The notes beneath the pieces were generated by a model. That model was not told the origin of the DNA. It saw only the letters and a list, made by a program, of their open reading frames with translations, and did no database searches. From sequence record MZ475895.1: DNA of 64,000 bases. One strand, given 5' to 3'. Positions 1 to 64,000 of this stretch are shown here, piece after piece. The translations under genes were made by a program, and so were the position numbers. Numbering within the stretch: the first letter of the stretch is position 1; each line of letters begins with the position of its first letter.

Positions 1-415
1 CAGCCTGAGTAGGATTGCGTACACCACCACCAATAACAAGACCGTTGTACGTCGGGTTTAGGGACGCACCAAGCGGCATTGCATCAACGCCTTGCGTGAA
101 GAAGCGATAGTCCAGCGTCTTCTTGCGAGGTACGGTGAAGATACGAGAAGCTGAATGAACCAGCATCCAGTTGTCACCGTCTTTGTAATAGACGACTACA
201 GGCTGGGTTGTTGTCTCATCAACAGTGATAGTTGCCTTGAGGGATAGTGCATACACAGAACCCGTTGGCGTAATGTCCATCTGAGATGTGTTGTTGCTAA
301 ACGTACCACCAGCAACACGAAACGTCAGGACGTCGGTATGACCAGAAATCGTTACGCTATCTGACCACGTAACTGGACCGCTGGCCTGCTCGACTACAGG
401 AATCAATTCAGCCAT
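1..415 (-). CDS. Partial ORF running off the window start; probable virion/tail-associated protein (MAELIPVVEQASGPVTWSDSV...)
   Basis: Manually translated open frame from ATG at 415 with RBS GAGGA, open to position 1; beta-rich; lies in the tail module. Confidence 0.65.
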   Translation of the reverse strand, partial: MAELIPVVEQASGPVTWSDSVTISGHTDVLTFRVAGGTFSNNTSQMDITPTGSVYALSLKATITVDETTTQPVVVYYKDGDNWMLVHSASRIFTVPRKKTLDYRFFTQGVDAMPLGASLNPTYNGLVIGGGVRNPTQA

Positions 416-440
416 TGCTTTTCCTCACGATGTAGAAACT

Positions 441-463
441 AAAAAGGGCGGCCGAAGCCACCC
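441..463 (-). terminator. Intrinsic terminator GGGUGGC-UUCG-GCCGCCC-UUUUU
   Basis: 7-bp stem with a G.U pair, cUUCGg loop and U tract right after the 478..1650 stop. Confidence 0.85.
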
Positions 464-477
464 TGTGAGGAATAGGC

Positions 478-1650
478 TTAGGCGCCTGAAGTTGGAGCTG
501 GGTCTGCCGCTTTGTAGCCACGCAGGAAGAAGACACGCATACCGGTGTTGTTCGGACTGTTAGCAGTCAGAGCTTTATAGGTACGCTTCTTCGGCGTAGT
601 GCCATCGCTTTCCATCTCGTTGTACACCTGCACGTCGAGGTCGGTACCGTTCGATACAACGTCAGCAGACGCGTAACCAACAATATCCATCTCGTACGGG
701 TAGCTGTAGCGCTGCGTGTTGAAGCCAGCAGGCAGACGGAAGTCGAAGTGGTTATCCTCAGAGAATGGAACCATCTGATATGGGTTGATAACCGCTGAGC
801 AGTCAGCACTGTGCAGATGCGCAGGAGCTGGAGCAGTCGGCGCATTCACATCAGATTCACGCACGGTAAAGCGCATGAGCTGGTACGAACCTGGGCTGTA
901 CGTGATAGGACGCACTTCGGTGTTGTTATCCGCAGCGCCGCCACCGTTAACGGTGAACATACAGAACAGAGGAGCTTTACCATCGACAACCACAGTACCA
1001 TCGCTGTTGATAGCACGCTGAACAACGAACCACGCAGCACGGCAGCCATCAGAGTCATGGCCTTCTGCCTGAATGTGAACAGCGAAGCCGTGCTCAGTCA
1101 GAGAGATGTGGTAAGTGAACGGCGTAGCTTCTGGGTCAGCGAAGATCAGACTGTCTGGGTTAGTCTGAGTTGGCGTGGTAACGTTCTGTGGGAACGCCAT
1201 AGTGCCGCTGTAGTACACGCTGTTTTGGTTAGCACCAGCAATACCACGATGCCAGAAGCATACTTCGGTATCACCAGTTGCACCCTGAGTACCAGTGAAG
1301 CGAGCACCAATCTGACCTGAATACTCAGGCATAGAGTTGGAGGTGGTACCAGTAGTGCCTGTCTTAGACACAGTGCCCGTGTCAGAGATCTGCGTAGGCG
1401 AAGCAACATAAAGCTGCGTGCGCTTATCAGTTCCCTTCATGGCCACACGCCATTTCTGCGTAGCAGCCAGCGGATCAATGGTATCAGTCGCTTCGATTAC
1501 GAAGGACGACAGGTCGGTAGAAGGCACAGTGGTTGCTGCCGTACCGTTGAAGCTGATCAGCTTAAAGCCATTAGCCAACAAATCATTCAGAATGTCTTTC
1601 CACATCTTCAGGTTGTTGGTGTAGCCTGATTTAACAATCAGTTTGTTCAT
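478..1650 (-). CDS. Virion structural protein (tail/hair-associated), paralog of 1669..2655
   Basis: 390 aa; shares FxVIEAxxxxDPLxxxQKW, TEHGFAVHIQAEG, AWFVVQR, PLFCMF, INPYQ and YxYxxxMDxxGYxSADV blocks with the neighbour; tail-module context. Confidence 0.6.
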   Translation of the reverse strand: MNKLIVKSGYTNNLKMWKDILNDLLANGFKLISFNGTAATTVPSTDLSSFVIEATDTIDPLAATQKWRVAMKGTDKRTQLYVASPTQISDTGTVSKTGTTGTTSNSMPEYSGQIGARFTGTQGATGDTEVCFWHRGIAGANQNSVYYSGTMAFPQNVTTPTQTNPDSLIFADPEATPFTYHISLTEHGFAVHIQAEGHDSDGCRAAWFVVQRAINSDGTVVVDGKAPLFCMFTVNGGGAADNNTEVRPITYSPGSYQLMRFTVRESDVNAPTAPAPAHLHSADCSAVINPYQMVPFSEDNHFDFRLPAGFNTQRYSYPYEMDIVGYASADVVSNGTDLDVQVYNEMESDGTTPKKRTYKALTANSPNNTGMRVFFLRGYKAADPAPTSGA

Positions 1651-1668
1651 GTTTCAAATCCCCTAAGA

Positions 1669-2655
1669 TTAAGCTGAATCGCCGGCAGCAACAGGAAGCA
1701 TCAGACGCATACCACGGTTGTCTTTACCGTTAGCGTTCATACCCTGATACACGGTCTTATCAGCAGCTTTCAGCGGGTTCAGTTGCACCTGAGAGCCAGA
1801 AGACAGCACGTCGGCAGAGGTGTAGCCCAGCATGTCCAGTGTAGCGAAGTACACGTAACGCTGAGTGTTAATCATCTGCGGGAACAGCACGATAGCGCGG
1901 TTACCTTCGGCAATCATAACCTGTTGCATTGGGTTGATGATTGGGCCGCAGTCAGCGCTTGCCTGTACAGCAGACACAGGAACGGTAGCAGCATAGATGC
2001 CGTTCTCGATAACAACGTAGCGCTGAATCGATTCAGGCTTCAATGTATCAGGGTCGCCTGCCAGACCACCGCCACATGAGAACACAGCGAACAACGGACT
2101 CTGGTCACCAGGCTTAGTGTCGCCTTCCTGAACGCCGCGCTGAACAACGAACCACGAGAACGCAGTACCGGTGTTGTCGAAGCCTTCTGCATTCACATGC
2201 AGTGCTACGCCGTGGTCAGTAACAACCAGATCGTAGGTCAGTGGGTAAGCGGTAATATCAGCAGCCGCATCCATCTTCCAGTCAGCAATCTGATCGATGA
2301 AGAAGCTGGTCAGCAAACCAGACTTAGCCATACGACCGACCTGAACTGTAGCAGAACGCATAGCAGCAGTGTAGTCTTCGGCATCAACCTGAAGATCAGG
2401 CAGGACGTTGACCGACATCTGTTTGTTTGCGTTATCAGCGGTCAGGATGATGCCCCACTTCTGAGAGGTATACAGCGGGTCTACTGACGCACTAGCCAGC
2501 AGATAGAACGACTTGCCGGTAGGGGTGACAGTAGTGCCAGCCTTACCATCGACAGCGACCAGGGCAAAGCCTGACGTGATCAATTTAGCAACCAAGTCAC
2601 GGGTCAGTGCTTCCAGACCGATGAGCTTAGTCACATTAGTGTGTTGAATTGCCAT
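1669..2655 (-). CDS. Virion structural protein (tail/hair-associated), paralog of 478..1650
   Basis: 328 aa; same conserved blocks (DPLYTSQKW, TDHGVALHVNAEG, SWFVVQR, MLGYTSADV, NxxDNRGMR). Confidence 0.6.
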   Translation of the reverse strand: MAIQHTNVTKLIGLEALTRDLVAKLITSGFALVAVDGKAGTTVTPTGKSFYLLASASVDPLYTSQKWGIILTADNANKQMSVNVLPDLQVDAEDYTAAMRSATVQVGRMAKSGLLTSFFIDQIADWKMDAAADITAYPLTYDLVVTDHGVALHVNAEGFDNTGTAFSWFVVQRGVQEGDTKPGDQSPLFAVFSCGGGLAGDPDTLKPESIQRYVVIENGIYAATVPVSAVQASADCGPIINPMQQVMIAEGNRAIVLFPQMINTQRYVYFATLDMLGYTSADVLSSGSQVQLNPLKAADKTVYQGMNANGKDNRGMRLMLPVAAGDSA

Positions 2656-2662
2656 ATGTCAA

Positions 2663-3448
2663 TCACTCCAATACAAGATAGGTGACAGTGAGTTTAGGTT
2701 TTGCAGGGGACGTGCCGATATTCTTCATCCGCCACGAAACAACGTTGGTGTTATCTCGGTTAGCCAAGAAGCTATAACGACGCAGCTTTTTCAAGACAGG
2801 GTTACCGTCAGCATCCTCGTCGTAGAATACGCCATCATCTACCAAGAAATTAGCAGTAGAGCGGAATAAATACGGGTTTCTGTCAGAACGATCAGAGGAT
2901 TCGAACGCAGACAACTCAATGTCGAAAGCATTTGTCTCCACGCGTATGAGCATACACGATTTGTTCATCGTCAGGTCGAAGTCAAGTTGTTGGCCAGGCG
3001 TGAGATACGCACCAGCTTCGAACTCAACAGTTTTACGCACGCCCTGGTTTTCGTTGCCGCTCATATCAACCCACATCATCGTACCGTTAGCACCAGAGGT
3101 GAGGGTCATACCCGCATACTCAGGTTCAGGCACTTGCTTATTGGGATCGATACCAACAACAGTTAAACCAGTTTCATCTACAGCGGTTACGAACGGAGCA
3201 TCAAAACGATAGTTCGATCCTCCGAATTTCGCTTCCTCCCATGTTACGTTGTCTGTACCAAGTTGATACATCTTCTTGGTCTCTGTGACGTAACACAACA
3301 TCCCAGGCTTTTTATTACCTACAGACATTGCGTTACGATCAGCAAGAGTTGGCAGACAGCGCATACCCCCTCGAAGATATTTGTCCTCGAGGAGATATGG
3401 GAGAGCTGTAGATGCAGGCACCAAGAACGAAGTCATGTTGACCGGCAT
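2663..3448 (-). CDS. Virion structural protein / tail-fibre-associated protein
   Basis: 261 aa; N-terminal GGxR...ADRNAM...KPGMLCYVTETKKMYQL segment of a kind common in phage fibre proteins; tail-module context. Confidence 0.5.
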   Translation of the reverse strand: MPVNMTSFLVPASTALPYLLEDKYLRGGMRCLPTLADRNAMSVGNKKPGMLCYVTETKKMYQLGTDNVTWEEAKFGGSNYRFDAPFVTAVDETGLTVVGIDPNKQVPEPEYAGMTLTSGANGTMMWVDMSGNENQGVRKTVEFEAGAYLTPGQQLDFDLTMNKSCMLIRVETNAFDIELSAFESSDRSDRNPYLFRSTANFLVDDGVFYDEDADGNPVLKKLRRYSFLANRDNTNVVSWRMKNIGTSPAKPKLTVTYLVLE

Positions 3449-3460
3449 CTACTTTCTCCT

Positions 3461-6400
3461 TTACGCAGTACCTGAACCTGGGGTAGAAGAACCATAGGTC
3501 AGTTTGAACGTATACGCCAGATTATCAAACGGGAAGTCGTTGCGGTAAACAACATAGTCCACGCCGTTAATCTGAACTTCCGCAGGACCTGCAAAGTTGA
3601 AGTCGTCAAACTCCAACGCGCCATCCCATGAACCAGCAAAGCCCTGTGCAGACTCCACGAAGTAACCGTAACCCAGAGACTTAGGCCACGCAACGTAGAA
3701 GAACACGTTGTTGCTACTTGTACTGGTGTTAGCAGGGCACGTCAGCGTCTGTTGACCGCTAAGCGTCAGCGCATTTTGCAGACCAGAAACGAACTGTGCA
3801 TCGTAGTTCGTAACAGAGGTCACCTTAGTGCGATAGCCGAAGCGAGCACCCAGGTCAGCAACCTGCTCTTTCTTCAACGTCACGTCTTTGGTTGCAGTCT
3901 TGCTTACACCGTTCTTGGTATAAGTCAGAGTGATTGTGACAACAGCATCAGCAGTCACTTTGTCAGACTTGAGCAAGCCGCCTACAACGCTCAGGCCAGT
4001 AGCAGTACCAGACTTAACAGCAACAGACCACACGCTACCGCTATCAGCAGTTACGTCAGGCGTGGTGCCATCAGACATAGTAGCAGTACCAGTGTACTGA
4101 GTGTTCACGCCGCCGATGATTGAATCACTACCAGTGATAGTAACTGAATCAGGCGTTGCTGGTGCAGGCGTGTTCGTTACAGTCAGGTTCGCAGTTTGCG
4201 CTTGGCTGTTATACGAAGCAGTACCAACGATGATCGTCTGTTGTGCGGACGTCACAGTGTTACCAACGATCTTGTCCGTGCCGTTAAACGTAAACGCAGT
4301 AGAGCTACCGCTTGAACGACTAACAACAGGAGTCAGGTCAACCGTGCTACCGCCAGAAAGAGTCAGACGCAGAACATAAGTACCGGTCTCACCTTTGTTG
4401 ACAGCAGTTGGACCCACCAGCTCGCGCTTAGTGATAGTCTCAGCTTGGTTGATAATCTGAATCGTTTTCTCTGGCGTGTATGCTGTACCATCAACAGTGA
4501 CGTTAGCAGCACGCAGCATTGCGGTTTGGTTCTGGCTGATCGTGTTCGCAGGAACATTAACTTTCGTGCGACTTGCGGTCGTACCAGACTGCAACTGAGC
4601 ATACGCAGCACCCTGAGGCAGTGTCCACGTTGGGTTAGTCGCGGTGTATTCTACCACAGTGCCTGACAGACGAGTCACACGCACATAGTATTCACCAGCA
4701 GTACCTCCCTCAGTGATTGAGTCAGGACCCACAATGTCTACAGTGCTTACGGTGTCAGTCGGACCAGTTACAGTGAAGCTAACAGTACCAGTCTTCGTCA
4801 CGCCACCAACAGTTGCAGTAACGTTGATAGTGAACGTCAGACTTCCGTAGAACCCGTTAAGAGCTTTCGTGGTACGAATGCGCCAGCCAGTTGTTCCACC
4901 AGCAACGATCTCGAAATACTGAGCAGTCGCAGCAGGCAAGGTGTAGCTGAGTTCCGCACTTGTGCCTTCACGCGTAGAGTTATCGCTGAACGTCAGAGTG
5001 CTATGCAGGTCCTTCGCAGTCTGTGCAGCATCGTTAAATGCATACGCAGGCGTAGGAGCAGCAGGCTGAACGGACAGCAGACTGATAACAACCACGTTCT
5101 TGATCAACACGGATTTCTGTGCAGTCAAGCCACCAGCAGTCGCACGAATCAATGCAGTGCTATCCTGAGTTACTTCGCCAGCAGTCAACACACCCGTTTG
5201 AGCGATTGATGCGAACGCGCTACCCTGAATAACTGACCACGTAGGTGAGGCCACCTGAACTTCACTTCCATCACTGTAGATTGACCATGCAGTGTATGGG
5301 CTGGTGGAGTTCTCGTTCATCTGGTCTGCGCCACGCACTTCCAGACTAACAACAGTCGGTGGGTTACCAACGATTGATACAGGCAGCGTTGCAGTCTTCG
5401 TAATACCGTTTTCAGTATACGAGGCGTAGATGGTCACGCTGGACGTAGCGACAGGAACAGCACCAACAGTCAACGTTGAGTTATCGAATGTAGCGTACTG
5501 GTTAGTCGCTTGCAGACGGAACTCATTCGGGCTAACTGTTTCGGTATGACCATCAGAGTAAGTAGCAAGTACGGTGTAACCCGTCTGCGTCTTCTCCTGC
5601 ACGGATGATGGACCGATAATCTGAATCTTCGTCAGGTCAACAACAGGCACCACATTGACGACAGTCAGATTGAGCGTAGCGTTGACCGTGTGCGTACCTT
5701 CTTTATAAGAAGCGGACAGCACGACAGGAACGTCAGCAGTCACAGTACCAGCAGTAACGGTCTTGTTGACGATGGTCACAATATCCAGACGGTCAGCAGT
5801 AAACGTCAGAGGGTCAACGGTACGCGTGTGGCCATCAGAGTAAGTAGCGAGGAACGTGTAGTTCGCGCTCTCACCGCTGCGAATCGTGTTCGCACCCTGA
5901 ATCGCCAGAGCAGTAACGAAGATCTCTTCTGCTTCATGGATGATTGTGATAGGCTTGGTGCCTGTAATCGTCTGCGAGCCTGACGTGTAACTTGCATTCA
6001 GCGTAACAGCGCGATCTTGTGCTGTCTCTTTGCGTGCAGTAACGACATTAGCATCGATAGCGGTGTAGGTAGCAGGAGACGCTGTGAATGAATTGGCGGT
6101 TACCATTTCAGTGTCACCGTTCGACCAAGTTACCTTGAACGTGTACGAGGCAGAAGCCTGTGACGCGATGGTATCTTGTCCGAGAATCTCCAGCTTAGTC
6201 ATCACCTGCGCCTTGACTGTTACGTCTTTGGTCGCTGTGAAATCTACGCCGTTATAGGTGTACGTTGCAGTCAGAGTAGAAACGGTATCAGTCGCAACTT
6301 TCTGTGCGGTACCCACCAGACCAACAAGCGACAGCACATCCGTTTTAGATGAGGTGAAGTTATTAGGCTGGACAGTTGCAACAGCGCCTGACTTATAGCG

Positions 6401-7474
6401 AGCAGTCACGCTGTAGGTTTCTTTCTGCTTGTACAACAGGCTGCTAGAACCAATGATGGCGATAGATACCAGCTCATCATTTGGGATGAATGCGTTCTTA
6501 ATCAGCAGGTCGTAAGTAGCTGTTACCGTATTGCCGTACACAGGGTCAATCTTGGTCGCAGTCACTTTGAGAACTACGTCAGCAGACAAATCAGGAGCGG
6601 TAACAGTACCGTCTTCTGAGATAGTCACACCGATAACGTTCTCTTGAATCGTCCACACAACGCCAGTAGGATTGTGCTCGATACGGTCAGACCATTCAGC
6701 GTCGATAGCCAGCTTAACGCTAGAGTTATCTGACATGTACGAAGCTGAACCAGGCAGGCTGATACGCAGATTCATTAAGTGAGGAGATTCCCACTCAACG
6801 TTGTCTGACACAGGCTTGATCCACTTACCAATGTATTTGTTCGCATTGGCTGGGTCCTGATCAACGATTGCCAGAACGTAGCCAGGCTGCGGCTGATTCG
6901 AAGAAGCTACCTCAACAAACGCTGAGGAGTTAAGACGAATCATCGTGCGAGGATAGTCTGGATGATCGTGATTGGTCGGATAGCGTGGGTCTGACATACG
7001 TGGGTCAGAGCCAGATACCGCAATAGGGTCTTCTGCATCAGCAGGGTCCGTCTTCGTCTGCACACTACCGATACGATTCGTAGTAGCGTGAGGGATTTCG
7101 AGATCCCCTTCTTCGATGCCCAGGTCACCAGCATTCTCCACAACGCGGCGGAAGAACTGCTTAGAGTTAAACAGCGAAGCGTAGTCAGGAACGGACACCC
7201 AAGAACCACGGTGATTGCCGTCAGACACATGGCTGGTGCGGCGCAGCACATACTGATACTGTGGGCTGCCTGAGTTAGCATCAATCCAAATCAGATTGTA
7301 TGGCTTCTCAGAGAATGACGGCTCTGTCAGCGACACTACAACTTGATACACATCGGTCTGATCGTTCGCATTGGGACGAAACAGGAACGTGATTGGGTTG
7401 CGTGGAGTCAGGCCGCGAGTACGGGCCAAAGCGATGTACTGCTTGGCGAATCCGTCAATGGTGGTCACACTCAT
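3461..7474 (-). CDS. Large Ig-like-repeat fibre protein (tail fibre / hair / adhesin)
   Basis: 1337 aa; about ten ~95-aa repeats (xLxIxGxxxI...YxxxAxYSDG...VTLxASYT...TATxxVTI); N-module shared with 7471..8103 and 8114..8752; C-module shared with 8788..9474. Confidence 0.75.
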   Translation of the reverse strand: MSVTTIDGFAKQYIALARTRGLTPRNPITFLFRPNANDQTDVYQVVVSLTEPSFSEKPYNLIWIDANSGSPQYQYVLRRTSHVSDGNHRGSWVSVPDYASLFNSKQFFRRVVENAGDLGIEEGDLEIPHATTNRIGSVQTKTDPADAEDPIAVSGSDPRMSDPRYPTNHDHPDYPRTMIRLNSSAFVEVASSNQPQPGYVLAIVDQDPANANKYIGKWIKPVSDNVEWESPHLMNLRISLPGSASYMSDNSSVKLAIDAEWSDRIEHNPTGVVWTIQENVIGVTISEDGTVTAPDLSADVVLKVTATKIDPVYGNTVTATYDLLIKNAFIPNDELVSIAIIGSSSLLYKQKETYSVTARYKSGAVATVQPNNFTSSKTDVLSLVGLVGTAQKVATDTVSTLTATYTYNGVDFTATKDVTVKAQVMTKLEILGQDTIASQASASYTFKVTWSNGDTEMVTANSFTASPATYTAIDANVVTARKETAQDRAVTLNASYTSGSQTITGTKPITIIHEAEEIFVTALAIQGANTIRSGESANYTFLATYSDGHTRTVDPLTFTADRLDIVTIVNKTVTAGTVTADVPVVLSASYKEGTHTVNATLNLTVVNVVPVVDLTKIQIIGPSSVQEKTQTGYTVLATYSDGHTETVSPNEFRLQATNQYATFDNSTLTVGAVPVATSSVTIYASYTENGITKTATLPVSIVGNPPTVVSLEVRGADQMNENSTSPYTAWSIYSDGSEVQVASPTWSVIQGSAFASIAQTGVLTAGEVTQDSTALIRATAGGLTAQKSVLIKNVVVISLLSVQPAAPTPAYAFNDAAQTAKDLHSTLTFSDNSTREGTSAELSYTLPAATAQYFEIVAGGTTGWRIRTTKALNGFYGSLTFTINVTATVGGVTKTGTVSFTVTGPTDTVSTVDIVGPDSITEGGTAGEYYVRVTRLSGTVVEYTATNPTWTLPQGAAYAQLQSGTTASRTKVNVPANTISQNQTAMLRAANVTVDGTAYTPEKTIQIINQAETITKRELVGPTAVNKGETGTYVLRLTLSGGSTVDLTPVVSRSSGSSTAFTFNGTDKIVGNTVTSAQQTIIVGTASYNSQAQTANLTVTNTPAPATPDSVTITGSDSIIGGVNTQYTGTATMSDGTTPDVTADSGSVWSVAVKSGTATGLSVVGGLLKSDKVTADAVVTITLTYTKNGVSKTATKDVTLKKEQVADLGARFGYRTKVTSVTNYDAQFVSGLQNALTLSGQQTLTCPANTSTSSNNVFFYVAWPKSLGYGYFVESAQGFAGSWDGALEFDDFNFAGPAEVQINGVDYVVYRNDFPFDNLAYTFKLTYGSSTPGSGTA

Positions 7475-8103
7475 GCTTTTTTCTCCAGAATATCGGTCGC
7501 AAGCAATTGACCATATGAAGCCTTAACTGTCGAATCAGCAACAAACGTAGAACCATTCTGACCGACGGTAGCATCCATGTTGACTTTATCCTGCACGGTC
7601 TTCACTTCGACCAGAGGCTTCTCTGGGTGCATCTCATCGTGAGGCAGCGGTGTACGCTTGTCAGTATTGCGTGGGTCAGATACAGCAACAAACGTTGGAC
7701 GACCAACAGAAGCAGGCTCAGTTGTGAGACGAGCAATACCATACTCATCCACAGCAGCATTAGGAATATCTGCGCCGCCTTCAAGGTCAGCCGGATCGTA
7801 ATACTGCGGTGCCCAGAACGAGTTGAAGTTCTTCACTTCTTCCCAAGTGTTCTGATAGCCACCAGACGGTTGCTTGTTCTTACGCGCAATGAACTTGCGG
7901 TAGAAGGCGCTGTTAACATCCATGCACAACCAGACGACATTCATCGGCAACACAACGCCAACAGGCTCTTGCGATGCAACAATGTGCGTGCAGCTAATGT
8001 TGAGTGTCGGGTTAATCTGGCGCACGATTTGGTCTTTCGTCGTATCGTCAGCGAAACCAGTAACGGCCAACAGAGCAGCGGCCAGATCATTCAGTGTAGT
8101 CAT
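7471..8103 (-). CDS. Fibre N-module paralog (start reassigned to MTTLNDL at 8103)
   Basis: GGAG RBS before ATG 8103 removes the overlap with the upstream gene; VWLCMD...W...FNS...DPRNTDKRTPLPHDEMHPEKP motif. Confidence 0.65.
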   Translation of the reverse strand: MTTLNDLAAALLAVTGFADDTTKDQIVRQINPTLNISCTHIVASQEPVGVVLPMNVVWLCMDVNSAFYRKFIARKNKQPSGGYQNTWEEVKNFNSFWAPQYYDPADLEGGADIPNAAVDEYGIARLTTEPASVGRPTFVAVSDPRNTDKRTPLPHDEMHPEKPLVEVKTVQDKVNMDATVGQNGSTFVADSTVKASYGQLLATDILEKKA

Positions 8104-8113
8104 AACCGCTCCA

Positions 8114-8752
8114 TTAGTTGGAAGGTGAGGCGAGTTCGGACTCACGTACTTTACGCCATTGAAGCGTGTTGTCTTCAAGCACCATAATCTGGTTAACTTG
8201 AGGTACGTTCTGGTCCTTAATCGGAACAAACTCTTCGCCGTAGCTACCGTTGATACTGATCATGGTGGCAGGCTTCTCGGGGTGCGTGTGATCTTTCGGG
8301 TCACGGTTATTCGTCAGTGTTTCATCACCTTCGAGGATAACACGAGATTCAGCTTCTGGATAAGACAGATAGCCGACACCACGAGTAAGAGAAGTGGCCA
8401 GAGGAGGCAGCGACTGATTAATGACTTTGAGATCATCTGGGTCATATTGCTGGTCAGTCATCGCATCTTCATAGAAGTACAGCTGGGTCCATACGTCTTT
8501 GTACGGATCGATTGGGTCTTTCACTGTACGCTTGAAAGCAGTACGGAAAGTGGAAGACTCTGGGTCCAAGTCAATCCAGATACCATTGACAGGCAGGACC
8601 ACATAACGCGGAATCGCATACGAGCAGTAGAACAACAGACCTAACTGCGAACCGTCTTTGGGCAGACGAAACATGATTGGGTTTTTGTTCTGCTGGTGGA
8701 TATTCGTAAGCAACTCAACGTTACTGATGAACTGTTCAAGTTTCAGTTCCAT
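8114..8752 (-). CDS. Fibre N-module paralog
   Basis: 212 aa; NPIMFRLP, IWIDLDPES, NNRDPKDHTHPEKP match NPITFLFRP, IWIDANSGS, DPRYPTNHDHPDYP of the 1337-aa protein. Confidence 0.65.
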   Translation of the reverse strand: MELKLEQFISNVELLTNIHQQNKNPIMFRLPKDGSQLGLLFYCSYAIPRYVVLPVNGIWIDLDPESSTFRTAFKRTVKDPIDPYKDVWTQLYFYEDAMTDQQYDPDDLKVINQSLPPLATSLTRGVGYLSYPEAESRVILEGDETLTNNRDPKDHTHPEKPATMISINGSYGEEFVPIKDQNVPQVNQIMVLEDNTLQWRKVRESELASPSN

Positions 8753-8782
8753 TGTGTTCTCCGTGTAACCATAAGCGGTGAT

Positions 8783-8791
8783 TAAAATTAT
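8783..8791 (-). promoter_or_regulatory. Candidate late-type motif ATAATTTTA
   Basis: 31 nt upstream of the 8752 start; overlaps the upstream stop codon. Confidence 0.3.
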
Positions 8792-9474
8792 ACAGGGTCG
8801 CCGGACTTGTTGCTGGTACTGCCGTATTTAATACGGAATACATAATCGAGGCTGTCGAATGGGAAGTCGTTACGATAAACGACATAATCATAACCGCCTA
8901 AAGATACTTCGGCTGCACCTTCAAAGTTGAAGTCGTCAAACTCCATTGCACCATCCCACGAGCCTGTAAAGCCTTGCGCTGTCTCTTGGAAGAATCCATA
9001 CATGAGACGCTTAGGCCAAGCAACATAGAAGAAGCGTTTGTTGTCAGACGTCGATTCATCTGGAGGGCACGTAATGAGCTGGTCGCCTGTCTCTGTGAGA
9101 GTAGCGAGCGTAAGCGATCGGAAGAATGCGTCATCGTAATCGGTAAGCGACATAACTTTGTCATGAATACCAAAGCGAGGTCCGTACTCACCGCTGAACG
9201 GAACGGAGACATGCACCGTGTTTGAGACACGCAGCGGCGTATCTGTATTGCCATACACCTTAGCAGTCAATCGATGTTCGCCCGTATCAAGAGTCAGGTC
9301 AGGCGCATCCAGACGAACAGTTCCTGTGCGTGAATACAGGACCTTACCGTTCTGATCTTCGATTGTTGTTTTGGTGACGCCCGTAGTGTTGTCATTAGAA
9401 ATGGTGGACTGCATAGTATACGCACGAGGAAGCGCGATATAGTCCATGCTGTTACCAACGGCCAAAATGAACAT
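8788..9474 (-). CDS. Virion protein carrying the C-terminal module of the large Ig-repeat fibre
   Basis: 228 aa; FFYVAWPK...QGFxGSWDGAxEFDDFNF...DYVVYRNDFPFD nearly identical to the end of 3461..7474. Confidence 0.7.
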   Translation of the reverse strand: MFILAVGNSMDYIALPRAYTMQSTISNDNTTGVTKTTIEDQNGKVLYSRTGTVRLDAPDLTLDTGEHRLTAKVYGNTDTPLRVSNTVHVSVPFSGEYGPRFGIHDKVMSLTDYDDAFFRSLTLATLTETGDQLITCPPDESTSDNKRFFYVAWPKRLMYGFFQETAQGFTGSWDGAMEFDDFNFEGAAEVSLGGYDYVVYRNDFPFDSLDYVFRIKYGSTSNKSGDPV

Positions 9475-9490
9475 ATGACCTCACAATACG

Positions 9491-9516
9491 AAAAAGGAGG
9501 ACCGAAGCCCTCCCTT
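9491..9516 (-). terminator. Intrinsic terminator after the tail sheath gene
   Basis: GGGAGGGC-UUCG-GUCCUCC-UUUUU. Confidence 0.85.
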
Positions 9517-9520
9517 ATGA

Positions 9521-11197
9521 TTACAGACTCAGACTGGTGGAGGTGCTGCCTGATGGGTTGATGTTGAAACGATAGATCAAACGCTTAGTGGTACGCGTCG
9601 GGTCAAGAACAATATCCAGAATCAGGTCGCCGTTAGCGATTGTCTGATTGGTGTTGTTCGTTTCGTCACACACAACTTGATAGCCACGAGAACCAGAGCT
9701 ACCACCACGCAAGCCACGAGCCAGTTTGATCTCTTCGAGGAACTTCTCGACCATCGCTTTGAGCTGCTCACGCAACACGTTATCGTTGGGATCAAACAGG
9801 CCAGTACGCGCTGAACGAGAACACACTTCAAGCACATAGCCAACCATACGCTGAATCTGAATCTGCTGGAATGCAGAACTCTGATTGTACAGCGTACTTG
9901 CCTCCCACACTGCAAAGCCACCGCCACTAATGTCAGGCAGTTTGCGGATGTAGTTGACCTGCTCACGGGTCAGCGCATCTCGGTCGTCCTGATCATACTT
10001 CTGAGTAAGAGCAAGAATGTTCAGAGGACTTGATGCAGTGATACCCGCAGGTGCGAACCAGCTACCGCGATTGTTATCCGTGTACGCGAACACAGCACAG
10101 ATCTGACCAACACAAGCCACCAGCAAGTAGCGACCAGTGTCTTCGTCAAAGATCTTAATGTCAGGCGTGTACAGGGCCATGTTGGTATCGTTCAGGTTCA
10201 GCGTCTGGCGGCGATAACGAATCGCTTTAGATACCGACTGCTCCGAAGTAGGAATACCACAGATAACAAAGCAGTTGATGTGGGCAGCAGCGGCAGCTTT
10301 CATGCCACGATGCACGATGTAGTCCTGAATAGGGCTAAGCAGCAACGTAACACGAATCTCTTCAGGGTCACCGAAGTAATCCTGATAAGCAGCAGCCAGT
10401 TGGTCGGAGGTAACAGTATCACCGTCAGCACCACCTTTGAAGAAGATGAAGTCTGAGCCGAAGAAACTGATATCCGTAGTGAAGTACGGGTTACGGATGA
10501 AACGATAGTTGGAGCTTTCGTTTTCCATAACTGTATCAAGGCGGTACTGACGATCAAACTCATCGGAGTAATCGTACAGGCTTGCCTGATAGCTGTTTAC
10601 AGGGTTAGACCCGTTGATGTAGTTCTCGTACTCGTCGATGTAGAACAGTTTGCTGTTATACTTCGTACGGTCGTCAAACGCAGACAGGCCTTTAGGCACG
10701 GCAGAACGAATCTGGAGCGCCATGTTGTTGTTCCAGTCACCTGGGTTTTCCAGACAGATGTAGCCGATGATGTTATCATTCAGCGGGTCAGTCGGCAGGA
10801 AGCCCAATTGAGCTGGGTCGTCAACGCCAACAACGTTACCGTCTGCGTCAGTGTATGGAGTTACACGAACAACAGGCTGCAATGCAGTTGGGTCGTCAAC
10901 AGTCAGCACACCAACAGCATACTTGGCGTTCTTAGTGATACGCACATAGGTAAGCTGGTTGGTTTGCTCTGAAACAGGAAGAGCCAGATACAGGCCTAGA
11001 CCGTATTTTGGATCTTTGGAACCGAAAGTGTTTTTCAACACGTCTTTACTGCGAACAGAAACACGCTGGTTAACAGGGCCACGAGAAGCCTGTCCAACGA
11101 TGCCTACTACTGCTGTAGATAAAGACGTTGCACCAACGGAGAGATCCTTGACACCAGTGTAGACACCAGCAGAGGGATGCGTTGAGTTAACGGGCAT
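9521..11197 (-). CDS. Contractile tail sheath protein
   Basis: 558 aa; HPSAGVYTGVKDLS start, GIVGQASRGP, CLENPGDWNN, GSWFAPAG, QRMVGY, VVCDETNNT and LILDIVLDP are sheath-family hallmarks. Confidence 0.9.
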   Translation of the reverse strand: MPVNSTHPSAGVYTGVKDLSVGATSLSTAVVGIVGQASRGPVNQRVSVRSKDVLKNTFGSKDPKYGLGLYLALPVSEQTNQLTYVRITKNAKYAVGVLTVDDPTALQPVVRVTPYTDADGNVVGVDDPAQLGFLPTDPLNDNIIGYICLENPGDWNNNMALQIRSAVPKGLSAFDDRTKYNSKLFYIDEYENYINGSNPVNSYQASLYDYSDEFDRQYRLDTVMENESSNYRFIRNPYFTTDISFFGSDFIFFKGGADGDTVTSDQLAAAYQDYFGDPEEIRVTLLLSPIQDYIVHRGMKAAAAAHINCFVICGIPTSEQSVSKAIRYRRQTLNLNDTNMALYTPDIKIFDEDTGRYLLVACVGQICAVFAYTDNNRGSWFAPAGITASSPLNILALTQKYDQDDRDALTREQVNYIRKLPDISGGGFAVWEASTLYNQSSAFQQIQIQRMVGYVLEVCSRSARTGLFDPNDNVLREQLKAMVEKFLEEIKLARGLRGGSSGSRGYQVVCDETNNTNQTIANGDLILDIVLDPTRTTKRLIYRFNINPSGSTSTSLSL

Positions 11198-11198
11198 G

Positions 11199-11249
11199 AT
11201 TTATCTCCTTTTAAGACTGGTAGAAATTATCGTCAATTAGGAGATAAAT
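11199..11249 (-). promoter_or_regulatory. RBS-sequestering inverted repeat with an internal candidate late promoter (ATAATTTCTAC, 11220-11230)
   Basis: Perfect 11-bp inverted repeat ATTTATCTCCT / AGGAGATAAAT; the 3' arm is the sheath Shine-Dalgarno. Confidence 0.7.
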
Positions 11250-11251
11250 GC

Positions 11252-11277
11252 AAAAAGGGCAGCCGAAGCCACCCTTT
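11252..11277 (-). terminator. Intrinsic terminator after the DHH gene
   Basis: GGGUGGC-UUCG-GCUGCCC-UUUUU. Confidence 0.85.
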
Positions 11278-11280
11278 AGG

Positions 11281-12360
11281 TTAACATGCACAGCTTGCTT
11301 GTTCGTGATCGAATTTGACATTCAGATCAATGGTCGGATAAGCAGCCACAAACTCTTCCAGACTTACGTTAAAGCCTGCGGCATTCGCATGACCATCACC
11401 GCCATGCAGACGCGCTGTATGTTTCGCAGAACCCGACTCAGCACCTGTTTTGAAATAACCACTACGCACTGAAATATACACACGGTCTTTGTTCTCACCG
11501 CCGAGACGCGGCATAATAACTGTGTGGAAGCGATTGTGGTTTTCGTAGACGTAGGCAGCGAGTTGAGAACCGATACCACGACCAGCAGGAACAACAACGT
11601 GAGGTCCGTGACAGATCTCATTAGCTTCTGAGAAGAACGCGTGTTCATTCAAATGCTCTTGGAACTTCTGCTCACGGTTTTCAGCACGTTTCTGGCCCAG
11701 AGTAATGATCTGCTCAATGTCACCGTGAACCAGAACATCGATAGCACGTTCAACAGTGCTTGGCGTGCTCACGTACAACACACCGTGCGGTTCCACCTTC
11801 TTAAACGTTTCCGGTGCGTGACCGTCGTAGAAGAAGAACGCACGTTTGTTCTGGCGCTGCCACGTATCGTAATCAGACACCAACTGAGCCATGCGAATGA
11901 CGTTGTTAGCGCTACGACCAGATAGCGACTGGAAGCGAGAGATATGATGGAAGTAGGCAAGCAGTGCACCACTACCACCAGCAGTGAAAGTAAGCTGTAG
12001 AGGCTGTGCACCAATGCGGCGACACTCTTCGGCATACAGTTCATGCGAACGGCAGTTGTGGTGGTCAAGCACAACAAAGTTGGCTTGATAGCGCTGCGTC
12101 AACACAGCCATCTGGCGTTCGGTCAATGAGAAGTCAACGATGATGATCTCTTTGTACAGAGCGTCAACGTCTTTGTCTGATTGTCGAACTCCTACCATGT
12201 CTTCGATAGCTGTACCATCAGCAAGAGCAATAGGTGCATTGTCTTTTGCGTAATGGGCAGGCAGGTAATGGATGTCGTCAGTCGAACGCGCTAGTGCGGT
12301 GATGGCTGCTGCGAAAGAACCATCCGCACATCCTTGATGATAAATCACAAGTGTAGTCAT
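11281..12360 (-). CDS. DHH/DHHA1-family phosphoesterase (nanoRNase/oligoribonuclease-like)
   Basis: YHxxCADG, IVDFS, VLDHH, SDYDTW and C-terminal GGDGHANAAG motifs. Confidence 0.85.
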   Translation of the reverse strand: MTTLVIYHQGCADGSFAAAITALARSTDDIHYLPAHYAKDNAPIALADGTAIEDMVGVRQSDKDVDALYKEIIIVDFSLTERQMAVLTQRYQANFVVLDHHNCRSHELYAEECRRIGAQPLQLTFTAGGSGALLAYFHHISRFQSLSGRSANNVIRMAQLVSDYDTWQRQNKRAFFFYDGHAPETFKKVEPHGVLYVSTPSTVERAIDVLVHGDIEQIITLGQKRAENREQKFQEHLNEHAFFSEANEICHGPHVVVPAGRGIGSQLAAYVYENHNRFHTVIMPRLGGENKDRVYISVRSGYFKTGAESGSAKHTARLHGGDGHANAAGFNVSLEEFVAAYPTIDLNVKFDHEQASCAC

Positions 12361-12363
12361 TGC

Positions 12364-13209
12364 TTATGCCCAATGAGTAAAGGAAGATTGTTCAGGCGGG
12401 TTGGTGATTTTGTTCACCATTTCCTGAAGGCCCGCAATTGTTGCGTCTAAGCCCATCTGGTACTGCTTATGTGCAGTATCAAGACCGTACCGCATTGCCA
12501 CACAGTACAACTGCCATTCGTCAGAGGACTGGAGCATGGCAATCTTTTTGCGGTAAGCATCACGCTTCTGGCGAGCACGCAACAGACGCTGCATCAAATT
12601 AAGATTTGAGACAATTCCAGTCAGCTTCTCTAACAACTGCTCCAGACCTTCGAGGTCATCAACCATCAACTTGAGTTTAGCATCAAGGAAGATTGCTTGA
12701 CGCTCCGCGCGTTGATCTACGGAGAGATTGCGGCAGCGGTCTGGATGAGTCAGCTTAGCGATCTTGCGATAGACCTGCTTGCATTTGATTTGCAGTAGTG
12801 TCGCTTCGACTTCACCTGCATTCATACCATCTCTGGTAGCTTCGTCGTCATCTTCTACGACAAAGTTTTCTTCCATCTCTTTGCGCAGTTCTTCCGCAGC
12901 CAGCTTGTCTTCCAGATCATCTGATTCATCCAGATTGATTTGGTGCGCTTCAAGGATAGCAGTCAGACGGTTTACTTCCGCGATACGATCACGGTTAAAC
13001 TCGTTCAGCTTGTTGATGCAGTTCGTGCAGCGGTCGCGGTCAGCAGTGAAGCGAAGTTCAAGAGCATCGGCTTCGGCCTTGACGTCTTCGAGAGTTTCGT
13101 CAGCTTCTGCCTGTTCGAATGCCTGTTGATCTTCGTACTCTGCCAGCTCAGTAGAACCGTGAACAATCAGGCCGTGTTCAGCCACAACAACCAGTTCAGT
13201 TCCTGTCAT
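12364..13209 (-). CDS. Coiled-coil protein with a central J-domain (DnaJ-like)
   Basis: CKQVYRKIAKLTHPDR with an intact HPD motif; start moved to 13209 (ATGA overlap with the upstream stop). Confidence 0.7.
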   Translation of the reverse strand: MTGTELVVVAEHGLIVHGSTELAEYEDQQAFEQAEADETLEDVKAEADALELRFTADRDRCTNCINKLNEFNRDRIAEVNRLTAILEAHQINLDESDDLEDKLAAEELRKEMEENFVVEDDDEATRDGMNAGEVEATLLQIKCKQVYRKIAKLTHPDRCRNLSVDQRAERQAIFLDAKLKLMVDDLEGLEQLLEKLTGIVSNLNLMQRLLRARQKRDAYRKKIAMLQSSDEWQLYCVAMRYGLDTAHKQYQMGLDATIAGLQEMVNKITNPPEQSSFTHWA

Positions 13210-13400
13210 GGGCGAGTAAGCTCCGAGATAGGTTTGGCTAAGAGTTCTGTAATGCGTGCCGGGCACTCAGGGTTACGCTTCAAGTTCTTGTGCAACCACT
13301 GCAAGTTACCGCCTGACGCAGATACTTCGCTACGGAACGCAGGAAGTTTCAGTACAGCGCCGTGCTTGTTCAGCAACGCATTCAGTTCTTTCAGTAACAT
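13206..13400 (-). CDS. Small hypothetical protein
   Basis: 64 aa; AAGGA RBS; fills the gap between genes. Confidence 0.55.
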   Translation of the reverse strand: MLLKELNALLNKHGAVLKLPAFRSEVSASGGNLQWLHKNLKRNPECPARITELLAKPISELTRP

Positions 13401-13409
13401 CGTTTATCC

Positions 13410-14042
13410 TTAAAGAGATGAGGTCATTAAATCGAGAAGGTTTGAGACTACATGAGCAGGACCAATTGAGATACCCGCTTGCACGGGCAGATGAACACGA
13501 CGAGTAAACAACTCCATCGGGTCTGGGCCACCGCCAGTCACTACGATACGAGGTATCTTTGGAAACATCTCAAGGATATCACGCAGTCTTTCAATTTTAT
13601 AGCTGGTGCTGTCTATCGTCACGTTCGATATGATCAGCATTGACGGTCGCTTGCTTTTGAGTTGTTCATAGTCGAAGCGATCACCATACAGCGTAACCCA
13701 ACGCGGCTTCAAGGCTGTTGTCTCTGAATCTTCAACAGCCGCATGGAAGATAGATAACGCCGCCATCTTCGCACGGTAGTCTGACGGGAAGCTACTGATA
13801 ACCGTGATGCGTGGGTCAAGGCCAAACGGACTTTCAATCATCTTTGCAAGATGCGTCATCTGCTTGGTCTTTGAAAAAATCTTGCCTTTAAAGTAAGGCG
13901 ACATTGGCTTAAAATCTTGTGAGGCTTCGACCACATCGAATGTCTCACGTTTGCCGAAAAGAAGCTGAGGGTCAACTCCCAGCGTCTGCATCTGCTTTGC
14001 TACTGCGGGTTCAAAGTCAAAAGTTAACACAATACCCTCCAT
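13410..14042 (-). CDS. Degenerate DnaC/IstB-like AAA+ protein (helicase-loader-like, Walker motifs lost)
   Basis: Start MEGIVL at 14042; pattern ITVISS...AKMAALSI / MLIISNV...STSYKIERLRDILE...PRIVVT follows DnaC topology, but without GKT or DD. Confidence 0.45.
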   Translation of the reverse strand: MEGIVLTFDFEPAVAKQMQTLGVDPQLLFGKRETFDVVEASQDFKPMSPYFKGKIFSKTKQMTHLAKMIESPFGLDPRITVISSFPSDYRAKMAALSIFHAAVEDSETTALKPRWVTLYGDRFDYEQLKSKRPSMLIISNVTIDSTSYKIERLRDILEMFPKIPRIVVTGGGPDPMELFTRRVHLPVQAGISIGPAHVVSNLLDLMTSSL

Positions 14043-14055
14043 TGTTCTTATCGGG

Positions 14056-14064
14056 TATTTACAG
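14056..14064 (-). promoter_or_regulatory. CTGTAAATA motif
   Basis: 14 nt upstream of the 14042 start; overlaps the upstream Leu-stop codons. Confidence 0.4.
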
Positions 14065-14415
14065 TTTCTGCGGCACACGCTGCCATACGGCGAACTTCAC
14101 GTTCAATGCGCATTCTTCAAGCTCAGCCTCACGTCTAGGCTCGTACTTAGGTGCGTATTGCTGTAGGTGCACAGGACGCTCTACTGAGGCAAGACTGAAT
14201 ACACGTATCGGGTTCGTCACCTGAGAGTACGAATAGTCTTCAATGATAACGAGATTTTCGATGCGGAGAACACCAGAAACTTCAAACACTTCAGGCAAGG
14301 TGCTGGGTTCGATTACTGTCCCCATAACCTTTTCTTGATAGTCAACAAGTGCCTTAATTAAAGCACGACCAACACTAGTAGACAGTGTAAGATTATACTC
14401 TGTGCGGAATTCCAT
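14059..14415 (-). CDS. Hypothetical protein
   Basis: 118 aa; AGGAG RBS. Confidence 0.6.
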   Translation of the reverse strand: MEFRTEYNLTLSTSVGRALIKALVDYQEKVMGTVIEPSTLPEVFEVSGVLRIENLVIIEDYSYSQVTNPIRVFSLASVERPVHLQQYAPKYEPRREAELEECALNVKFAVWQRVPQKL

Positions 14416-14431
14416 GGTGTTCTCCTCAGTA

Positions 14432-14812
14432 TTACATCAGCGCCAGAGTCGGGTCGACGTAGGTGTATTGAAACACTACGTTCCAGCCCGATGGCGTGTT
14501 TCTGTTTGGGTGATAGCGATAGCCATACACCATGATAATGCCTTTCACTTTGTCTGGGTCTTCGAGAGTAGGATTGTATTCAACGTAAGACGGTTCCAGT
14601 TTGAGTGCGTCGGCGATATTGATTGCCCAGTCGTCTAAGTCGTAAGGACTGTCCGGCACTGGCCATGAATACGAATACTTAGGCCAGTGCTCAGCCTGCA
14701 TATCGGTATCTTTTGAAATCCAATCCAGATGGCGGTAACCCATACGAAGGGCGACAGCATGAATCAGGCCTCGGTTGTTCATGTAGCTTTGAAGCTGCTT
14801 GACAGTAAGCAT
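14432..14812 (-). CDS. Hypothetical protein
   Basis: 126 aa; GGAG RBS. Confidence 0.6.
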   Translation of the reverse strand: MLTVKQLQSYMNNRGLIHAVALRMGYRHLDWISKDTDMQAEHWPKYSYSWPVPDSPYDLDDWAINIADALKLEPSYVEYNPTLEDPDKVKGIIMVYGYRYHPNRNTPSGWNVVFQYTYVDPTLALM

Positions 14813-14883
14813 GGAAGTTCTCCATCAGGTAAAAGACAACAGGCACCGAAGTGCCCGTCAGAATCTCAGCGAGATGGCTTAAA

Positions 14884-15354
14884 TTACTTACTAAGTCCGC
14901 GCAGCAGGATAGTTGCTGTTTTAACGAATTGCTTGCGCTTATCGTCAGGCAGTTTGGCATACTCACGCAGCAGGTCCTGCACTTCTTTTTCGTTCCCGAC
15001 GTAACTATCAGTACCGCGATCACCTTCGATACCATCAATGCCTTTCAGCACATTGGTCTTAGTGACACGCATCTTGAAGGTAGCGCGAACAACATCACAG
15101 GCACGCGTCCTATCAGGAGTGGTGCTGATAGTGGAAATGTCGTAGATTGCCTGCACAGAAAAACCTTCAGGATAAGCAGCGAACACTTCTGCCAGATCGA
15201 TATGAGCCATGTTATTAGGAGCTGGAATTTTAGCTTCCATACTAACAGTGAACGTCTCGCCGTCTTCGGTACTGTTGTTACCATCGAAGGCGATTTTACC
15301 ATCCTGTCGCATAGTGTATGCAATCAGTTGATACAGTGGATCAACTAAACTCAT
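14884..15354 (-). CDS. Hypothetical protein
   Basis: 156 aa; coupled to the helicase stop codon. Confidence 0.6.
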   Translation of the reverse strand: MSLVDPLYQLIAYTMRQDGKIAFDGNNSTEDGETFTVSMEAKIPAPNNMAHIDLAEVFAAYPEGFSVQAIYDISTISTTPDRTRACDVVRATFKMRVTKTNVLKGIDGIEGDRGTDSYVGNEKEVQDLLREYAKLPDDKRKQFVKTATILLRGLSK

Positions 15355-16955
15355 CAGAATCTCCTCATGCCCAAGTTGGACGGTTGTCCTTTAACAGGGG
15401 CTTCTGGTTCAAAAAAGTCAGGCAGTTCAGCATCGAGCGCTTCTCCTCTCGATATGACTCCCATCCAGTTACGCAGTTTCTTCGGCGTGCGTTTGGCTTT
15501 CGCATAACCAAACTTCCAACAGAACTTCAATACACCCCGCGCGAAGCCCATCGACTTCTCCATCTTAGGATCGATGAAGACACGAATCACAGGCGTGCGC
15601 TTGTTATCCATCGGCGTAAGAATACGACACGACTCCTGTTTCCAGTTCGGTTCGTTGTTCATCGGCATGATGTAATACAACGTATCCCAACGAGGAACGT
15701 TCAGGCCGCGCTGCATCAGCTTACGCATACCTACCACACAACGAATCTTACCAGCACGCGCATCATCGATAATCGGCTTACGGCGCTTCGCTTCTTTAGC
15801 TCCGCCTAAGAACACAGCCGCCACTTCTTCCATGTAGTGTTCGTTGATACGCTGCACAAGCCGTCGTGCCTGATCGGTAAAGTTGATTGGGATAGCAAGA
15901 GAGCGACCCGCATCAAGATCTCGAATAATCCACTCAAAGATCTTATCGTTACGATCAGGGTGGTTGGCAAGGAACTTACAGAAGTTCGTCCAACCCGCTT
16001 TGCCTGTGAACTTGTTGTTGCTTTGCACCTTCTTCGACGTTTTATGAATCGTCACTTTAGGCACAAGCTCCTCAACAAACGCTTCGGCAATCACAGGACC
16101 GAAGATTGATTCAATCAAATAGTGACGACCGTCTTTACGCTTCGGCGTTGCTGTCAGACCAAATCGATACTTCATTTTAAGAGACGCCAGCACACGGCTG
16201 TAACAGCTTGCGTTACCAGCATGGCACTCATCGACAAACAGCGTACCGTAGTTCTCGTTCAACAACTTGAGTCGCTTCTTCGAGTTCTTACTGTCGCTAA
16301 TCAATGACTGATAGGTCACCAGAATGATCTGGAAGTTCTTATAGTCATCGAGTGTCTTTGGAAAACCATACAACTTCTTGCCGTACTTTTCTTCAAGCTC
16401 AGGCAAGTTCGTCATCTGCTGGATAGTCTCTAAGAAACCATCAAGGAAGTCTTTCTGGTCAGCCATGATAACTGTACGGAAACCCGAATGACATGCACCC
16501 GCAGTACCGATAACAGTCTTACCAGAACGTGGAGGTGCTTTGAACACACCACACAGTTCATCGAACATATCCGCGAACGGTTGCTCTTGGTACTCACGCA
16601 GCTTACCTGTGAACTTCACTTTATAATCGTACGGCACACGACTCGTACCGTTAACGAACTTCACCTCGCTCAGACTAAGACCAGCAGTCTTTTCGAAGCG
16701 GTGCATCTCACCGTACGGGATCGAAACGTAGCGCTTACCCTTAATCTCAGAGTATTTGGCAAGGACGGTAATATCAATCAGGCCACCACGAGAACACGAA
16801 CGGCATTCTTCTGATGGTCGAATTGAACGAAACTCACAGCCCTTACACGCAGCATTATCGAACTCGTAGTGAGTCATCTTCTTTATGATGTTATCGGCAT
16901 CAACGGCCTTAACAGGAATGTGCAGACGACTATCGACCAGTACTTTTGCGGTCAC
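15354..16955 (-). CDS. Superfamily 2 DNA helicase (UvsW/XPB-like) with an N-terminal Cys cluster
   Basis: APPRSGKT, VDECH, GLTATPKRKDG, RGLNVP, QESCRIL; N-terminal CxxC...CxxC. Confidence 0.85.
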   Translation of the reverse strand: MTAKVLVDSRLHIPVKAVDADNIIKKMTHYEFDNAACKGCEFRSIRPSEECRSCSRGGLIDITVLAKYSEIKGKRYVSIPYGEMHRFEKTAGLSLSEVKFVNGTSRVPYDYKVKFTGKLREYQEQPFADMFDELCGVFKAPPRSGKTVIGTAGACHSGFRTVIMADQKDFLDGFLETIQQMTNLPELEEKYGKKLYGFPKTLDDYKNFQIILVTYQSLISDSKNSKKRLKLLNENYGTLFVDECHAGNASCYSRVLASLKMKYRFGLTATPKRKDGRHYLIESIFGPVIAEAFVEELVPKVTIHKTSKKVQSNNKFTGKAGWTNFCKFLANHPDRNDKIFEWIIRDLDAGRSLAIPINFTDQARRLVQRINEHYMEEVAAVFLGGAKEAKRRKPIIDDARAGKIRCVVGMRKLMQRGLNVPRWDTLYYIMPMNNEPNWKQESCRILTPMDNKRTPVIRVFIDPKMEKSMGFARGVLKFCWKFGYAKAKRTPKKLRNWMGVISRGEALDAELPDFFEPEAPVKGQPSNLGMRRF

Positions 16956-16957
16956 AT

Positions 16958-17506
16958 CTATTTCCTTGAGTTCGGTAGACCGTACTCACGCTGATTGATG
17001 ATGTTCAGAGTATCGACAAGCGCACGATAAGCAAACCCGCACTTGTCAATGTCCTTGATATAGAGGTCAAGCTCTGCGACCACCGTTTCGAGATTATCAG
17101 CGTAGCGGTAGTATTCCACCATTACGTTTCTGACACAGCGCTCACGTTCTTTCGCAGCACCTACGGCTTTCAAGTCTTTGGCATACGTAACCGAAGCATA
17201 ATCTTGAAAACGTTCCAGCATATCATTTAACAGTTTTGAGGCTGAATGAATGGTGGTCAGTATCTCGGTCATGCGGCTACGATAAGCCTGGTCTTGAATT
17301 ATCGACTCAGCCACTTTGCTTAGCGCGTTAGTATCAGAGATATTCAACGTTCTGATCTTACGCATCTTAAACAGTTTGCGAGCTTCTTCTTGGTACTCAG
17401 CCAGAGGCAACTGGAACAAGTCGTTGGTTTTGAAAATGTCGCGGACTTTTTTGTAGCGCTTATCGTCCTTAATCTTTAGGCGAATGCGTTTTAGATCGTC
17501 CATCAA
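16958..17506 (-). CDS. Helical hypothetical protein (possibly a UvsY-like recombination mediator)
   Basis: 182 aa, all-helical/coiled, next to the UvsW-like helicase; the UvsY idea rests on size and position only. Confidence 0.4.
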   Translation of the reverse strand: MMDDLKRIRLKIKDDKRYKKVRDIFKTNDLFQLPLAEYQEEARKLFKMRKIRTLNISDTNALSKVAESIIQDQAYRSRMTEILTTIHSASKLLNDMLERFQDYASVTYAKDLKAVGAAKERERCVRNVMVEYYRYADNLETVVAELDLYIKDIDKCGFAYRALVDTLNIINQREYGLPNSRK

Positions 17507-17937
17507 TCACCTTTATCAGTAACGAGCAGCGGACTTTCAGGTGTCTTGTGCGGCATAGCAAAGAAGCTGCCGTGATCATCACGATACACGAGCAAGCCAC
17601 CAGACGGACCTTCAGTCGGGCATGTAAAGTTAAACAAACGTTCAAGCGGAGGCATGTAGCCTACAGACACAGCATTGAACGTACACCACTTGGCAGATAC
17701 TTCAATCAGTGAACCGACAACTGTTTCAGCGAGGCGCAGATACGATTGACGGAAGTGATAGCTGTGCTCGATTGGAGACGCGCTATCAATCACTAACTCA
17801 TTGCCGTACACTGCTTTATAGATCAGGCAGAAGCGACGGCGACCACGAGGTGCATTCGGTATTTCATACAGCACATCATGTATGATGGAAGAAACGTCCC
17901 CAACGAGAACGTTTCTTTTGACAGCAAGGCTGATCAT
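17503..17937 (-). CDS. Hypothetical protein
   Basis: 144 aa; ATGA overlaps at both ends. Confidence 0.55.
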   Translation of the reverse strand: MISLAVKRNVLVGDVSSIIHDVLYEIPNAPRGRRRFCLIYKAVYGNELVIDSASPIEHSYHFRQSYLRLAETVVGSLIEVSAKWCTFNAVSVGYMPPLERLFNFTCPTEGPSGGLLVYRDDHGSFFAMPHKTPESPLLVTDKGD

Positions 17938-19112
17938 TGAGGCAGATAACCGAAGTACAACAGGCTGTGCGTGTCGAACTTGTAGTTAAGGCTGAACGCC
18001 GTTAACTTGTTGATGTTCGCACCGTGGAAACCCATCGCGTGTTTTTCTTCGCGTCCGATAGACTTCAACAGCTCACGCATGATACGCAGATCGAGGTGCG
18101 TGCTCAGTTCGCGTTCAACAGGCTTGGCCAGTGACATACTGTCCTGCACGTTACCTGCATCAGTACCAAACTTGAACTTGATCTCTTTCTTCTTCAAGAT
18201 GATCTTTGCACTGGTGTTACCCTTCTTCTCAATCAACGTCGAGATGTTGGTGAACGGTGCAGACAGGTCACCTTTGACAACAACGCCAATCAACGGCTTG
18301 CCGAGTTGCACCAGCATGTTATCCATGTAACGGTAATCTTCATCACTTGCCTGAATCGGAGGCAGCGTCAAAACGAATGAATCAGACTCAGCAGCAAACG
18401 AACTACTGTCAACGTGGAACGTTACCTTCTCTTCACCACAGAAGCGGTAAACGAGGTCGAACATCGCACCTGTCAGACTGAAACGGAACGGCTCTGCTTT
18501 CTTTTTCAGATCGCAAGTATAACGAGAAGACGTCCAGTGACCCGGACTTTGAATCTTCATCGATTTACCATCACACACAACACGACAGATAATGGTCTGG
18601 TTAGTGATCGTATCTTTCATGCTAGTCAGACGCACACCCTGAGTCATTGCGTCGATTACTTCACGCGACATAGGATGACCGCCGGAGATGTGGTGCTTGA
18701 GACCCTGCTCAACCATCGGGATCTGTTCGTCAGACAGAGGACGGATTTTGAAATCAGCTTTGTACTTACCGTTCTGCTCTGCGATAGCAACTTGCTTACC
18801 ATCAAACGTCAAGGTCAATTCTTTACGCTTGGTGATCAGACCGTTCAGGCTGTTCGGGTCGATGTTGAACACCGTATCAGTGTCAGCAGTTGCGCCAGGT
18901 ACCTGATAAGCAACGAACGTATCAGGTGTACGGCCCAGAACGAAAACATCCGACTTGTAGGTTACGATCAGATGGATGTGCGTCAGCTTATCATCTGATT
19001 CAGAGAAACGAGTAACGCTATCAACACGCTTTAAAATGTCAGACAACAACGTGCCTGTAAGCGTAATGTTGCAGGACTTTGATGGTTTTTTAGGAAGTCG
19101 GCAGGTCTTCAT
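17934..19112 (-). CDS. dnaN: DNA polymerase III beta-like sliding clamp
   Basis: 392 aa with three repeated alpha/beta units (e.g. FNIDPNSLNGLI, FSLTGAMFDLV, HLDLRIMRELLKSI); replication-block context; clamp loader present in the window. Confidence 0.6.
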   Translation of the reverse strand: MKTCRLPKKPSKSCNITLTGTLLSDILKRVDSVTRFSESDDKLTHIHLIVTYKSDVFVLGRTPDTFVAYQVPGATADTDTVFNIDPNSLNGLITKRKELTLTFDGKQVAIAEQNGKYKADFKIRPLSDEQIPMVEQGLKHHISGGHPMSREVIDAMTQGVRLTSMKDTITNQTIICRVVCDGKSMKIQSPGHWTSSRYTCDLKKKAEPFRFSLTGAMFDLVYRFCGEEKVTFHVDSSSFAAESDSFVLTLPPIQASDEDYRYMDNMLVQLGKPLIGVVVKGDLSAPFTNISTLIEKKGNTSAKIILKKKEIKFKFGTDAGNVQDSMSLAKPVERELSTHLDLRIMRELLKSIGREEKHAMGFHGANINKLTAFSLNYKFDTHSLLYFGYLPQ

Positions 19113-19374
19113 TTTTGTCCTCTAAAACAAATTGGAGAATACCCTCAATGTTTACAGCTTTCAGTTGCTGTCCTGTCTGCATCAACAGACCATTGAGCAC
19201 GCCGAGTAAATCAGCGCTGTGGCAATTGGGTGCAATCTGATGAACGAAAATATCGTCAGGGATATCACCAGGATTAAGCTGCCAAGCAGTACGCAAGGCA
19301 GCTCCCATGAATGACGGTCGTTCCACCAGTTGCTTGTTCAGAAACGAACAAACATCTTCGGCGCTCAACATCAT
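19090..19374 (-). CDS. Hypothetical protein
   Basis: 94 aa between the polymerase and the clamp. Confidence 0.55.
   Translation of the reverse strand: MMLSAEDVCSFLNKQLVERPSFMGAALRTAWQLNPGDIPDDIFVHQIAPNCHSADLLGVLNGLLMQTGQQLKAVNIEGILQFVLEDKNEDLPTS
19149..19157 (-). promoter_or_regulatory. CTGTAAACA motif upstream of the clamp gene
   Basis: 37 nt upstream of 19112. Confidence 0.5.
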
Positions 19375-22300
19375 TTCTTCGTAATCCTCTTGACTGCGTT
19401 CTTGAGGAGACTGCGGCTGATTTTGATTTTCTTCTTCGCATCACCAGCAGCTGCGGCAGCTTTCTTAGCCTTCTCTTCGGCTTCGTATGCTTCCCACTGC
19501 TTGATGTTCTTCGGAAGTTCTTTCTTCCACAGATCAATGTTCTTCTGATCTTTCTTGGTCAGAGGATTCACTTTGCCCATAGAACGAATCTTGATGCCAT
19601 TAGCCCACAGTTGCTTCTGCATCCACGTGGACATGAGATGGTACTGGTCTTCCATGATGCTATCAAGTTTCTTATCGACGTCGAGATCAGCTTCGCCCAA
19701 CTCATCACGCTTCTGCTCAAGGCCAGCACGAATATGCTTCCTGAGTTGTTCGTAAGAGAAGTCCCAGCCTTCAACATCTTTCTCTGATGCACCGATCTCA
19801 AAGTCGATCTCAGGGACAGATGTGAACTCAAACCCTGGATGACGTTTCTGTACAAGTTCGACCACTGCACTTGTCATGGCACGCTCAATCATATCAAGCG
19901 CGAGGAAAATCCAATCGTAGTGACAGTCAACGGTCAAGGAGTCATGCACCGATACGTTCATATCAAAGTCAGGATAGACACCGTTTGCTTTCCAGTACTC
20001 AAACTTCATGCGGTCCAGAATACGAATCGCACTCATCATCAAGTCAGAACCAAAGCCCTGAACGGGACTGTTTACCGCACGACGGTTACATGCTGCATGA
20101 ACCATGTTCGCGTCTTTGTGCGACTCAGGTAACATGAAGCCCCACAGGTAACGACGACGACCAACAGGCGATTCAACGAAGAAGTTCTGATGAGCAAAAC
20201 TCTGAATCTTATCAAACCACTTCAAGCCAACAGGGAAGCGTTTAAGGAACTTGCCTTTGATCTCTTCGATCTCACCAACTTCACGTCCAGTTGACTTCGC
20301 AAGACCTTTGTTACCCTGCTGGTAGATCAGTCCGAAGATTACTGTCTTAACCGCGTTACGTACGGACTTTGTTACGTCCATTACGTTTGGAATACCGAAG
20401 AAGTATGCGGCGTTAATCTTATGCACGTCACCTTCTGCTTCTACGCGGTGCTTAATCCACGGGTCAGGCACGGTACGATAACGATGACGCAACTCACGAC
20501 CTTGTTCGAATACGTCTGCTACACCTTGGTCACCCGAGATGATTGACCAACCTCTAACTTCGTGCGCCGAGTAGTCGACCTTGATTAACAGGCGATTCTT
20601 ACGCGCAATCAGAATACGTTTGATCAACTTACCCATCTCGCTACGACTCGGAACCTGTTGCAAGTTCGGGTCAGATGCAGATGTACGACCTGTCACAACT
20701 TTTAGATAGCTGTACGTTGGTCGAATCGAACGGTCATGCTTGAAGTCCTCACTCTCGCCCCACAGCTTCAACAGGCTGTTAACGTAGGCGTTCTTGAGTT
20801 TGTACGCTTTACCTAACTTGGTATACAGCGAGACAAGAGGAAGTTCTTTGTACGCCTCTTGGAAGTCTTTATCGAGCTTCGCAGACTTCTTACCGTTATC
20901 ACGGAGTTGCTCGCCTTCCTTGAGAGGTTTCAGGCGCATCACATCGATGAACAGGATTTGCTTATGCTCCTGCTTCGACATATCGAACTTCGTGACCTCG
21001 ACTTTGCCCATAAGACCCATCTTAGGAACATTGTCGTCTCTGCATATCACGGCGTTCGCTGCTTTAACTTCAGGACTCGACATGAACTCGCGTTCAACGT
21101 TTCGAATCTCTTCATTGATTGGACTGTTTGGCAAGTTGAGCTTAAACAGGTAATCAATGTCGGCACCAGCGCCTGTTGTCTCCAAGACACTGAACGCATG
21201 AATCTGGTCGGAGATTTGCTCACCCACCAGCGACTCATACTTCGTGTACTTGCTATCGACGCCACGCTTAATCTGCGACAGATAGATACGGAACGGAACG
21301 ATAACGTCAAGGCCCGCATACTCCTGTACAGCTTCGTCAAGGTCAGAGTCGGCGATTGTCGCACGCATCTCTTTACCAAACGATACTTCGTGATAAACAG
21401 TCGTACCGTACTGCATTGCAAGGTTGGCTAAGTTGTAGTAACCTTGGCCAGTAACGGTCAACAGCGATTTCGCGTTTTCATCGTTACCAAACTCACCCGC
21501 TTGAATATCCCAGACGTCAGCGCAATAACTACGAATGCCAAAGTTGGAACGCATTACGTTCAGGTCAAACTTCGCATTCGTATAGATCTGAACCTTGTTG
21601 TCGTTGTCTTCGAAGTAGTCACGGAACATATCACTAATTCGACGCAACTCTTTACCGCTGAACGGACTGTCTCTGTGATAGATTGGAATCACATAGGCTG
21701 TCTCACCGTCGCACGACAACTGCACGGTCTGAATCTTGTTTTTGATTCGATTCAGGTTCTCGGTTTCGGTATCGACTGCGACCAGCTTAGCACGCTTCAT
21801 CTTTTTCAAGATCTTCTCAAGCTGCTTAACTTTGGTCACATACACCAGCTTCCAGTTGCGATCTTTACCGCAGGTCACTGGCTTGATCGCATAGCGCATA
21901 CCCTTGTTGAGCCACGGCAACATCCAACGTGCCATGTAACCCAGAGTATACGACGATGCGTTTATCACAGCAGGGTTCAGGACTGTGTGATAACTGACGT
22001 TCGGCAGATGAATGAAGCTATGCTTCTTGCCATCGTGCTTGAGCTTGGTGGGTATCTCAACTCCGTACCAGTGCTCATAGTGTTCTTTTGAATACTGAAT
22101 CCTTTCATTGTTGAGCGCCTTGAACGGAGCTTTACCAAAAGTCAGAACGTAGTCTGGCTTGTAGTCAACAATCAGATCACGAATACGATCAGCGAATGCT
22201 TGGTCAGCATCTTCCTTGTACTGCTCAGACTTATCATACGTCTTGAACATGTTGTAGCTAACAACGAGGAAGTTCCAATCGTCTAACGTGGTCTTTGTCG

Positions 22301-22535
22301 GGAACACGTCTTCGAGATACTGAATCTGATTCAAGAACAAATCGCCTTCTGTGCTGCTAAAGATCTTACCATTACGCAGGTCTTCAGTTGGCATGTGATC
22401 GAGGACAAGTAGTGCTTTACCGCCTTTGGCGCTTTTACTAACGCCTTTTAAAATACGAACCCCGTCATAAGTCTGCACGTCGGCAAACTGTTCAGGTGGA
22501 TCGAAGTCAAGAGCAACGTGCTTGATTTTCACCAT
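19371..22535 (-). CDS. polA: Family A DNA polymerase with an N-terminal UDG-like domain and a 3'-5' exonuclease
   Basis: Exo VAVDTETE / NAKFDL / YAGLD; TGRTSASDPNLQQVP; motif A DYSAHEVR; motif B RNAVKTVIFGLIY; motif C VHDS. Confidence 0.95.
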   Translation of the reverse strand: MVKIKHVALDFDPPEQFADVQTYDGVRILKGVSKSAKGGKALLVLDHMPTEDLRNGKIFSSTEGDLFLNQIQYLEDVFPTKTTLDDWNFLVVSYNMFKTYDKSEQYKEDADQAFADRIRDLIVDYKPDYVLTFGKAPFKALNNERIQYSKEHYEHWYGVEIPTKLKHDGKKHSFIHLPNVSYHTVLNPAVINASSYTLGYMARWMLPWLNKGMRYAIKPVTCGKDRNWKLVYVTKVKQLEKILKKMKRAKLVAVDTETENLNRIKNKIQTVQLSCDGETAYVIPIYHRDSPFSGKELRRISDMFRDYFEDNDNKVQIYTNAKFDLNVMRSNFGIRSYCADVWDIQAGEFGNDENAKSLLTVTGQGYYNLANLAMQYGTTVYHEVSFGKEMRATIADSDLDEAVQEYAGLDVIVPFRIYLSQIKRGVDSKYTKYESLVGEQISDQIHAFSVLETTGAGADIDYLFKLNLPNSPINEEIRNVEREFMSSPEVKAANAVICRDDNVPKMGLMGKVEVTKFDMSKQEHKQILFIDVMRLKPLKEGEQLRDNGKKSAKLDKDFQEAYKELPLVSLYTKLGKAYKLKNAYVNSLLKLWGESEDFKHDRSIRPTYSYLKVVTGRTSASDPNLQQVPSRSEMGKLIKRILIARKNRLLIKVDYSAHEVRGWSIISGDQGVADVFEQGRELRHRYRTVPDPWIKHRVEAEGDVHKINAAYFFGIPNVMDVTKSVRNAVKTVIFGLIYQQGNKGLAKSTGREVGEIEEIKGKFLKRFPVGLKWFDKIQSFAHQNFFVESPVGRRRYLWGFMLPESHKDANMVHAACNRRAVNSPVQGFGSDLMMSAIRILDRMKFEYWKANGVYPDFDMNVSVHDSLTVDCHYDWIFLALDMIERAMTSAVVELVQKRHPGFEFTSVPEIDFEIGASEKDVEGWDFSYEQLRKHIRAGLEQKRDELGEADLDVDKKLDSIMEDQYHLMSTWMQKQLWANGIKIRSMGKVNPLTKKDQKNIDLWKKELPKNIKQWEAYEAEEKAKKAAAAAGDAKKKIKISRSLLKNAVKRITKK

Positions 22536-22574
22536 CTAGTCCTATCAGAGTGTGTAACACAATATGATGGCTGT

Positions 22575-22583
22575 TATTTACAG
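22575..22583 (-). promoter_or_regulatory. CTGTAAATA motif upstream of polA
   Basis: 40 nt upstream of 22535, immediately downstream of a terminator. Confidence 0.6.
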
Positions 22584-22596
22584 ATTTAGAAACGAG

Positions 22597-22620
22597 AAAG
22601 GGCAGCCGAAGCCACCCTTT
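22597..22620 (-). terminator. Intrinsic terminator
   Basis: GGGUGGC-UUCG-GCUGCCC-UUUCUC. Confidence 0.8.
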
Positions 22621-22626
22621 GTGTTT

Positions 22627-23874
22627 TTATTTACATGCTTTGATTGCATCAGTGATAAGGTACTGCATGTTAAGCAGAGTAGGCTTGTTCACAGATTTAG
22701 CTCCAGTGAACTTGCCGCCCATCGTCTGAGCGGTGATCTCCCAATCATTGATATCGCCATCAAAGGCAGAGAACGGAGCCTGAATAGCGACCGTCTTGCA
22801 CTTGTGATCTTCGATAGTCGCTTCATAGTACCAGTCCGGGCCTTGGCCCATACCATCGGTATGAACTGCGCGGAACTTGTATTTGCCACCTGTAGCACGC
22901 GTCAATTGATCTGCGATTTTGTTGTGTTGCGCCTGCGTGAACTTTTCAAACTTAGCAGGGGTAACTTGCGCAAAGGCAATGTCGCCGCCCAATGGCTGGA
23001 CAGGTGGGAACAGAACATATGGACCCTTCTTAGCTGCACCGCCTTTACCGTCCGTGCTTTGCACGCCAGCAACGAATGCAGCGAACGCCTTGTCGAAGTC
23101 GTTGAACGTACCCAGCTGCTTAGCTTTGCGATTGTCTGGATGACCGTGAACTACTTCTTCAATGTGCTCACCGAACTTCACGCTAGCCACAGTGAATCTA
23201 CCTTTGCCTATGAGATCCTTATAGGAGAATTTCATGTCAGCGCTTTCACCGAAAATGATAGCAGTGTTCGGTCCGTCTGGCGACGGTGCATAGAAGTAGA
23301 AGGAGTCACTTGAGCCATCATCGGCCATGCCCCCGATAGCGGAGCCAGGAACTTTCTTCAATCCCGAGAACTTAGCAATACGCTTACCTGACAATACGTC
23401 ATCGCCATCATCAGGCTCAAACAGAGTTTGGAATTGTTCCATCGTGTGAACGACTACGCCGGAAGCAGCAGAGCCAGCAGCCTTGCCCGACTTAGCATTA
23501 GTAGCAGCTACACCACGCTTGGTCGTAGCAGCAACAGCATTACCCGCAGCAGGTTTGATTTTGATCGCACGCAGAGCATTGATGGTAGCCACCAGCGTCT
23601 TCGCCTTGTACAAGTTACGCACAGCGGTGACGAGGGTTTTACCAGCAGCTTTCTTGGCGAGGCTCTGAGTAGCATCTTCGTCTTTCAGCAGCTCAAGCAG
23701 CGTAGACAACTTAGACGTGTCTAGCTCTTTGATCTTAACCAGCTCTTCCAGACGTTTGGTAATCACAGCAGCGTTCTTACCAAACAGGATAGCGGCGTTA
23801 GCCAGCTGCGGCTTAGTCGCAGATTCAGACTTAACCGTCTGCTCTTTATCGAAATTCAATTTAATCAGTGACAT
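22627..23874 (-). CDS. Lys/Ala-rich putative internal head protein with an SxSA leader
   Basis: MSLIKLNFDKEQTVKSESA; N-terminus shared with 42320..43441 and 43452..44453. Confidence 0.6.
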   Translation of the reverse strand: MSLIKLNFDKEQTVKSESATKPQLANAAILFGKNAAVITKRLEELVKIKELDTSKLSTLLELLKDEDATQSLAKKAAGKTLVTAVRNLYKAKTLVATINALRAIKIKPAAGNAVAATTKRGVAATNAKSGKAAGSAASGVVVHTMEQFQTLFEPDDGDDVLSGKRIAKFSGLKKVPGSAIGGMADDGSSDSFYFYAPSPDGPNTAIIFGESADMKFSYKDLIGKGRFTVASVKFGEHIEEVVHGHPDNRKAKQLGTFNDFDKAFAAFVAGVQSTDGKGGAAKKGPYVLFPPVQPLGGDIAFAQVTPAKFEKFTQAQHNKIADQLTRATGGKYKFRAVHTDGMGQGPDWYYEATIEDHKCKTVAIQAPFSAFDGDINDWEITAQTMGGKFTGAKSVNKPTLLNMQYLITDAIKACK

Positions 23875-23883
23875 GTTAAGTCC

Positions 23884-24435
23884 TTACTTGCGGTTTTTAG
23901 TCCAGTTAGAGTTCTGAGGTTTCTTTTCGCTTTGTGGCGAAGTGTTTTCCTCGTTAATCTCCTCCTCGTCCTCATCTTCGTCCTCGACGACAGGCTCAGC
24001 AGCAGGCGCGGCTTCGATCTTAGTCACTTCGAGAATTTGAGAGGGCAGTGGATTCTGATTTACAGATGAAGCGACAGCAGCAGGTTCGCTTACTGTAGGC
24101 TCTACAGCAGCAGTCGCACCTACAACATGTTCGTGGACGATCTGCTTAGTCAGCAACGCGCCTTTCTCAGCGAGAATCTGATCAGCACGTTCTTGGTCCC
24201 ACTTAACCCACAGGATATCGAGACCCTTGTGTGCGTACATGAAACCCTGAGGCAGCTTACCACGGCCGTTGAATGGCAGACCGTTAGAAGGAACGCCAGG
24301 CTCGAACTCGTCCATCAGTTCCCACTTGCGCTTAGCCGTGATACACTTCGGCCCCCACACGCCATCACATGCACCATCATACAGATCGAGCATGGTCATG
24401 ATGACTTGGAGCTTCTGATAGAATTTATTCAGCAT
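23884..24435 (-). CDS. Protein with an N-terminal peptidoglycan-binding-like domain and an acidic tail
   Basis: LQVIMTMLDLYDGACDGVWGPKCITA resembles PG_binding_1 (LQxxL...DGxxGxxT); acidic EDEDEDEEE run. Confidence 0.5.
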   Translation of the reverse strand: MLNKFYQKLQVIMTMLDLYDGACDGVWGPKCITAKRKWELMDEFEPGVPSNGLPFNGRGKLPQGFMYAHKGLDILWVKWDQERADQILAEKGALLTKQIVHEHVVGATAAVEPTVSEPAAVASSVNQNPLPSQILEVTKIEAAPAAEPVVEDEDEDEEEINEENTSPQSEKKPQNSNWTKNRK

Positions 24436-24697
24436 CTTTCTTTTTCTCCGGACGAGGGACGTCTTTGCCGATGATACGTTTGAACAAACGCAGAGCCATA
24501 ACAGCTTCGGTTTGAGCCATGCGAGATTGCTGCTGGAACTGCATCGGATTTTCTTTCATCCAATCAACTACACGCTGCAACTCACGCGCATTAATCAGCT
24601 TTTGGGCCAGCTTACCTTGAAGGTACACACGAACACCAGTAGTGGTGATCTTCGCTGCACTGGTGCTCTCTGCCAAATTGATCACAATCTTAGTCAT
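24425..24697 (-). CDS. Small basic protein with an SxSA leader
   Basis: MTKIVINLAESTSAAK, 90 aa. Confidence 0.6.
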   Translation of the reverse strand: MTKIVINLAESTSAAKITTTGVRVYLQGKLAQKLINARELQRVVDWMKENPMQFQQQSRMAQTEAVMALRLFKRIIGKDVPRPEKKKDAE

Positions 24698-24709
24698 TAT
24701 CTTTTCCTT

Positions 24710-24733
24710 AAAAGAAAGGGGCCGAAGCCCCTT
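24710..24733 (-). terminator. Intrinsic terminator after the giant helicase
   Basis: GGGGC-UUCG-GCCCC-UUUCUUUU. Confidence 0.8.
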
Positions 24734-24736
24734 ATC

Positions 24737-27700
24737 TTACACTGACTTGTCTTTCGACGCAGTGAGTTTCAGTTTGGTCAATGCAGCCAGACACTGTTTC
24801 ATGTTCGGGATGCTGTAGCCAGCTTTCTGAATACGGTTGATACGCGCTTTCGCACCAGCAACGTTCTTCACGAAACTAATCCACATACCAGACGACAGGC
24901 TGAACGTACCGAACTTACGAGTGTTCGGGATTTTCGTTCCCACGAAGCGTTTCACTTTCGGGTTAGTCGCAAGGTCGAACATGATGCGCAGACGATCTTC
25001 CATCACCATCGGATATGCTTTGATGTGCTTAACATCTTTCGCAGAGGTATGACGAATCTGGAAGAACTGTTTCAACTGCGACTGCGCCTTAACAGCCAGC
25101 TGGTAGTTGAAGCTCAGCTTAGGCGTAGACTCATCGAAGAAGTCCTGAACGAACTCCAGACGGCGAGAGGACGGACCGTCAAAGTCCAGCTTCTTAGCCT
25201 CGATGAAGTCCAAGAACTTCTCAAAGTCAGAGTAGTACGCGCAGTCGATATACACGTAATCCCCGAACTCGGTGAACTCGAAGTCCTTGAGCGCTTTCGC
25301 ATCTGGGTCGGTCGCATCAGCATACAGAGCAACGAAGCCGTTGTACACAGTAGGCGTCAGCTCCAGAGACATATCGGTACCGTCGTCCAGTGTAACAGCA
25401 GTACCACGAACAGCCTTGCGCACTTTGTTGTCCAGCGGAGGAAGTTCAGCAGCCTTACGACGACGAACACGGGCAGCTGCCTGCTCTACGCCTTCGTTGA
25501 TTGGCTTACCTTCTTCTTTGTTCGCTTTACGTTGAGTAACGCGGGCGTTCTTACGCTCTTGAGCCTCAACTTTCTTCTCGGTTGCTTTCGAGTCGGCAGT
25601 TTGAGTCTCATCGGTCACGGTGTCTTCGACTTCAACGCGCTTGGCTTCTGCCTCAACACGCTTGCGGTCTTTAGCTGTCGCCCACGGCTTACGCACTTCA
25701 AAGAAGCGTTTCAGATCAGCAGGGGATACCTTACCAGCGTAATGCACTTTGTTCGCAGGCACAGTAACGATTTCCTCGCCACCAGCAAGACGAACACGCA
25801 CGGTACTGATAGGGCTGTCCGCACGCAGCTTACCGTCAGCAGTACGAACCGTAACGCTCACGATGATACCGTTACCGAACTCAGTCACAACAGGTGCACG
25901 GTTCAGCGCGTCTTTCACGTTCTCGCCACTTGAGAAGTTCTGGTTGCGTGCCCAATCAAGCAGACGCTCCAGTCCCCAGTTATGACGGTCTGGGATCTTC
26001 TGGTTAGCAACGATAGGTACCTGCTCCATGATACGGAAGTCACGCAGAGCCGGAGTAGCAGGCAGCGGCTGCATTGCTGCAATCGTTGTCTTACGCATCT
26101 CTTGGAACTCTTGCGCTTCAATATCGTTCAGGTCACGCTTGGCCAGGAAGTACGGCTTAAAGTCTTCCATCGTGTTGTTATCGATCAACAGACTTGCATT
26201 CATCTTGATTGGAGCAAGCTGATACTGGTCGAGTTTCTCGTAACGCTGGTTACCTTTCTCGTCGAAACGAGTTTTCTCCAGCGTCTTCCACATCAGACGT
26301 GCAACCTTACCTACTTCAAGAGTCTTGTTCGTCATCACCCAATCGATGAACACGGCTTCGCGTTTCATATCGCCTGGCTTACCGTTCTCATCAAGCACGG
26401 CAGCAGCAACATCAGGACGGAAGATACGCGCAGTAGACTGATCGTATGTACCCGGCGACCACGGTGTGTCACAGCGAATGATACGACTACCCATCTGCAT
26501 GTTGTGGCCTTCACTGATTGCCTGTTCGTTAGCAATCAGAATCTGCACACGGTCATCGGTCTTGAACGCGTCAAGGTTGGCCTCTTTGTTCTGGCCTAAC
26601 TTACCGACTTCACCGTGATACACAACAGCGACCTTCTTATAGTTCTCAGGCAGAGAGTTATAGATTGCGTTTGCAGCACGCGTGTAGCGAGTGAACACAA
26701 TCAACTTGCCCTGAACCTCTGGTTTCCAGTAGTCCGGGTCTTCCGGAGGTGGAACCATTGAAGGTGGCAGTGTTTGACGCTGGAACTCTTCGGACTGTTT
26801 ACGCGCCAGATACTTCTGACCCTGATAGACAGCCATATCAAGTTCACGAGGAGTAACGCCCTGCGTCCAGTTAAAGATTTGTTGCTCTTTGACCAGCGGG
26901 TCACGTTCAGGCTGCACTTCAAAGTGCTTGCGAATACGCTCGATGATGGTCAGGACTTTAGCAGAGACGAACTTGGTGACGCCCGCGTTTTCAAACGTCA
27001 GACGAGCAACGTCATCACCCATCGGGTCGGTCAGCATCATCTCCATGCGCTGGAAGTACATGTTGAGGTCAGCGTTACCTGCGAGCAATGCGCCCAGGTC
27101 ATCACCTTCTTCAATATCATCTTCGTCAATGTCGTCAGAGGCAGTAGCTTCTGCACCATCCTCTTCGTCATCTTCACCAGCAGATGCAGCACGGCGTTTG
27201 GCGTTGTTAGCAGCTTCCTGCAACTTCTCCAACACCTGAGCATACATCGCGTTATACACCTCTTGGTGCAGCGATGAGTTAGGCACAGTCGGGTCATCAA
27301 TCTCAACCTGAATGAAGGTATCGATTGGGTTCGGCAACATGAACGCCCAGTTCTTACGCTTGAACGAGATGAACGCCGTGTGGTTAGACATACGCGAGTG
27401 AGCACGACGAATCATTTCAATGTCGTCTTTCGCGCCGTCGTATGCAACGTCGAGAGAGTCACCGAACATCGCAGGCGTCATCAGTGCAGCCTGACCAACA
27501 ATGTCACGCACGCGGTCAGTTACCAGAGTACCAGTAGCGATACGCGCATAGCGAACAGATGGTGCGGTGAATACTGCTTTGGTGTTGAAGTGCACCTGAG
27601 AGCCTGACTGGCCTCCAGAGAAGTTCTTAACCTTATGCGACTCATCCAGCATAACGTAGCTGAAATTGAAGCGGTTAACGAACTCAACAGCACCACGTAC

Positions 27701-30571
27701 GCGAACACGCACGCCACCAATGTCAACGTTGAACGTACCAGTCTGCAAGAAGCTCAGGCCAACGATGAAGAGGGTGTTCTGGGGAGCCTGCTTAATCACG
27801 TCGTACATACGGTCTTCACCCCAGGAGTTCACGGTGTCAGACGTAATAGGTACGGCGTTCCAACCATCAGCAATCTTGTGCAAGTCATCACACCAGTTCG
27901 ATACGAGGTTGGTAGGGCAGATGATCAGAGGACGAATGTTCTCTTCACCCAGGTCATTCAGCTCCTGAATGGTAGCAGCAATATCGGACAGACCAATGAT
28001 TGTCTTACCACCGCCAGGCGCGATAAAGACTGTAGCGTAACGCGGACGGCGGCGCAGTGTTTTGTGCGCTTCTACCTGATGTGGTAAGAGTGCAGCACCA
28101 GCTTTGAGTCCAGGAATACGAATGTCTTCAATCGTGATACCCTGATCAGGCTTAAGGCGTTCAATCTCAGTTTCCGCAGATTCGAAGATCTCCAGAGACT
28201 TAGGAATGACCGCGCTGTACATCTTGGAGAACGGCAGAATGATTTGCTGCAAACGTTCTGCGCCTGGCGCTTCGTCGCTTTCAACCAGAGAGCTAAACAG
28301 CTTCTTACGATCAGCATTGCCGATAGCAGCAGCCAGCTCACGATACAGCGCACCACCGAAGTAGTTGTTCAGTCGCGCCATGTCGCTGATTTTGGCAGTC
28401 TGACCCATCACAAAGTAATGCGTGTGATTAGGCAGAGACTCCATAGCACCAGCAATGTCACCGCTCATCTCAGTAACGGTAGTCGCTACCATGTTCGAGC
28501 CGCGCAGGCCAGACGCATCGTTGAGCACGCGTAGCATGATACGCATAGCAATCAGACCAGAATCACCCTGAGCCAGAGTAAAGTCATTCTCAATCAGACC
28601 CGCGTACAGGTTGTTGTCGAGAGAGCTTTCGGTCAGTGACGCGTTCTCTGCATCCATACCGATTGCAGCACGCGCTTGCTTGATCAGCGTAGGCAGATCA
28701 GGCACCAGCTTGTGGTTGAATGCGAAAGAATACGCAGCCACAGTCTGTGCGATGATGCTAACAAGGCCATCAACTTCCGAGTCTTCGGTAGTCGTGAACA
28801 CGATGGTCTTATCGTTGACGCTATCGATCAGTTTGCCCTTCGCAGCTTCCAGTTTAGCCGCCTGCAACAGCAGGTCATTAGCAACACGATACGAGGTCAT
28901 GTTACCGCTAGACTGGTTGCTCATGATGTTGCGGATAACGTTCGACGCTGAGCGGAAGTTAGGCGTTTCGCCAGGCTCTGCAAAGTCGTAACCAAGCATA
29001 TCAGCAACGTCTAACGAGTTAGGCGCTTTCATACCGACAGTACGGGTTTCGTTAACCGACAGGCCACCACCGTTCGAGGTGTTAACCACCAGCGCGAAGT
29101 CTGGGTCGACGCCGATACACACGTTGCTGAATCGCGTTAACGATTTGGCTTCCGCCTGCATCGAGTTATCGAAATCGAGGTTGCCGTTCTGAATAGCGAA
29201 GATGTTGGTACGCAGCGTCTGGTGTTCAGTAGACAGCGGTACGCCTTTCGCAAACAGATGTTCCAGCACGCGGTTCAATTCGGTTTCGTAGTTGCGCACC
29301 ATCTCAACGTCAATGTCTTCACGGCGCGGCAACACAGACAGCGTACCGTTAGGCATGATGGTCAGATCGTTCTCATCTGCCACAACATCATGGACAGCGT
29401 AGCCGAACTTCTCACGCAGTTGTTTGAGCGCAGGCAGACCAGTAGCAGAGGTAACGTAACGTGGGATACGCGCAGCACGCGTGATACCAGTACGAGTAGA
29501 ACCACTGATACGGAAGTAATAGCTCGTCCAGCCCTGGAACCAACGATACAGACACATGGTCTGAGTGTCAGCACCCTGAGAGATGTACTCAACCATCTCT
29601 TTGCTCAGGTTAACAATCAGGCCGCCTTCTGCGCGAATGTCGGTAGCAATTGCTACTTCGTTGAACTCCAGCGGATAGTCGTGGCTGATCTTCATCGCTT
29701 CGAGTTTGCGATCAATCATCTGCTTGCCTGGGATAGAGCGCAGGCCCAGAGTCATGAAGTCGCCGAGCGCATCAACAACGTCTTTGTCCAGATTACGGAA
29801 CAGGTTGATATCCAGATTGTGCATCTTCGGGTGAACACCACGAAGCGCCGCGTTGTAGATAGACCAGTCTTTGCCGAGAGGGATACGAACAACTTTGGTC
29901 TGGAACACGTTGGCGTTGGTACGCGCTTCACCGAAGATATCCTTGTACAGGGTCTTCGCGGCGTTGATAGCTGCCTGAGCAATATCAGAGCTATACACCT
30001 GAATGTTCATCTGCTCAAAGTTAGAGTCGTTATCGACACGAGGACGATCACTACCCTGACTGTTCGTAACGTTGAAGTTACCCGCACCAGCAGCTGGAGA
30101 CTGCGGGCATGGCGTGCCTGACATGATAATGTCTTTGCCGCCTGGGTACACGGTACTGTTTTCGATGATAGCGCCTGAGGTATTACTCAAGTTCTCCGCT
30201 AACGCCGTTTTGATTTCACGCGACAGCTTACCGCTGTTCAGCAGCACCTGAATCTTGTTCGTGGACATGTCCACATATTGCTGCACACGCTTGGTGAACT
30301 CTTCTGGCGCTACTTCCAGAATGTCTTCGAACTCAGCACCATTACGGATGATGTAGTTGAGCAAGTCGAATGCTGCATAGATACGGGCGACAGTTGACGC
30401 AGAGAACACGGCCAGTGTTTCATAGTGACGGCGTGCTTTGCCTGTCACGTACATCTTGGACATGAGCTGCTCGGAGCCGAACGGTACAGGTTTTACCGCC
30501 AGCGCCTGATTAAAGCTATCAGCAATTTGCTGGGTCGCTGTGGCGGAGGTACTGATAATCTGATTCATCAT
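24737..30571 (-). CDS. Giant SNF2/SF2-type helicase-domain protein, probably virion-associated
   Basis: 1944 aa; LLPHQ, APGGGKT, LIICP, MLDESH, IATGT, SEGHNMQ, QSTARIFR; N-terminal IISTSA. Confidence 0.8.
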   Translation of the reverse strand: MMNQIISTSATATQQIADSFNQALAVKPVPFGSEQLMSKMYVTGKARRHYETLAVFSASTVARIYAAFDLLNYIIRNGAEFEDILEVAPEEFTKRVQQYVDMSTNKIQVLLNSGKLSREIKTALAENLSNTSGAIIENSTVYPGGKDIIMSGTPCPQSPAAGAGNFNVTNSQGSDRPRVDNDSNFEQMNIQVYSSDIAQAAINAAKTLYKDIFGEARTNANVFQTKVVRIPLGKDWSIYNAALRGVHPKMHNLDINLFRNLDKDVVDALGDFMTLGLRSIPGKQMIDRKLEAMKISHDYPLEFNEVAIATDIRAEGGLIVNLSKEMVEYISQGADTQTMCLYRWFQGWTSYYFRISGSTRTGITRAARIPRYVTSATGLPALKQLREKFGYAVHDVVADENDLTIMPNGTLSVLPRREDIDVEMVRNYETELNRVLEHLFAKGVPLSTEHQTLRTNIFAIQNGNLDFDNSMQAEAKSLTRFSNVCIGVDPDFALVVNTSNGGGLSVNETRTVGMKAPNSLDVADMLGYDFAEPGETPNFRSASNVIRNIMSNQSSGNMTSYRVANDLLLQAAKLEAAKGKLIDSVNDKTIVFTTTEDSEVDGLVSIIAQTVAAYSFAFNHKLVPDLPTLIKQARAAIGMDAENASLTESSLDNNLYAGLIENDFTLAQGDSGLIAMRIMLRVLNDASGLRGSNMVATTVTEMSGDIAGAMESLPNHTHYFVMGQTAKISDMARLNNYFGGALYRELAAAIGNADRKKLFSSLVESDEAPGAERLQQIILPFSKMYSAVIPKSLEIFESAETEIERLKPDQGITIEDIRIPGLKAGAALLPHQVEAHKTLRRRPRYATVFIAPGGGKTIIGLSDIAATIQELNDLGEENIRPLIICPTNLVSNWCDDLHKIADGWNAVPITSDTVNSWGEDRMYDVIKQAPQNTLFIVGLSFLQTGTFNVDIGGVRVRVRGAVEFVNRFNFSYVMLDESHKVKNFSGGQSGSQVHFNTKAVFTAPSVRYARIATGTLVTDRVRDIVGQAALMTPAMFGDSLDVAYDGAKDDIEMIRRAHSRMSNHTAFISFKRKNWAFMLPNPIDTFIQVEIDDPTVPNSSLHQEVYNAMYAQVLEKLQEAANNAKRRAASAGEDDEEDGAEATASDDIDEDDIEEGDDLGALLAGNADLNMYFQRMEMMLTDPMGDDVARLTFENAGVTKFVSAKVLTIIERIRKHFEVQPERDPLVKEQQIFNWTQGVTPRELDMAVYQGQKYLARKQSEEFQRQTLPPSMVPPPEDPDYWKPEVQGKLIVFTRYTRAANAIYNSLPENYKKVAVVYHGEVGKLGQNKEANLDAFKTDDRVQILIANEQAISEGHNMQMGSRIIRCDTPWSPGTYDQSTARIFRPDVAAAVLDENGKPGDMKREAVFIDWVMTNKTLEVGKVARLMWKTLEKTRFDEKGNQRYEKLDQYQLAPIKMNASLLIDNNTMEDFKPYFLAKRDLNDIEAQEFQEMRKTTIAAMQPLPATPALRDFRIMEQVPIVANQKIPDRHNWGLERLLDWARNQNFSSGENVKDALNRAPVVTEFGNGIIVSVTVRTADGKLRADSPISTVRVRLAGGEEIVTVPANKVHYAGKVSPADLKRFFEVRKPWATAKDRKRVEAEAKRVEVEDTVTDETQTADSKATEKKVEAQERKNARVTQRKANKEEGKPINEGVEQAAARVRRRKAAELPPLDNKVRKAVRGTAVTLDDGTDMSLELTPTVYNGFVALYADATDPDAKALKDFEFTEFGDYVYIDCAYYSDFEKFLDFIEAKKLDFDGPSSRRLEFVQDFFDESTPKLSFNYQLAVKAQSQLKQFFQIRHTSAKDVKHIKAYPMVMEDRLRIMFDLATNPKVKRFVGTKIPNTRKFGTFSLSSGMWISFVKNVAGAKARINRIQKAGYSIPNMKQCLAALTKLKLTASKDKSV

Positions 30572-31065
30572 TCACCCAGTTTAGTGTAGTTGTCAATCAC
30601 TGACTGCCACAAAGCAGGCACCTGAAGGCGACGATCAGCAGCAATGTCCGAGAGAGTCATTGCCAATGCGTATGCACGCAGAGGTTTGAGTCCTTCAAAC
30701 TTATCACGAGTGAACACCGAACCTAATTGCTCGTTGGTCAGTTCGTTATACTGCTCGCGGTATTCTGCACGATACTTAACGTAGTTACCGTCATCAACAG
30801 GAGTGGTGTCAGGCGCGGACTGTGCGAATTGAATCGTCTTAGCCATAGCATCCATCAACAGCAGAAGGTCTGCTTGATCGTATGGCGAAATGTCAGGCAC
30901 GCCAGCTTTACCCAAAAGGTCCACAACTGATTGCGGCAATTGGATAGGCTCACGCGAATCTGACACGGACTGCATAATCCCTTGAGCTGCACCAGCGTAG
31001 CGTTTATCACTACCAGCCAGTTCAGCCAAGAGAGAAACGAGTCGTGCGTTAATCTCTAAACTCAC
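30568..31065 (-). CDS. Hypothetical protein (head-block context)
   Basis: 165 aa; AGGAG RBS. Confidence 0.6.
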   Translation of the reverse strand: MSLEINARLVSLLAELAGSDKRYAGAAQGIMQSVSDSREPIQLPQSVVDLLGKAGVPDISPYDQADLLLLMDAMAKTIQFAQSAPDTTPVDDGNYVKYRAEYREQYNELTNEQLGSVFTRDKFEGLKPLRAYALAMTLSDIAADRRLQVPALWQSVIDNYTKLGE

Positions 31066-31075
31066 GGTGATTCTC

Positions 31076-31858
31076 CTAAGTAAAAATGCTCTTGACCAAA
31101 CTGTTGAGTTTCTTCTCTACGGCGGTGCGCTTGTGAGAAGTCAAAAAACAGCACAGTCTGCGAGACTGTAAGTGCAACGCAAAAGCATTACCCTTAACGC
31201 GCATACAGCTAATCCCCAGGTCCAGATTCCATGGATGCCACTGACGTGGTAATAACATGGCTTGCTGAATCGCCGGATAAGTGTCCGTAACAACAGGCGA
31301 AGGGGACTTTGCAAGTTTCTGAGTCAAATTATCAGTCTTGAACAAAGCCTTAGGCTGTTTGTTAGAAAACCAGTAAGGAACCTGTCTGTGGAGTATCTCA
31401 CCCACTTTCGGGATTCCTGTGCGATTAGTCTGCGGCACGTATACCAAGTATATATCAACTGTCGTGTTAATGCAATTGGCTACGCGATTAAAATCGCTGG
31501 TGGTTCGTGAGTGTACCTCAGCAAGACGAAACTTGCTATTGAACTCAATACGTTGCAGCCAGCGTTTCAGATCTGTCTGTTGCAGTTTAAGCAGCGCACG
31601 CGCACTATCGATTGAATGACGAGTGACACGCGGCACAGGACGAATCAAATACTTTGTGCTGGTGCGAGACAGAGAAGACAGGAAGCCATCAACAACACGT
31701 TCCATGCCAAGAGGCTGTGGCAGCGAGTTGAACAAATCTACCGCTGTTTGTGTTGAGATGTACGATCCCCAAGCATCAAGATACTCAGGGTCTACACAAT
31801 CAGGGAAGTTCCGCAGATCGAGACCGACAGCAGAACCATAGGCTTTCAAACGACTCAC
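31076..31858 (-). CDS. Hypothetical protein
   Basis: 260 aa, basic. Confidence 0.55.
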   Translation of the reverse strand: MSRLKAYGSAVGLDLRNFPDCVDPEYLDAWGSYISTQTAVDLFNSLPQPLGMERVVDGFLSSLSRTSTKYLIRPVPRVTRHSIDSARALLKLQQTDLKRWLQRIEFNSKFRLAEVHSRTTSDFNRVANCINTTVDIYLVYVPQTNRTGIPKVGEILHRQVPYWFSNKQPKALFKTDNLTQKLAKSPSPVVTDTYPAIQQAMLLPRQWHPWNLDLGISCMRVKGNAFALHLQSRRLCCFLTSHKRTAVEKKLNSLVKSIFT

Positions 31859-32220
31859 CGTCTACCTCCATGAAGCAACTTCGAACCTCTTCGGTTCGCT
31901 GAGCCTATCTGGTTATTATCACAATCATGGCACAGCAGCTCCAGATTGTGTTTGAGATTGCTTCCACCACGTGAGTGGGGAACTTTGTGGTTAAGAATCA
32001 GTTGTGGTGTACGCTTACCGCAACGTTCGCACGCTTGACCACGCTCATCGATGATCTGCATTTTGAATGCGTGCCACTCTGAACGGTCCATACGAACATG
32101 CGTACCAGCACGCGCACGCTCCATGCCTGAAACACCAGCAAGGCGTTGAGTAGTAGACAGGCTACGACCCCGACCGCCATTCTGTCTTGCAGCGATACCG
32201 CCACGCGCTCTATATACCAT
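31855..32220 (-). CDS. HNH endonuclease
   Basis: CERC...HKVPHSRGGSN...NLELLCHDCDN. Confidence 0.85.
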   Translation of the reverse strand: MVYRARGGIAARQNGGRGRSLSTTQRLAGVSGMERARAGTHVRMDRSEWHAFKMQIIDERGQACERCGKRTPQLILNHKVPHSRGGSNLKHNLELLCHDCDNNQIGSANRRGSKLLHGGRR

Positions 32221-32239
32221 GAGAACCTCCTACAGTTTA

Positions 32240-32248
32240 TTTTACAGT
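32240..32248 (-). promoter_or_regulatory. CTGTAAAAA variant motif upstream of the HNH gene
   Basis: 20 nt upstream of 32220. Confidence 0.3.
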
Positions 32249-32253
32249 TGTTT

Positions 32254-33075
32254 TTATGCTGAGGAGCTGAATATCTCAACTGTTTTATTCAAGCCCGCCT
32301 GGTACGCCATCTCAATGTCTTTGGCAGCGTTACGGATAATCTGCGTAACAGCAGCATCGGCTTTGGCGATCTCTTCGATAGCGAGGTTCTTTTTGTTCCA
32401 CGCTTTGATCAGATGGTTAACACCAACAAGAATCGTACCAGCAGACTCTGCAAATGGACCCATAACTTCGGCATTAAGGATTTCAGCAAGCTGGGAAACG
32501 TCACGCAACGCACGAAGGTCAGCAATGATTTCACGCATCTGATTGTATAGCTGCATCAGCGCATAAATGTCACGGCTTTGTTTCTTGTCGCGGTAGTTCT
32601 CCTCACAGATACGAGCCATAGACTGACACTGACCAAACATTGTCATGTACTCGGCGATCTGTTCATTCTCTTGCTTGATAACGTCAGGTACTTCTGACAG
32701 CACTTCCATCAGTTCGCCTTCTAAGGCAACGAGGTCTGTACCGCCCATAGACTTGACTTTCTTTTTCTTCTTCGCCTCTTTGATTGTCTCAACGGCGTTA
32801 GTCTTCTTTTTCTTTTTCTTCGCTTTCTTTTCTTCTCTCACGGCCAATGCTTTCTGTGTGGCCGCAATATCCGCATACATCTCATCGGCATCAATGCGCG
32901 TAGGCATAATGTCTTTCGAGCTATCGGATTTCTTTTTCTTTTTAACCTTCACGCCTTTGCTAACTGTCTTAGCTTTCTTGACGGAAGTCTTTGCCTTCAC
33001 CGTCGCCTTCTTTTTCTTCTTGACAGGAAGAGGCTGAGCGTGTGAGCCAATGTCGTCCAAGCTTATGGCTGGCAT
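32254..33075 (-). CDS. Protein with a poly-Lys N-terminal region and a helical C-terminal domain
   Basis: 273 aa; KKKKK runs; function unknown (small-terminase-like is only a guess). Confidence 0.55.
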   Translation of the reverse strand: MPAISLDDIGSHAQPLPVKKKKKATVKAKTSVKKAKTVSKGVKVKKKKKSDSSKDIMPTRIDADEMYADIAATQKALAVREEKKAKKKKKKTNAVETIKEAKKKKKVKSMGGTDLVALEGELMEVLSEVPDVIKQENEQIAEYMTMFGQCQSMARICEENYRDKKQSRDIYALMQLYNQMREIIADLRALRDVSQLAEILNAEVMGPFAESAGTILVGVNHLIKAWNKKNLAIEEIAKADAAVTQIIRNAAKDIEMAYQAGLNKTVEIFSSSA

Positions 33076-33097
33076 AGTGAAATCCTCTGAGGAAATG

Positions 33098-33125
33098 AAA
33101 AAGGGAACCCTGTTAGGCTCCCTTT
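33098..33125 (-). terminator. Intrinsic terminator
   Basis: GGGAGCC-UAACAG-GGUUCCC-UUUUU. Confidence 0.75.
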
Positions 33126-33133
33126 AGGGTTTG

Positions 33134-33934
33134 TTAGAAGCTGTGTGCGCGAATACGATCAGCAAGAAGCGAGAAGTATTCAGGGCTGTAGCGATACACC
33201 TTAGCGTAGTAGTCGAGCAGCTTAGGCACATCAACACCCGCAGCGGCAGACACGCTATCCAGCGCAGGGAACTGGCGCTCGTCAAGCTCATCGCTCGGCA
33301 GCACAGCTACCATTGAAGCTGAGGTGATTTGTTCGCTGTTACCGTCGAAGTCAACAACGAGGAAGCTGTTGTCGTCAGTAACACGCGCAGCAACGAAGCC
33401 AACGGTCAACGCACCAGACGCAGACACGAAGCTGAGCATGTCGCCACCCTGAGCACCAGCACGGTCAGCAGCATTAGCAGACAGAGACTGAGCGACTTCA
33501 GGCAGACGTGCGTTCAGGTTGAAAGTAGAAGCGCCAGACACAGAACGAATCATATCGATCAGGTCGGCGTTATCGTTTGCTTCTGACTGGCGCACCAGAA
33601 CATCTTCACCGCTTTCAGATTTGCGAACAGCCCACATGCGCTCTTGTTTGTCCATATACATGTTCTTGGACAGAGCCTGGAACTCATCGCCCATCTGAGC
33701 AACAGGAACGATATCCTGCATACGGGTCAGAATGGTACGAACGAAGCTGGAGGTTTTACCCTGCTCAATCATCGAGGTCGCACCCTGAACAGGCATGAAC
33801 TCGCGATCACAGGAAGCGCTCACGATAGCACCGAAGTTATCGGTAATATCTTCGTTTGGGGTATGTGTAACTTGCACGATGGCCACACTCTGGGTGTCGT
33901 TGAGCTGGTCAATCTGCTTGATGAAAGCGTCCAT
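33134..33934 (-). CDS. Putative head/prohead protein with several internal SxS(A/G) sites
   Basis: Start reassigned to MDAFIK (AGGAG RBS at normal spacing); RSVSG, QSLSA and DSVSA motifs. Confidence 0.55.
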   Translation of the reverse strand: MDAFIKQIDQLNDTQSVAIVQVTHTPNEDITDNFGAIVSASCDREFMPVQGATSMIEQGKTSSFVRTILTRMQDIVPVAQMGDEFQALSKNMYMDKQERMWAVRKSESGEDVLVRQSEANDNADLIDMIRSVSGASTFNLNARLPEVAQSLSANAADRAGAQGGDMLSFVSASGALTVGFVAARVTDDNSFLVVDFDGNSEQITSASMVAVLPSDELDERQFPALDSVSAAAGVDVPKLLDYYAKVYRYSPEYFSLLADRIRAHSF

Positions 33935-33962
33935 TGTCATCTCCTGGGATATGTTTGACAAT

Positions 33963-33972
33963 ATGAAATTAG
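33963..33972 (-). promoter_or_regulatory. Candidate late-type motif CTAATTTCAT
   Basis: 29 nt upstream of 33934. Confidence 0.4.
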
Positions 33973-33983
33973 TATTTCGAGGG

Positions 33984-35147
33984 TTACCTGGTCACGCTGT
34001 AACGCGCATTTACCCAGATACTTCGGTTACCAACAGTTGCCCACTTGGTAGTAGGAGCGTTTGTGATGCCGAGCTTGCCGAGAGAACGCGCGCCATCGAT
34101 AGCACCAGAACCCTGAGAACCATCACCATCGTTGATACCAGCTTTCGACAGTTTGTTCTTCAAGTTGGTGACAGGACCTTGTATCTGTGTTTCGATTCTG
34201 CCTAAAGCAGCTTCGATAGCAGGGGTGCGGTCCATATTGAGGTTGACTACTTGCCCAGTGAAGTCAAAGGCCATACTGCCCTCTGCTTGCAACTGAGCTG
34301 CGAGCGCATAGTAACACGCACACGTTAGCCAACCATCAAGTATTGTACCTTGCATGTTCGTACCACTAAAGCCCGTAACGCGAGGGCCTACCATGTTGAA
34401 CAGCGCAAGGCCACGATAGAGATAACCAATCAGATCAGCCTGAGTGTATTCCAACTCAGGTATCACGTTAAATGCACGCGCTTTGTTTATATGGTCTTCG
34501 ACAAAGGAAGCAGCGAGCAACACTTGAGGAGTGATTACCCACAGCTTATACGTGTACATCTTGGTCGTCTTACGTGTCGCAGAAGTGTGTGAGGCGATAA
34601 GCGAGATAGGTTCGAGGCGACGAGTCGCTACCCATACAGGCACTTTGAACACGCAGGTATCAGCGCGGTTCACAATCATCTTAACACCCGCATCGCTGGA
34701 ACTAATGTCCGTCGCAATGATTTGGTTGTTGAGAGATAACTGGAAGCGCAGCTTATCACCACGAGTATCAAAATGAAAAGGCAACGTTAGCTCAAACGTT
34801 TCTTCATCGCCAAACAAACACACAATGTCTGTTACACGGTTTTCAGTCAGAGGCTCAACGGTCAGTTCTTGGCGCGACTGCACGAGTCCCTCTTCGGACT
34901 CATATCGCCATGAGACAGTCAGACGTTTAGCGTCCGTAAGCCCCATGTTAGGAACTGCAAGGTCTGCGGTCCAATAGCCAGGCACTTCACCTGTTGTGGC
35001 AACCACTTGAGCAAGCACAGAACGATCTGAGGGATCGATGAGCGTTACCACAGGCCCCATGTCGTCTGACTGAGGATAAATCGGTTCGTCTAGGTCGTTG
35101 AAGAAACCTTCCTCAATGACCAATACGTTACCTTCAACAGTGCGCAT
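33984..35147 (-). CDS. Putative neck / head-tail adaptor protein
   Basis: Start MRTVEG; beta-rich N-terminal half and helical C-terminal half (YTQADLIGYLYRGLALFN...CACYYAL), an architecture typical of adaptors; structural context. Confidence 0.45.
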   Translation of the reverse strand: MRTVEGNVLVIEEGFFNDLDEPIYPQSDDMGPVVTLIDPSDRSVLAQVVATTGEVPGYWTADLAVPNMGLTDAKRLTVSWRYESEEGLVQSRQELTVEPLTENRVTDIVCLFGDEETFELTLPFHFDTRGDKLRFQLSLNNQIIATDISSSDAGVKMIVNRADTCVFKVPVWVATRRLEPISLIASHTSATRKTTKMYTYKLWVITPQVLLAASFVEDHINKARAFNVIPELEYTQADLIGYLYRGLALFNMVGPRVTGFSGTNMQGTILDGWLTCACYYALAAQLQAEGSMAFDFTGQVVNLNMDRTPAIEAALGRIETQIQGPVTNLKNKLSKAGINDGDGSQGSGAIDGARSLGKLGITNAPTTKWATVGNRSIWVNARYSVTR

Positions 35148-35148
35148 A

Positions 35149-36255
35149 TCAACCTGCCTTAGTGAGTCCCAGGTACTCAATTAAATTGCGTAGCTGGTCA
35201 TTGAACCCACCGGATATAAGCGCTCTCGCCATATTCAAGTGATTCGAAGAAACTGCACGCACAACCTTAGCCTGATACTCTGGAACGTTTTGCATGTTCT
35301 GAGTCAGGTTGTAGAAATAGCTGCGCACAAAGTTAGTTCGCTCCACATTGCTCGCTTCCATATCAGACGTATCTTGCGTCGGAGTAAGAAGCATATACAG
35401 GGCAGCAAGCAGTTCAGGAGTCGGGTCAACAATCTGCGATGCGATAGCGGCACTAAGTTTCATCATGCCTTTCGCAACGAAGTCCGCGACAGTTTTGTCG
35501 ATATACTCGGTGCCAGACTTGCCTACGTTCGGAAGATACAGTTTCGGCAGAATGTACATGCAGAAGTAAAGAGGGAAGTCTTTACGCATAACGTCCGAGA
35601 TAAGCATCTCTGAATAGTCTTTCCAGATGTTCACGTTGTAGTGCCATTCATCGTACGGCACAGTGCGCATCAGGTTAGACACACTCAGGTCGAGCACCTG
35701 ATTGGCTGTCGTAGCCAAGTCGATGTAGTTTGCAGCAGGCGAAAGGGACGCACTCGAAACCAATTGAACGTAGTTACGAGTCACAGCACCAACAGTGTTA
35801 TAAATAACATTGAGGAACTCAAGTCCGTTGCCGTTAAGCGCAAACAACACAGAGCGAGGTAGACCGACAGTCAGGTATTCGTTATTGTCAGCTACACCCC
35901 ATAAACGCCAATAGCGCCCACGACCAAGCTGCGTCAGAGGTTGAGGCAGCACGCGGTTGGGGCGCGGCTTGAGGCAAAACGTGAAGCAGATACCGCTGTC
36001 AATCATGATCACTGAATCATCGGGACGATTCGAGTAACCCATCGACATTTGATTGTCGGTACTGAATACGTTAACCAGAGTGAAGTTCAGAGCTTTGGTG
36101 AAAGGCATCTGAGCTTCAATTATCTGGGAGATGACTTGACGCAAGATAGTGTCAAGCACATAAGGAGAAGCACTTCGCATTTGTTGCGGTCGATACTGAC
36201 CACCGAAAGTGCTTTCCTTGAATGTGCGATCTACCTTGTAGTGGGTCATTGCCAT
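35149..36255 (-). CDS. Hypothetical protein (structural block)
   Basis: 368 aa; TAATG coupling with the upstream gene. Confidence 0.6.
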   Translation of the reverse strand: MAMTHYKVDRTFKESTFGGQYRPQQMRSASPYVLDTILRQVISQIIEAQMPFTKALNFTLVNVFSTDNQMSMGYSNRPDDSVIMIDSGICFTFCLKPRPNRVLPQPLTQLGRGRYWRLWGVADNNEYLTVGLPRSVLFALNGNGLEFLNVIYNTVGAVTRNYVQLVSSASLSPAANYIDLATTANQVLDLSVSNLMRTVPYDEWHYNVNIWKDYSEMLISDVMRKDFPLYFCMYILPKLYLPNVGKSGTEYIDKTVADFVAKGMMKLSAAIASQIVDPTPELLAALYMLLTPTQDTSDMEASNVERTNFVRSYFYNLTQNMQNVPEYQAKVVRAVSSNHLNMARALISGGFNDQLRNLIEYLGLTKAG

Positions 36256-37544
36256 TACTTGACCGACTGTTTAAGCAGACGCTTCTGTTGAGGACTCAGA
36301 CCCATAACGTCGGAGATTTGATCAATCTTCGCCAGAGTCAGAACGCCTTTAGCAGTGCCGCTAGAACCAGTCAGGCTGATCTTAACGAACTCACGTCCTT
36401 CACGACCTGTGACCAGCTGGTGGATAAGAGTGTTCTTACCGCTACGTCCCGCACGCAATGCGCTGCTTGCCATGCCCAAAATCTCGGTAACAGCTTCGCG
36501 CTTCTCAGAAGGAGACAGGCCAGGAACGAGACGCACATAAAGGCTATCGTTCTGCACACGCACGGAGTCGAAGATTTCTTTCTTGCGACCACGAACGGTA
36601 TGCTGGCGTTGACCCAACTGAGTCATGTTACGCAGGTCATCAGTCGAACGATTGATAGGCTTACGTTCGCTGTAGTTCAGGAATCCATCCAGAGCCATCA
36701 GCTGGTTGATAGCACGCTTCATTTCAGGAGCGGTTTCAATCAGACGGCCCAGTGGGAATGAGTTAGGAACTTTCTCATCCACCAGCGAGGTGATGTAGTT
36801 TTCACTCAGACCAGTAGCCACTGCAATCTTGGTAGAGACTACGATAGCATAGGTCGGATAGTGCAGGCCGTCAGAGTTCACGAAGTTATCGATGAACACA
36901 TAGGTCTGGAAGATGATTGGGTCAGTACCCTGCGCGATGAAAGTACGTGTACGAATCTTAGAGTAATCTTCTTTACTCAGAATCTTCGACAGGTAGTTAG
37001 CGATGGTAGCAGCCAACTTGGTGTGTTCTTTCGGTGCGCCGTTCTTAACGTCAATGCTCATCAAACGCACCAGCTGGGTCTGCTGGTCTTTGGCCTGATT
37101 GATAACACTAAGCAATGACTTGGAAGCGCCTGTCTGATCTTTGAAGGCACTGAACGTTTTGCTATTCAGAATCTGATAAGCAACGGACAACTCGCCGATA
37201 GCCTGAGACAACTGACTGACCTGAGCGTTATATTTAGCTTTGTTCTGGACGTCAGAAATATCAATCTTCGACAAGTCGATCACTTGGTTCAGATCGATTG
37301 ACTTGGCCTGTTTACCTTTGATTGAGCCTTCCAGATCAGAAAGTTCAATCGCTTTAGGGCTGGCGCTAACAGACAGCAGCTTCTTAGGAATGGTTACAGA
37401 GGTAGCAAGAGAGATAACGTTTTCAAGTACCTTCTTGAACTCTTTAGCAGTACGTGCATTACGCAACGCCACCATGTTCCCAGAGCCGTAATCAACGGAT
37501 GCGCTGATGCTGCTAACTTCATTGTTTTTGGCAGTCTTAGCCAT
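36255..37544 (-). CDS. Putative head/core protein with N-terminal SxSA sites
   Basis: Start MAKTAKNN (GAGGA RBS); SSISA and LSVSA motifs. Confidence 0.55.
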   Translation of the reverse strand: MAKTAKNNEVSSISASVDYGSGNMVALRNARTAKEFKKVLENVISLATSVTIPKKLLSVSASPKAIELSDLEGSIKGKQAKSIDLNQVIDLSKIDISDVQNKAKYNAQVSQLSQAIGELSVAYQILNSKTFSAFKDQTGASKSLLSVINQAKDQQTQLVRLMSIDVKNGAPKEHTKLAATIANYLSKILSKEDYSKIRTRTFIAQGTDPIIFQTYVFIDNFVNSDGLHYPTYAIVVSTKIAVATGLSENYITSLVDEKVPNSFPLGRLIETAPEMKRAINQLMALDGFLNYSERKPINRSTDDLRNMTQLGQRQHTVRGRKKEIFDSVRVQNDSLYVRLVPGLSPSEKREAVTEILGMASSALRAGRSGKNTLIHQLVTGREGREFVKISLTGSSGTAKGVLTLAKIDQISDVMGLSPQQKRLLKQSVK

Positions 37545-37578
37545 GATTATCCTCGGCTGGGGCAATTGTTCGAATCGA

Positions 37579-37589
37579 GTAAAAATTAG
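37579..37589 (-). promoter_or_regulatory. Candidate late-type motif CTAATTTTTAC
   Basis: 35 nt upstream of 37544; identical copy at 38446-38456. Confidence 0.5.
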
Positions 37590-37657
37590 CGACAAGGAGC
37601 TGTTTATTTCTGATCTTAGCGCAGGAAGACTTTACAAATTTTTTGACTGAGAATGAC

Positions 37658-37685
37658 AAAAGGGCCACCCGAAGGCAGCCCTTTT
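37658..37685 (-). terminator. Intrinsic terminator
   Basis: GGGCUGCC-UUCG-GGUGGCCC-UUUU. Confidence 0.8.
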
Positions 37686-37717
37686 GTTTTCGCATCTGTG
37701 TAGCTGACCGAAGTCAA

Positions 37718-38383
37718 TTAAACAGTTACTTTACCTTTTGCTTTAGTCTTGGCAGCTTTCTTAGCGCCAGTCTTCTGAGCAGCGGTACCTTTGTGGTGAA
37801 CAGCTTTAGCAGTAGTCTGCTTGCCACCTTTCAGACGCGGTAACGGCTTAAGGGTAGGCTTCTTCAGGGTAACTGCCTTCGGCGCCACTTTCGGAGTCAC
37901 GATCTTACCGGCCTTGATGGTCGGCTTGTTCGCTTTACGCGCGGCCAGACGAGCTTTCTGTTTCGCGATCAGGTTGCTGTAACCAGCTTTCTGTTTCGCG
38001 GCCAGGTTGCTACGTGCAACTTTCTGACGGGCCAGCAGCAGTTTACGCACACGGCTCTGAGAAGCTTGGGTAGCTTTCAGACCTTTGGCGTATTTAGCCT
38101 GGCGCTCTTTCAGACGCTGCTCAATGCTTTTGCCTTTGGCGCGAGCTTTGGTTTTACGCAGGTGGGTAGCACGTTCACCATCGAACTTTTTCTCAGCAGC
38201 GGTTTTCTTCGCAGCAGGCTTTTTAGCCGCAGCTTTTTTCGCTGTTGGAGTTTTGGTGCCAGCAGTTTTAGGCTTACGTGCAGTGGTTTTCTTCGCAGCA
38301 GGTTTTTTAGCAGCGGTTTTCTTGGCTTTAGATCCACCTTTAACCGGGTCGGTAGGTGAAGTCAGTTTGCGTTTTACGGCCAT
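37718..38383 (-). CDS. Histone H1-like (Lys/Ala-rich, PAAKK-repeat) DNA-binding protein
   Basis: KKPAAKKTTARK, KKAAAKKPAAKKTAAEKK; almost no acidic residues. Confidence 0.7.
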   Translation of the reverse strand: MAVKRKLTSPTDPVKGGSKAKKTAAKKPAAKKTTARKPKTAGTKTPTAKKAAAKKPAAKKTAAEKKFDGERATHLRKTKARAKGKSIEQRLKERQAKYAKGLKATQASQSRVRKLLLARQKVARSNLAAKQKAGYSNLIAKQKARLAARKANKPTIKAGKIVTPKVAPKAVTLKKPTLKPLPRLKGGKQTTAKAVHHKGTAAQKTGAKKAAKTKAKGKVTV

Positions 38384-38445
38384 GATTATATCCTCAAGTT
38401 ACAATGAAACTTCGTCCTATGGACATTAAGTTTTGAAATCAGCAA

Positions 38446-38456
38446 GTAAAAATTAG
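38446..38456 (-). promoter_or_regulatory. Candidate late-type motif CTAATTTTTAC
   Basis: 63 nt upstream of the histone-like gene. Confidence 0.5.
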
Positions 38457-38498
38457 TATAATCCCCGTAGGAATAAACAGGAAATTTCCTAAACATTT

Positions 38499-39578
38499 TT
38501 ACTGTACTGTATATCCGATTTCAGACAACACCGCGTCCAATTCTTTCCGTGCTCGCACACGCAAAGACTTTTTAATTCCCGATGCCTTAAGGTAATCCTT
38601 AAGGCCATCACGTGGGTCGATATCCGCAAGCGCCAACTCACTAACATCAACTGTATCTATATTATCGAGATCGACACGTTTATTCGTGGAATTTATTTGG
38701 GAAATGTTAGGCACGCGTGTGCGTATGTCTGCTGGGATAGAGACTTCTTCTTTCACTATAACTCGATAACGAATAGCAGAGTTGGCTTCGAGACGCGACC
38801 AATCCTTTTGAGTTTCAATAAATACTGTTTCCAGTCTAAAGCCAGGCTTGCTATCAACAAACTTCTGCTTAACCACCAGCTCTTTGTTCTTGTACTGCGC
38901 CTTGAAGTGAATGAAACCTTTAGGCAGGGACTCGCCGAATGTCTTTTGATACGGTGCACCACAGTACGTGAAGCGTTTCTTCTCCAGCACTTGATGCAAA
39001 TGGATGTGACCACTGATCGTGTAATCGCGTGGGTCAACCTTAATGTCGTGCTTCGCTTTGAGAGGACGACCGTTATCGCCCAGAGCACCAACAGCTTCAA
39101 CGTGACAGAAGTTAAGACACGGCTTCTTGTGCTTGATGCTTTCCTTTGCAGGGTGCGGCAGGAAGTTAACAACGATGCCGTCAATCTCAACCTGTTCTGG
39201 TCTGAGGTAGATGTGCAGCGACTTGAGGAACGACCACTCACAGAATGTTTTAATCAGGTCCATGCTGGTGGTTGTCATGTCCGCCCAGTCATGGTTGCCG
39301 CCACAGTAATGACTTTCAATGATACCGTCATACTTAAGGAAGTGCTGCATCAGTCTGCGCTTAGTCTCATCGTCCATGCGGAACTTATCAGTAATGTCGC
39401 CTGGGATAAAGATGTGCTTGATGCCGTGCTCAAGGGCATACTGGTAGATGCGATCAATTGTTTCGAGTTGACGATCAACGTGATCTTGTGGGAAGTGATT
39501 CGATAAACCTTCCAAGTGCCAGTCAGCGGTTGCAAGTGCTTCAAGGAACGCAGTGGCGATCTTACTCTTTTTCATCAT
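38499..39578 (-). CDS. sbcD: SbcD/Mre11-like nuclease (calcineurin-like phosphoesterase)
   Basis: ADWH, PGDITD, GGNHD, CH and SGHIH motifs. Confidence 0.85.
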   Translation of the reverse strand: MMKKSKIATAFLEALATADWHLEGLSNHFPQDHVDRQLETIDRIYQYALEHGIKHIFIPGDITDKFRMDDETKRRLMQHFLKYDGIIESHYCGGNHDWADMTTTSMDLIKTFCEWSFLKSLHIYLRPEQVEIDGIVVNFLPHPAKESIKHKKPCLNFCHVEAVGALGDNGRPLKAKHDIKVDPRDYTISGHIHLHQVLEKKRFTYCGAPYQKTFGESLPKGFIHFKAQYKNKELVVKQKFVDSKPGFRLETVFIETQKDWSRLEANSAIRYRVIVKEEVSIPADIRTRVPNISQINSTNKRVDLDNIDTVDVSELALADIDPRDGLKDYLKASGIKKSLRVRARKELDAVLSEIGYTVQ

Positions 39579-39604
39579 TCTGTTCCATACGTTTTAGTGT
39601 AAGC

Positions 39605-39613
39605 TATTTACAG
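39605..39613 (-). promoter_or_regulatory. CTGTAAATA motif upstream of sbcD
   Basis: 27 nt upstream of 39578, directly after a terminator. Confidence 0.6.
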
Positions 39614-39616
39614 AAT

Positions 39617-39637
39617 AAAGGGCAGCCGAAGCCGCCC
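39617..39637 (-). terminator. Intrinsic terminator
   Basis: GGGCGGC-UUCG-GCUGCCC-UUUAUU. Confidence 0.7.
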
Positions 39638-39674
39638 AATGTTGGTCAGATGATAAAAATTATTGTACAAATAG

Positions 39675-39697
39675 AAAACGCCCCGTTAGGAGCGTTT
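39675..39697 (-). terminator. Intrinsic terminator after 39700..40470
   Basis: AAACGCUCC-UAAC-GGGGCGUUU-UCUAUUU. Confidence 0.65.
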
Positions 39698-39699
39698 GC

Positions 39700-40470
39700 C
39701 TATAGATCAGTATAGGAGCGAGTGAAATACGACTGCACCATTGGCCGAGTACCTGCAATCAAGTTTTGACCGAAGAATATATCGTCAGCACTAAATCGAA
39801 ACAGTCGATTGTTAAACACGCATTCATACTTGAAAGGATTTCGTGGCGTATCGTTTTCTGTCGTGTCCAAATACAGAATCATGTCGGAATCATCATAGCT
39901 GGTGTAGCTGTATGATGAGGCATTGATAGTCATAGACTCACAGCGAATGTAGCGGAAGGTGGGCGGGTTATCCACGAAGTTATAGGTGTCTAGTTCGACC
40001 TTACCTACTCGCGCAACACGAAAACTATTATTGGCATCCGTTACCATCAATGCGCTAATAGTCAGGGAAGGCGACTGAGCTCCTGTGCGAACATGAGTAC
40101 GTCCGTAAAACATTCGGCTTCTTAACGTGGTATCGTTAGAAAAGAAAATTGTATTGCACGGAGTCCATGCAAGCGCAGTCACCTCTTGACCTAGGGAACA
40201 ACCTCCAGCCAGAGTAGTGCCCGTGTGGATGTTGCTTGCGTTAGGCGTAGCAGTGTATGCCCACTTCAGGTTTGACGCATAGCGCTTGGCCGCGGCCACA
40301 CCACTAACAGTATTAGCCTGACCATTTATGCCGAGCGTGAACAGCGATTTGTTTACGACGTCTAATGGCGAAGCCACGTTGTCAAGCAGTGAGGTCTGAT
40401 CATCAAACGCAAACACTTGAGGACACAGCTTGTCGAATACACCGTAATTGGTTAGATGATATTGCATCAT
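39700..40470 (-). CDS. Hypothetical beta-rich protein, probable distant paralog of 40983..41807
   Basis: 256 aa; N-termini align (YxxxxxxxFxxx...xFDxxxxxxDxxxSPxxxV...GIxG). Confidence 0.55.
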   Translation of the reverse strand: MMQYHLTNYGVFDKLCPQVFAFDDQTSLLDNVASPLDVVNKSLFTLGINGQANTVSGVAAAKRYASNLKWAYTATPNASNIHTGTTLAGGCSLGQEVTALAWTPCNTIFFSNDTTLRSRMFYGRTHVRTGAQSPSLTISALMVTDANNSFRVARVGKVELDTYNFVDNPPTFRYIRCESMTINASSYSYTSYDDSDMILYLDTTENDTPRNPFKYECVFNNRLFRFSADDIFFGQNLIAGTRPMVQSYFTRSYTDL

Positions 40471-40973
40471 GACCTCTCTTTAAATCTCAGCCAGTCATTC
40501 CACCAGTAATCAACAGGAATGGATTTGCGTAGCGCATAATCAATGCAGTTCTGAGTTCCTGAAGGAGCACCACAGCACAATGATGCAAGTCTGTCTGTGT
40601 TATCTACCATGAAGTGATTACGTTTGTTCAACGCGAACCCTACATTGCCGTCCATGTGAAGCACGTCTTCTTTCGAACTGACTATGTGGACTTCGTGGCT
40701 TTTGTTCAGCAGCACATCGAGATCCCAAACGCTCTCAGTAGGCCAGCGTTCGTTGAAGCCTAAATAAGGAATGCACGACACGATGCGGTGGCCCTGAGCA
40801 AGACCGGCAGCAGCGACAGCTTGGTCGAAGCCTAACGCACAGCCTACCCAGAGCTCCACATCTGTGTCTATCTTTAACAACTGACGATGGGCGAACTTAT
40901 AGAGGCGTTGCTTTGCCTCAGAACCGTACCCACCTAAATACTGTGGACGGTGACCAGTGAATGAAAGTTTCAT
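40467..40973 (-). CDS. SLOG-superfamily protein (YspA/DUF1273-like)
   Basis: SFTGHRP, GCALGFDQ, CIPY, RNHFMVD, SGTQNCIDYA. Confidence 0.8.
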   Translation of the reverse strand: MKLSFTGHRPQYLGGYGSEAKQRLYKFAHRQLLKIDTDVELWVGCALGFDQAVAAAGLAQGHRIVSCIPYLGFNERWPTESVWDLDVLLNKSHEVHIVSSKEDVLHMDGNVGFALNKRNHFMVDNTDRLASLCCGAPSGTQNCIDYALRKSIPVDYWWNDWLRFKERS

Positions 40974-40979
40974 GATCAC

Positions 40980-40988
40980 TATTTACAG
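40980..40988 (-). promoter_or_regulatory. CTGTAAATA motif upstream of the SLOG gene
   Basis: 7 nt upstream of the ATG; overlaps the upstream Leu-stop codons. Confidence 0.3.
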
Positions 40989-41807
40989 TTGTATTGTGGC
41001 TCTACTGCGTATCGAAAGTGAAGGCTTTGTGCCCGGTGCTACAGGCAAATTGATCTGATCGCTTACTACCAGTTCGTCTTTGAGTTTGACGATCACCTTT
41101 AGTGCTGGAGAGTACATGATGCCCAAGTCCAGTATAGGCTTTTCGTCCTCAGGCACGAAATTGCCTGTCAGCCAAGAGATGCAGTTAGAGTTTATCAGAG
41201 CGGCACGTCCACCGTAGCCAGGACGTTCGTGGCCGTAAGAGGCTTGACCTCGCATGATAAGCAGCTCAGGCAGAACTGGACCAAATGAATATTTGGGATT
41301 GTCGTAGCGATAGGTTTCGTAAGAGGCAGTGTTGCCTAGCGTGTATATGTCAGGGCCTGTGATAGTATTCATTCGAGCAACGAATGTGTAGGAGTAACCG
41401 CCACCATATGCGCCATAGCAACCGAACATAGGCATAGACATTGCAACTGTTGAGTCACGCGCAACCTCAGGAAAAACAGTAGCCAAAGAGTTTGTGTTTT
41501 GGTGAGCTACACCCATAACAGTATCTGCACCAACGTTATACGAACCTATCACAGGGTTCGTTATCATGTCACTGAATTTTGTTCGGCGGGTATTGAACAT
41601 GAAATTGGTCATATAGTAGTTGTTGCCTAGTTGGCCTACAACGCCATTGACGAATGTTCTGCCTGCAATGCCTCGTGCTTTGGGCGTCAGTGCAACTATC
41701 TGATCAGGTGACTCTATCTCATCGATGTTGATTGCATCGCGTGAGTCAAACATTACCAGCTCACCAAATTGTTCGAATGTAGTATTTGCTTGCGCTAGAT
41801 ATAGCAT
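40983..41807 (-). CDS. Hypothetical beta-rich protein
   Basis: 274 aa; AAGGA RBS. Confidence 0.55.
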   Translation of the reverse strand: MLYLAQANTTFEQFGELVMFDSRDAINIDEIESPDQIVALTPKARGIAGRTFVNGVVGQLGNNYYMTNFMFNTRRTKFSDMITNPVIGSYNVGADTVMGVAHQNTNSLATVFPEVARDSTVAMSMPMFGCYGAYGGGYSYTFVARMNTITGPDIYTLGNTASYETYRYDNPKYSFGPVLPELLIMRGQASYGHERPGYGGRAALINSNCISWLTGNFVPEDEKPILDLGIMYSPALKVIVKLKDELVVSDQINLPVAPGTKPSLSIRSRATIQL

Positions 41808-41907
41808 ACAAAATTCCTTAGAGGCAGGTCAGAGCAAACGTGGAACGCTTACTTGCTGAACTTTGGAGGGAGTTAGGCACAGAGCACTTCCATGTGCTCA
41901 CCTACTG

Positions 41908-42273
41908 TTACGCGATGACTGTGATCTCGTGGTCTTTAGACGCCCACACTTTCTCACGGATGTTACGAGGCATAACGATGCAACCGTTAGACGCTGTGCC
42001 TGGTGCTTTGATGCTATCGCCATGCATCTGGAAAGACGCACGACCAAACATCTCATTGTCCTTGTGCGGCACTAAGTCCATAATGTACGGACCAGTCTTC
42101 TGGCTAGTGCGTGGAGGGCTGCACGTATAAGTACCCTGGGGCAATGGGCCTTCATTCTTGACTGCTTGCGACTGAGGGTCATTCTTGTGAGCACCCAGAC
42201 CAGCATAACCACGAGCCACCAGCTGGTGGTTGGCGTCAAACAATTCGCCTGTACTCTGTTTATAAGTCCACAT
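41908..42273 (-). CDS. DUF2778/Tlde1-like L,D-transpeptidase-fold protein
   Basis: GYAG...NDP...GPLPQGTY...FQMHGD...SNGCIV (H...SxGC catalytic pattern). Confidence 0.75.
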   Translation of the reverse strand: MWTYKQSTGELFDANHQLVARGYAGLGAHKNDPQSQAVKNEGPLPQGTYTCSPPRTSQKTGPYIMDLVPHKDNEMFGRASFQMHGDSIKAPGTASNGCIVMPRNIREKVWASKDHEITVIA

Positions 42274-42294
42274 AAGATTCTCCTGAGAAATGAG

Positions 42295-42315
42295 AAAGCC
42301 CCAATTAAGGGGCTT
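42295..42315 (-). terminator. Intrinsic terminator
   Basis: AAGCCCC-UUAAUU-GGGGCUU-UCUC. Confidence 0.65.
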
Positions 42316-42319
42316 GTGA

Positions 42320-43441
42320 TTAATGCCAAGAATTTTGAGCAGCCATGCGGTCTACTTTCTTAAACTTCTGCAATTTCTTGATCGATGTTTCAAGAGCTTT
42401 GCGGGCGCTTGCGTAAGGTGCACCTGGATTAGAGCCACCGCCATTGCCACCGAAGTTAGCATAACTATTCCATTTGCCTGTCTTACTATCCTTGCTCATA
42501 CGGTAGCTTGCTGTGCCGAGTTTGTACTCAATGCTGTTCGCTTTAACCACGAACTTACCTTTCGACACGCCACCTTTCTCGATCAAGTTCTTAACGATGT
42601 TCTTGACTTCTTTCGAAGCTGGCCAGTGGTCATGAGCTTGGATAGTTACCTTGGTACCCGGTACTTTCTTAGTGCTATAACTGTCGAGAACAGTTTTACC
42701 AAGCATTGGCTTATCTTTAGACGGATCGCCAGCCATTGCGTCATCTAAAGAACTGGCTTTGGGCTTACCCAGAAGTTTTTCTGCACGATCAGCTTTGATT
42801 GCACGTTTCTTCTCTGGTGAATAAGCACCGCCGCCTACAAGATCTTTACGCTTCTTAGTAGAGGCTTTCGCAACAGGAGCTTTCTTCGCTGCTTTGGTCA
42901 CAGTCTTACTACCCAGCGCATCGAACTTAGCAGAAGCCAGGAACTTAGGCTTGAACTGACCGCGCTTGCCAGTAACGCCGAACTCGTTCAGCTTGGCAGT
43001 ACGCAATGCAGCTAATACCTTAGGAGCTTTTTCAGTAATGCCCTGAAGAGAAGTTGAGGTCAGTCCCATCTTCAAGCCAGACAGTCCGTGCTTACGCGCA
43101 TAAGACGCAGACTCTTTCAGATGCAGCTTGGCTTCTTTGAGTGCGGCGCTGCCTTTAGCTTTATAGTCAGCAGCTTTGGCAGAAGCGCGAGATTTTGCAT
43201 CACCGGTCAGCGTTTTGACTTTAGCGCGGGCCTTGCTCCACGCATCGATGTTACGCGCAGCACTAACGCCAGCAGTCTTAGCTTTCTTCAAATGACCGAG
43301 GATGGTCGTCAGTTCTGCTTTCTTCTCTGAGTTAATAACCAGAGTAGCAACGCCATTCACCTTAGCGATTTTGTAGCTAGGCTTTTTAGCAGCAGACTCA
43401 GACACAACGTGATCTGCAAGATTGATTTTAATGAGTGACAT
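42320..43441 (-). CDS. Lys/Ala-rich putative internal head protein with an SxSA leader
   Basis: MSLIKINLADHVVSESA; paralog of 43452..44453. Confidence 0.65.
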   Translation of the reverse strand: MSLIKINLADHVVSESAAKKPSYKIAKVNGVATLVINSEKKAELTTILGHLKKAKTAGVSAARNIDAWSKARAKVKTLTGDAKSRASAKAADYKAKGSAALKEAKLHLKESASYARKHGLSGLKMGLTSTSLQGITEKAPKVLAALRTAKLNEFGVTGKRGQFKPKFLASAKFDALGSKTVTKAAKKAPVAKASTKKRKDLVGGGAYSPEKKRAIKADRAEKLLGKPKASSLDDAMAGDPSKDKPMLGKTVLDSYSTKKVPGTKVTIQAHDHWPASKEVKNIVKNLIEKGGVSKGKFVVKANSIEYKLGTASYRMSKDSKTGKWNSYANFGGNGGGSNPGAPYASARKALETSIKKLQKFKKVDRMAAQNSWH

Positions 43442-43451
43442 AGAGATGACC

Positions 43452-44453
43452 TTATGCGTTGTATTGAGTCAATGGCCGTGGCTTACGCTTCGGCAAACGT
43501 TTTGTTTTTATACCAGCAGCTTTATCTGAGGCGCGTTTATCTTCGCGTGCAGAGATGCCAACTGTTTGTGACAGGTAGCTGGTCAATGAAGCCTTAGACA
43601 AGGTTTCTTTGCGCTTGCCTGAGTCAACAACATATGAATTGCCCGAAGCGTGCGTGATCTTGAGCTTGAGCTTACCATTATCATAATGGATGTTGCCGTC
43701 AGCATCACCGTACAGTTTGGCAGACGCAGCTTTTTCCTGATACTTCTCCAGCTTGTCGATAATGCTACGCAGAGCGCTACTGCTTTTGTAGATATTGTTC
43801 AGATGCTTCTTACCTTCGTCCACTTTAGGCGCGGCAGCTTTCTTCGTCACAGGCTTTGTAACTAAACGCTTGGTAGTTTTCACAGCAGGTGCTTTACCCG
43901 AAGCTGCGATCTTCTCACCAATCTTATCGAACTTATCACCAGTAGCATATCGAGGCTTCAAAGGTACTGTGCGATGTGCACCGTCTTTTGCACGGAAACT
44001 ATCAGGCTTCGCTTTACTGATCTTGCCTAACGTATAGGTCGGGTCAGTTTGTGTGATATACGACGCTTTGATGGACAGGTCGAGCGCACTCAAGCCAGCT
44101 TTCTTCAAAAGATCAGCAGCAGCTTTAGCAAGTGCTTTGGCTTCTGTTACACCGTGCTTGATAGCTGCTTTGTTATCACTAATCTTTTCACGAATAGGCG
44201 CTTTCTTTGCAGGGGTCTGAGCCTGACTTAGCTTGAGTTTCAATTTCTCAGTAGCAACACCAAGCTTTGCCGCAGACACACCGAGAGTTTTGGCCTTCTT
44301 GAGATTAGCAACGGCCTTCGTAACAGCGGACTTGTGTTTGCTGTCAATTACGAGGGCCTGTGCACCGCCGATAGGAACGAGATGATAAGCTGGCTTGGCT
44401 TTGGCCGATTCAGATACTGCAAACTCCGCCAAATTGATTTTGATAAGTGACAT
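43452..44453 (-). CDS. Lys/Ala-rich putative internal head protein with an SxSA leader
   Basis: MSLIKINLAEFAVSESA; LVIxSxxK...LKKAKTxGVSAA shared with the neighbour. Confidence 0.65.
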   Translation of the reverse strand: MSLIKINLAEFAVSESAKAKPAYHLVPIGGAQALVIDSKHKSAVTKAVANLKKAKTLGVSAAKLGVATEKLKLKLSQAQTPAKKAPIREKISDNKAAIKHGVTEAKALAKAAADLLKKAGLSALDLSIKASYITQTDPTYTLGKISKAKPDSFRAKDGAHRTVPLKPRYATGDKFDKIGEKIAASGKAPAVKTTKRLVTKPVTKKAAAPKVDEGKKHLNNIYKSSSALRSIIDKLEKYQEKAASAKLYGDADGNIHYDNGKLKLKITHASGNSYVVDSGKRKETLSKASLTSYLSQTVGISAREDKRASDKAAGIKTKRLPKRKPRPLTQYNA

Positions 44454-44462
44454 AGCTGTTCC

Positions 44463-45059
44463 TTAGACTCTGCCGGTCATAGTAAATTCTTTGCCCGCAG
44501 AGTAATCTCCTAAGGCCGCATAAAGAGAATCACGCAACATCTTCTGAATGATATCCGAGTTATACGCGGACGCGTCGCGGAAAGCGACTTCAACAGTTTC
44601 AGTGCGTGGGTTGATTACAGCATAACGTAGAGGAGCAATCTCCTGAGCGTCACACCACAGATCGACAACGTGCTGTAGTCCAGGCGTCATCTGAATTTTG
44701 AAATCAGACAGCAGGAACACAGCACTTTGAATTGGCGGCGGAGCAGACTGAGAGACAACAGCATTGTCTCCAAGTTTCTCCATAGCCATAGACGCATTGT
44801 ACACTGAGGAGAATTTCGTTTTCAGTGCAGAGGTCTGTACTACCTTATAGCTATTCGATGAAATGCCCTGACGGCGCAGCTTGGCGATACGCACAACGTA
44901 ATCACCAGAATCGTCTGAGGCAAATGCAACGTAAGCGTAGCTCACGAAGCCAGGCTCCTCACTAAGCAGCTTGTGGTCGAGGGCACGAACACCCAAGACA
45001 GCACTAAGTGCCTGTAGGCCCATCTGAACTTCGCGGGACAGAGACACGTACATTTCCAT
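44463..45059 (-). CDS. Hypothetical protein with an SxS leader (start reassigned to MEMYVSLSR)
   Basis: Start 45059 avoids overlap with the lysozyme gene; internal VVSQSA. Confidence 0.6.
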   Translation of the reverse strand: MEMYVSLSREVQMGLQALSAVLGVRALDHKLLSEEPGFVSYAYVAFASDDSGDYVVRIAKLRRQGISSNSYKVVQTSALKTKFSSVYNASMAMEKLGDNAVVSQSAPPPIQSAVFLLSDFKIQMTPGLQHVVDLWCDAQEIAPLRYAVINPRTETVEVAFRDASAYNSDIIQKMLRDSLYAALGDYSAGKEFTMTGRV

Positions 45060-45066
45060 TAGCGAA

Positions 45067-45636
45067 TTATTTAACCCCCACGTGTTTAGCCAGATTGATA
45101 ACGCGAGTAACCCAACCATACACGTTCTCTTCTTGGTCTTCTGACTTCTTCGCCAGATTAAGCAAGAATGCTTTACGCATGGAGTTGAAGCTATCTGTAA
45201 GTACAGAAATGTCACGCACCTTAGCGTACAGGCCTAAGGTCGATAACGTTTTAGGTCCGATGTTTGGTGCAGGCACAAAATCGGGATACAACTTCTGGCG
45301 ATTGTTGAATACGTTCAGCAAGCCTTGAAGCTCCAGCGCAGCAGTACCCGCACCTGAGTTGACTGCATAGTCAAACACATAGATGGCGAGTTCTTCGCTG
45401 TACTTGGCAATGTCATCGCACTTGCACAAGTCCCAATAGTTCTTGGCATAGATCGCTTCTGCGGTTTCACGAGGCAATACTTTCATATCACCCTGATAAC
45501 CATAAGCGCGAGCGACTGGCTGAGTGATACCCCAGCGAGTGGGGCCGCCACGGTCAGCAGCGCGATTTGTGTAACGTTCGCCACCTTCTCTGTCGATAAG
45601 CTCTGAGGTAGCGCGAATAGCTAATTGACTAGGCAT
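45067..45636 (-). CDS. Endolysin, glycoside hydrolase family 108 with a C-terminal PG-binding_3-like domain
   Basis: REGGERYTNRAADRGGPTRWGIT, FDYAVNSG, IGPKTL, GWxxR; start MPSQLA. Confidence 0.85.
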   Translation of the reverse strand: MPSQLAIRATSELIDREGGERYTNRAADRGGPTRWGITQPVARAYGYQGDMKVLPRETAEAIYAKNYWDLCKCDDIAKYSEELAIYVFDYAVNSGAGTAALELQGLLNVFNNRQKLYPDFVPAPNIGPKTLSTLGLYAKVRDISVLTDSFNSMRKAFLLNLAKKSEDQEENVYGWVTRVINLAKHVGVK

Positions 45637-45660
45637 GATATTTACCTTTACGAAGTGTAC

Positions 45661-45671
45661 GAGAAAATTAT
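45661..45671 (-). promoter_or_regulatory. Candidate late-type motif ATAATTTTCTC upstream of the endolysin
   Basis: 25 nt upstream of 45636, after a terminator. Confidence 0.4.
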
Positions 45672-45684
45672 CATAGGGAACGAC

Positions 45685-45704
45685 AAAAGGGGCCGAAGCC
45701 CCTT
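45685..45704 (-). terminator. Intrinsic terminator
   Basis: AAGGGGC-UUCG-GCCCCUUUU. Confidence 0.8.
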
Positions 45705-46042
45705 CAGAATAGCCATCTAATTGAATAGCAGAACAAGCCTGACCAAAAACCAATATGAGCGCAGTATGCGTGTTGCATGAAACGTGATTGCACATACGGC
45801 TTTAGGAAGCAATCATACAGCGCACCATACATACCACCGAGTGCTGCGAACACTAGCATCGTACAGGCAAGCTGCATCTGAGGCATATCTACGACAAAGA
45901 TACCAACAAGGACGATCAGCACTTCAACGATTACCAGATGATAGATGTTCAGCGGTTTGGTGAAGCCTCCGCACACAAGAGGTCTGAGGTCAGCAGACGC
46001 AACCATCAAAAACAGGATTAGAAATTGATAGTCGATTGACAT
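45704..46042 (-). CDS. Small multi-pass membrane protein (holin candidate by position)
   Basis: 112 aa with 3-4 hydrophobic segments, directly upstream of the endolysin. Confidence 0.5.
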   Translation of the reverse strand: MSIDYQFLILFLMVASADLRPLVCGGFTKPLNIYHLVIVEVLIVLVGIFVVDMPQMQLACTMLVFAALGGMYGALYDCFLKPYVQSRFMQHAYCAHIGFWSGLFCYSIRWLF

Positions 46043-46347
46043 GCGTGATCGACCTCATCGGTTGTGATGCGTTGTTGACGTCTGGCCTTGAGGGCGACTT
46101 GTGCCATCATACCGTTCTTGACCATTTGCTGCAACTCTTCCTCAGTCAGTGCGCTCATTGCCTGTTTGATATGACTAAGGTTAGCGAGGTCGCGAGGGTC
46201 GAAGTGGTCAGAATGTTTGTGGACGACAGCACTGCCAAGACGACCAACATCCATTCCTGCACAACGATGCCAGACTTCATCCGCATCAGGGTCAGTCTGC
46301 ACAAGCAGCGTGCCGTGACGCTCAACGTCATGAATGTTACGACTCAT
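46018..46347 (-). CDS. Hypothetical protein
   Basis: Start MSRNIH with GGGAG RBS. Confidence 0.55.
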   Translation of the reverse strand: MSRNIHDVERHGTLLVQTDPDADEVWHRCAGMDVGRLGSAVVHKHSDHFDPRDLANLSHIKQAMSALTEEELQQMVKNGMMAQVALKARRQQRITTDEVDHACQSTINF

Positions 46348-46348
46348 A

Positions 46349-47062
46349 TCAAACTCCCTGATTAGCAACGTAGGTGTCGGTGATGTTCGCAGTCTTCTCA
46401 ACGTTACCGCGAATGTAACCTATCTCAAACACCTGCACATTATGTTTGACCACAGCTTCACCGTCAGTCTCACACGCACCGCTATGAATGTCCAAGAAAG
46501 CCTGACACAATCGGTCAGTAACAGGCTTAGCTAAGATCTTCATCAGCGTATGCTTCTGGACAGCAGTCATCTTGATCGGCAGTGCATCAATCTCACGCTC
46601 GATAGACTTGCGCCCGCCACCGTACACCCAACGACAAATAGTGTTAGTGATTGGCTTCTGGTGCGTCTTGCTCGGCAGCTTATAGATGAATGTCATCAGG
46701 CTATAGAACAAGCTGCCATCGACTGCGCGTTTCTTCAAGTCATCAAGATAAGCACCGACAGGTGACAGCTTACCTTTCTGAGGAACTAATTGGTCGAGCT
46801 TGAGATCAACATCAAGCCCGTAGCGGTTAAGCACCTCAGAGTGACCGAACACAAAGACGATGTGCTCTGGCAGATCACGAATCGCAATCGCGTTGCGACT
46901 GTAATCACGCGAGCCTACAATGAAAATGTATTTGCGGTATTTCTTCGCTGGATTTAAGAACCCATTGGACGGCACAAAGGTGACGCGCTGTGCTTCACCT
47001 TTCTTTTTAAGCCACCCCATCACCTGCTCTGGGCTCTGTCGCGTTACTGCAATTACTGGCAT
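46349..47062 (-). CDS. Hypothetical protein
   Basis: 237 aa, coupled to sbcC. Confidence 0.6.
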   Translation of the reverse strand: MPVIAVTRQSPEQVMGWLKKKGEAQRVTFVPSNGFLNPAKKYRKYIFIVGSRDYSRNAIAIRDLPEHIVFVFGHSEVLNRYGLDVDLKLDQLVPQKGKLSPVGAYLDDLKKRAVDGSLFYSLMTFIYKLPSKTHQKPITNTICRWVYGGGRKSIEREIDALPIKMTAVQKHTLMKILAKPVTDRLCQAFLDIHSGACETDGEAVVKHNVQVFEIGYIRGNVEKTANITDTYVANQGV

Positions 47063-49383
47063 CAGATCACCTTACGACTAAGAGACGACACACCAGACTT
47101 CTTAGTGACCGTCCACTGATTGTTAGAGAAGTGCTCAACATCGTTTGGAGTTATCCAGTAGATGTTAGGAATGATCTGCTTGAGAATCGGCAGGAAGTTG
47201 TTGACGATGTGACTGCTCACAGCAGGACTGCAACTGTTGTCCGGCTCATCAAGAACGATGAAGTTGGTGCGACGGTTAGCCGGAATGAACGGCATGATCG
47301 CTACAGCAAACAGCAATCTAAAACAGTTCGTCTCTGCACCACTCATGATACCAATGTCCGTAGTCTTCTTAGAGATCATACGAGTCACGGTAGCACCAAC
47401 ACCCTGCTTGGTCGTGAACAAATCAAAGTGCATCGGTTCAGGGAACACAAGCGAGGAGTATTCGTTCAGCTTCTTCTCAATCTGTTTCAAACGACCTTCG
47501 ACGGCTTTCAGTTTCAGCGCGTTGTTCGAGTATGCTTTGTATAGCACCTCAAACACTTTGCGCTTATCGATCAGAGGCTGCAAGTCCGCGAGCTTGCCAC
47601 GAAGTTCCTTGAGAGTCTCCTCGTAGTGCTCATGCTCTTGGATGCGCATCTTGATCTTCTGGGCCTTGTGCTCTTTCTTATCAATGTCGTCTGTCAGCTT
47701 CTCAACTTCCTGAGTAACCTTCTTGAACTCGGCATCAAGCAGATAGAAGTCGTTGGAAGGTTTGCCTACAGCTTTGAGCGCACCAAGCAATTCACGCAAC
47801 GTCTCAAGGTCTTCGATGCGACCCTCAATGACTTTACGTTTCTTCTTCGGCTTCTCAATCTTCTTCGGCTTCTTCAATGAATCGAGGCGAGTGTTGAGCT
47901 TGTCATACTTCTTGGCAGACTCAAACTGCTCTTCCATTTTATCCAACAGCTTACCGACCTTCTTCATACGAGCTTGAAGTTCTTCACGGTCGAGCTTCGG
48001 CTTCTTGACCTTGTTGTCCTTGAGAGCCTGGAGTTCAGCAGACAACGCATAGTAGTCCAGAGCTTCGATGCAGTCATCAACAGTAGCCCGTGCACGGGTT
48101 GCCGCTTTAGCCATCGACTTCATATCAACATCCTGAGAACACGTAGGGCACTTTGTACCTTCAACATGTTCGGACAGATGCTCAAATGCTTTTACGATTG
48201 CTCGCGCTTCTGCTCGCGCATCACGAGCTTCTTCCTCAGTTCGTTTAGGACTTTTGAGCTTAGATAGCCGCTTTTCCAATTGTTTGACTGAGGACTGCCA
48301 TGCTCGGTATTCTTCTTGCTGGCCATCAATCTCCTCCAGGAGCTGTTCGATTTCTTCCTCTTCGGCCACCAGCTTGCGATGCTTCTTGCTTGCGGCTTTG
48401 CTATCAAAGTCCGAGCAATCGCCGAGTTCTTCAAGTTGCTTGTGCAGCTTTTTCAGATCTGCCTTATACTCTTCCAGCAGTTCCTCATACTCGGCGTACA
48501 TGTCGTGCAGTGCAAGGTCGGAGCGGAGTTTCTTTAGCTCCTGTTTGGGATCATCTGACTCAATGCCAAGCGTGTCGAGTTGATGTTTAATCTTCTCATA
48601 CTTCTTGGCAGTGTTACGTTCGGTACTTACTTCAACCAGACGCTCGGACAAGTTGTTACGCTTGGCCTTGAGCTTGTCGATCATGCTGATAATACTTTTC
48701 AGCGTGTTCTTTTCTTCTGCATGGATGTCCAGCGCGTTTTGTTTACGCTGCATAACGTCCAGCATATCGGCCAGGCCTTTAGATTCTGTCTCGGCATCTT
48801 TTGCCAGATCAAGTTTCTTCTTGAGCGCTGCGCGAATGTTATCGAACACATCGAGGTTGAACAAGCTGGTCAGGTACTTGAGACGATCAGCAGGAGCAGC
48901 ACGCTGGAACGGATGAGAGATCTGCGACTGGATGTAGCAGTAGCTGTAGAACTCATCTTTAGACAGAGGCCAGTGCTTCTGTACCCAAGAGCGTGCAACG
49001 TCCTGACGACCAACCTTCTGGTCTTCGCCGTTGTAGAATACCTGATACTTGGTAGACGACTGCACGACACGAACGATGCCACCAAGCGGTGACTTCCATG
49101 ACAGGTCAATCGAGCTACCCTTGCCGAGCATGTTACCCTTGTCTTTCTTTTTCATCGCAAGGGGATCAGCTTCATACAGCAAGGTAGGTATTGCAGCGAA
49201 CAGCATACTCTTACCTACGCCGTTCGTGTTTTCCTTAACGTCTGGACTATCGAGGTTCTTCCCGCAGATTGTTGCGAAGCCCTCTTTGTCAAGGCCATCA
49301 ATGTCGAGTTCCTTGTATACGCCAACGTCGCGCAAGTGAATCTCTTTCAGGCCAATACCGTGTTGCTGTTTTACTTTCGCCAT
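47062..49383 (-). CDS. sbcC: SbcC/Rad50-like ATPase
   Basis: NGVGKS Walker A, long coiled coil with a CPTC hook, MSGAE signature, VLDEP Walker B. Confidence 0.9.
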   Translation of the reverse strand: MAKVKQQHGIGLKEIHLRDVGVYKELDIDGLDKEGFATICGKNLDSPDVKENTNGVGKSMLFAAIPTLLYEADPLAMKKKDKGNMLGKGSSIDLSWKSPLGGIVRVVQSSTKYQVFYNGEDQKVGRQDVARSWVQKHWPLSKDEFYSYCYIQSQISHPFQRAAPADRLKYLTSLFNLDVFDNIRAALKKKLDLAKDAETESKGLADMLDVMQRKQNALDIHAEEKNTLKSIISMIDKLKAKRNNLSERLVEVSTERNTAKKYEKIKHQLDTLGIESDDPKQELKKLRSDLALHDMYAEYEELLEEYKADLKKLHKQLEELGDCSDFDSKAASKKHRKLVAEEEEIEQLLEEIDGQQEEYRAWQSSVKQLEKRLSKLKSPKRTEEEARDARAEARAIVKAFEHLSEHVEGTKCPTCSQDVDMKSMAKAATRARATVDDCIEALDYYALSAELQALKDNKVKKPKLDREELQARMKKVGKLLDKMEEQFESAKKYDKLNTRLDSLKKPKKIEKPKKKRKVIEGRIEDLETLRELLGALKAVGKPSNDFYLLDAEFKKVTQEVEKLTDDIDKKEHKAQKIKMRIQEHEHYEETLKELRGKLADLQPLIDKRKVFEVLYKAYSNNALKLKAVEGRLKQIEKKLNEYSSLVFPEPMHFDLFTTKQGVGATVTRMISKKTTDIGIMSGAETNCFRLLFAVAIMPFIPANRRTNFIVLDEPDNSCSPAVSSHIVNNFLPILKQIIPNIYWITPNDVEHFSNNQWTVTKKSGVSSLSRKVI

Positions 49384-49604
49384 TAGATATACTCGAAGGC
49401 TTCTTCCTGAATCAAACCTTTACCGTGAGTCTGCTCGAAGATTTCGATTTCATCATCGGTGTAAGGCTCAGCAGATTCTGCGATTACGTGATACGCAATG
49501 CTTTCATCGCGGTTGGCCAGATGCTCAGGCTTTACGATACGCCACACTGGAACTTGAATTGGTTCGCGATCAATCATTGGTAAACAGTCTCCGTTACTAC
49601 CCAC
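49383..49604 (-). CDS. Small hypothetical protein
   Basis: 73 aa; start uncertain. Confidence 0.5.
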   Translation of the reverse strand: MGSNGDCLPMIDREPIQVPVWRIVKPEHLANRDESIAYHVIAESAEPYTDDEIEIFEQTHGKGLIQEEAFEYI

Positions 49605-49786
49605 ATGTCAGGGTCATTATACTTTTGACGCAGTTCTTGGAGAGCTTCGTCGGAAAGAGGTTGGCTGGTGGTGCAGACGCATTGAGCAACGACCTCCGGC
49701 TTAGAAGTAACAGGGTTAATGTCGTGATCGTGACGCATCACGTTCCACTGTTGCTTAGGGGTCATTGAAATATAAAGGTGTTCCAT
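49574..49786 (-). CDS. Small hypothetical protein
   Basis: 70 aa; weakly similar in pattern to 49383..49604. Confidence 0.5.
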   Translation of the reverse strand: MEHLYISMTPKQQWNVMRHDHDINPVTSKPEVVAQCVCTTSQPLSDEALQELRQKYNDPDMWVVTETVYQ

Positions 49787-49823
49787 AGCGCTTGCCTATG
49801 TGTAGTGTATTGTTGATGGACGT

Positions 49824-49832
49824 TATTTACAG
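49824..49832 (-). promoter_or_regulatory. CTGTAAATA motif heading the sbcC-containing operon
   Basis: 38 nt upstream of 49786, after a terminator. Confidence 0.6.
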
Positions 49833-49850
49833 TATTTGAGGCATACAGAC

Positions 49851-49881
49851 AAAAAGAAGGGCCACCATCTAGGCAGCCCTT
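49851..49881 (-). terminator. Intrinsic terminator
   Basis: GGGCUGCC-UAGAU-GGUGGCCC-UUCUUUUU. Confidence 0.8.
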
Positions 49882-49888
49882 GCATGTC

Positions 49889-50335
49889 TTAATATCTACG
49901 AGGCTTCTTAGGCTTCTTGATCGTAGACTTAGGACGCTTGATAGCCCGCAGTGCTTTGCGTGCTTCCACAATTTGTTTGGCTACAGTGGAACGACGAGCT
50001 TTGACCTGGTCTGTATCTTGGTCAGTGCCTTTCAGCTTATCGAGTCTGTTCCATTCTTGCACCAGACGATCAACAACACCAGCACGACCTACGCGTTGCT
50101 GGTTGATGCGCACAATGTCCTGATGAGTCTTCACGGAGTTTTGTGCGTCTTTCTGTTTAGCACGCGCAGATGCAACGTGGTCAGAGTTACCCTCAGCAGA
50201 CTTCTCGTTAAGCTGCTTACGTCTAAGTGCCAGACGGCGTTGCGCTTGCTTGAGTTCGTCTTTGGAGTTCTCCAGTTGCGTCTGCATGTCTTCAAGAGGA
50301 CTTGAGCGTGCGCTCAGACTAACGAGAAGTTCCAT
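49889..50335 (-). CDS. Basic coiled-coil protein with an SxSA leader
   Basis: Start MELLVSLSAR; Arg/Lys-rich. Confidence 0.6.
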   Translation of the reverse strand: MELLVSLSARSSPLEDMQTQLENSKDELKQAQRRLALRRKQLNEKSAEGNSDHVASARAKQKDAQNSVKTHQDIVRINQQRVGRAGVVDRLVQEWNRLDKLKGTDQDTDQVKARRSTVAKQIVEARKALRAIKRPKSTIKKPKKPRRY

Positions 50336-50342
50336 AGGTTCC

Positions 50343-50894
50343 TCACACAGGCTGTATGGTAATGATCTGGACGCCTTGTTCATTACGCGACTTGAGAATG
50401 CGGAAGCGGAAGTCTATTGGATAAATCCATTCGAGTTCATCCATAAGACCATCAAGAATCATCTCACGTTCTTCTTCGTCACCACCGAATTCTTTATCAA
50501 GATCAGCAGCCATGATAAGATTGTACGTGCGTTGCCAATAGTTGAAGGCTTTGTTCTTTGGCCCAGGAAGAATCTCCAGCATCGTGTCTGTCTTGCCTGC
50601 CTTTGCAAAACCTTTAGCAGTAGCGAAGTCTTGACTGAACGACAGGTACTTGTTGATCATCACGAAAGGATTCTTAGCCTGCTTAAACAGAGCCATGAGT
50701 TCTTTTTCGTACAGACCACGATACAGAGGCATCTCAGGACGTTCGGGGTATTTAGCGATCAGATCATCAAGCGCAGGGCTGGAGCGATTAGCGTCAATCA
50801 CATGCCCTTTATCGTGGAGCATCGTCCACATAATGTCTTGCTGTCTGTCGGTGTAGGCAGGTATCTTAGCACTGAGGCTAACCATGAGTTCCAT
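50343..50894 (-). CDS. ADP-ribosyltransferase (R-S-E clade, VIP2/Alt-like) with an SxSA leader
   Basis: LYRG, YLSFSQDFATAKGFA, DELEWIYP (ExE); N-terminus MELMVSLSAK. Confidence 0.75.
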   Translation of the reverse strand: MELMVSLSAKIPAYTDRQQDIMWTMLHDKGHVIDANRSSPALDDLIAKYPERPEMPLYRGLYEKELMALFKQAKNPFVMINKYLSFSQDFATAKGFAKAGKTDTMLEILPGPKNKAFNYWQRTYNLIMAADLDKEFGGDEEEREMILDGLMDELEWIYPIDFRFRILKSRNEQGVQIITIQPV

Positions 50895-50905
50895 ACAGGT
50901 TCCTT

Positions 50906-50933
50906 AAAAGAAAAGGCGGACCGAAGCCCGCCT
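50906..50933 (-). terminator. Intrinsic terminator
   Basis: AGGCGGGC-UUCG-GUCCGCCU-UUUCUUUU. Confidence 0.75.
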
Positions 50934-51022
50934 CTGAGTAATGTGCGCTATGCACTCGACGGTTAAGTCTCCTGCTATTGTTTTACCTCGTTGCAGTAAA
51001 CGAGGAGATAAGGATCACCTCC

Positions 51023-51559
51023 TCAGACGGTACCTAATACTTCAAGCACATCTTCGTCGTCCACACTTGCAGACCACGAACGCATAACAGAAGCATTGCC
51101 GCGATTGCCTGTCAGCATTGATTTAACTGCTGGTGTGGCTTCGATTTCGGCATAGTGTTCCAAGAGAGCTTTGTCATCTTTGAACCACATAATGGAGTTA
51201 CCATCCTTAGGGACGATCAAGAATTGGGTAGGCTTCTGGGTGACGTTTAGCGTCAGGTAGTAATCCCCAGCACCTTTAGGAGTCAGCATCGGCATTGGCT
51301 TCATCGCATACATGAAGTCCTTAGCGTGCATGAGTTTCTGATCGCCGAGCAACCAGATTGCGCCTTCTTCGCCTTGACGCACAGCAGACAAATCGCCTTT
51401 ACGTGTTGCAATCGTTCCGAATACATCTTTATCGAAACGTGACAGACCGAAGATCAGTGATGCGAGACGCTTCAGGTCCGGGGTCGTGCATGGACTGTTG
51501 ATTACAGCCATACCCTCAGACCCAAGTGTGAATTTAGAGAGTGAAATAAAGAGTTCCAT
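51023..51559 (-). CDS. Hypothetical protein with an SxS leader (alternative start 51571)
   Basis: MELFISLSK matches the MELxVSLS starts of the next two genes. Confidence 0.6.
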   Translation of the reverse strand: MELFISLSKFTLGSEGMAVINSPCTTPDLKRLASLIFGLSRFDKDVFGTIATRKGDLSAVRQGEEGAIWLLGDQKLMHAKDFMYAMKPMPMLTPKGAGDYYLTLNVTQKPTQFLIVPKDGNSIMWFKDDKALLEHYAEIEATPAVKSMLTGNRGNASVMRSWSASVDDEDVLEVLGTV

Positions 51560-51590
51560 CGTAACGTCCATACCGTCTTATGAATGTATG

Positions 51591-51600
51591 GTAAAATTAG
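51591..51600 (-). promoter_or_regulatory. Candidate late-type motif CTAATTTTAC
   Basis: 32 nt upstream of 51559, after a terminator. Confidence 0.5.
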
Positions 51601-51624
51601 TGTTCCTTAAGACATTTCTGAAAT

Positions 51625-51654
51625 AAAAAAGGGCGACCCTTAGGCCACCCTTTT
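51625..51654 (-). terminator. Intrinsic terminator after the clamp loader gene
   Basis: GGGUGGCC-UAAG-GGUCGCCC-UUUUUU. Confidence 0.8.
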
Positions 51655-51669
51655 GTTAGTTATTTACCA

Positions 51670-52947
51670 CTACTTCTTCTTTTTCTTCTTCTTGGGCTTT
51701 TCGTCTTCGTCGTCATCTTCGACTTCGTTACCCAATTTCACAGACAGCTTGCCTTCATAAATGTCGGCCATCAGACTGAGGATAGTTGATTCCAACATAA
51801 TGTCAGCAGGCACGGAGGTACTGTTGAATGCTACCTCTGCTTCTGCCAGTGCTTTCTGCAAATAGATCAGGCAAACAAGATTGACCTTAATCTTCTCTTG
51901 CTTAACCATATTCAGGAACATCTTGAGGCCAGCAGACTGCCACTTGTTTGTGTCAGAGTAATGACCGAGTGCACCGTGAAGTACCCAGCGTGCTTTCGCT
52001 ACGATTGCTCGTGGGTTGTTTGCTTCACGCAGGAACTGAATGACGCCGATAAGATCCATCGCAATGAACGCACCGATAGTCTGAACTGCTTTGCCTTCCA
52101 TTTCGATTTCTGGATCGGCTGCCGCAAGTTCTGCCACCAGCTTCTTATCAAACGCTTCACCACCTTTAACTGACGCAAAGATGTTTTGCATCATCGTGAT
52201 TGCACCACGCATCTGACCGCCTGAATACTCGGCAACCTGATGCAACGCTGATTCAGCTTTATCACGCGCTTTATCTTTCTTAGGCATGATGCCAAGAATA
52301 TCAGCGATCTCTGACAGACGCTTCGCAATGATGTCAGTAGGAATCGGCCTGATAGGAAGTTGTGTCATACGACTGATCATCGTATCTTTCATCTTCTCAG
52401 GGTTCGTGGTCACAAAGATGAACACGACATGCGCTGGTGGTTCTTCAATGATCTTGAGGAACTTCGATTCGGCTGCGCTCGACATGAGGTGCGCTTCATC
52501 GAGAATGAACACACGGCGCTTGAACATAGGTGCCAGAGGTGCTGAGTCAACGATGCGCTGCGAGCCTTCAACTTTACCAGAGTCGCTACCCATATCGAAC
52601 TCTTGCACGTCAGGGTGCTGGCCGTTGTTGTACATCATGCGACACGAGGCACACTTACCGCACGCGCTAAACGAATCACAGTTGATGTACTTTGCGACGA
52701 GACGCGCAAACGTTGTTTTGCCGCTACCCAGATGACCTGTGATAATCATCGTTGATGGAACTGTTTTCGACTTCTGCCAACCGTTCATGATCTTGACGAT
52801 GTGGTCTTGGCCTACATAGTCTTCGATACGAGTCGGTCGGAACTGAGCGGCAAAGTTTACCGTAGTCAGTTCAGTAGAAGATTCGGACTTGGAACTATCT
52901 GAACCAAAGTCGCGTTTCTTCTTCTTTTTCTTTTCTTCTTTCGCCAT
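51670..52947 (-). CDS. dnaX: DNA polymerase III gamma/tau-like clamp loader ATPase
   Basis: FRPTRIEDYVGQ, GHLGSGKTT, Zn motif CDSFSACGKCASC, ILDEAH, LKIIEEPP, ISR (SRC-like). Confidence 0.9.
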   Translation of the reverse strand: MAKEEKKKKKKRDFGSDSSKSESSTELTTVNFAAQFRPTRIEDYVGQDHIVKIMNGWQKSKTVPSTMIITGHLGSGKTTFARLVAKYINCDSFSACGKCASCRMMYNNGQHPDVQEFDMGSDSGKVEGSQRIVDSAPLAPMFKRRVFILDEAHLMSSAAESKFLKIIEEPPAHVVFIFVTTNPEKMKDTMISRMTQLPIRPIPTDIIAKRLSEIADILGIMPKKDKARDKAESALHQVAEYSGGQMRGAITMMQNIFASVKGGEAFDKKLVAELAAADPEIEMEGKAVQTIGAFIAMDLIGVIQFLREANNPRAIVAKARWVLHGALGHYSDTNKWQSAGLKMFLNMVKQEKIKVNLVCLIYLQKALAEAEVAFNSTSVPADIMLESTILSLMADIYEGKLSVKLGNEVEDDDEDEKPKKKKKKK

Positions 52948-52983
52948 GATGCTATTGCCCTTTAGTTTGATGCTTACTGTCGA

Positions 52984-52992
52984 TATTTACAG
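52984..52992 (-). promoter_or_regulatory. CTGTAAATA motif upstream of the clamp loader
   Basis: 37 nt upstream of 52947, after a terminator. Confidence 0.6.
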
Positions 52993-53001
52993 ATTTTAGA
53001 C

Positions 53002-53037
53002 AAAAAGAAAGGACCACATCCAAAATGGAGGGTCCTT
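53002..53037 (-). terminator. Intrinsic terminator
   Basis: AAGGACC...UCCA-UUU-UGGA...GGUCCUU-UCUUUUU. Confidence 0.7.
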
Positions 53038-53088
53038 AAAAAGTCTATCTCTGGTATGGGACAGCTATCACTAGTGGCAACAGGTGAT

Positions 53089-53298
53089 TCATGCAAAGCT
53101 CATCTCCCAGCGGGGCGTCACGCGGGAAAAGAGTTTAAATTCTTCAGGTGGGTTAGACTTGATTTCGTTGATGGCTGCTTCAACGTCATCGTAATCGTGA
53201 AGTCCAGCTTGTACGGTCTGCGTAACGAACGTACCATCTGAATTGATCAAGTCAGCGACGACTCGATAACTTGGGCGACTCTGTTGCATCCTAAACAT
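53089..53298 (-). CDS. Small hypothetical protein
   Basis: 69 aa; AGGAG RBS. Confidence 0.6.
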   Translation of the reverse strand: MFRMQQSRPSYRVVADLINSDGTFVTQTVQAGLHDYDDVEAAINEIKSNPPEEFKLFSRVTPRWEMSFA

Positions 53299-53337
53299 AA
53301 CATCTCCTGAATATTAAACCTCAACGTTCTTGAATTA

Positions 53338-53346
53338 TGTTTACAG
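53338..53346 (-). promoter_or_regulatory. CTGTAAACA motif
   Basis: 40 nt upstream of 53298. Confidence 0.5.
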
Positions 53347-53392
53347 ATTGCTTCGGTCCGTCCTTGCGATCTAAAGTCAGAATAGTCTTAAA

Positions 53393-53639
53393 CTCCAATA
53401 AGCTCTTGTTAGAACGTATTGGAGTCCACCCTGTCAGATGACGGTCGTTCAGGGCTTTCTCCCCGCACACTTATATAGCGCCGTGCGGCAGGCTGCGCTC
53501 GCGAGGTCTTATGTTTTCCACGGCAGGTGGTCCAGGAGGTAGCGTCCTCTGAAAAGATACCCGCCGCACAACAGCCTCGCTATCGGCCAATCAGCGATAC
53601 GCGGTGTTACGCTGAATCGACCTAAATGACTCTGGCCGA
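53393..53639 (-). ncRNA. Candidate structured non-coding RNA (multiple helices, predicted pseudoknot); family unknown
   Basis: ORF-free GC-rich gap with at least five complementary pairs; several mismatches become G.U wobbles only on the minus strand. Confidence 0.5.
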
Positions 53640-53650
53640 GTCGTGTACAA

Positions 53651-53703
53651 AAAAAAGAGTTCGGTCCCAATCAAAAAGATGGCGAAAAAGAAAGGGACCG
53701 AAC
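53651..53703 (-). terminator. Hairpin plus U8 tract (terminator/attenuator) upstream of the candidate ncRNA
   Basis: Perfect 10-bp arms GTTCGGTCCC / GGGACCGAAC, 25-nt loop, followed by UCUUUUUUUU on the minus strand. Confidence 0.6.
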
Positions 53704-53748
53704 AAAAGACACTCAGCGCAAACTCCTTATGCACTGTTTTTGTACTTG

Positions 53749-53758
53749 GGAAAATTAG
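53749..53758 (-). promoter_or_regulatory. Candidate late-type motif CTAATTTTCC
   Basis: Heads the non-coding gap; an AAGGAG element follows about 25 nt downstream. Confidence 0.35.
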
Positions 53759-53785
53759 TGACATTCCCTTTTATTCAGAAAATTC

Positions 53786-54361
53786 TTAGTCGATGGTTAA
53801 TTGCATCTGACGCAGAGTTTTGAGAAAATGTCTGCGTTGGAAAGATTCGATGCGGTACGGATGATCGATATGTTTGTTCCAGCCCTGATTAAATAGCATA
53901 ATGTTGTCGGGCAATTTCTCGGCACCATTCCACTTCGGTTTATCATCTACAAGCAGGTAATTGCCTGCACCATGAACCGAATCAAGGAACGCAATTTTAT
54001 CAGGGTAAATCATTGGACTAATCACATGGAAGTGGTCTATCACGTGGAGAAGTCCGCGCATCGCTAGACGCGAGTAACGAGTCCCAAGTTCGTGATAGCC
54101 GCGATGAGTGCAAACACCAACAGAGTAACCCTGCTGCACAAGATACTCCAGTGTGCCCTTTGCGTACTGACGCATACGCGCATCGAGCATGAACGTCGGA
54201 CTGTTCAGTATCTCACTGAAATGAATACCACCATTCTCAGGCGTAATGTATTCACCTTCACCGATAGTAACTCCTTTGTCAGCGAGTTTCTTACGCATCA
54301 CAGGGTGGGTCTCGAAAAACGTATCATCCAAATCGAAAAAGATTTTCTTTAGCTTTTGCAT
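53786..54361 (-). CDS. HAD-superfamily 5'(3')-deoxyribonucleotidase-like protein
   Basis: IFFDLDDTF, VCTHRG, DK, LLVDDKP. Confidence 0.8.
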   Translation of the reverse strand: MQKLKKIFFDLDDTFFETHPVMRKKLADKGVTIGEGEYITPENGGIHFSEILNSPTFMLDARMRQYAKGTLEYLVQQGYSVGVCTHRGYHELGTRYSRLAMRGLLHVIDHFHVISPMIYPDKIAFLDSVHGAGNYLLVDDKPKWNGAEKLPDNIMLFNQGWNKHIDHPYRIESFQRRHFLKTLRQMQLTID

Positions 54362-54696
54362 TAATGCCTCGTGCTGTTAAAGAGCATGGGAATGTCGTTG
54401 ATATGTCCGAGATTGAGAAGTAGGTCTGTGTGTAGCAGGCGCATCTCATCCGCGTTGCAAATGACAATGACTTCTTGCAGTGGGTCAATTAAGAACCGAG
54501 GCACCTCAAGCAATTCGACGGTCATGCCGTCATCAAGCTCATCAACAAGGTGCGCACCCTCCATCCATGTTCTACCTTCAGCATCATCTTTCAAATGACC
54601 GATAAAGTATTCGTCATCCAGCTCTATCATCATTAGTGCTGTGTGATCAATTTCTAGATCATCAAATTCAAAATGAAAGTCATCGTCGTTGCACAT
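54361..54696 (-). CDS. Acidic hypothetical protein
   Basis: 111 aa, Asp/Glu-rich. Confidence 0.55.
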   Translation of the reverse strand: MCNDDDFHFEFDDLEIDHTALMMIELDDEYFIGHLKDDAEGRTWMEGAHLVDELDDGMTVELLEVPRFLIDPLQEVIVICNADEMRLLHTDLLLNLGHINDIPMLFNSTRH

Positions 54697-54698
54697 GG

Positions 54699-55289
54699 CT
54701 ATGCCCTCAGGTCAACCAATATAGATCCGCTTAGGTCACGCAGCATCTCTCGACCAAGAGGCGTGTACATGATTTGATGCACAGCAATACGTTCGAGGAA
54801 CTGTTTGCTGGAATGCACATCGTGTCCTGTACGCTTTCGAACAAACTCTATGATCGAGGGAGCAGGTTGAATGAGGAACGTCAGTATCTCCGCATCGTGG
54901 AGAACACTACCCATGTCAGTGATTGGCTTTAGCTCAGTCTCCTGATCAAGGATATATCGGATAACGCGTTCCTCGTTACCAGTTTTAGGATTATGCTTAA
55001 AGAAGGTGCGAGCAGATTCAACCATAAGTTTGAAATCATACTCGTCATCCGCAGTAGGCATTCTGAGAAAGAGAGCAGCAAGCAACAAATTTATTTCCAC
55101 CTGTGGACCACGTTCAATGTTGAGCATCGCGTGTGCGGTGAGCACTACATCAAGCGCATAGTCACGGGTATACAGAGGATGAGAGGCTACTGTTCTGTCA
55201 AAATAGTCAAGGGCTGTGCGAAGTCCGTGACGAGATAACAGGTGCTCTGCCTTAACACGAGCTAGGCGTTGCACCCTAGTCTTCTCCAC
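54699..55289 (-). CDS. Degenerate HD-domain-like protein
   Basis: HPLYTRDYALDVV...LLAALFLR...VLHDAEIL follows the HD fold pattern, but the HD dyad is replaced. Confidence 0.45.
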   Translation of the reverse strand: MEKTRVQRLARVKAEHLLSRHGLRTALDYFDRTVASHPLYTRDYALDVVLTAHAMLNIERGPQVEINLLLAALFLRMPTADDEYDFKLMVESARTFFKHNPKTGNEERVIRYILDQETELKPITDMGSVLHDAEILTFLIQPAPSIIEFVRKRTGHDVHSSKQFLERIAVHQIMYTPLGREMLRDLSGSILVDLRA

Positions 55290-56250
55290 CGATCTCTTTG
55301 AGGCTATTCTTGATTGCTTTGCGCAGCGTCTTGCCTACGTCAATGCCATCAACATGTTTTGCGAACACATGCGCAAACAGCGTCGTCGGATTTTTCATGA
55401 TTGCTTTATCGAGGTCAGGACGACCCTCAGCGATTTGCATTTCACCAGGCCACAGTTCAGCAACGGCGGAGCTATCGTTAGCGGCGATAAGCTCAAGCTC
55501 GCGTACTGAGATAGAGTTCTGGCGGGCAATCGTTCGGAAGATGAGGTCAACGAACGGCAGGAGATCTTCTGACACAACGTTCTTAACGTCTTTGGCATCG
55601 CCAGCACGTTGAAAGTCTTCCATGAGATCTGTCAGGACTTTCTTGTCGATCTTATGCACGTTGCGCAGTTTGTTGAACAACACCATCCAGCGAACTTTAC
55701 GCTTGGAACTAATCAGGTGCGTCCACACACTTTCACCGAGAGCAATCAGCAAACGATTGTACACGTCAACTGAAACCGACTCACGGCTAACGAACACGGT
55801 CAGCTCATCATGCCACTCGTCTTTCTTAAACTTAGAACGGAACGAGTGTGTCTTGGAGCCTGACTGCTGGACAAAGTTGATGCGCTTGCAACGGCGCAGT
55901 GCTTCATGCAGCTTGTACTTCTCGATCACTTTCGGGAGTCGCTTCACTCCCTTACGACATGCTTTGGCGCAATCGGTTTCACGACCGTAGAGCGCGAGAG
56001 AAGGAAGGCCAGACATTACAGCGAGGCTCGCGTAAGGTCGGACAGTAACTCCACAAACAGACATGCCGGGTTCAGGGTCTTTGCCCAGTACGGCAAGAAC
56101 ATCGCCTGCTTTAGGACTGAACTTAATTGACTCTGGGTCAGGAGTACCGAGTGTTGCAGCCAGAAGGCCGACGGTCTTGCCTGTCGCCAGAACCAAATGA
56201 TTTTTGTTGCCCTGCCTCACGACAAGGTAATCTTGCTCACTATGTTTCAT
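55276..56250 (-). CDS. Hypothetical protein, possibly an inactive zincin-like metallopeptidase fold
   Basis: LLIALGESVW and KNPTTLFAHVFA sit where HExGH and NxxExFAExF usually occur. Confidence 0.4.
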   Translation of the reverse strand: MKHSEQDYLVVRQGNKNHLVLATGKTVGLLAATLGTPDPESIKFSPKAGDVLAVLGKDPEPGMSVCGVTVRPYASLAVMSGLPSLALYGRETDCAKACRKGVKRLPKVIEKYKLHEALRRCKRINFVQQSGSKTHSFRSKFKKDEWHDELTVFVSRESVSVDVYNRLLIALGESVWTHLISSKRKVRWMVLFNKLRNVHKIDKKVLTDLMEDFQRAGDAKDVKNVVSEDLLPFVDLIFRTIARQNSISVRELELIAANDSSAVAELWPGEMQIAEGRPDLDKAIMKNPTTLFAHVFAKHVDGIDVGKTLRKAIKNSLKEIGGED

Positions 56251-56261
56251 AACAACCCTAG

Positions 56262-56774
56262 TTAACGAGGAATGTAATCAGAGACGTTAGCTTCCTTAGC
56301 GTCTGCTGTACGGTGGCGAATCAGGCGGCTAGTTGTATCTGCTGGTGGGAAGCAGACAATAGGCTTGACGACCATGACTGTCAGTTGTTGCGGCCACATG
56401 TCGTGATCGATCATACGCGAGGCAATAATATGTGCGGCGCGTTCTGCATCTTCACGTAAATGGTCAAACTCCAACAGCAACACCTGAGGCTTCTGATCAA
56501 TCTCGTTAACAGCATGATCAAGTTCCATCAGGTTCGTAGCAACATAGCTTCGGCAAGGCAGCGTTCCAGAGTAATCACGCGGTCCGATATAGACAACGTT
56601 CTCTGGGTCAACATCATCGATTGCATTGCAGATGAAATCAGGGACGAACTTGCCCAAGTCCCCTTCCAGTGCGACAAAAGACATATCAAAAGGATCGTGC
56701 CTCATAACGGTCATGACAGCACGTCCATAGCCAGACAGATAGTTCATCAGTCTGTATACGAGATCACTATGCAC
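56262..56774 (-). CDS. Hypothetical protein
   Basis: 170 aa; GAGG RBS. Confidence 0.55.
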   Translation of the reverse strand: MHSDLVYRLMNYLSGYGRAVMTVMRHDPFDMSFVALEGDLGKFVPDFICNAIDDVDPENVVYIGPRDYSGTLPCRSYVATNLMELDHAVNEIDQKPQVLLLEFDHLREDAERAAHIIASRMIDHDMWPQQLTVMVVKPIVCFPPADTTSRLIRHRTADAKEANVSDYIPR

Positions 56775-56785
56775 GTTAACCTCTT

Positions 56786-56941
56786 TTAGAATGCGGGAGT
56801 GTAGGTGTATTTGCGCTTCTTCAACTTCGCTGCCGCGTGTTCACGGTCTAAGTCGTCGAAGATACCTACCCGTCGGTGGTAACGAAATTTCGGATGAACG
56901 GAAATATGTTTGACGATAGCACTTACGGGTTCGGTAGGCAT
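56786..56941 (-). CDS. Small basic protein missed by the ORF track (MPTEPVSAIVKHISVHPKFRYHRRVGIFDDLDREHAAAKLKKRKYTYTPAF)
   Basis: 51 aa; GAGGTG RBS; fills the intergenic gap exactly. Confidence 0.6.
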   Translation of the reverse strand: MPTEPVSAIVKHISVHPKFRYHRRVGIFDDLDREHAAAKLKKRKYTYTPAF

Positions 56942-56952
56942 ATATCACCTCG

Positions 56953-57969
56953 TTACTTGTACTGTCCCGTCACAACAAAGACGAGAGAATCAGGTTTCTT
57001 CCGCCCGTTAACAATGAGATACTTGAACGGACGTGTGGGTTCAAGCTGGCCTTCGACCACTTGAGTGATTGCAATATCTTTGACTTCACCAAAGGTCAGA
57101 GCGTTGTCCATCTGATCGAAGGAGAAGGCATTTGAAAGCGAAACAGAGTTGTGAGACTCTACCGTAATACCTTCAGGCTTCTTGGAGGCACTACGTTTCG
57201 AGTCCAGCCACTTCTGCCAATCGAACATCGCATGGTTCATTGAACGAGAGACGAGCGAACGGGGCACTTTCCCTTTCAACGATTTGCGAAACTCGGTCAC
57301 AACTTCCGACACAGGAGGACCAGCATTAACGCGACGACGATCTTTCAGAATCGTGCGCATCTTATCAGACCAGTAGTTGTAGGCATCAACTCGAATCTGA
57401 ATGTATTCTTCAAGGCGCTGAGCCTGTTCGAGGGTACACTCAATTTCGAACGTCACCTGACTTCCACGTTCTGTACCGTTGTGTTTGATAGCAGCTTTCT
57501 CTGCTTTCGTCTCGCTGATCAGTTTTTCTTTTACACACGCCGCCCATGCATATGCAAATGTGAGACGCATGTCAGGATAACGGTTCATCACCTGCACGCG
57601 TGTTTGAAGCAACAACGGAATGGCATAGCCCAGATGACAACGACGATCAATAAAGGCAGAACGGAGTTCTCCAATATCTTTGTCCAGCTCGTTGAGGTCA
57701 TTGAACAAATAACCCGAGTCACGGTACGACTGAGAAATGTGGTTACCTTCACGAAGTACATCGTCGATGGTCAAACCTTTTTCAACGATGCTGTTGTATG
57801 CTTCTTCCAAAGTAACATCAGGCCAAGTGCGATAACCTGTTTGGTCTAAAGTAAGATGACGGAAGCAATACAATTCATACATGTGCAAAAAGTCCGCGAA
57901 TGGCAGACTTTTGGGATATACGAATTTTTTAATCACCTTCTTCGGTTTGATAACTGCTTTCTTGATCAT
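56953..57969 (-). CDS. Protein with a C-terminal TnpB/Cas12f-like WED-REC lobe and no RuvC
   Basis: TFEIECTLEQAQRL...RVDAYNY has the same TxEQ...L...YN spacing as HTH_OrfB_IS605; ends exactly where RuvC-I would begin. Confidence 0.5.
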   Translation of the reverse strand: MIKKAVIKPKKVIKKFVYPKSLPFADFLHMYELYCFRHLTLDQTGYRTWPDVTLEEAYNSIVEKGLTIDDVLREGNHISQSYRDSGYLFNDLNELDKDIGELRSAFIDRRCHLGYAIPLLLQTRVQVMNRYPDMRLTFAYAWAACVKEKLISETKAEKAAIKHNGTERGSQVTFEIECTLEQAQRLEEYIQIRVDAYNYWSDKMRTILKDRRRVNAGPPVSEVVTEFRKSLKGKVPRSLVSRSMNHAMFDWQKWLDSKRSASKKPEGITVESHNSVSLSNAFSFDQMDNALTFGEVKDIAITQVVEGQLEPTRPFKYLIVNGRKKPDSLVFVVTGQYK

Positions 57970-59659
57970 TGCGTTCTCGCTGGAGTTTGGCGGCTATTTT
58001 GAGATATTCTCTATTTACAGTTTCTGGGTCTGTAGCGAACCCTCGCTTAGTGAAAAGGTTACGCTTGACCTTACCCATGCTATAGCCGTTATCCCAGAGT
58101 TTCATGAATATCAGACAGTTTAACGTCGGGTCCATGAATGGTTTTTCTTTCAGAGCAACGTCACCAGAATACTTGGTCAGCAGGATAGCGCCGTCGAACT
58201 CTGCGCTACACCACTCGGCCTCAGCTAAGACCTTGAGCAGGTTGTAATTCTCCATACCCTGAATCAAATGACTAAGGATGGTATACTGGTCACGCTTGTA
58301 CCGAGCAACAGGAACTCGATGCGAACACCCCGAAGCATTTTTGAAGAAGTGATCTGTCGTGCGAGAATAAGAGGCGTTCTTAATTCTCAGGCACAACTCC
58401 TCAACGACAAGAGATGCAGGCTCGAACATAGCCTTCCACTTACCCCAGATGCGGGTGGCATAGTTCTTGATTTCTTCCTCTGTCATTTTGTACTTCTTGC
58501 CTACGTTTTGTACCTTAGTGTCAGATACAAGTTGACGGAAAATATCCGTCATCATAGCGCCGGGATCTTCCTTTTCCGAAGAGGTATCAAACGTCTGTTT
58601 GAAATACCTCTGATTACTCCACCCGCTATATATGCCGCCGTAGTTCAAAGTCTTGGACGTGCCCCTCGTGATCTTTAGCGTCTTCGCCACGTAGTCATGG
58701 TCAAGATGTTCAAGCATCGGACATTCGAGGCCGTACTCCGACATGAGGTCTAGCAGCAAAACAATCTGAGCATTCGGCATATCAAAGTTACGACCATAAG
58801 AGTGATCGAAACATAGCAGCTTAACAATCTTCGGCAGTGCAGCCGCTGTACCGAATAGACGACTACCAACATGGTTCATCGAATACTCGTCGTAGAACTC
58901 CACCAGCCTATCATTCGGGTTATCGTTGACAAGACGTAACCCAAAGCGGCAAATCTTCTTCAGGAAAGAATCAAGGCGCATGTGCAAACCGTAACGTCGG
59001 TTAGTACGAGCGTTCTCCTTAATGTCCAAGAAGCGGTCCAAATAAAATCTATAGGGACGCTGATTAGCCTGAGCACGATTGATAAGCTCAATCACTTCCC
59101 TGTTCTTGCTTTTGTGGTAGATAAAGTTATGAGGGCGTCTAAACGGCTTCGCCTTCACTTCTTTTTCAAAAGCGGCAGCAACCAAGTCATCCTGTGACTG
59201 AAAAATCGCCCTGCGACGATTCGGCTTCAACAAATTGTACATGGGCTCCTCAAGAGCACACAAATCTGCTAAAGTTTGGGCAAGAACGGTGTTAAGCGAA
59301 TACTTACGGGCGATCCCCTTAATGTAATCAAAGCGGGTTTTGTTCACCTTACGGTCTAACCACAAGCGAACACCGTCATTTTTCTGACGAACCATCGCAT
59401 AACGCATCTTTTCATGAGCCCGCATGTAACTATAGGTCACTACGGTTTCATTATAGACGTTTCGTTTCTCCATCATGCGGGATTTATCGATCAAATGGAT
59501 GAAAAACCACGCCAAACTTTCGTAAAACTTATCTGATTTAGCGCCTTTCGGCTTGGGGCACTGATAAATCATGTCCCAGAAATACTTATGAAAGGATTTA
59601 GGTACCGCGCCCGCCCATCCTGGGGGCACAGCTTTCTTCCCGTACACGGGTTTGGCCAT
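57929..59659 (-). CDS. Divergent PolA/T7-RNAP-superfamily polymerase (TV-Pol-like)
   Basis: GSRLF, NFDMPNAQ (motif A), RGTSKTLNYGGIY (motif B), LIQGMEN, AEFDGAIL (motif C) in canonical order. Confidence 0.6.
   Translation of the reverse strand: MAKPVYGKKAVPPGWAGAVPKSFHKYFWDMIYQCPKPKGAKSDKFYESLAWFFIHLIDKSRMMEKRNVYNETVVTYSYMRAHEKMRYAMVRQKNDGVRLWLDRKVNKTRFDYIKGIARKYSLNTVLAQTLADLCALEEPMYNLLKPNRRRAIFQSQDDLVAAAFEKEVKAKPFRRPHNFIYHKSKNREVIELINRAQANQRPYRFYLDRFLDIKENARTNRRYGLHMRLDSFLKKICRFGLRLVNDNPNDRLVEFYDEYSMNHVGSRLFGTAAALPKIVKLLCFDHSYGRNFDMPNAQIVLLLDLMSEYGLECPMLEHLDHDYVAKTLKITRGTSKTLNYGGIYSGWSNQRYFKQTFDTSSEKEDPGAMMTDIFRQLVSDTKVQNVGKKYKMTEEEIKNYATRIWGKWKAMFEPASLVVEELCLRIKNASYSRTTDHFFKNASGCSHRVPVARYKRDQYTILSHLIQGMENYNLLKVLAEAEWCSAEFDGAILLTKYSGDVALKEKPFMDPTLNCLIFMKLWDNGYSMGKVKRNLFTKRGFATDPETVNREYLKIAAKLQRERNDQESSYQTEEGD
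58012..58020 (-). promoter_or_regulatory. CTGTAAATA motif upstream of the TnpB-lobe gene
   Basis: 43 nt upstream of 57969, inside the upstream CDS. Confidence 0.5.
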
Positions 59660-59693
59660 CTTGGAACCTCAAAAAGCTCGTTCTCTTGGCTGA

Positions 59694-59702
59694 TCTTTAC
59701 AG
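59694..59702 (-). promoter_or_regulatory. CTGTAAAGA variant upstream of the divergent polymerase
   Basis: 35 nt upstream of 59659. Confidence 0.45.
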
Positions 59703-59715
59703 AATCCTGCTTGTT

Positions 59716-59955
59716 CTACGTCAGAGACTCAAATTCTATCAGATAGTTGATTAGGTTAGGTAGATTAGGTATGGCATAGCATCTTATGCAGCATGAGCGC
59801 ACTATATTCACACGGAATACAGCCTTCTCTCCCAAATCCCTAGCGCCTAGACGCATATCCCTAGCCCACAGACATATCGTAGGGGTCGAAAACGCGAAAA
59901 CCGCTTTAGCATGGTTATTTGGTGCCAATTCAGCGGAATTGATTTCTAAGCGCAC
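59716..59955 (-). CDS. Possible small ORF (may be non-coding)
   Basis: 79 aa with a GTG start and weak RBS; region rich in short TAGG/CCTA repeats. Confidence 0.25.
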   Translation of the reverse strand: MRLEINSAELAPNNHAKAVFAFSTPTICLWARDMRLGARDLGEKAVFRVNIVRSCCIRCYAIPNLPNLINYLIEFESLT

Positions 59956-60001
59956 TTTGAGACTATTCTTATTGCCGTAGGTCGATTCTGTAGGAAAGTG
60001 G

Positions 60002-60661
60002 TTATTTTTTGCGCGAAATTTGCTGATTCAGTTTTTTGCCGATCTGCGTCAAAACGCGCTCAACGGTCTCTCCGTCACGCTCACCGATAGCCATAGCGAG
60101 CCTTTCGCCCTGTTCACGCGATAGCTCAGGCATAATCAGCTTGAGCATCTTTGATCGCGCCTTTGCAGACTTTGATTTGCCTTTTGACAGCGATTGCGTT
60201 TCCATTTCGGCAGCAACACGGCTCATTGTGCGCTGCACGCGACGATCTGCGAATATATCACCGAAGATATTGCCAAACAGGTCTTGGAACGAGCGTCCGC
60301 CACCAAATATCTCGTCCTTAGTGAAGCGCACTTCCTTTCCTAGCGCATTACGCTTAACGCTGTGCGTGCTTTCCACTTCGTTTTGGACGCGTGCACCTTC
60401 GATGAAGTTCTCATCAGGCCGTGATTTCTTACCTTCAGCACCGGGCTTAGTGACGCCGTTACGCAGCTCAGCACGCCCCTCAACAGCCGCATCAGGGTCA
60501 AACATGTCATCAGTGTTGACGCTCTGATTAGGGTCAAAGGGAATCTTGTCTGTCAGCTTGTTTTCATCTGGCCACGAACGAGGGATATCCGACGCAGGTT
60601 GAGGGCTATTCGTCATATCACCGTTCTTCTCGCTGTTCAGACTCACATAAATCTTGGTCAT
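60002..60661 (-). CDS. Putative head-associated protein with an SxS-type leader
   Basis: MTKIYVSLNSEK; internal QSLSK; low-complexity N-half. Confidence 0.55.
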   Translation of the reverse strand: MTKIYVSLNSEKNGDMTNSPQPASDIPRSWPDENKLTDKIPFDPNQSVNTDDMFDPDAAVEGRAELRNGVTKPGAEGKKSRPDENFIEGARVQNEVESTHSVKRNALGKEVRFTKDEIFGGGRSFQDLFGNIFGDIFADRRVQRTMSRVAAEMETQSLSKGKSKSAKARSKMLKLIMPELSREQGERLAMAIGERDGETVERVLTQIGKKLNQQISRKK

Positions 60662-60670
60662 TTGTTTCTC

Positions 60671-61777
60671 CTAGAGAATTTTAAAGCCCTTGAAAATGTT
60701 ATACGCGTATTCTTTGCGCTGCACGGCACGGGTGGTGCACACCCATTCCCATTGATCGTTCTTTGCTGTGCGCTTCTTCGGCGCTTCCATCACTTTCAGC
60801 ACATAGTTTTTGAAAGGCAGAACCAGCAGATCTTCAGGCTCAAGCGGACCGCAACGCGCAGGCAGAACAACTGTCAGGTTACCTACAGTCAGTTCCTGAT
60901 CGTAATCCAGCACGTTTGCTTCTTCGCTGATATTGCCTTTGACGTAAGGCACGCCCAGATCGAATATCATTGTGGCATGTGTGAAAGCCTCAACGCCACC
61001 GATTCTGATCGTTACGTTCTTGCCACGAAACTTATCCAGCGTTTCCGCTTTCAACTCGACCGCTACGCCGTTCAGCATCAGCATAGGACGTGGGAAAGCA
61101 GGAAGCACTTTCTCATTCAATCTGACCGAATAAGTCGCCTGCGTAAAGTATTTTGGAATAAGCTGATCGAACTCAACGAAGCCGTCTTTGCGTACCTGAC
61201 GGAACGTTGAAGGGCTGGTGGACTGATCGTATGTGTAGCCTTCAATGCGTAGCGCATGGTGCTGCATCATAACGTTGTACACGAAGCCTGTGCTAATGAA
61301 TCCAGGCACAATGCCTTGACGAAAGCACACAGCACAGTTGGCGTTGTTACCGCCATCCCATTTGACGCTCATCTCTTCTTCGGTGTCGCCCATGAGGTCT
61401 GCTGCGCTCAGCGTTGCGTTTTCGCCTTCGTCGAGGTCATCAAGGCTAACCGTTTGACGTCCACCACCAAACATGCCTTTCGACACAGTGTTCAGCTTGA
61501 CGTTGCCCTGAGTGCCGAGGCTTGAACGGCCAACGCTTTTCATTCCACCCAAGTTGGAATCAAAGTCGTCGTTGACTGTTTTGTTGCAACTGCACGTCAG
61601 ACCGAATTTTGCTTTCTTGAATATGATAATGTCCGTAGCGTCAACAGCTAATGCCTGTTCTACCTTGGACTTGACCACTTCCTGAATGGAGTCGAGGCGC
61701 TGCTGCACTCGCTTTGTCTCGTAGGTCTTGTGGCGATCATATTTATTACGGGGTTTGCCACGTTCAATCCAGCTCAT
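60671..61777 (-). CDS. Putative head-completion / neck protein
   Basis: CSC...CAVCFRQG Cys motif and beta-rich C-terminus, as in head-tail joining proteins of large phages. Confidence 0.45.
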   Translation of the reverse strand: MSWIERGKPRNKYDRHKTYETKRVQQRLDSIQEVVKSKVEQALAVDATDIIIFKKAKFGLTCSCNKTVNDDFDSNLGGMKSVGRSSLGTQGNVKLNTVSKGMFGGGRQTVSLDDLDEGENATLSAADLMGDTEEEMSVKWDGGNNANCAVCFRQGIVPGFISTGFVYNVMMQHHALRIEGYTYDQSTSPSTFRQVRKDGFVEFDQLIPKYFTQATYSVRLNEKVLPAFPRPMLMLNGVAVELKAETLDKFRGKNVTIRIGGVEAFTHATMIFDLGVPYVKGNISEEANVLDYDQELTVGNLTVVLPARCGPLEPEDLLVLPFKNYVLKVMEAPKKRTAKNDQWEWVCTTRAVQRKEYAYNIFKGFKIL

Positions 61778-61796
61778 ATTAATCTCCTTTGTTGCT

Positions 61797-61806
61797 CTGA
61801 AATTAT
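61797..61806 (-). promoter_or_regulatory. Candidate late-type motif ATAATTTCAG
   Basis: 20 nt upstream of 61777 in the divergent intergenic region. Confidence 0.4.
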
Positions 61807-61875
61807 TGTGCTGTTTCCGTGCCTTTCACATCAAAAATATTTATTTAGTAGCACAATGAAAATACGGAGTTTCAT

Positions 61876-62424
61876 ATGCGCGTTCTTTCAGGCGACCCGG
61901 GTAAGGTTAACTTCGCGCTGTCTGTCCAGGAGTTCAAGGACAAACGCATTACTGTTATAGGCACGCGGATGTTCCGCAGTCCTATTCAGAACCTGCATTA
62001 CGATATGCGTCAGCCCACAAAAGAGTTTCTTGCCGAGCTTGAGCTAATATGGAAACTCTACGGACCGTTCGATGCCATGTGCTTTGAGCGCTTCCAGTCT
62101 CGTGGTCTTGGCGGCAACACCATTGAAGCTATCAGCCTCATGCTCGGTGTCATATCGTTCTTTGCGTTGAAGAAGAAATGCCCTCTTGATTTAATCACTG
62201 CTAGTCAGTGGAAAAATGCTTTCAACCGCAGCATGGACCTTAAAGGCTATTATGCGGAATACAATCTGACGTCAAAGAAAAGCCAAAAAGCAATTCATGA
62301 ATTTGATGCGAGCCTTATTGGCGTCTATACCTTTTATCGTCATTCAGAAATCAAACCGTTTGCAGGCTTCAATCGTATCATCGATGCGTATGTTCCACGA
62401 TTCCTGGAAGCACCTGTTCTTTGA
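61876..62424 (+). CDS. RuvC-like Holliday junction resolvase
   Basis: VLSGDPG, CFERF, HEFDASLIG catalytic acidic pattern. Confidence 0.75.
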   Translation: MRVLSGDPGKVNFALSVQEFKDKRITVIGTRMFRSPIQNLHYDMRQPTKEFLAELELIWKLYGPFDAMCFERFQSRGLGGNTIEAISLMLGVISFFALKKKCPLDLITASQWKNAFNRSMDLKGYYAEYNLTSKKSQKAIHEFDASLIGVYTFYRHSEIKPFAGFNRIIDAYVPRFLEAPVL

Positions 62425-62433
62425 GGAAATGAA

Positions 62434-62769
62434 ATGAACATTGAACTTGAAACCCGTGTAATGAACATGCTGGCAGGCATTAGCCGTCATCTGGTTAAGC
62501 TTGGTAAAGGTGATGTGGCTGCCTACCAAGATCGTTTCTTCTACGAGCATTCATTCAGTACGCTGAACAAAGAAGACGACGAGACCGATGTGGTCGCTGT
62601 GTTGCGCGAAAAGATTGTGGCAGAACTTGCCGTGCGCGACATTGCACTGACCGAAGATTATCAGCCTGTGCTTACCTACAGACCGATGATTTTGCATCCG
62701 ACAAACGAAGGTGAGTTCGTGTCGATCGTGGTTGGTTTCCCACTCGACGCACCAGTGGTCCTGCCATAA
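62434..62769 (+). CDS. Hypothetical protein
   Basis: 111 aa; GAGGA RBS. Confidence 0.6.
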   Translation: MNIELETRVMNMLAGISRHLVKLGKGDVAAYQDRFFYEHSFSTLNKEDDETDVVAVLREKIVAELAVRDIALTEDYQPVLTYRPMILHPTNEGEFVSIVVGFPLDAPVVLP

Positions 62770-62772
62770 ATT

Positions 62773-62781
62773 CTGTAAATG
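62773..62781 (+). promoter_or_regulatory. CTGTAAATG motif on the plus strand
   Basis: 33 nt upstream of 62814; orientation flips with gene direction. Confidence 0.5.
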
Positions 62782-62813
62782 ATCTTACTTGGTTAACCTG
62801 TAGGATATTTGCG

Positions 62814-63473
62814 ATGGCGAAGTCAGTGAAAGAACGAAAAGCGGTTACGAAGATCGCTAAAACAAAGAAGGGAAAAATTCCTATTCGCATTATCGAGGAC
62901 ACGCGCCCAATAATCATTTGCCCCGAGATGGAAGACAAACCTCGTCCGTTTCGTTTTCGCGGTCAGTGCCCGATAACAACCTGCCAGTATTGCACACGCG
63001 AAACTGCAACTGGCTGCATGTCGTTAGATCGTAAAGAGTCTTCCGACCGTTCTATCTCTAACCGCGAGATTGCGTACTATAAGCGTAGCCTCTTTCCTGA
63101 ACTTAAAGAGATGGATCAGAAACAGTTGGACACGACTGTTCGACGGGCACAGACTCGTACCCGTACTGCTATCTGTCTCAATATGTTTATTGCCTCCGTT
63201 GATGATTCTGATTCTGATCGTTCATTTCAGTACGTGAAGGGCAGACACCCGTCAGTGGACAATGTGCATAACTACATGGTTCAAACCTTTACCGACTACA
63301 GACCTTGGATGCTTGCCTATCTTGATGATGAGCAGCGCTTCGAAGAACTGGTCGGTAAGATAGCAAATTCTGAATTTAATTTAGGTACAGCCTTGCGTCT
63401 TACGCCTCGTAAGTATCAGGTGTTCTGCAAAGCTCTAAACGACCTTAAACAATCTGGAGAAACCAATGAGTGA
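62814..63473 (+). CDS. Hypothetical protein with a Cys-rich (Zn-binding-like) segment
   Basis: CPITTCQYC...GC; basic N-terminus. Confidence 0.55.
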   Translation: MAKSVKERKAVTKIAKTKKGKIPIRIIEDTRPIIICPEMEDKPRPFRFRGQCPITTCQYCTRETATGCMSLDRKESSDRSISNREIAYYKRSLFPELKEMDQKQLDTTVRRAQTRTRTAICLNMFIASVDDSDSDRSFQYVKGRHPSVDNVHNYMVQTFTDYRPWMLAYLDDEQRFEELVGKIANSEFNLGTALRLTPRKYQVFCKALNDLKQSGETNE

Positions 63474-64000
63474 TAACTTCATTACTCTTGAGCAATATCG
63501 CGCGATGATCGAACGCAACATCCTGACCGAACCCGCGATGTTAGTCAAGAACCAGACTCAGCCGCTTGGGCGAATCATCTTCCAAGCGCTGGGCGACAAC
63601 ATGCAGATGAAGGACATCATTGTTCCTGACTCTCGCAACGCGATTGACCTGACGCAGCAAGCGCCGCTGTCTAACCTGCTGGCCAGCTCGCAACTCAAGT
63701 CGCTGATTCAGCTTCGCCGTCTGGTAATCTTGAATCCGGATGATATGCCTGCACCAGAGCAAGGCATTAAGAAGCCTACTCTGTCGCAAGAGCCCGTTGC
63801 TGGCGCTACCTCGATCGATGGTACTACGATTCCAAACGCGACTGTTATCGTTGAGCAAAACGGTAACGTCTGGACTGGTACTTCGAACGGTAGCGGTGCT
63901 TTCACTGTTGACGTGTCCGGACTTGCAGAAGGTCCATTCAGCGTAACAGTTACAGCCGACAACTATGCGCCTTCGCGCTTCACTTACACCGCTGGTCCTC
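63466..64000 (+). CDS. Partial ORF, Ig-like-domain virion protein (runs off the window end)
   Basis: MSDNFITLEQY... then KPTL...IDGTTIPNATVIV...NGSGAFTVDV...SVTVTA, a bacterial Ig-like pattern; GGAG RBS. Confidence 0.65.
   Translation, partial: MSDNFITLEQYRAMIERNILTEPAMLVKNQTQPLGRIIFQALGDNMQMKDIIVPDSRNAIDLTQQAPLSNLLASSQLKSLIQLRRLVILNPDDMPAPEQGIKKPTLSQEPVAGATSIDGTTIPNATVIVEQNGNVWTGTSNGSGAFTVDVSGLAEGPFSVTVTADNYAPSRFTYTAGP

Follow-up and report, generated by a model that had tools for sequence, protein, structure and literature searches.

The open reading frame at positions 50343 to 50894 (minus strand) of the window, that is, of the whole stretch of 64,000 nucleotides from record MZ475895.1 that was analysed, is intact. 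Its sequence and structure model predict a mono-ADP-ribosyltransferase (ART) of the ModA/ModB family and of the arginine type (R-S-ExE), 183 residues long. The protein opens with a leader peptide of about 13 residues that is common to at least 11 unrelated protein families of jumbo phages, and its gene sits in a slot whose content is exchanged between phages. The ART alone is an ordinary new member of a known and already annotated family. The new part, if confirmed, is the leader-plus-cassette system, capsid-targeted cargo being of a kind already known.

The 1.9 kb around the ART locus match Erwinia phage pEa_SNUABM_14 at 100% identity, and eight sister genomes at 99%. These phages belong to Snuvirus, a group of ~264 kb jumbo myoviruses of Erwinia amylovora. 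Whole-genome counts were made on NC_061451.1 (pEa_SNUABM_7, hereafter S7), which is 99% identical to the window; near the ART locus, window coordinates equal S7 coordinates minus 124036. The genomes compared also included pEa_SNUABM_32 (S32) and pEa_SNUABM_1 (S1), both of Alexandravirus, Y3 of Sasquatchvirus, and the Dickeya phage JA29 of Salmondvirus.

A ModA/ModB-type ADP-ribosyltransferase

A first-pass annotation of the window had proposed an R-S-ExE ART from three short motifs, and all three were found in place. LYRG occupies residues 57-60 (50715 to 50726, minus strand) and contains the catalytic Arg59 and Gly60, YLSFS occupies residues 83-87 (50634 to 50648, minus strand) and holds the S-x-S motif (S85 and S87), and ELEW occupies residues 153-156 (50427 to 50438, minus strand) and holds the ExE motif (E153 and E155). 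When the protein was aligned with ModA and ModB of phage T4, to which it is 19% and 25% identical, respectively, residues R59, G60, S85, E153 and E155 were invariant. The ModB residues that align with R59-G60 are R73-G74, which were mutated to inactivate that enzyme, R73 being catalytic (PMC10468400). In the wider family alignment (74-76 members), G60, E153 and E155 were invariant, and R59, S85 and K29 were conserved in at least 90% of the sequences.

Profile and homology searches placed the protein in the same family. It matched phrog_832, a phage ART family, with an E-value of 2.6e-13, and tblastn retrieved modB/ADP-ribosylase genes of T4-like phages at ~30% identity over ~90% of the length (E down to 2e-6). 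PF26816 (Mod_ADP_RT in the Atlas) was precomputed on seven of eight close homologues; a local Pfam search of the ART itself gave only a sub-threshold DRAT match and did not return PF26816, so that the Pfam support is indirect, through the homologues. In the Atlas, the ModB cluster was both the top feature match (0.97) and the top structure match (TM 0.78). The identical S7 protein, gp209, is already named "RNA polymerase ADP-ribosylase" in RefSeq. A PDB sequence search gave only spurious PPR-repeat matches, and the NCBIfam and PADLOC searches returned nothing useful.

The AF2 model, built from a 74-row alignment, is a single domain with a pLDDT of 92 and a pTM of 0.86. It places R59 on strand 57-60, S85 on strand 84-87 and the ExE motif at the junction of helix 140-153 and strand 155-158. 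Among solved structures, Foldseek matched the model at probability 1.00 to the arginine-specific R-S-E ARTs HopU1, Tre1, ExoS/T, C3 and Vis. Among viral models, it matched ModA/ModB-type proteins, likewise at probability 1.00, with TM scores of 0.71-0.78, against 0.45-0.59 for the Alt, VIP2 and MuF-fused types.

The enzyme had been described in the first-pass annotation as a minimal analogue of T4 Alt, and in this respect the description must be changed. The BLASTP comparison with T4 Alt was not significant (E 0.96) and the structural scores were lower than those of the Mod types, which rules out Alt as the closest relative. The multidomain architecture of the Alt family (~680 residues) is not that of the ART, which has 183 residues in a single domain. 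Likewise, the ART stands alone rather than as part of a MuF- or portal-fused or polyvalent effector, such fusions being only distant structural matches. The residue alignment, PF26816, the Atlas and Foldseek matches and the non-significant Alt comparison together assign the ART to the Mod family and not to the homologues of Alt. Since T4 ModA and ModB are not packaged, any likeness to Alt is a functional analogy that depends wholly on the leader.

A leader peptide on unrelated proteins

The ART leader comprises residues 1-13 (MELMVSLSAKIPA, 50856 to 50894, minus strand). The ART gene was first reported as part of a three-gene run whose members all start MELxxSLS. The run is real, and the starts of the two neighbours had to be corrected, as their longest reading frames open further upstream, with MNKASR... 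and MDVTMEL..., respectively. The RefSeq gene calls in S7, the PHROG profiles and the orthologues from other genera agree in setting the true starts at MELLVSLS (50335) and MELFISLS (51559), and the PHROG alignments enter the long frames at residue 17 (phrog_28362) and residue 5 (phrog_31786). The first neighbour (49889 to 50335, minus strand; phrog_28362, RefSeq) has the same orientation as the ART gene and starts 7 nt past its stop. It begins MELLVSLSAR and encodes a helical protein of 148 residues with a pI of 10.7 and a KKPKKPRRY tail. The second (51023 to 51559, minus strand; phrog_31786, RefSeq) begins MELFISLSK and encodes a protein of 178 residues with a pI of 5.4 and no assigned function; an Atlas search with this protein offered no clue. 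A fourth leader gene of the window (44463 to 45059, minus strand) lies directly after the endolysin gene and encodes a protein of 198 residues beginning MEMYVSLSR, whose orthologues in S32, S1 and Y3 also bear the leader.

The consensus of the leader is M-x-[ILM]-x-[VI]-S-L-S over ~13 residues. A degenerate DNA pattern for it had five matches in the window, where 0.64 would be expected; not one of 100 shuffles had as many as five, and four of the five matches were true leader starts. S7 encodes seven leader proteins (gp210, gp209, which is the ART, gp208, gp200, gp243, gp253 and gp127, a Nudix hydrolase), whereas fewer than 0.01 such N-termini would be expected by chance among its 346 proteins, by our own estimate from amino-acid frequencies. 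The same pattern search found five to nine true leader starts per genome in S32, S1, Y3, Yoloswag and JA29; the reversed-pattern control gave one to four raw matches per genome. In Lu11, PaBG and phiRSL1 it gave zero or one each, despite their related capsid proteins. The genomes that bear the leader belong to a clade of Erwinia/Dickeya jumbo phages that includes Snuvirus, Alexandravirus, Sasquatchvirus, Yoloswagvirus and Salmondvirus.

Across the genomes searched, the leader was found on at least 11 unrelated protein families, a count made after four short false reading frames had been dropped. Three of the families are very basic: the 148-residue coiled-coil protein with the KKPKKPRRY tail, an AKP-rich protein of 256-277 residues and a protein of at least 300 residues. 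Two are acidic, namely the 178-residue protein and one of ~105 residues with a pI of 4.5. The others include the Mod ART and the Nudix protein, the latter bearing the leader in five genomes.

In S7, the serines of the leader are encoded by TCA, TCT, TCG or TCC in some copies and by AGC or AGT in others, its leucines by CTC, CTT or CTG, and the DNA upstream of the different leader genes is unrelated. Serine codons that switch between TCN and AGY while the amino acid is kept indicate selection on the peptide and not on the DNA. The suggestion that the shared N-terminus is a genuine leader was therefore upheld, by the four gene starts of the window, by this codon evidence and by the range of proteins that carry it.

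Several observations set the leader apart from the enzyme. In 82 cluster representatives of the ART family, the leader was present only on the nearest clusters and on one distant member (P0047). Most relatives align from residue 13-20, and one of them (P0013) starts at the equivalent of residue 14. In the AF2 model, residues 1-7 have a pLDDT below 50 and no secondary structure is seen until helix 16-27, and most Foldseek alignments to other ARTs start at residues 12-15. From these alignments and the model, the leader is a predicted unstructured add-on, and the catalytic domain is predicted to start at about residue 14. The leader also shows an alternating hydrophobic pattern, M-x-L-x-V-x-L, which suggests an edge beta-strand docking on a partner.

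The cassette and its putative transcription units

The ART gene sits between two conserved leader genes whose homologues are present in 57 phage records, and the slot between them is a swappable cassette. It holds a Mod ART in Snuvirus, a Mod ART of 43% identity in S32, nothing in S1, and an unrelated leader protein of 256 residues in Y3. The metagenomic contig L016 has both the Y3-type leader protein (256-277-residue family) and the ART, which makes four leader genes in a row, and on L015, a short and distant contig, one further leader protein comes after a leader-ART. At the syntenic slot of JA29, gp192 (225 residues) begins with the leader MELLISLSK, followed by an ART-PolyVal domain (PF18760, E 2.3e-27, above the curated cut-off), which is a different ART family from the Mod ART. 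The ART-PolyVal domain was described from virion-packaged polyvalent proteins (PMC5512222), and phage ARTs and Nudix proteins have been predicted to be head-packaged through MuF or portal fusions (PMC9503650). The mix of ART and Nudix cargo matches this comparative-genomics prediction of head-packaged, injected proteins, and so fits a set of injected effectors.

Whichever gene occupies the slot, the non-coding block ahead of it is conserved. GTGCATAGCGC, upstream of the slot gene, was considered as a general promoter motif and rejected, being unique to this locus. A terminator-like hairpin (50912 to 50935, minus strand) lies 17 nt upstream of the ART start and is conserved with compensatory changes in six phages. 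An invariant hairpin, GAGGAGGUGAUCC..AUCUCCUC (51002 to 51024, minus strand), overlaps the stop codon of the 178-residue gene; its 5' arm is presumably complementary to the 3' end of 16S rRNA. Further terminator-like hairpins follow the clamp-loader gene (51627 to 51654, minus strand) and close the unit formed by the ART and 148-residue genes (49857 to 49881, minus strand). The minus-strand hairpins thus part the clamp loader, the 178-residue gene and the ART/148-residue gene unit, the last of which sits behind the terminator-like hairpin downstream of the 178-residue gene. Around the ART locus lie replication genes (clamp loader, SbcC). An Rfam search gave no match near the gathering score, and a sigma-70 scan did no better than shuffles.

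A CTAATTT element (51594 to 51600, minus strand), 34 nt upstream of the start at 51559, is a putative late-class promoter element by comparison of motifs in S7. Of the 52 TAATTT sites of S7, 23 are non-coding and stand 22-68 nt upstream of a gene start; 14 permutations of the same composition score 1-9. The genes behind the motif are those of the tail sheath (by the Y3 annotation), the PAAR spike, tail and baseplate proteins and the endolysin, together with the head operon upstream of the capsid gene and the gene before the portal. No TAATTT was found ahead of replication genes in S7. We infer from the genes that it precedes that TAATTT is a late promoter. Four of the seven S7 leader genes are in TAATTT-headed units: the motif stands directly ahead of gp210 and gp253, gp200 is in one unit behind the endolysin gene, and gp128, itself preceded by the motif, is followed by the Nudix gene. 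Y3, S32, L016 and JA29 show the same arrangement. The ART/148-residue gene unit and gp243 have no TAATTT of their own.

Proposed virion targeting and its alternatives

Taken together, the cargo range, the swappable cassette, the late-type motif on several leader genes and the unstructured add-on nature of the peptide indirectly support a role of the leader in virion targeting, as a tag borne by an exchangeable set of injected effectors and analogous, not homologous, to the capsid-targeting sequence of T4. This is the best-supported explanation, and we regard it as evenly balanced between right and wrong. The leader proteins would be made late, the leader would recruit them into the assembling particle and may be trimmed by a T4-gp21-like prohead protease, and the proteins would enter the next host together with the DNA. 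On entry, the ART would draw on NAD, or like ModB on NAD-capped RNA, and modify a host protein at time zero; although a member of the Mod family, it would thus act as T4 Alt does. The production of host-takeover enzymes together with structural and lysis proteins would make sense chiefly as a way of bringing them to the next host cell. There is one well-known precedent, in T4, which has a capsid-targeting sequence of ~10 residues and in which small N-terminal peptides are cleaved from internal proteins and Alt (PMC9958956).

A broader form of this explanation, to which we give slightly less than even weight, would make the leader a portable tag for virion loading and ejection, serving a modular injected arsenal of Erwinia, Dickeya and Yersinia jumbo phages. 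A recombination-prone slot would swap ART cargo between phages, and the tag would be the second capsid-targeting system after that of T4. The arsenal would consist of the cargo families (at least 11), among them two unrelated ART classes, a Nudix hydrolase, histone-like basic proteins and DNA-mimic-like acidic proteins.

Trimming of the leader was considered from the sequences. A glutamate at position 14-16 is present in five leader families (A, B, C, F and G) and in part of a sixth (E), and not in the others, in the contexts GSE, PLE, FTE/YTE, QKE/PKE and PSE, which were noticed after the fact. It could be a weak candidate for a prohead protease site. The ART of the window has Asp16 instead, a residue of the first, conserved helix of its catalytic domain, and no uniform protease site was found at the leader end across the families. 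The prohead protease is called gp21-like by annotation only, and it had no match among PDB sequences. When leader residues 1-24 were modelled in complex with the major capsid protein and the prohead protease, the score was 0.01, which counts neither way. The Y3 annotation in GenBank carries no flags for mass-spectrometric detection of proteins. In the literature searched for Snuvirus, Alexandravirus, Y3, Yoloswag and the JA/AD1 phages, a search that lay outside the Y3 paper itself, no virion proteome and no mention of the leader were found, nor was any description of a leader-plus-cassette system with two ART classes and Nudix in five genera.

The packaging explanation has to be weighed against a less likely alternative, in which the ART is an ordinary ModA/ModB-like takeover enzyme that is never packaged and the leader has another role as a peptide, for example in recognition by a protease or unfoldase, of the host or of the phage, that limits half-life or in binding a common phage or host partner. 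T4 ModA and ModB, the closest characterised relatives of the ART, are not packaged and act after expression and not from the virion, which counts against packaging. The ART unit without TAATTT and the position of the locus among replication genes also agree with an enzyme that stays in the cell where it is made, and the alternating hydrophobic residues of the leader point to a short, strand-like amphipathic peptide such as is recognised by proteases and adaptors. However, the leader genes are linked neither to an adaptor nor to a dedicated protease, and four of the seven leader genes have the structural-gene motif or are in endolysin units. Moreover, the ART-PolyVal, Nudix and very basic, DNA-binding-like cargo match known or predicted packaged proteins, and N-terminal virion tags have a precedent, whereas none is known for a shared phage degron.

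It is improbable that the leader is left over from common descent or cassette recombination, with new cargo genes captured by exchange inside a conserved start and with a peptide of little use in itself. Such a history would agree with the highly conserved non-coding block that flanks a slot of varying content (ART, unrelated protein or nothing) and with the several leader genes that adjoin one another. It may account for the spread of the leader but not for its conserved amino acids: DNA identity between leaders is low while the peptide is kept, as in the TCN and AGY serines, the leader genes are spread over more than 100 kb on both strands, and the peptide is kept across genera while the rest of each protein falls to 43-70% identity. 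Least probable by far is a signal at the RNA or DNA level, such as a translation-initiation region or promoter-proximal element, for although every copy opens with ATG, in most cases before a GAA codon, and hairpins and ribosome-binding sites lie a short way upstream, codons 3-8 differ widely, serine codons vary at all three bases with the amino acids kept and the upstream regions of different leader genes are unrelated. Codon usage has already largely refuted such a signal.

The interest of the ART of the window thus lies in the build of the protein, since one peptide-selected tag joins two unrelated ART families, Nudix and small charged proteins in a set that five phage genera have kept. If the tag loads the virion, it would show how an injected "first-strike" proteome is put together in jumbo phages that belong to neither the T4 nor the phiKZ group, and it would account for the possible late production of a ModB-like enzyme. 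It would then be a capsid-targeting system evolved independently of that of T4, and would give a simple tag with which foreign proteins could be packaged into jumbo-phage particles and into the phages used against fire blight and soft rot.

Among known systems, the ART resembles T4 ModA and ModB most closely. They too are stand-alone ARTs (~160-215 residues) with the same R, S-x-S and E-x-E residues and share an N-terminal HDK-type helix, and they gave the best structural matches among viral models. They differ in that ModA and ModB (PF26816, RSE-clade ARTs) are without the 13-residue clade-specific leader, and in that the ART gene of the window lies in a swappable cassette between leader genes and not in an early-gene cluster. 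T4 Alt, which is head-packaged and N-terminally processed, has its superfamily clade and its PHROG (phrog_832) in common with the ART. It also opens with MEL (MELITELF), which may be coincidence, and if the leader is a packaging tag, the two enzymes would further share delivery with the DNA and action at time zero. However, Alt has 682 residues against 183, there is no significant pairwise similarity, and the ART is nearer to the Mod types.

The leader itself is most comparable to MKTYQEFIAE, which we take to be the capsid-targeting sequence of T4 IPII and IPIII. Both are short N-terminal peptides on otherwise unrelated small proteins, several of them very basic, that are encoded at variable cargo loci. 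Nevertheless, the leader has no sequence similarity to that peptide when the two are compared by eye, its pattern suggests a strand and not a helix, it has no uniform L/I-x-E cleavage site, and it is borne by more cargo families, several of which are enzymes. The polyvalent and MuF- or portal-fused effectors (Iyer et al. 2017, 2022) carry the same kinds of cargo, ART (including the ART-PolyVal of JA29) and Nudix, and are predicted to be injected. In those systems the cargo is part of head-protein fusions or giant polypeptides, whereas in the phages described here it consists of separate small proteins with a short tag.

A candidate late promoter element and a hairpin near the ART slot

The hexamer TAATTT, often present as CTAATTT, occurs at window positions 51594-51600 on the minus strand and throughout the genome of the sister phage pEa_SNUABM_7 (S7, NC_061451.1, pieces L004-L009). 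Across the S7 genome, 23 of the 52 sites lie 22-68 nt upstream of gene starts, a strong enrichment, as permutations of the same composition placed only 1 to 9 sites at that position. Among the units headed by TAATTT are those of the tail sheath, the PAAR spike, the tail, the head operon and the endolysin; none of the sites in this genome precedes a replication gene. TAATTT is a candidate late promoter element of this phage clade. The clade also encodes a sigma-like factor of its own (S7 gp244).

The minus-strand hairpin GAGGAGGUGAUCC..AUCUCCUC (window 51002-51024) overlaps the 178-aa leader gene at its stop codon and is invariant in the six aligned phages. Over 13 nt, its 5' arm complements the 3' end of 16S rRNA (a super Shine-Dalgarno sequence). 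Its downstream arm can alternatively pair with a second stem (CCUCG..CGAGG). Translation of the hairpin from GTG would give the leader-like peptide M-I-x-I-S-S. The hairpin may act in translation, either as an operator or as a standby site for ribosomes, or may be a site of recombination.

Leader-tagged proteins of S7, Y3 and JA29

In S7, gp200 (window 44463-45119, minus strand; L007:18499-19155) has a RefSeq start 20 codons upstream of the leader start, within the endolysin gene. This annotated start is probably too long, since the gp200 orthologues start at the leader (MEMYVSLS, MEIYVSLS or MQIYVSLS). In Dickeya phage JA29, the syntenic slot is occupied by gp192 (L068:3863-4540, minus strand), annotated only as a hypothetical protein, which is a leader-tagged ART of a family other than that of the window's ART (PF18760, ART-PolyVal, E 2.3e-27). 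The endolysin operon of phage Y3 encodes a leader protein of 170 aa, Y3_193 (L011:5313-5825, minus strand), with no match in Pfam or PHROG. Near its N-terminus, the sequence IFYRGL is reminiscent of the ART Arg motif.

Head module

Outside the window, S7 gp150 (L006:11036-12100, minus strand; 354 aa) is encoded between the prohead protease gene and the capsid operon, and combines a KMPT-N domain (E 1.8e-17), a middle region rich in Pro and Lys, and a HELAH zincin-like motif. The protein may serve the head module as an additional peptidase or in the manner of a scaffold. In the prohead protease itself (L006:12148-12927, minus strand), which had no match in PDB by sequence, H124 and S181 are invariant across the family alignment. 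The Cys/His cluster C191, C194, C206, H208 and C229 is likewise invariant, which suggests a zinc-binding insert.

N-terminal helix motif of Mod-family ARTs

In the ART family alignment, a helix motif near the N-terminus, L-x-x-L-x-H-D-K-x-H, is conserved among the Mod-family ARTs, with K29 kept in at least 90% of the sequences. The classical R-S-ExE description does not include it.

Follow-up and report, generated by a model that had tools for sequence, protein, structure and literature searches.

What is encoded in the longest stretch without a credible ORF within a long, one-directional array of phage genes? The window analysed here, a stretch of 64,000 nucleotides, belongs to the Erwinia jumbo phage pEa_SNUABM_14 (MZ475895.1; MZ475895, 264 kb) and has nearly all its genes on the minus strand, with canonical terminators after many of them. 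A preliminary description of the window had singled out its largest ORF-free gap as the possible site of a functional structured RNA. Indeed, positions 53299-53785 (487 nt), between two genes on the minus strand, are the longest stretch of this kind; long overlapping ORFs extend across the two other gaps that a greedy ORF map suggested. The gene upstream of the gap codes for a product of 191 aa with weak similarity to HAD-type 5'-nucleotidases and polynucleotide-kinase-phosphatases; downstream of the gap are the genes for a 69-aa protein of unknown function and, after it, for a clamp loader (PF13177, phrog_5846).

A gap of around 470 nt occurs at the same position in all the relatives examined, and the 701 bases around the RNA described below, 100% identical to pEa_SNUABM_14, show 67–71% identity, at the same locus, to those of phages Alexandra, Y3, AD1, phB78 and around 25 further Erwinia and Dickeya jumbo phages. 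The homologous gaps share no ORF in a constant position or frame: nearly all the homologs have stops in all frames, and one stop-free frame was found in two of them. From the comparisons that follow, the gap is predicted to encode a strand-specific, conserved, structured non-coding RNA of around 250 nt, on the same strand as the genes.

Folding energy, strand and covariation

The minus strand of the gap folds better than shuffled controls, and the plus strand does not. For positions 53393-53639, the minus strand gave −97.6 kcal/mol compared to a shuffle mean of −80.9 kcal/mol (z −3.18), with none of the 200 shuffles as good; the plus strand gave a z of −0.97, with 32 of 200 shuffles as good. 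The homologous regions of Yoloswag and JA29 had z-scores of −7.7 and −3.7, respectively. The preliminary description had also taken G-U pairs as a mark of the strand, and this holds for the conserved structure, whose paired columns contain 131 G-U and U-G cells versus 25 A-C and C-A cells; the structure is thus that of the sense strand only.

We evaluated compensatory changes in two alignments. In an unfitted MAFFT alignment of ten type A sequences, 89.7% of the cells were paired, compared to 34–45% when the 3' partners were slid, and 21 pairs were changed on both sides, compared to 3–12 for the slid partners; on four of five measures, the conserved structure was reached by none of 500 shuffles. 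In the second alignment, made with a covariance model and comprising 18 sequences (Yoloswag and JA29 among them), 92.0% of the cells were paired, versus 30–45% for slid partners, and 44 of 73 pairs had compensatory changes, a value reached by none of 500 shuffles; this alignment leans towards the model, and the unfitted control covers type A only. Covariation among homologous gaps, which had been put forward as a check on the proposed RNA, is therefore found in 21 to 44 pairs, but it supports a revised fold.

Conserved architecture of the RNA

A series of helices recurs in the individual minimum free energy (MFE) folds of ten homologs, and a whole-gap alignment of 12 phages shows invariant blocks alternating with variable blocks that change in a compensatory way. 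A covariance model, R1, matches the window at 53388-53646 with 149.5 bits. Read 5' to 3' on the minus strand, the features are as follows.

53390-53642, minus strand: core structured RNA ('RNA-2'), around 250 nt, from H0 to H5
53628-53642, minus strand: hairpin H0, GACUC/GAGUC, present in every individual MFE fold
53585-53622, minus strand: long hairpin H1, with compensatory changes in both stem halves
53501-53580, minus strand: long irregular stem H2, its helices 92–100% paired, 16 of 18 pairs with compensatory changes
53463-53499, minus strand: H-type pseudoknot S1/S2, at the same place in 15 sequences of three subtypes
53457-53464, minus strand: linker GGGGAGAA, near-invariant in the alignments, overlapping the 3' end of S2
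53428-53455, minus strand: hairpin H4, 97% paired, seven pairs with compensatory changes
53390-53427, minus strand: terminal hairpin H5, ACUCCAAUA/UAUUGGAGU, its lower stem invariant in sequence

Both arms of H0 are invariant in type A, which thus offers no covariation support for this hairpin. H1 bears a loop of 13 nt, UAACACCGCGUAU (53609-53597), that is invariant in the alignments. Separately, the Y3-like phage pEp_SNUABM_52 contains a 10-nt tandem duplication in the H1 loop (L010, around 1680-1700), which doubles part of the GUAACACCGC motif; this duplication is apparently tolerated by the loop, which is otherwise invariant.

The basal helix of H2 joins 53580-53575 with 53506-53501, its apical loop contains GCUACC (53543-53538), and its 3' internal loop at 53512-53507, AUAAGA in the window or GUAAGA, is invariant; Yoloswag and JA29 keep the stems of H2 with different sequences. 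H4 carries a conserved loop, GA-CCGUCA-UC, at 53446-53437. The core shared by the subtypes includes the terminal hairpin with invariant arms ACUCCAA/UUGGAGU, and the top pairs of H5 show compensatory changes in the JA29-type phages.

Three other candidates were discarded. An RNAalifold consensus from the MAFFT alignment paired an arm of H1 with the S1 region, and was rejected given that the H1 hairpin and the pseudoknot both covary; a CCCU/GGGG closing helix, seen in some MFE folds, is absent from the window and from the Y3 and SNUABM_22 types; and strings resembling the rrn boxA and the lambda boxB occur in some lineages only, within covarying stems, and were considered coincidental.

A local pseudoknot and the fold proposed earlier

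We searched 15 sequences for the best H-type knot in the 62 nt following the (G/A)UAAGAC motif, and found it at the same place in all 15, with only 0–2 of 40 shuffles per sequence scoring as well. In the window, S1 is formed by AGCGC (53499-53495) with GCGCU (53481-53477), and S2 by CCGCAC (53488-53483) with GUGCGG (53468-53463). Nine different sequences were found for S1 (e.g., AGCGC/GCGCU, ACGU/ACGU, GGGCGCG/CGCGCCU, GGUGUG/CGCACC and AAGUGCC/GGCACUU) and eight for S2 (e.g., CCGCACG/UGUGCGG, CCUGCACU/AGUGCAGG, UCCCUCU/AGGGGGA and UCCCAC/GUGGGG). Loop 1 comprises 1–2 nt in 13 of the 15 sequences: a single nucleotide for the majority of type A, and two for the Yoloswag and JA29 types; loop 2 has 0–3 nt, loop 3 is A/U-rich and 6–9 nt long, and S2 has 6–8 bp. 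In R2, a covariance model of the 3' domain, the pseudoknot strands of Yoloswag and JA29 are not in register, and therefore the evidence for the knot across subtypes rests on the table from this 15-sequence search.

The preliminary description had instead proposed an interleaved pseudoknot between a helix A and a 15-bp helix B, whose 3' strand, B', would switch to a downstream GUGCGG. All the complementarities it listed exist, including helix B with its 15 pairs, five of them G-U, the two copies of CCUGCCG and the two of GUGCGG, and helix A (GCGAGG/CCUCGC) is real, being the basal stem of H2. There is also a pseudoknot, but it is the local S1/S2 knot, and the interleaved A/B knot is not conserved. 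In the unfitted MAFFT alignment of ten homologs, only 43% of the helix B cells are paired, a background level compared to the 33–48% of slid controls; the earlier fold as a whole has 69.6% of its cells paired in this alignment and is reached by 34–176 of 500 shuffles. Helix B requires a 3-nt insertion found only in the SNUABM_14 group. In the conserved fold, the 5' strand of helix B makes up the 5' side of H2 and its 3' strand spans two others, the 5' strand of S2 and the 3' strand of S1; both strands of helix B have covarying partners elsewhere. It is fully complementary in the window and in near-identical relatives, where it would compete with conserved strands of H2 and of the pseudoknot, and forcing it in the window costs just 6.7 kcal/mol (−99.1 versus an MFE of −105.8 kcal/mol). 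Helix B might thus be, at best, a lineage-specific suboptimal alternative, and we find an interleaved pseudoknot that switches with the downstream pairing scarcely credible.

The elements of the proposed switch find another place in the conserved fold. The pairing of B' with the downstream GUGCGG is real, but it is the conserved S2 and not an alternative state; likewise, the inner copy of CCUGCCG is present but belongs to the conserved H2 and is not a switching partner. Finally, an outer hairpin UCGGCCA/UGGCCGA had been described that is not conserved; this pairing is ambiguous because GGCC is palindromic, and covariation favours that of the 3' GGCC with an internal GGYC, forming H1.

Comparison with RNA families and novelty

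None of the 4227 models in Rfam 15 matched the window at gathering thresholds, and a cmscan of positions 53000-54000 with E values up to 10 retrieved nothing on the minus strand inside 53390-53642. Likewise, the loci of Yoloswag, JA29 and AD1 yielded nothing relevant with E up to 1, so that neither gathering nor permissive thresholds assign a family to the window or to these three homologous loci. ARAGORN detected no tRNA or tmRNA genes in the window. Both programs therefore agree with the earlier failure to match the gap to tRNA, tmRNA, RNase P or HDV-like ribozymes. There is one unpaired GGA in the core, within the linker, and another in the loop of the upstream hairpin, the remaining GGA motifs of the RNA being inside the H5 stem, which does not correspond to a CsrB/RsmB-type sponge; nor does the RNA resemble a type III antitoxin RNA (ToxI-like), since it contains no tandem repeats and has no toxin-type neighbour gene.

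No known family matches by sequence or by structure and, by these comparisons, the RNA family is previously undescribed. Neither the genome papers nor the literature searched mention an RNA at this locus or report a structured RNA in the PaBG-related group of Erwinia and Dickeya phages. To our knowledge, few structured RNAs besides tRNAs are known in jumbo phages. The six helices, covarying pseudoknot and invariant loop blocks amount to a complexity usual for ribozymes, riboswitches and RNP scaffolds. In all, the sense-strand fold, the covariation among homologs and the lack of a tRNA, tmRNA, RNase P or HDV-like match support the original proposal of a functional structured RNA.

Distribution among jumbo phages

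Homologous gaps with the conserved structure occur in around 20 distinct phage sequences, which define three subtypes. The RNA is syntenic, between the HAD/phosphatase-like and the clamp-loader genes, in Alexandravirus, Sasquatchvirus, Yoloswagvirus, Salmondvirus and a few uncultured relatives; it heads a clamp loader/SbcCD cluster in every genome carrying it, and its locus persists while small flanking genes come and go. R1 retrieved distant, full-length and syntenic copies in Yoloswag (L039:1798-2037, 51 bits) and in the Dickeya phage JA29 (L040:2599-2800, 32 bits). A pattern search of IMG/VR with three universal motifs found further sequences of the Yoloswag type (L042 and L061) and of the JA29 type (L054, L049 and L060), and L110 is another member of the family. 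H2, GUAAGA, the pseudoknot, a GGGGAG linker, H4 and H5 are common to the three subtypes, and the 5' hairpins vary; none of the subtypes lacks the CCG(U/A)CA loop either, which belongs to the 5' hairpin in the Yoloswag type and to H4 in type A and the JA29 type.

Pattern scans of viral, metagenome and genome collections gave many chance matches, and the true members all belonged to the same phage clade, none of them being cellular. PaBG, the next relative according to its clamp loader (33% identity), has neither the gap nor a match to the covariance model, and the same is true of remoter phages. Across these sequences, the RNA occupies a single conserved genomic location within one clade of jumbo phages of Erwinia and Dickeya.

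Two annotations at this position deserve mention. In Yoloswag, the 5' hairpins and H2 coincide in part with gp204 (L039 1743-1907), annotated as a hypothetical protein of 54 aa; this gene was probably called in error, and its annotation would be corrected by the description of the RNA. PaBG has, in place of the RNA, a DUF2829 gene, PaBG_00184 (L041 2710-2943), between its HAD-like and clamp-loader genes; DUF2829 is the family of the Thoeris anti-defence protein Tad2, and the slot may be an accessory or counter-defence position.

Putative transcription signals around the RNA

The following signals were identified on both sides of the RNA and, for one of the motifs, elsewhere in the window.

53751-53782, minus strand: promoter-like element P1, TTTTCTGA/CACTAATTTT with a spacer of 15 nt; the blocks are conserved and the spacer varies
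53714-53736, minus strand: small hairpin 'hp', with a stem of 6 bp and NGGAG at the core of its loop, AUAAGGAGUUU
53649-53703, minus strand: terminator-like hairpin read from the sequence, with a 10-bp G+C-rich stem (53703-53694 with 53668-53659)
53340-53347, minus strand: promoter-like element P2, TCTGTAAA, past the RNA and ahead of the 69-aa gene
22577, 39607, 52986, 53340 and 59696, minus strand, and 62772, plus strand: copies of TCTGTAAA near start codons

P1 includes ACTAATTTT at 53759-53751, just past the stop codon of the upstream gene, and a conserved TTnTCTGA block 16 nt upstream of it. ACTAATTTT occurs three times in the window (38449-38457, 51593-51601 and 53751-53759 on the minus strand), always in intergenic DNA and on the gene strand; there is a P1 look-alike at 51594-51624, and two of the copies share an upstream TTTC(A/T)GA block with the same 16-nt spacing. 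ACTAATTTT could thus represent a second promoter-like class, in addition to TCTGTAAA. The latter is found seven times in the window, and six of these copies are 29–42 nt upstream of a start codon, in the orientation of the gene, including one that precedes the clamp loader; it is probably a phage promoter class. In several gaps (e.g., 22536-22626, 39579-39699 and 52948-53088), TCTGTAAA closely follows a terminator hairpin, two of which have a UUCG-type loop.

The terminator-like hairpin immediately 5' of the RNA has a 25-nt loop and a run of eight U, and was missed by a simple terminator scan because of its large loop. Its position is conserved in type A and in Yoloswag, with different stem sequences. 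The stem of 'hp' covaries across 11 variants that keep the NGGAG loop. On its own, the region 53649-53782 (minus strand) looks like a separate small-RNA or attenuator module, composed of the promoter-like element, 'hp' and the terminator-like hairpin. The loop string GGAGUUU was also observed within H5, whose 3' arm contains it and whose 5' arm contains a complement, ACUCC.

The order of these signals differs among subtypes. In type A and in the Yoloswag type, the promoter-like element is followed by 'hp', the terminator-like hairpin with its U-run and the RNA; the distance from this hairpin to the RNA is 5 nt in type A, and there is a further spacer of around 120 nt in Yoloswag. In the JA29 type, a promoter-like TCTAATTT directly precedes the RNA, and a strong terminator with a run of nine U is found around 40 nt after H5, followed by the TCTGTAAA motif and the clamp loader. 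In the window, H5 is followed by around 45 nt, the promoter-like motif and the 69-aa gene; whatever the type, there is a separate TCTGTAAA promoter-like motif for the next gene, past the RNA. H5 itself does not qualify as an intrinsic terminator, with a base rich in A-U and G-U pairs that is followed by UUUAAGA.

No sequence between the terminator-like hairpin and H0 fits a sigma-70-like promoter and, therefore, expression of the RNA in the Alexandra and Yoloswag types would need read-through, processing or an unrecognised promoter. Phage-encoded sigma-like factors have been described in this group (PaBG paper), so promoter types that we do not recognise are possible. In a different part of the window, a protein of 183 aa (50343-50894, minus strand) is similar to the C-terminal part of phage RNA polymerase ADP-ribosylases (phrog_832, E 2.6e-13), which hints that the host RNA polymerase might be modified by the phage.

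Possible roles of the RNA

Our preferred reading, which we consider about evenly poised between right and wrong, is that of a stable trans-acting RNA whose loops and pseudoknot would bind a partner. The RNA would be made as a discrete transcript, with a promoter-like ACTAATTT element upstream, as suggested by the TCTGTAAA copy between the RNA and the next gene and by the terminator that follows the RNA in the JA29 type. It would then act in trans as a stable folded RNA, with the invariant loops and the pseudoknot offering surfaces to be recognised by a partner, most likely a protein, from the phage or the host; the hairpin with the NGGAG loop and the terminator, which lie between promoter and RNA in the Alexandra and Yoloswag types, would gate the amount of full-length RNA. 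We infer the action in trans mainly from the layout of the JA29 type and from general experience with complex folded RNAs. Against it, the Alexandra and Yoloswag types have a terminator-like hairpin immediately upstream of the RNA, and the invariant stem of H5 together with three GGAG elements could point to alternative pairing in cis. When complements of the loops were sought elsewhere in the window as possible targets, those of L1 were at chance level and those of L4 were uninformative. A bolder proposal is that the RNA founds a new functional class, either catalytic or RNP-forming, or as a host-takeover or counter-defence factor that binds a host or phage target directly; we hold this to be possible but rather doubtful. 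The RNA can be tested directly in phage-host pairs that are culturable in the laboratory.

Control of transcription in cis is the main alternative, although an unlikely one: the nascent RNA, or the upstream NGGAG hairpin, would alter RNA polymerase or bring in a factor and thereby promote read-through of the many intrinsic terminators in the array that includes the replication-gene block, in the way of the HK022 put RNAs and the Bacillus EAR element. The RNA lies inside a one-directional gene array with terminators after many genes, it heads the clamp loader/SbcCD cluster in every carrier genome, and it is preceded, in type A and the Yoloswag type, by a promoter-like element, a hairpin with a conserved loop and an atypical terminator with a large loop. 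However, the terminator of type A precedes the RNA, which cannot help at that site, and downstream genes have their own TCTGTAAA promoter-like motifs, so that read-through is not obviously needed. The RNA is also far larger, with around 250 nt and six helices, than known antitermination RNAs, and shows no similarity to the EAR model or to other Rfam families, although put possibly has no Rfam model.

A riboswitch-like or protein-binding leader, with a sensing domain that sets the expression of the adjacent genes, seems improbable to us. The arrangement of the JA29 type is indeed the classical one, in which a promoter-like element is followed by a complex fold, an intrinsic terminator and the gene, and the highly conserved unpaired nucleotides cluster in loops and junctions. 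Nevertheless, this order is exclusive to the JA29 type, the terminator of the Alexandra and Yoloswag types being 5' of the fold; we found no conserved alternative pairing that would couple the fold to a ribosome-binding site or a terminator; the RNA is separated from the gene, in all the types, by a distinct promoter-like motif; and no known riboswitch model matches.

Slightly less probable still is an element acting at the DNA level by folding of the displaced sense strand, whether as a replication origin or as a site of single-strand initiation or primosome assembly; a single-strand origin was the main alternative contemplated in the preliminary description. The RNA adjoins replication genes, its position after a terminator in type A is one where transcription should be low, and the strand bias alone is not decisive because folded single-stranded DNA tolerates G-T wobble. 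Yet an origin gains no positive support. There are no iterons in 53250-53850, where the only direct repeat is a 10-nt pair (53774-53783 and 53820-53829) outside the RNA, and no inflection in cumulative GC skew; the core RNA is not A+T-rich, with a G+C content of 0.55 compared to around 0.47–0.48 in its surroundings. Besides, the G-U bias fits a sense transcript, a compact H-type knot with crossing loops of 1–2 nt and many G-U pairs is typical of RNA, and a promoter-like element and a terminator bracket the RNA in the JA29-type phages. Lastly, a ribozyme acting by self-cleavage or processing to free itself from read-through transcripts would agree with the complex pseudoknotted fold, the invariant junction nucleotides and the absence of an obvious promoter directly upstream in type A, but it is very improbable given the simple H-type topology of the knot, the lack of a match to ribozyme families at E up to 10 and the absence of hammerhead, twister or pistol core motifs.

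Comparison with known systems

HDV-like ribozymes, tmRNA and RNase P RNA are, like the RNA of pEa_SNUABM_14, pseudoknotted and of the same broad size range or larger. HDV-like ribozymes fold into a nested double pseudoknot (P1, P1.1, P2, P3 and P4) with the cleavage site 5' of P1; here, cmscan found no HDV-like match, and the conserved knot is a simple H-type (S1, S2, S1', S2') and not a nested double knot. The strings GUAAGA..CGC and AACUCCA resemble E. coli M1 RNA, presumably a short chance resemblance that we keep as a lead only.

The HK022 put RNAs and the Bacillus EAR element mediate processive antitermination, EAR being an intra-operon RNA that contains a pseudoknot. They resemble the RNA described here in being structured RNAs within co-directional, terminator-rich gene arrays, in the case of EAR also pseudoknotted; in contrast, our RNA matches no such model, is larger and, in most members, has its nearest terminator upstream.

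The pseudoknot is also comparable to that in the gene 32 mRNA of T2 and T4, a translational operator whose geometry in T-even phages combines a very short loop 1 with a second stem of 6–7 bp. Both are phage H-type knots with a loop 1 of 1–2 nt, a second stem of 6–7 bp and an A/U-rich loop of 6–9 nt crossing stem 1. Unlike the gene 32 operator, however, the knot here is embedded in a six-helix RNA instead of the 5' end of an SSB mRNA leader, and what follows it is H4 and H5, not an unstructured A/U tract running into a ribosome-binding site; between the RNA and the next gene there is a promoter-like motif and, in JA29, also a terminator.

GOLLD and ROOL, orphan Rfam families of large structured ncRNAs from phages or prophages, have roughly 500–800 nt. 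The RNA of pEa_SNUABM_14 matches neither of them in sequence or structure, is much smaller (around 250 nt), is not beside tRNA genes and ranges over a single clade of jumbo phages; it has in common with them, nevertheless, that it is phage-borne and highly structured, with conserved loops, a fold supported by covariation and no obvious protein partner encoded with it.

Follow-up and report, generated by a model that had tools for sequence, protein, structure and literature searches.

The core of TV-Pol family polymerases comprises helices of the thumb, a beta-hairpin whose Arg is absolutely conserved, a pair of Asp residues in the palm and an RxxxK motif in the fingers, and they are never fused to a nuclease; they occur either with a fused or adjacent D5-like helicase, or with an additional N-terminal domain and integrase, resolvase, or transposase neighbours (Iyer, Abhiman & Aravind 2008, PMC2579912). 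The only characterized TV-Pol is CcPol-MP of SCCmec, a primase-polymerase that makes primers de novo. By itself, CcPol synthesizes DNA in a primer-dependent manner, and it keeps equivalents of Pol I E710 and F762 and a recognizable PolA domain (Bebel et al. 2020, PMC7581432). PolA-SSB primases have also been described (Rice 2022, bioRxiv 10.1101/2022.12.02.518924).

Here, a gene of Erwinia phage pEa_SNUABM_14 was compared with these systems. A preliminary description of the window (the whole 64,000-nucleotide stretch of MZ475895.1 that was analysed), made from the sequence alone, had proposed that the gene encodes a second, highly divergent polymerase of the PolA/T7-RNAP superfamily, possibly a phage RNA polymerase or primase. 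The results confirmed that the phage has, besides its replicative PolA, a second and highly divergent member of this superfamily. Our tentative reading, to which we give slightly less than an even chance, is that it is a catalytically competent TV-Pol-like polymerase, made together with the replisome, that initiates DNA synthesis in a site-specific manner.

The gene and its annotation

57929..59659, minus strand: gene for a PolA-superfamily (TV-Pol-like) polymerase without an exonuclease, PHROG 30690 (ORF, PHROG, AlphaFold, Foldseek PDB and BFVD)

The ORF is real and intact: it encodes 576 aa from an ATG start with no internal stops and is identical (100%) to pEaSNUABM14_00219 (QYW04544.1), which the record labels "hypothetical protein". 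It matched PHROG 30690 (E 2e-92), a family without a name, and no named PHROG family covered it. No NCBIfam family was found at E ≤ 10, and no Pfam domain was present on any of the more than 160 clusters of the polymerase family. All 48 phage records that match the polymerase call it hypothetical, except pEa_SNUABM_5, in which it is a "putative helicase"; the hypothetical label is also carried by at least 153 bacterial protein clusters, among them clusters from E. coli, Salmonella, Serratia, and Yersinia. The profile search of the 90% clusters with the polymerase family returned close relatives only.

Fold and superfamily placement

A model built from a shallow alignment (A1) had a pLDDT of 54.8 and was unusable, and the AlphaFold model from alignment A2 (pLDDT 81.6, pTM 0.82) was used instead. 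The palm/fingers fold was checked with Foldseek against the PDB, and all of the top 50 matches were PolA or T7-like/mitochondrial single-subunit RNAPs. The Klenow fragment was matched at E 1.1e-3 with a probability of 1.00 over approximately 330 aligned columns, and a probability of 1.00 was also obtained for Taq, Bst, DpoZ, and T7 DNAP; TM-scores were low (0.25–0.29). In BFVD, the orthologs of the protein itself were followed by the Zamilon virophage "DNA replication protein" (1.3e-4), giant-virus relatives, and then phage PolAs; the margin between Zamilon and the best canonical phage PolA (4.5e-4) was small.

The link to PolA from sequence comparison was borderline (E 0.002–0.04 in phmmer, hmmsearch against the PDB, and hhalign against single sequences). 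The hhalign alignments were in register with T7 DNAP (E 0.0016 and 0.0031) and with the PolA of the phage itself (E 0.011). Motif B of Pol gamma provided the 13 best PDB sequence matches, and PDB profile matches reached only E 0.04. Residue correspondences between the polymerase and the references have weak alignments underneath. The complete replicative PolA noted in the preliminary description is encoded at 19371–22535 (minus strand, 1054 aa; Klenow fragment match, E 5e-34). The polymerase shares with family-A DNA polymerases (E. coli Pol I Klenow, Taq, T7 gp5, and the phage's own PolA) the fold and the order of motif A, motif B, the QG helix, and motif C, but its identity to them is below 15% and PolA profiles miss it.

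A role as a minimal single-subunit RNAP, which would transcribe a subset of phage genes or one RNA (e.g., an origin primer transcript) from a promoter read by the N-terminal domain, is unlikely in our judgement, and less likely than a role in DNA-synthesis initiation. The superfamily fold, the lack of an exonuclease, and the N-terminal extension are common to T7-like and mitochondrial RNAPs, and these enzymes were among the fold matches (probability 0.5–0.96). However, the structural match was weaker than that to DNA polymerases, with rmsd values of 18–26 Å as opposed to 6–9 Å at a probability of 1.00, and there was no sequence match, since hhalign found T7 DNAP but not T7 RNAP (E 0.65 and 0.54). 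The protein, at 576 aa compared with the 883 aa of T7 RNAP, is also too small to accommodate the loop for promoter specificity and the N-terminal domain that the known enzymes have, and neither the specificity loop nor the promoter-binding N-terminal domain of T7 RNAP had a detectable counterpart.

Conserved motifs

58850..59119, minus strand: codons 181–270, helical thumb-like region followed by a beta-hairpin with invariant G265/R267 (secondary structure, invariance)
58781..58783, minus strand: D293, catalytic aspartate of motif A, closing strand 290–293 (hhalign; invariant in 19/19)
58766–58768, minus strand: Q298, steric-gate position (hhalign)
58628..58666, minus strand: codons 332–344, motif B/O-helix, R332-K336-Y340-Y344 (alignments to T7 DNAP, Pol gamma, and the phage's own PolA)
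58250..58270, minus strand: codons 464–470, H464-x-x-Q467-G468-x-E470 helix, counterpart of the PolA "QG" helix (paired with NspvQG in the window's PolA; H, G, and E do not vary)
58190..58201, minus strand: codons 487–490, motif C, E-F-D489-G (model, alignments)

The five strings that had been cited as polymerase motifs were all found in the order given, namely GSRLF at aa 265, NFDMPNAQ at 291, RGTSKTLNYGGIY at 332, LIQGMEN at 465, and AEFDGAIL at 486. They go beyond chance: in a 19-sequence alignment that reaches down to 15–20% identity, R267, D293, K336, H464, G468, and E470 do not vary, E487, D489, and G490 are present in the 18 of 18 sequences that cover them, and Q298 is kept in 18 of 19. 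A 36-sequence alignment showed the same invariance, with both catalytic Asp residues, the hairpin Arg, the motif-B Lys, and the QG-helix residues retained.

In the AlphaFold model, the thumb-like region comprises helices at 183–239 and R267 follows strand 252–255; the counterpart of GSRLF in relatives reads GGRLFE..GGFQNLP. In the hhalign alignment with T7 DNAP (weak, E ~0.002), D293 pairs with D475 and Q298 with E480. The motif-B residues R332/K336/Y340/Y344 pair with R518/K522/Y526/Y530 of T7 DNAP, and also with motif B of Pol gamma and of the PolA in the window. Among the 19 sequences, the Lys is invariant, position 332 is R or K in 15, and position 344 is F in 13; the query and its jumbo-phage clade have Y at this position, and the other members F. 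D489 was assigned to motif C by topology and invariance because none of the tools paired it with motif C of a reference; it lies at the turn of hairpin 483–487/490–493 in the model, and most relatives read EHDG. The alignments showed a motif C of the (H/F)DG type accompanied by a QGxE helix, and a virophage TV-Pol-helicase protein was among the best non-family viral matches.

The minimal core without a nuclease, together with R267, D293, D489, and (R)xxxK, resembles that of TV-Pols such as the Sputnik/Zamilon virophage V13-type replication protein. Unlike in TV-Pols, the motif-B Arg is not invariant, and the polymerase is unrecognized by Pfam and NCBIfam; the likeness is one of structure and motifs. 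Family-A DNA polymerases differ in having a steric-gate Glu where the phage polymerase has Gln, and HDE rather than (H/F)DG in motif C; CcPol-MP also differs, because the phage polymerase has Q298 at the gate and no PolA domain was detected in it. The placement in the PolA/T7-RNAP superfamily, the TV-Pol likeness, and the lack of an exonuclease were upheld, with support from the fold search, the virophage match, and the motif C type with its QGxE helix, whereas the functions proposed earlier were not established.

Two of these features would suit an RNAP, namely a motif C without the PolA Glu (E-F/H-D-G) and the loss of the steric-gate Glu at Q298. Motif C of T7 RNAP (HDS) also lacks this Glu. 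On the other hand, the gate residue is Gln and not a small residue, and the motif-B position equivalent to Y639 of T7 RNAP is Phe in 13 of 19 members. The extreme divergence, and the fact that the motif-B Arg and Tyr are not universal (R/K in 15/19; Phe at position 344 in 13/19), might also indicate a catalytically dead polymerase fold kept as a structural or DNA-binding protein. We regard this as very improbable, given that the catalytic Asp pair, hairpin Arg, motif-B Lys, and QG-helix residues are invariant in 36 sequences.

The N-terminal region and the downstream ORF

59120..59659, minus strand: codons 1–180, basic N-terminal domain, pI 9.95 (model, alignments)
56953..57969, minus strand: overlapping downstream ORF, 338 aa, possible partner (ORF list, motif search)
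58012–58020: exact CTGTAAATA copy belonging to the downstream 338-aa ORF

The N-terminal 250 aa have a pI of 10.06 and a net charge of +26, in line with the basic region previously noted. Codons 1–180 were modelled as helices and a beta-hairpin and are the most variable part between alleles; judging from the model, this domain may be winged-helix-like. No sequence relative of it was found in the PDB. The absence of an exonuclease domain, likewise proposed before, was corroborated: no invariant acidic residue was found in the N-terminal 180 aa of a 16-member alignment, and the polymerase had no exonuclease match in the PDB, PHROG, or NCBIfam. In contrast to family-A DNA polymerases, it carries a basic N-terminal domain instead of the 3'-5' exonuclease (DEDD). 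A basic N-terminal domain and the lack of an exonuclease would also fit a minimal RNAP.

The combination of an A-family polymerase lacking an exonuclease, its carriage by a mobile element, and a gene directly downstream recalls CcPol-MP and the PolA-SSB primases. The 338-aa ORF was rejected as a CcPol-MP-like partner, as no OB fold was detected and it had no PHROG, NCBIfam, or PDB match. It is missing or replaced in Alexandra-type phages, and is not kept across the polymerase family; it is also unrelated to the 381-aa protein encoded upstream in the islands. The phage locus differs from that of PolA-SSB primases in having no detectable small OB-fold partner downstream and no operon helicase, and the family differs from CcPol-MP in its hosts, which are Enterobacterales and their phages rather than Firmicutes.

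Replication genes of the phage and a shared promoter-like motif

59694..59702, minus strand: CTGTAAAGA promoter-like motif, 34 nt before the polymerase ATG (motif search; ortholog comparison)

A DnaG-type primase (pEaSNUABM14_00228; PHROG_47, E 8e-28; Aquifex DnaG, E 3e-7) is encoded 6.5 kb from the polymerase gene, and the phage also encodes an SSB, a clamp, a clamp loader, PolA, and a sigma factor. No replication step is therefore visibly missing, and the polymerase is neither a missing primase nor a required RNAP. The missing-primase reading was ruled out by pEaSNUABM14_00228, and the reading that the phage needs its own RNAP was weakened by the sigma factor; for the PaBG group, too, sigma factors are listed in the published account and a phage RNAP is not. 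Accordingly, the primase suggestion of the preliminary description cannot lean on an absent primase, although origin-specific initiation stays our best guess.

A TGTAAAnA motif lies 26–42 nt ahead of the ATG of the PolA, clamp, clamp loader, SbcD, and polymerase genes, and its core is invariant upstream of the polymerase orthologs in seven phages. The earlier idea that the polymerase transcribes from CTGTAAATA promoters found no support: the motif precedes the polymerase gene itself as well as replisome genes, it is short and of sigma-type length, the phage has a sigma factor, and DNA polymerases are the better match. The same points (the encoded sigma factor, the shortness of the recurrent motif, and the position of the polymerase gene behind it) argue against a minimal RNAP.

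The sharing of a promoter class with SbcD and replisome genes, and the presence of RuvC and SbcCD genes near the polymerase gene, could instead point to a specialized DNA polymerase that needs a primer and works in repair, gap filling, lesion bypass, or recombination-dependent synthesis; it would be a proofreading-free helper of PolA comparable to Pol theta, Pol nu, and TLS enzymes. The best structural matches are DNA polymerases and there is no exonuclease; a relative on an 83-kb phage contig adjoins a 5'-3' exonuclease and a DHH/RecJ-like gene; and CcPol alone is primer dependent (PMC7581432). We consider this distinctly improbable, as it leaves unexplained the basic N-terminal domain, the cassette exchange with upstream DNA and the ancient allele pool, and a sister branch that stands beside AlpA with no other replication gene seen in the backbone.

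Exchange of the gene with its upstream region

59660..60001, strand not applicable: non-coding region of 342 nt, swapped along with the polymerase gene (locus comparisons)
59833–59873 and 59746–59770: tandem 20-mers and 11-mers, respectively, within this upstream region

Among near-identical phages, the flanks were 97–100% identical, while the polymerase gene and its upstream region were only 62–89% identical. Compared with phage Alexandra, the flanks were 62–91% identical at the aa level and the polymerase was 20.6% identical. Between polymerase alleles, dN/dS was 0.11 with saturated dS, and the motif-bearing segments were conserved best. Recent positive selection as the source of the divergence was ruled out by this dN/dS value, and, given the saturated dS, the alleles are old and have been moved by recombination. 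The polymerase alleles are thus ancient and under purifying selection; selection of this strength, with the motif segments conserved best, also speaks against a catalytically dead fold. A recent mobile-element insertion in the phage was ruled out, because 48 phage records share the gene order of the locus, which includes no integrase.

The upstream region had no Rfam family and a fold z-score of −0.11 when considered as an ncRNA. When considered as an origin, it held only short, non-conserved repeats, with no conserved iterons, no AT-rich block, and no GC-skew inflection. Neither a helicase nor an integrase adjoins the phage copy. The lack of conserved origin-like iterons and of a GC-skew inflection, and the lack of an adjacent helicase, unlike in most TV-Pols, are observations that run against an initiator, as are the already complete-looking set of replication proteins and the downstream ORF, which is not a recognizable OB-fold partner. 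The exchange with upstream DNA would also fit co-specificity of an RNAP with its promoter.

A long non-coding gap is present upstream of the polymerase gene in every context compared (phages and islands). This resembles reverse-transcriptase systems with an upstream ncRNA, and ancient alleles swapped among near-identical phages are typical of conflict or specificity genes. The enzyme might accordingly make a nucleic-acid product (a decoy, signal, or template copy) for defence, counter-defence, or competition between phage and satellite, with the upstream region perhaps serving as template. This would also suit the defence cargo of the islands that carry the sister branch (described below), but the upstream region has neither significant structure nor an Rfam family, the promoter type is common with the replisome genes, no PADLOC defence model matched the polymerase, and the island polymerase belongs to the backbone and not to the cargo. 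We hold such a conflict role to be quite unlikely.

The island branch

The sister branch is a core gene of an integrase-AlpA-X-Pol backbone in widespread Enterobacterales islands. This backbone is kept in Klebsiella, Hafnia, Scandinavium, and E. coli, whereas the defence cargo, which includes type I R-M, PtuA/PtuB-like, and Avs3 systems, is variable; the polymerase lies in the conserved part. The island polymerase has the N-terminal domain and is neighboured by a tyrosine integrase and AlpA, and no other replication gene was seen in the island backbone. In these respects, the island branch agrees with those TV-Pols that carry an additional N-terminal domain and are linked to lambda-type integrases (PMC2579912). 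The phage branch is fixed, with vertical synteny, in jumbo phages of approximately 260 kb; it differs from TV-Pols in having no fused or adjacent D5-like helicase and in being a jumbo-phage gene rather than the sole replicase of a small element.

Proposed role and significance

The analysis showed the fold, the conserved residues, the co-regulation motif, the cassette exchange, the purifying selection, and the island context; the activity, the substrate, the site specificity, and the role as an initiator of DNA synthesis are our inference. In architecture, the polymerase comes closest to the minimal TV-Pols found in transposons and viruses. A basic N-terminal domain, which probably binds DNA, would be joined to a thumb-palm-fingers core (aa ~180–560). 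If family-A polymerases are taken as a guide, D293 and D489 would carry out two-metal nucleotidyl transfer, K336 with R332 would bind the incoming triphosphate, Y340 and Y344 would line the nucleotide pocket, and R267 and Q467 would contact the primer-template end. The polymerase would be produced alongside the phage replisome from the same type of promoter and would most likely begin or prolong a DNA strand at one particular site. There it would serve an origin, or intermediates of recombination or repair, as their initiating primase-polymerase, and it would not be used in bulk replication or transcription. Site specificity may be set jointly by the N-terminal domain and by a cis element of the adjacent non-coding DNA; under this proposal, the gene and its upstream region would for that reason be exchanged together, and the sister branch would occupy the replication-module slot of the islands.

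CcPol-MP, the sole biochemically studied TV-Pol, showed that priming is within the reach of family-A polymerases, contrary to the previous rule, and the family described here is far more divergent and is invisible to Pfam and NCBIfam. It is possible, though we think it rather unlikely, that these proteins form a new family of minimal, site-specific, self-priming polymerases with a PolA fold, whose N-terminal domain would recognize a cognate cis element in the neighbouring non-coding DNA and direct synthesis to begin there. Jumbo phages would use them as an exchangeable "initiator plus site" specificity cassette, and the very common Enterobacterales islands with defence cargo would use them as their replicase; conflicts over helper-satellite relations or replication interference could connect the two. 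The behaviour of the allele cassettes provides a natural experiment in polymerase-site co-specificity. If active, the enzyme would represent a minimal polymerase scaffold of a new type, in which Gln takes the sugar-gate position, of interest to enzymology and biotechnology, and would add a third polymerase-type activity to the jumbo-phage replisome. It would also identify a replication gene for the widespread integrase-AlpA islands that carry anti-phage systems.

Identification of the candidate gene and its family

The window corresponds to positions 124001-188000 of MZ475895.1 (Erwinia phage pEa_SNUABM_14; 264 kb; host Erwinia amylovora), and the candidate coordinates matched the record with 100% identity.

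57929-59659, -, intact ORF with ATG start, 576 aa ("hypothetical protein" pEaSNUABM14_00219 in the record)

The five strings cited in the preliminary description were located in this protein at aa 265, 291, 332, 465, and 486. The candidate belongs to PHROG 30690, a family of unknown function (E 2e-92); an NCBIfam search gave no match even at E<=10, and neither a Pfam domain nor a PDB sequence match was found. Among 5.8 billion proteins, word-indexed searching returned 10 close relatives, all in related jumbo phages. When 1.84 billion representatives were searched exhaustively with an HMM, 20 proteins were returned, of which 18 were distant (E 1e-11 to 1e-3). All 10 distant relatives scanned were assigned to PHROG 30690. 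No earlier description of the family was found in a literature search.

Two entries of the family are likely annotation errors. In Dickeya phage JA11, gp200 (L003:14001-15638) has an annotated length of 405 aa, but its open frame extends over 545 aa and homology begins at an upstream start; the candidate ortholog pEa_SNUABM_5_00225 (L020:1732-3399) goes under "putative helicase," a name for which no evidence was found.

Conserved residues and predicted fold

Two family alignments, A2 (19 sequences) and A6 (36 sequences), reached identities as low as 15-20%. G265, R267, D293, K336, H464, G468, and E470 were invariant, and N291, Q298, E487, D489, and G490 were close to invariant. The consensus blocks GGRxFE..GGFQxLP, NYDIxxxQLxIL, K...Y..IF, LAHxIQGxES, and S-x-EHDG resemble the Pol I blocks TGRLSS..NLQNIP, DYSQIELR, RRxAKxxNFGxxYG, QGxAAD, and HDE, a lead that was then tested. 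In hhalign, the family profile matched T7 DNA polymerase (E 0.0016 and 0.0031), pairing D293 with D475, Q298 with E480 at the steric-gate position, and R332/K336/Y340/Y344 with R518/K522/Y526/Y530. The alignment to the phage's own PolA spanned motif B through the QG helix (E 0.011), and all 13 best PDB profile matches were to Pol gamma motif B (E about 0.04). These apparent links to PolA are each statistically weak, yet consistent with one another and with the fold.

The AlphaFold model from a shallow alignment was poor (pLDDT 54.8), whereas that from a diverse alignment reached pLDDT 81.6 and pTM 0.82; most of the motif-bearing region scored >85. Its predicted topology is that of a canonical family-A palm: D293 closes strand 290-293; R332, K336, and Y344 sit on helix 332-345; H464, Q467, G468, and E470 sit on helix 451-480; and D489 forms the turn of hairpin 483-487/490-493. 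Structural matches to the model had low TM-scores (0.25-0.29), as expected when only one multi-subdomain module aligns. The superfamily assignment was borne out by Foldseek, in which the top 50 PDB matches were all family-A DNA polymerases or T7/mitochondrial RNA polymerases. The DNA polymerases (Klenow, E 1.1e-3; also Aquifex Pol I, Taq, Bst, DpoZ, and T7 DNAP) matched with probability 0.84-1.00, mostly over about 330 columns, at rmsd 5.5-9 A. The RNA polymerases matched with probability 0.5-0.96 at rmsd 18-26 A, and hhalign gave no match between T7 RNAP and the family profile (E 0.65 and 0.54); that the candidate is an RNA polymerase is considered unlikely.

In the viral structure library, orthologs ranked first (Yoloswag, 7e-43, then JA29, JA11, and JA13), and next came unnamed viral proteins together with the Zamilon virophage "DNA replication protein" (1.3e-4) and proteins of giant viruses, ahead of canonical phage PolAs (best 4.5e-4) and T7-like RNAPs (best 3e-3). 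Sputnik V13, a homolog of the Zamilon protein, was placed by Iyer et al. in TV-Pol, a minimal family-A polymerase family (PMC2579912). CcPol-MP, the sole TV-Pol tested, is a DNA primase-polymerase in which the equivalents of Pol I E710 and F762 are retained (PMC7581432), whereas the candidate has Gln at the gate position.

The exonuclease is absent, as had been claimed, the first 180 aa being without an invariant acidic residue, and this region is indeed basic (pI 9.95, net +18). It has no relative in PDB; in the model, helices lead into a beta-hairpin with a conserved (K)CR(E/K)(F/Y)xL at its end, and the region may be winged-helix-like. Taken as a whole, the candidate is very probably an exonuclease-less member, itself probably active, of the PolA/T7-RNAP superfamily with TV-Pol-like architecture.

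Other replication and transcription genes

Replication and transcription genes of the phage
19371-22535, -, PolA, 1054 aa (Klenow E 5e-34)
17934-19112, sliding clamp
51670-52947, clamp loader
inside the window, helicases and SbcCD
record 190131-191237 (L001:4423-5529), just beyond the window, DnaG-type primase (PHROG_47 E 8e-28; Aquifex DnaG E 3e-7)
record 198177-199214 (L023:2878-3915), outside the window, sigma factor (PHROG 17569 E 3e-156)
record 199262-200518 (L023:3963-5219), outside the window, SSB, adjoining the sigma factor

The complete replicative PolA reported earlier is thus present besides the candidate. For this phage group, a comparative study names PolA, beta clamp, gamma subunit, and sigma-70-type factors and mentions neither a primase nor a phage RNAP (PMC7412058). 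Since replication genes and a sigma factor are already encoded, the candidate fills no obvious gap.

The primase, sigma factor, and SSB are all "hypothetical protein" in MZ475895.1, and their PHROG/PDB matches make the identities clear. The 1944-aa protein at 24737-30571 (-) belongs to PHROG 21391 ("DNA helicase"), and only a SNF2/ZorD/DrmD-like helicase C-terminal segment is recognisable, around aa 1285-1385.

Promoter-like motif and upstream region

Copies of CTGTAAATA in the window
Exact, -: 14056, 22575, 39605, 40980, 49824, 52984, 58012
One mismatch: 19149, 53338, 59694

The seven exact copies, always on the coding strand, compare with about 0.5 expected by chance in 128 kb (our own arithmetic). 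With <=1 mismatch, the motif ends 26-42 nt 5' of the ATG of PolA, clamp, clamp loader, SbcD, and two small ORFs; the ORF downstream of the candidate has such a motif within the same range of distances, and the candidate's own copy, CTGTAAAGA, lies 34 nt before its ATG. A TGTAAAnA core was the sole invariant element upstream of candidate orthologs (7 phages, 4 genera). The candidate gene is a member of this replisome promoter class, which argues for a role in DNA metabolism. The suggestion that the enzyme itself reads CTGTAAATA was not supported, as the motif marks a promoter class that includes the candidate.

CTGTAAATA is often preceded by a GC hairpin and T run (e.g., GGGCGGCTTCGGCTGCCC before 39613 and 22583), an apparent terminator-promoter arrangement. 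A gap of 300-740 bp lies 5' of the polymerase gene in every context examined. Here, the 342-nt region contains tandem 20-mers and 11-mers, with no significant RNA fold, Rfam family, or conserved iterons detected. It is bracketed by a perfect 9-nt inverted repeat, TACAGAATC / GATTCTGTA (59698-59706 and 59984-59992; 277 nt apart), with one of its arms overlapping the promoter-like motif. The repeat also occurs in JA11 (L003 13655-13663 and 13943-13951; 279 nt apart), and the intervening sequence is not conserved. Elsewhere, a weak Rfam SNORA13 match at 61809-61948 (-), in the divergent promoter region separating ORFs 60671-61777 (-) from 61876-62424 (+), was rejected as almost certainly chance (31 bits vs a gathering score of 53; E 0.02).

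Exchange between phages

A candidate ortholog sits at the corresponding map position in each of 48 phage records, including Alexandra, AD1, Y3, JA11/13/29/33, Yoloswag, the pEa_SNUABM series, and one Yersinia phage. The candidate protein shares 20.6% identity with its Alexandra counterpart, whereas proteins of flanking genes share 62-91%; the genes that come next are replaced or 25% identical.

ORFs downstream of the candidate, hypervariable between genera
56953-57969, 338 aa, overlapping the candidate
56786-56941
56262-56774, 170 aa

The 338-aa ORF has homologs in some genera only, has no counterpart in Alexandra, and matched no recognisable family; the 170-aa ORF is 25% identical. Because these ORFs are hypervariable and their neighbours conserved, the region as a whole forms a variable island within a conserved backbone.

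At the DNA level, pEa_SNUABM_21 is 97-100% identical in the flanks but only 62-89% from about 60,060 to about 58,100. This block comprises the upstream non-coding region and nearly the whole candidate ORF, stopping just short of the downstream gene's promoter motif. Between the two alleles, dN/dS was 0.11 with saturated synonymous sites, and motif segments were best conserved. These are therefore old functional alleles moved by recombination, and the recombination unit is a "gene plus upstream DNA" cassette. An inactive protein is highly improbable.

Distant relatives in Enterobacterales islands

Some distant members were found on large lytic phage contigs, adjoining 5'-3' exonuclease, DHH, UvrD, or Thy1. 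A repair-type DNA polymerase was weighed as well and is rated improbable, somewhat below the RNA polymerase. Other members lie in a widespread type of Enterobacterales chromosomal island (L007, L008, L011, L014-L017, L021, L022) with a conserved backbone, in the order (CbtA), DUF2787, RadC, tyrosine integrase, AlpA, 381-406-aa protein, long gap, polymerase. The slot after AlpA is the place of the primase/replicase in P4-like satellites and PICIs. The 381-aa core protein belongs to no known family and is unrelated to the 338-aa phage ORF; no tRNA gene was found in the flanking sequence covered. The cargo after the polymerase varies (type I R-M, a PtuA/PtuB-like pair, or Avs3), and conflict-related synthesis is given the same low standing as repair. 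Clustering at 90% identity gave at least 153 protein clusters, all "hypothetical" and none with a Pfam domain, in Serratia, Salmonella, E. coli, Providencia, Yersinia, Pectobacterium, Pantoea, and other hosts. With its integrase link and extra N-terminal domain, the island branch is like the TV-Pol subset for which Iyer et al. predicted primase-polymerase activity (PMC2579912).

Site-specific initiation or priming of DNA synthesis ranks first among the roles considered, tentatively and at somewhat less than even chances. Of the preliminary description, the divergent second polymerase of the PolA/T7-RNAP superfamily stands in fold and motifs; the RNAP and primase functions suggested for it are putative. 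The family is of interest in that it escapes current annotation, is widespread, and evolves as a specificity cassette.
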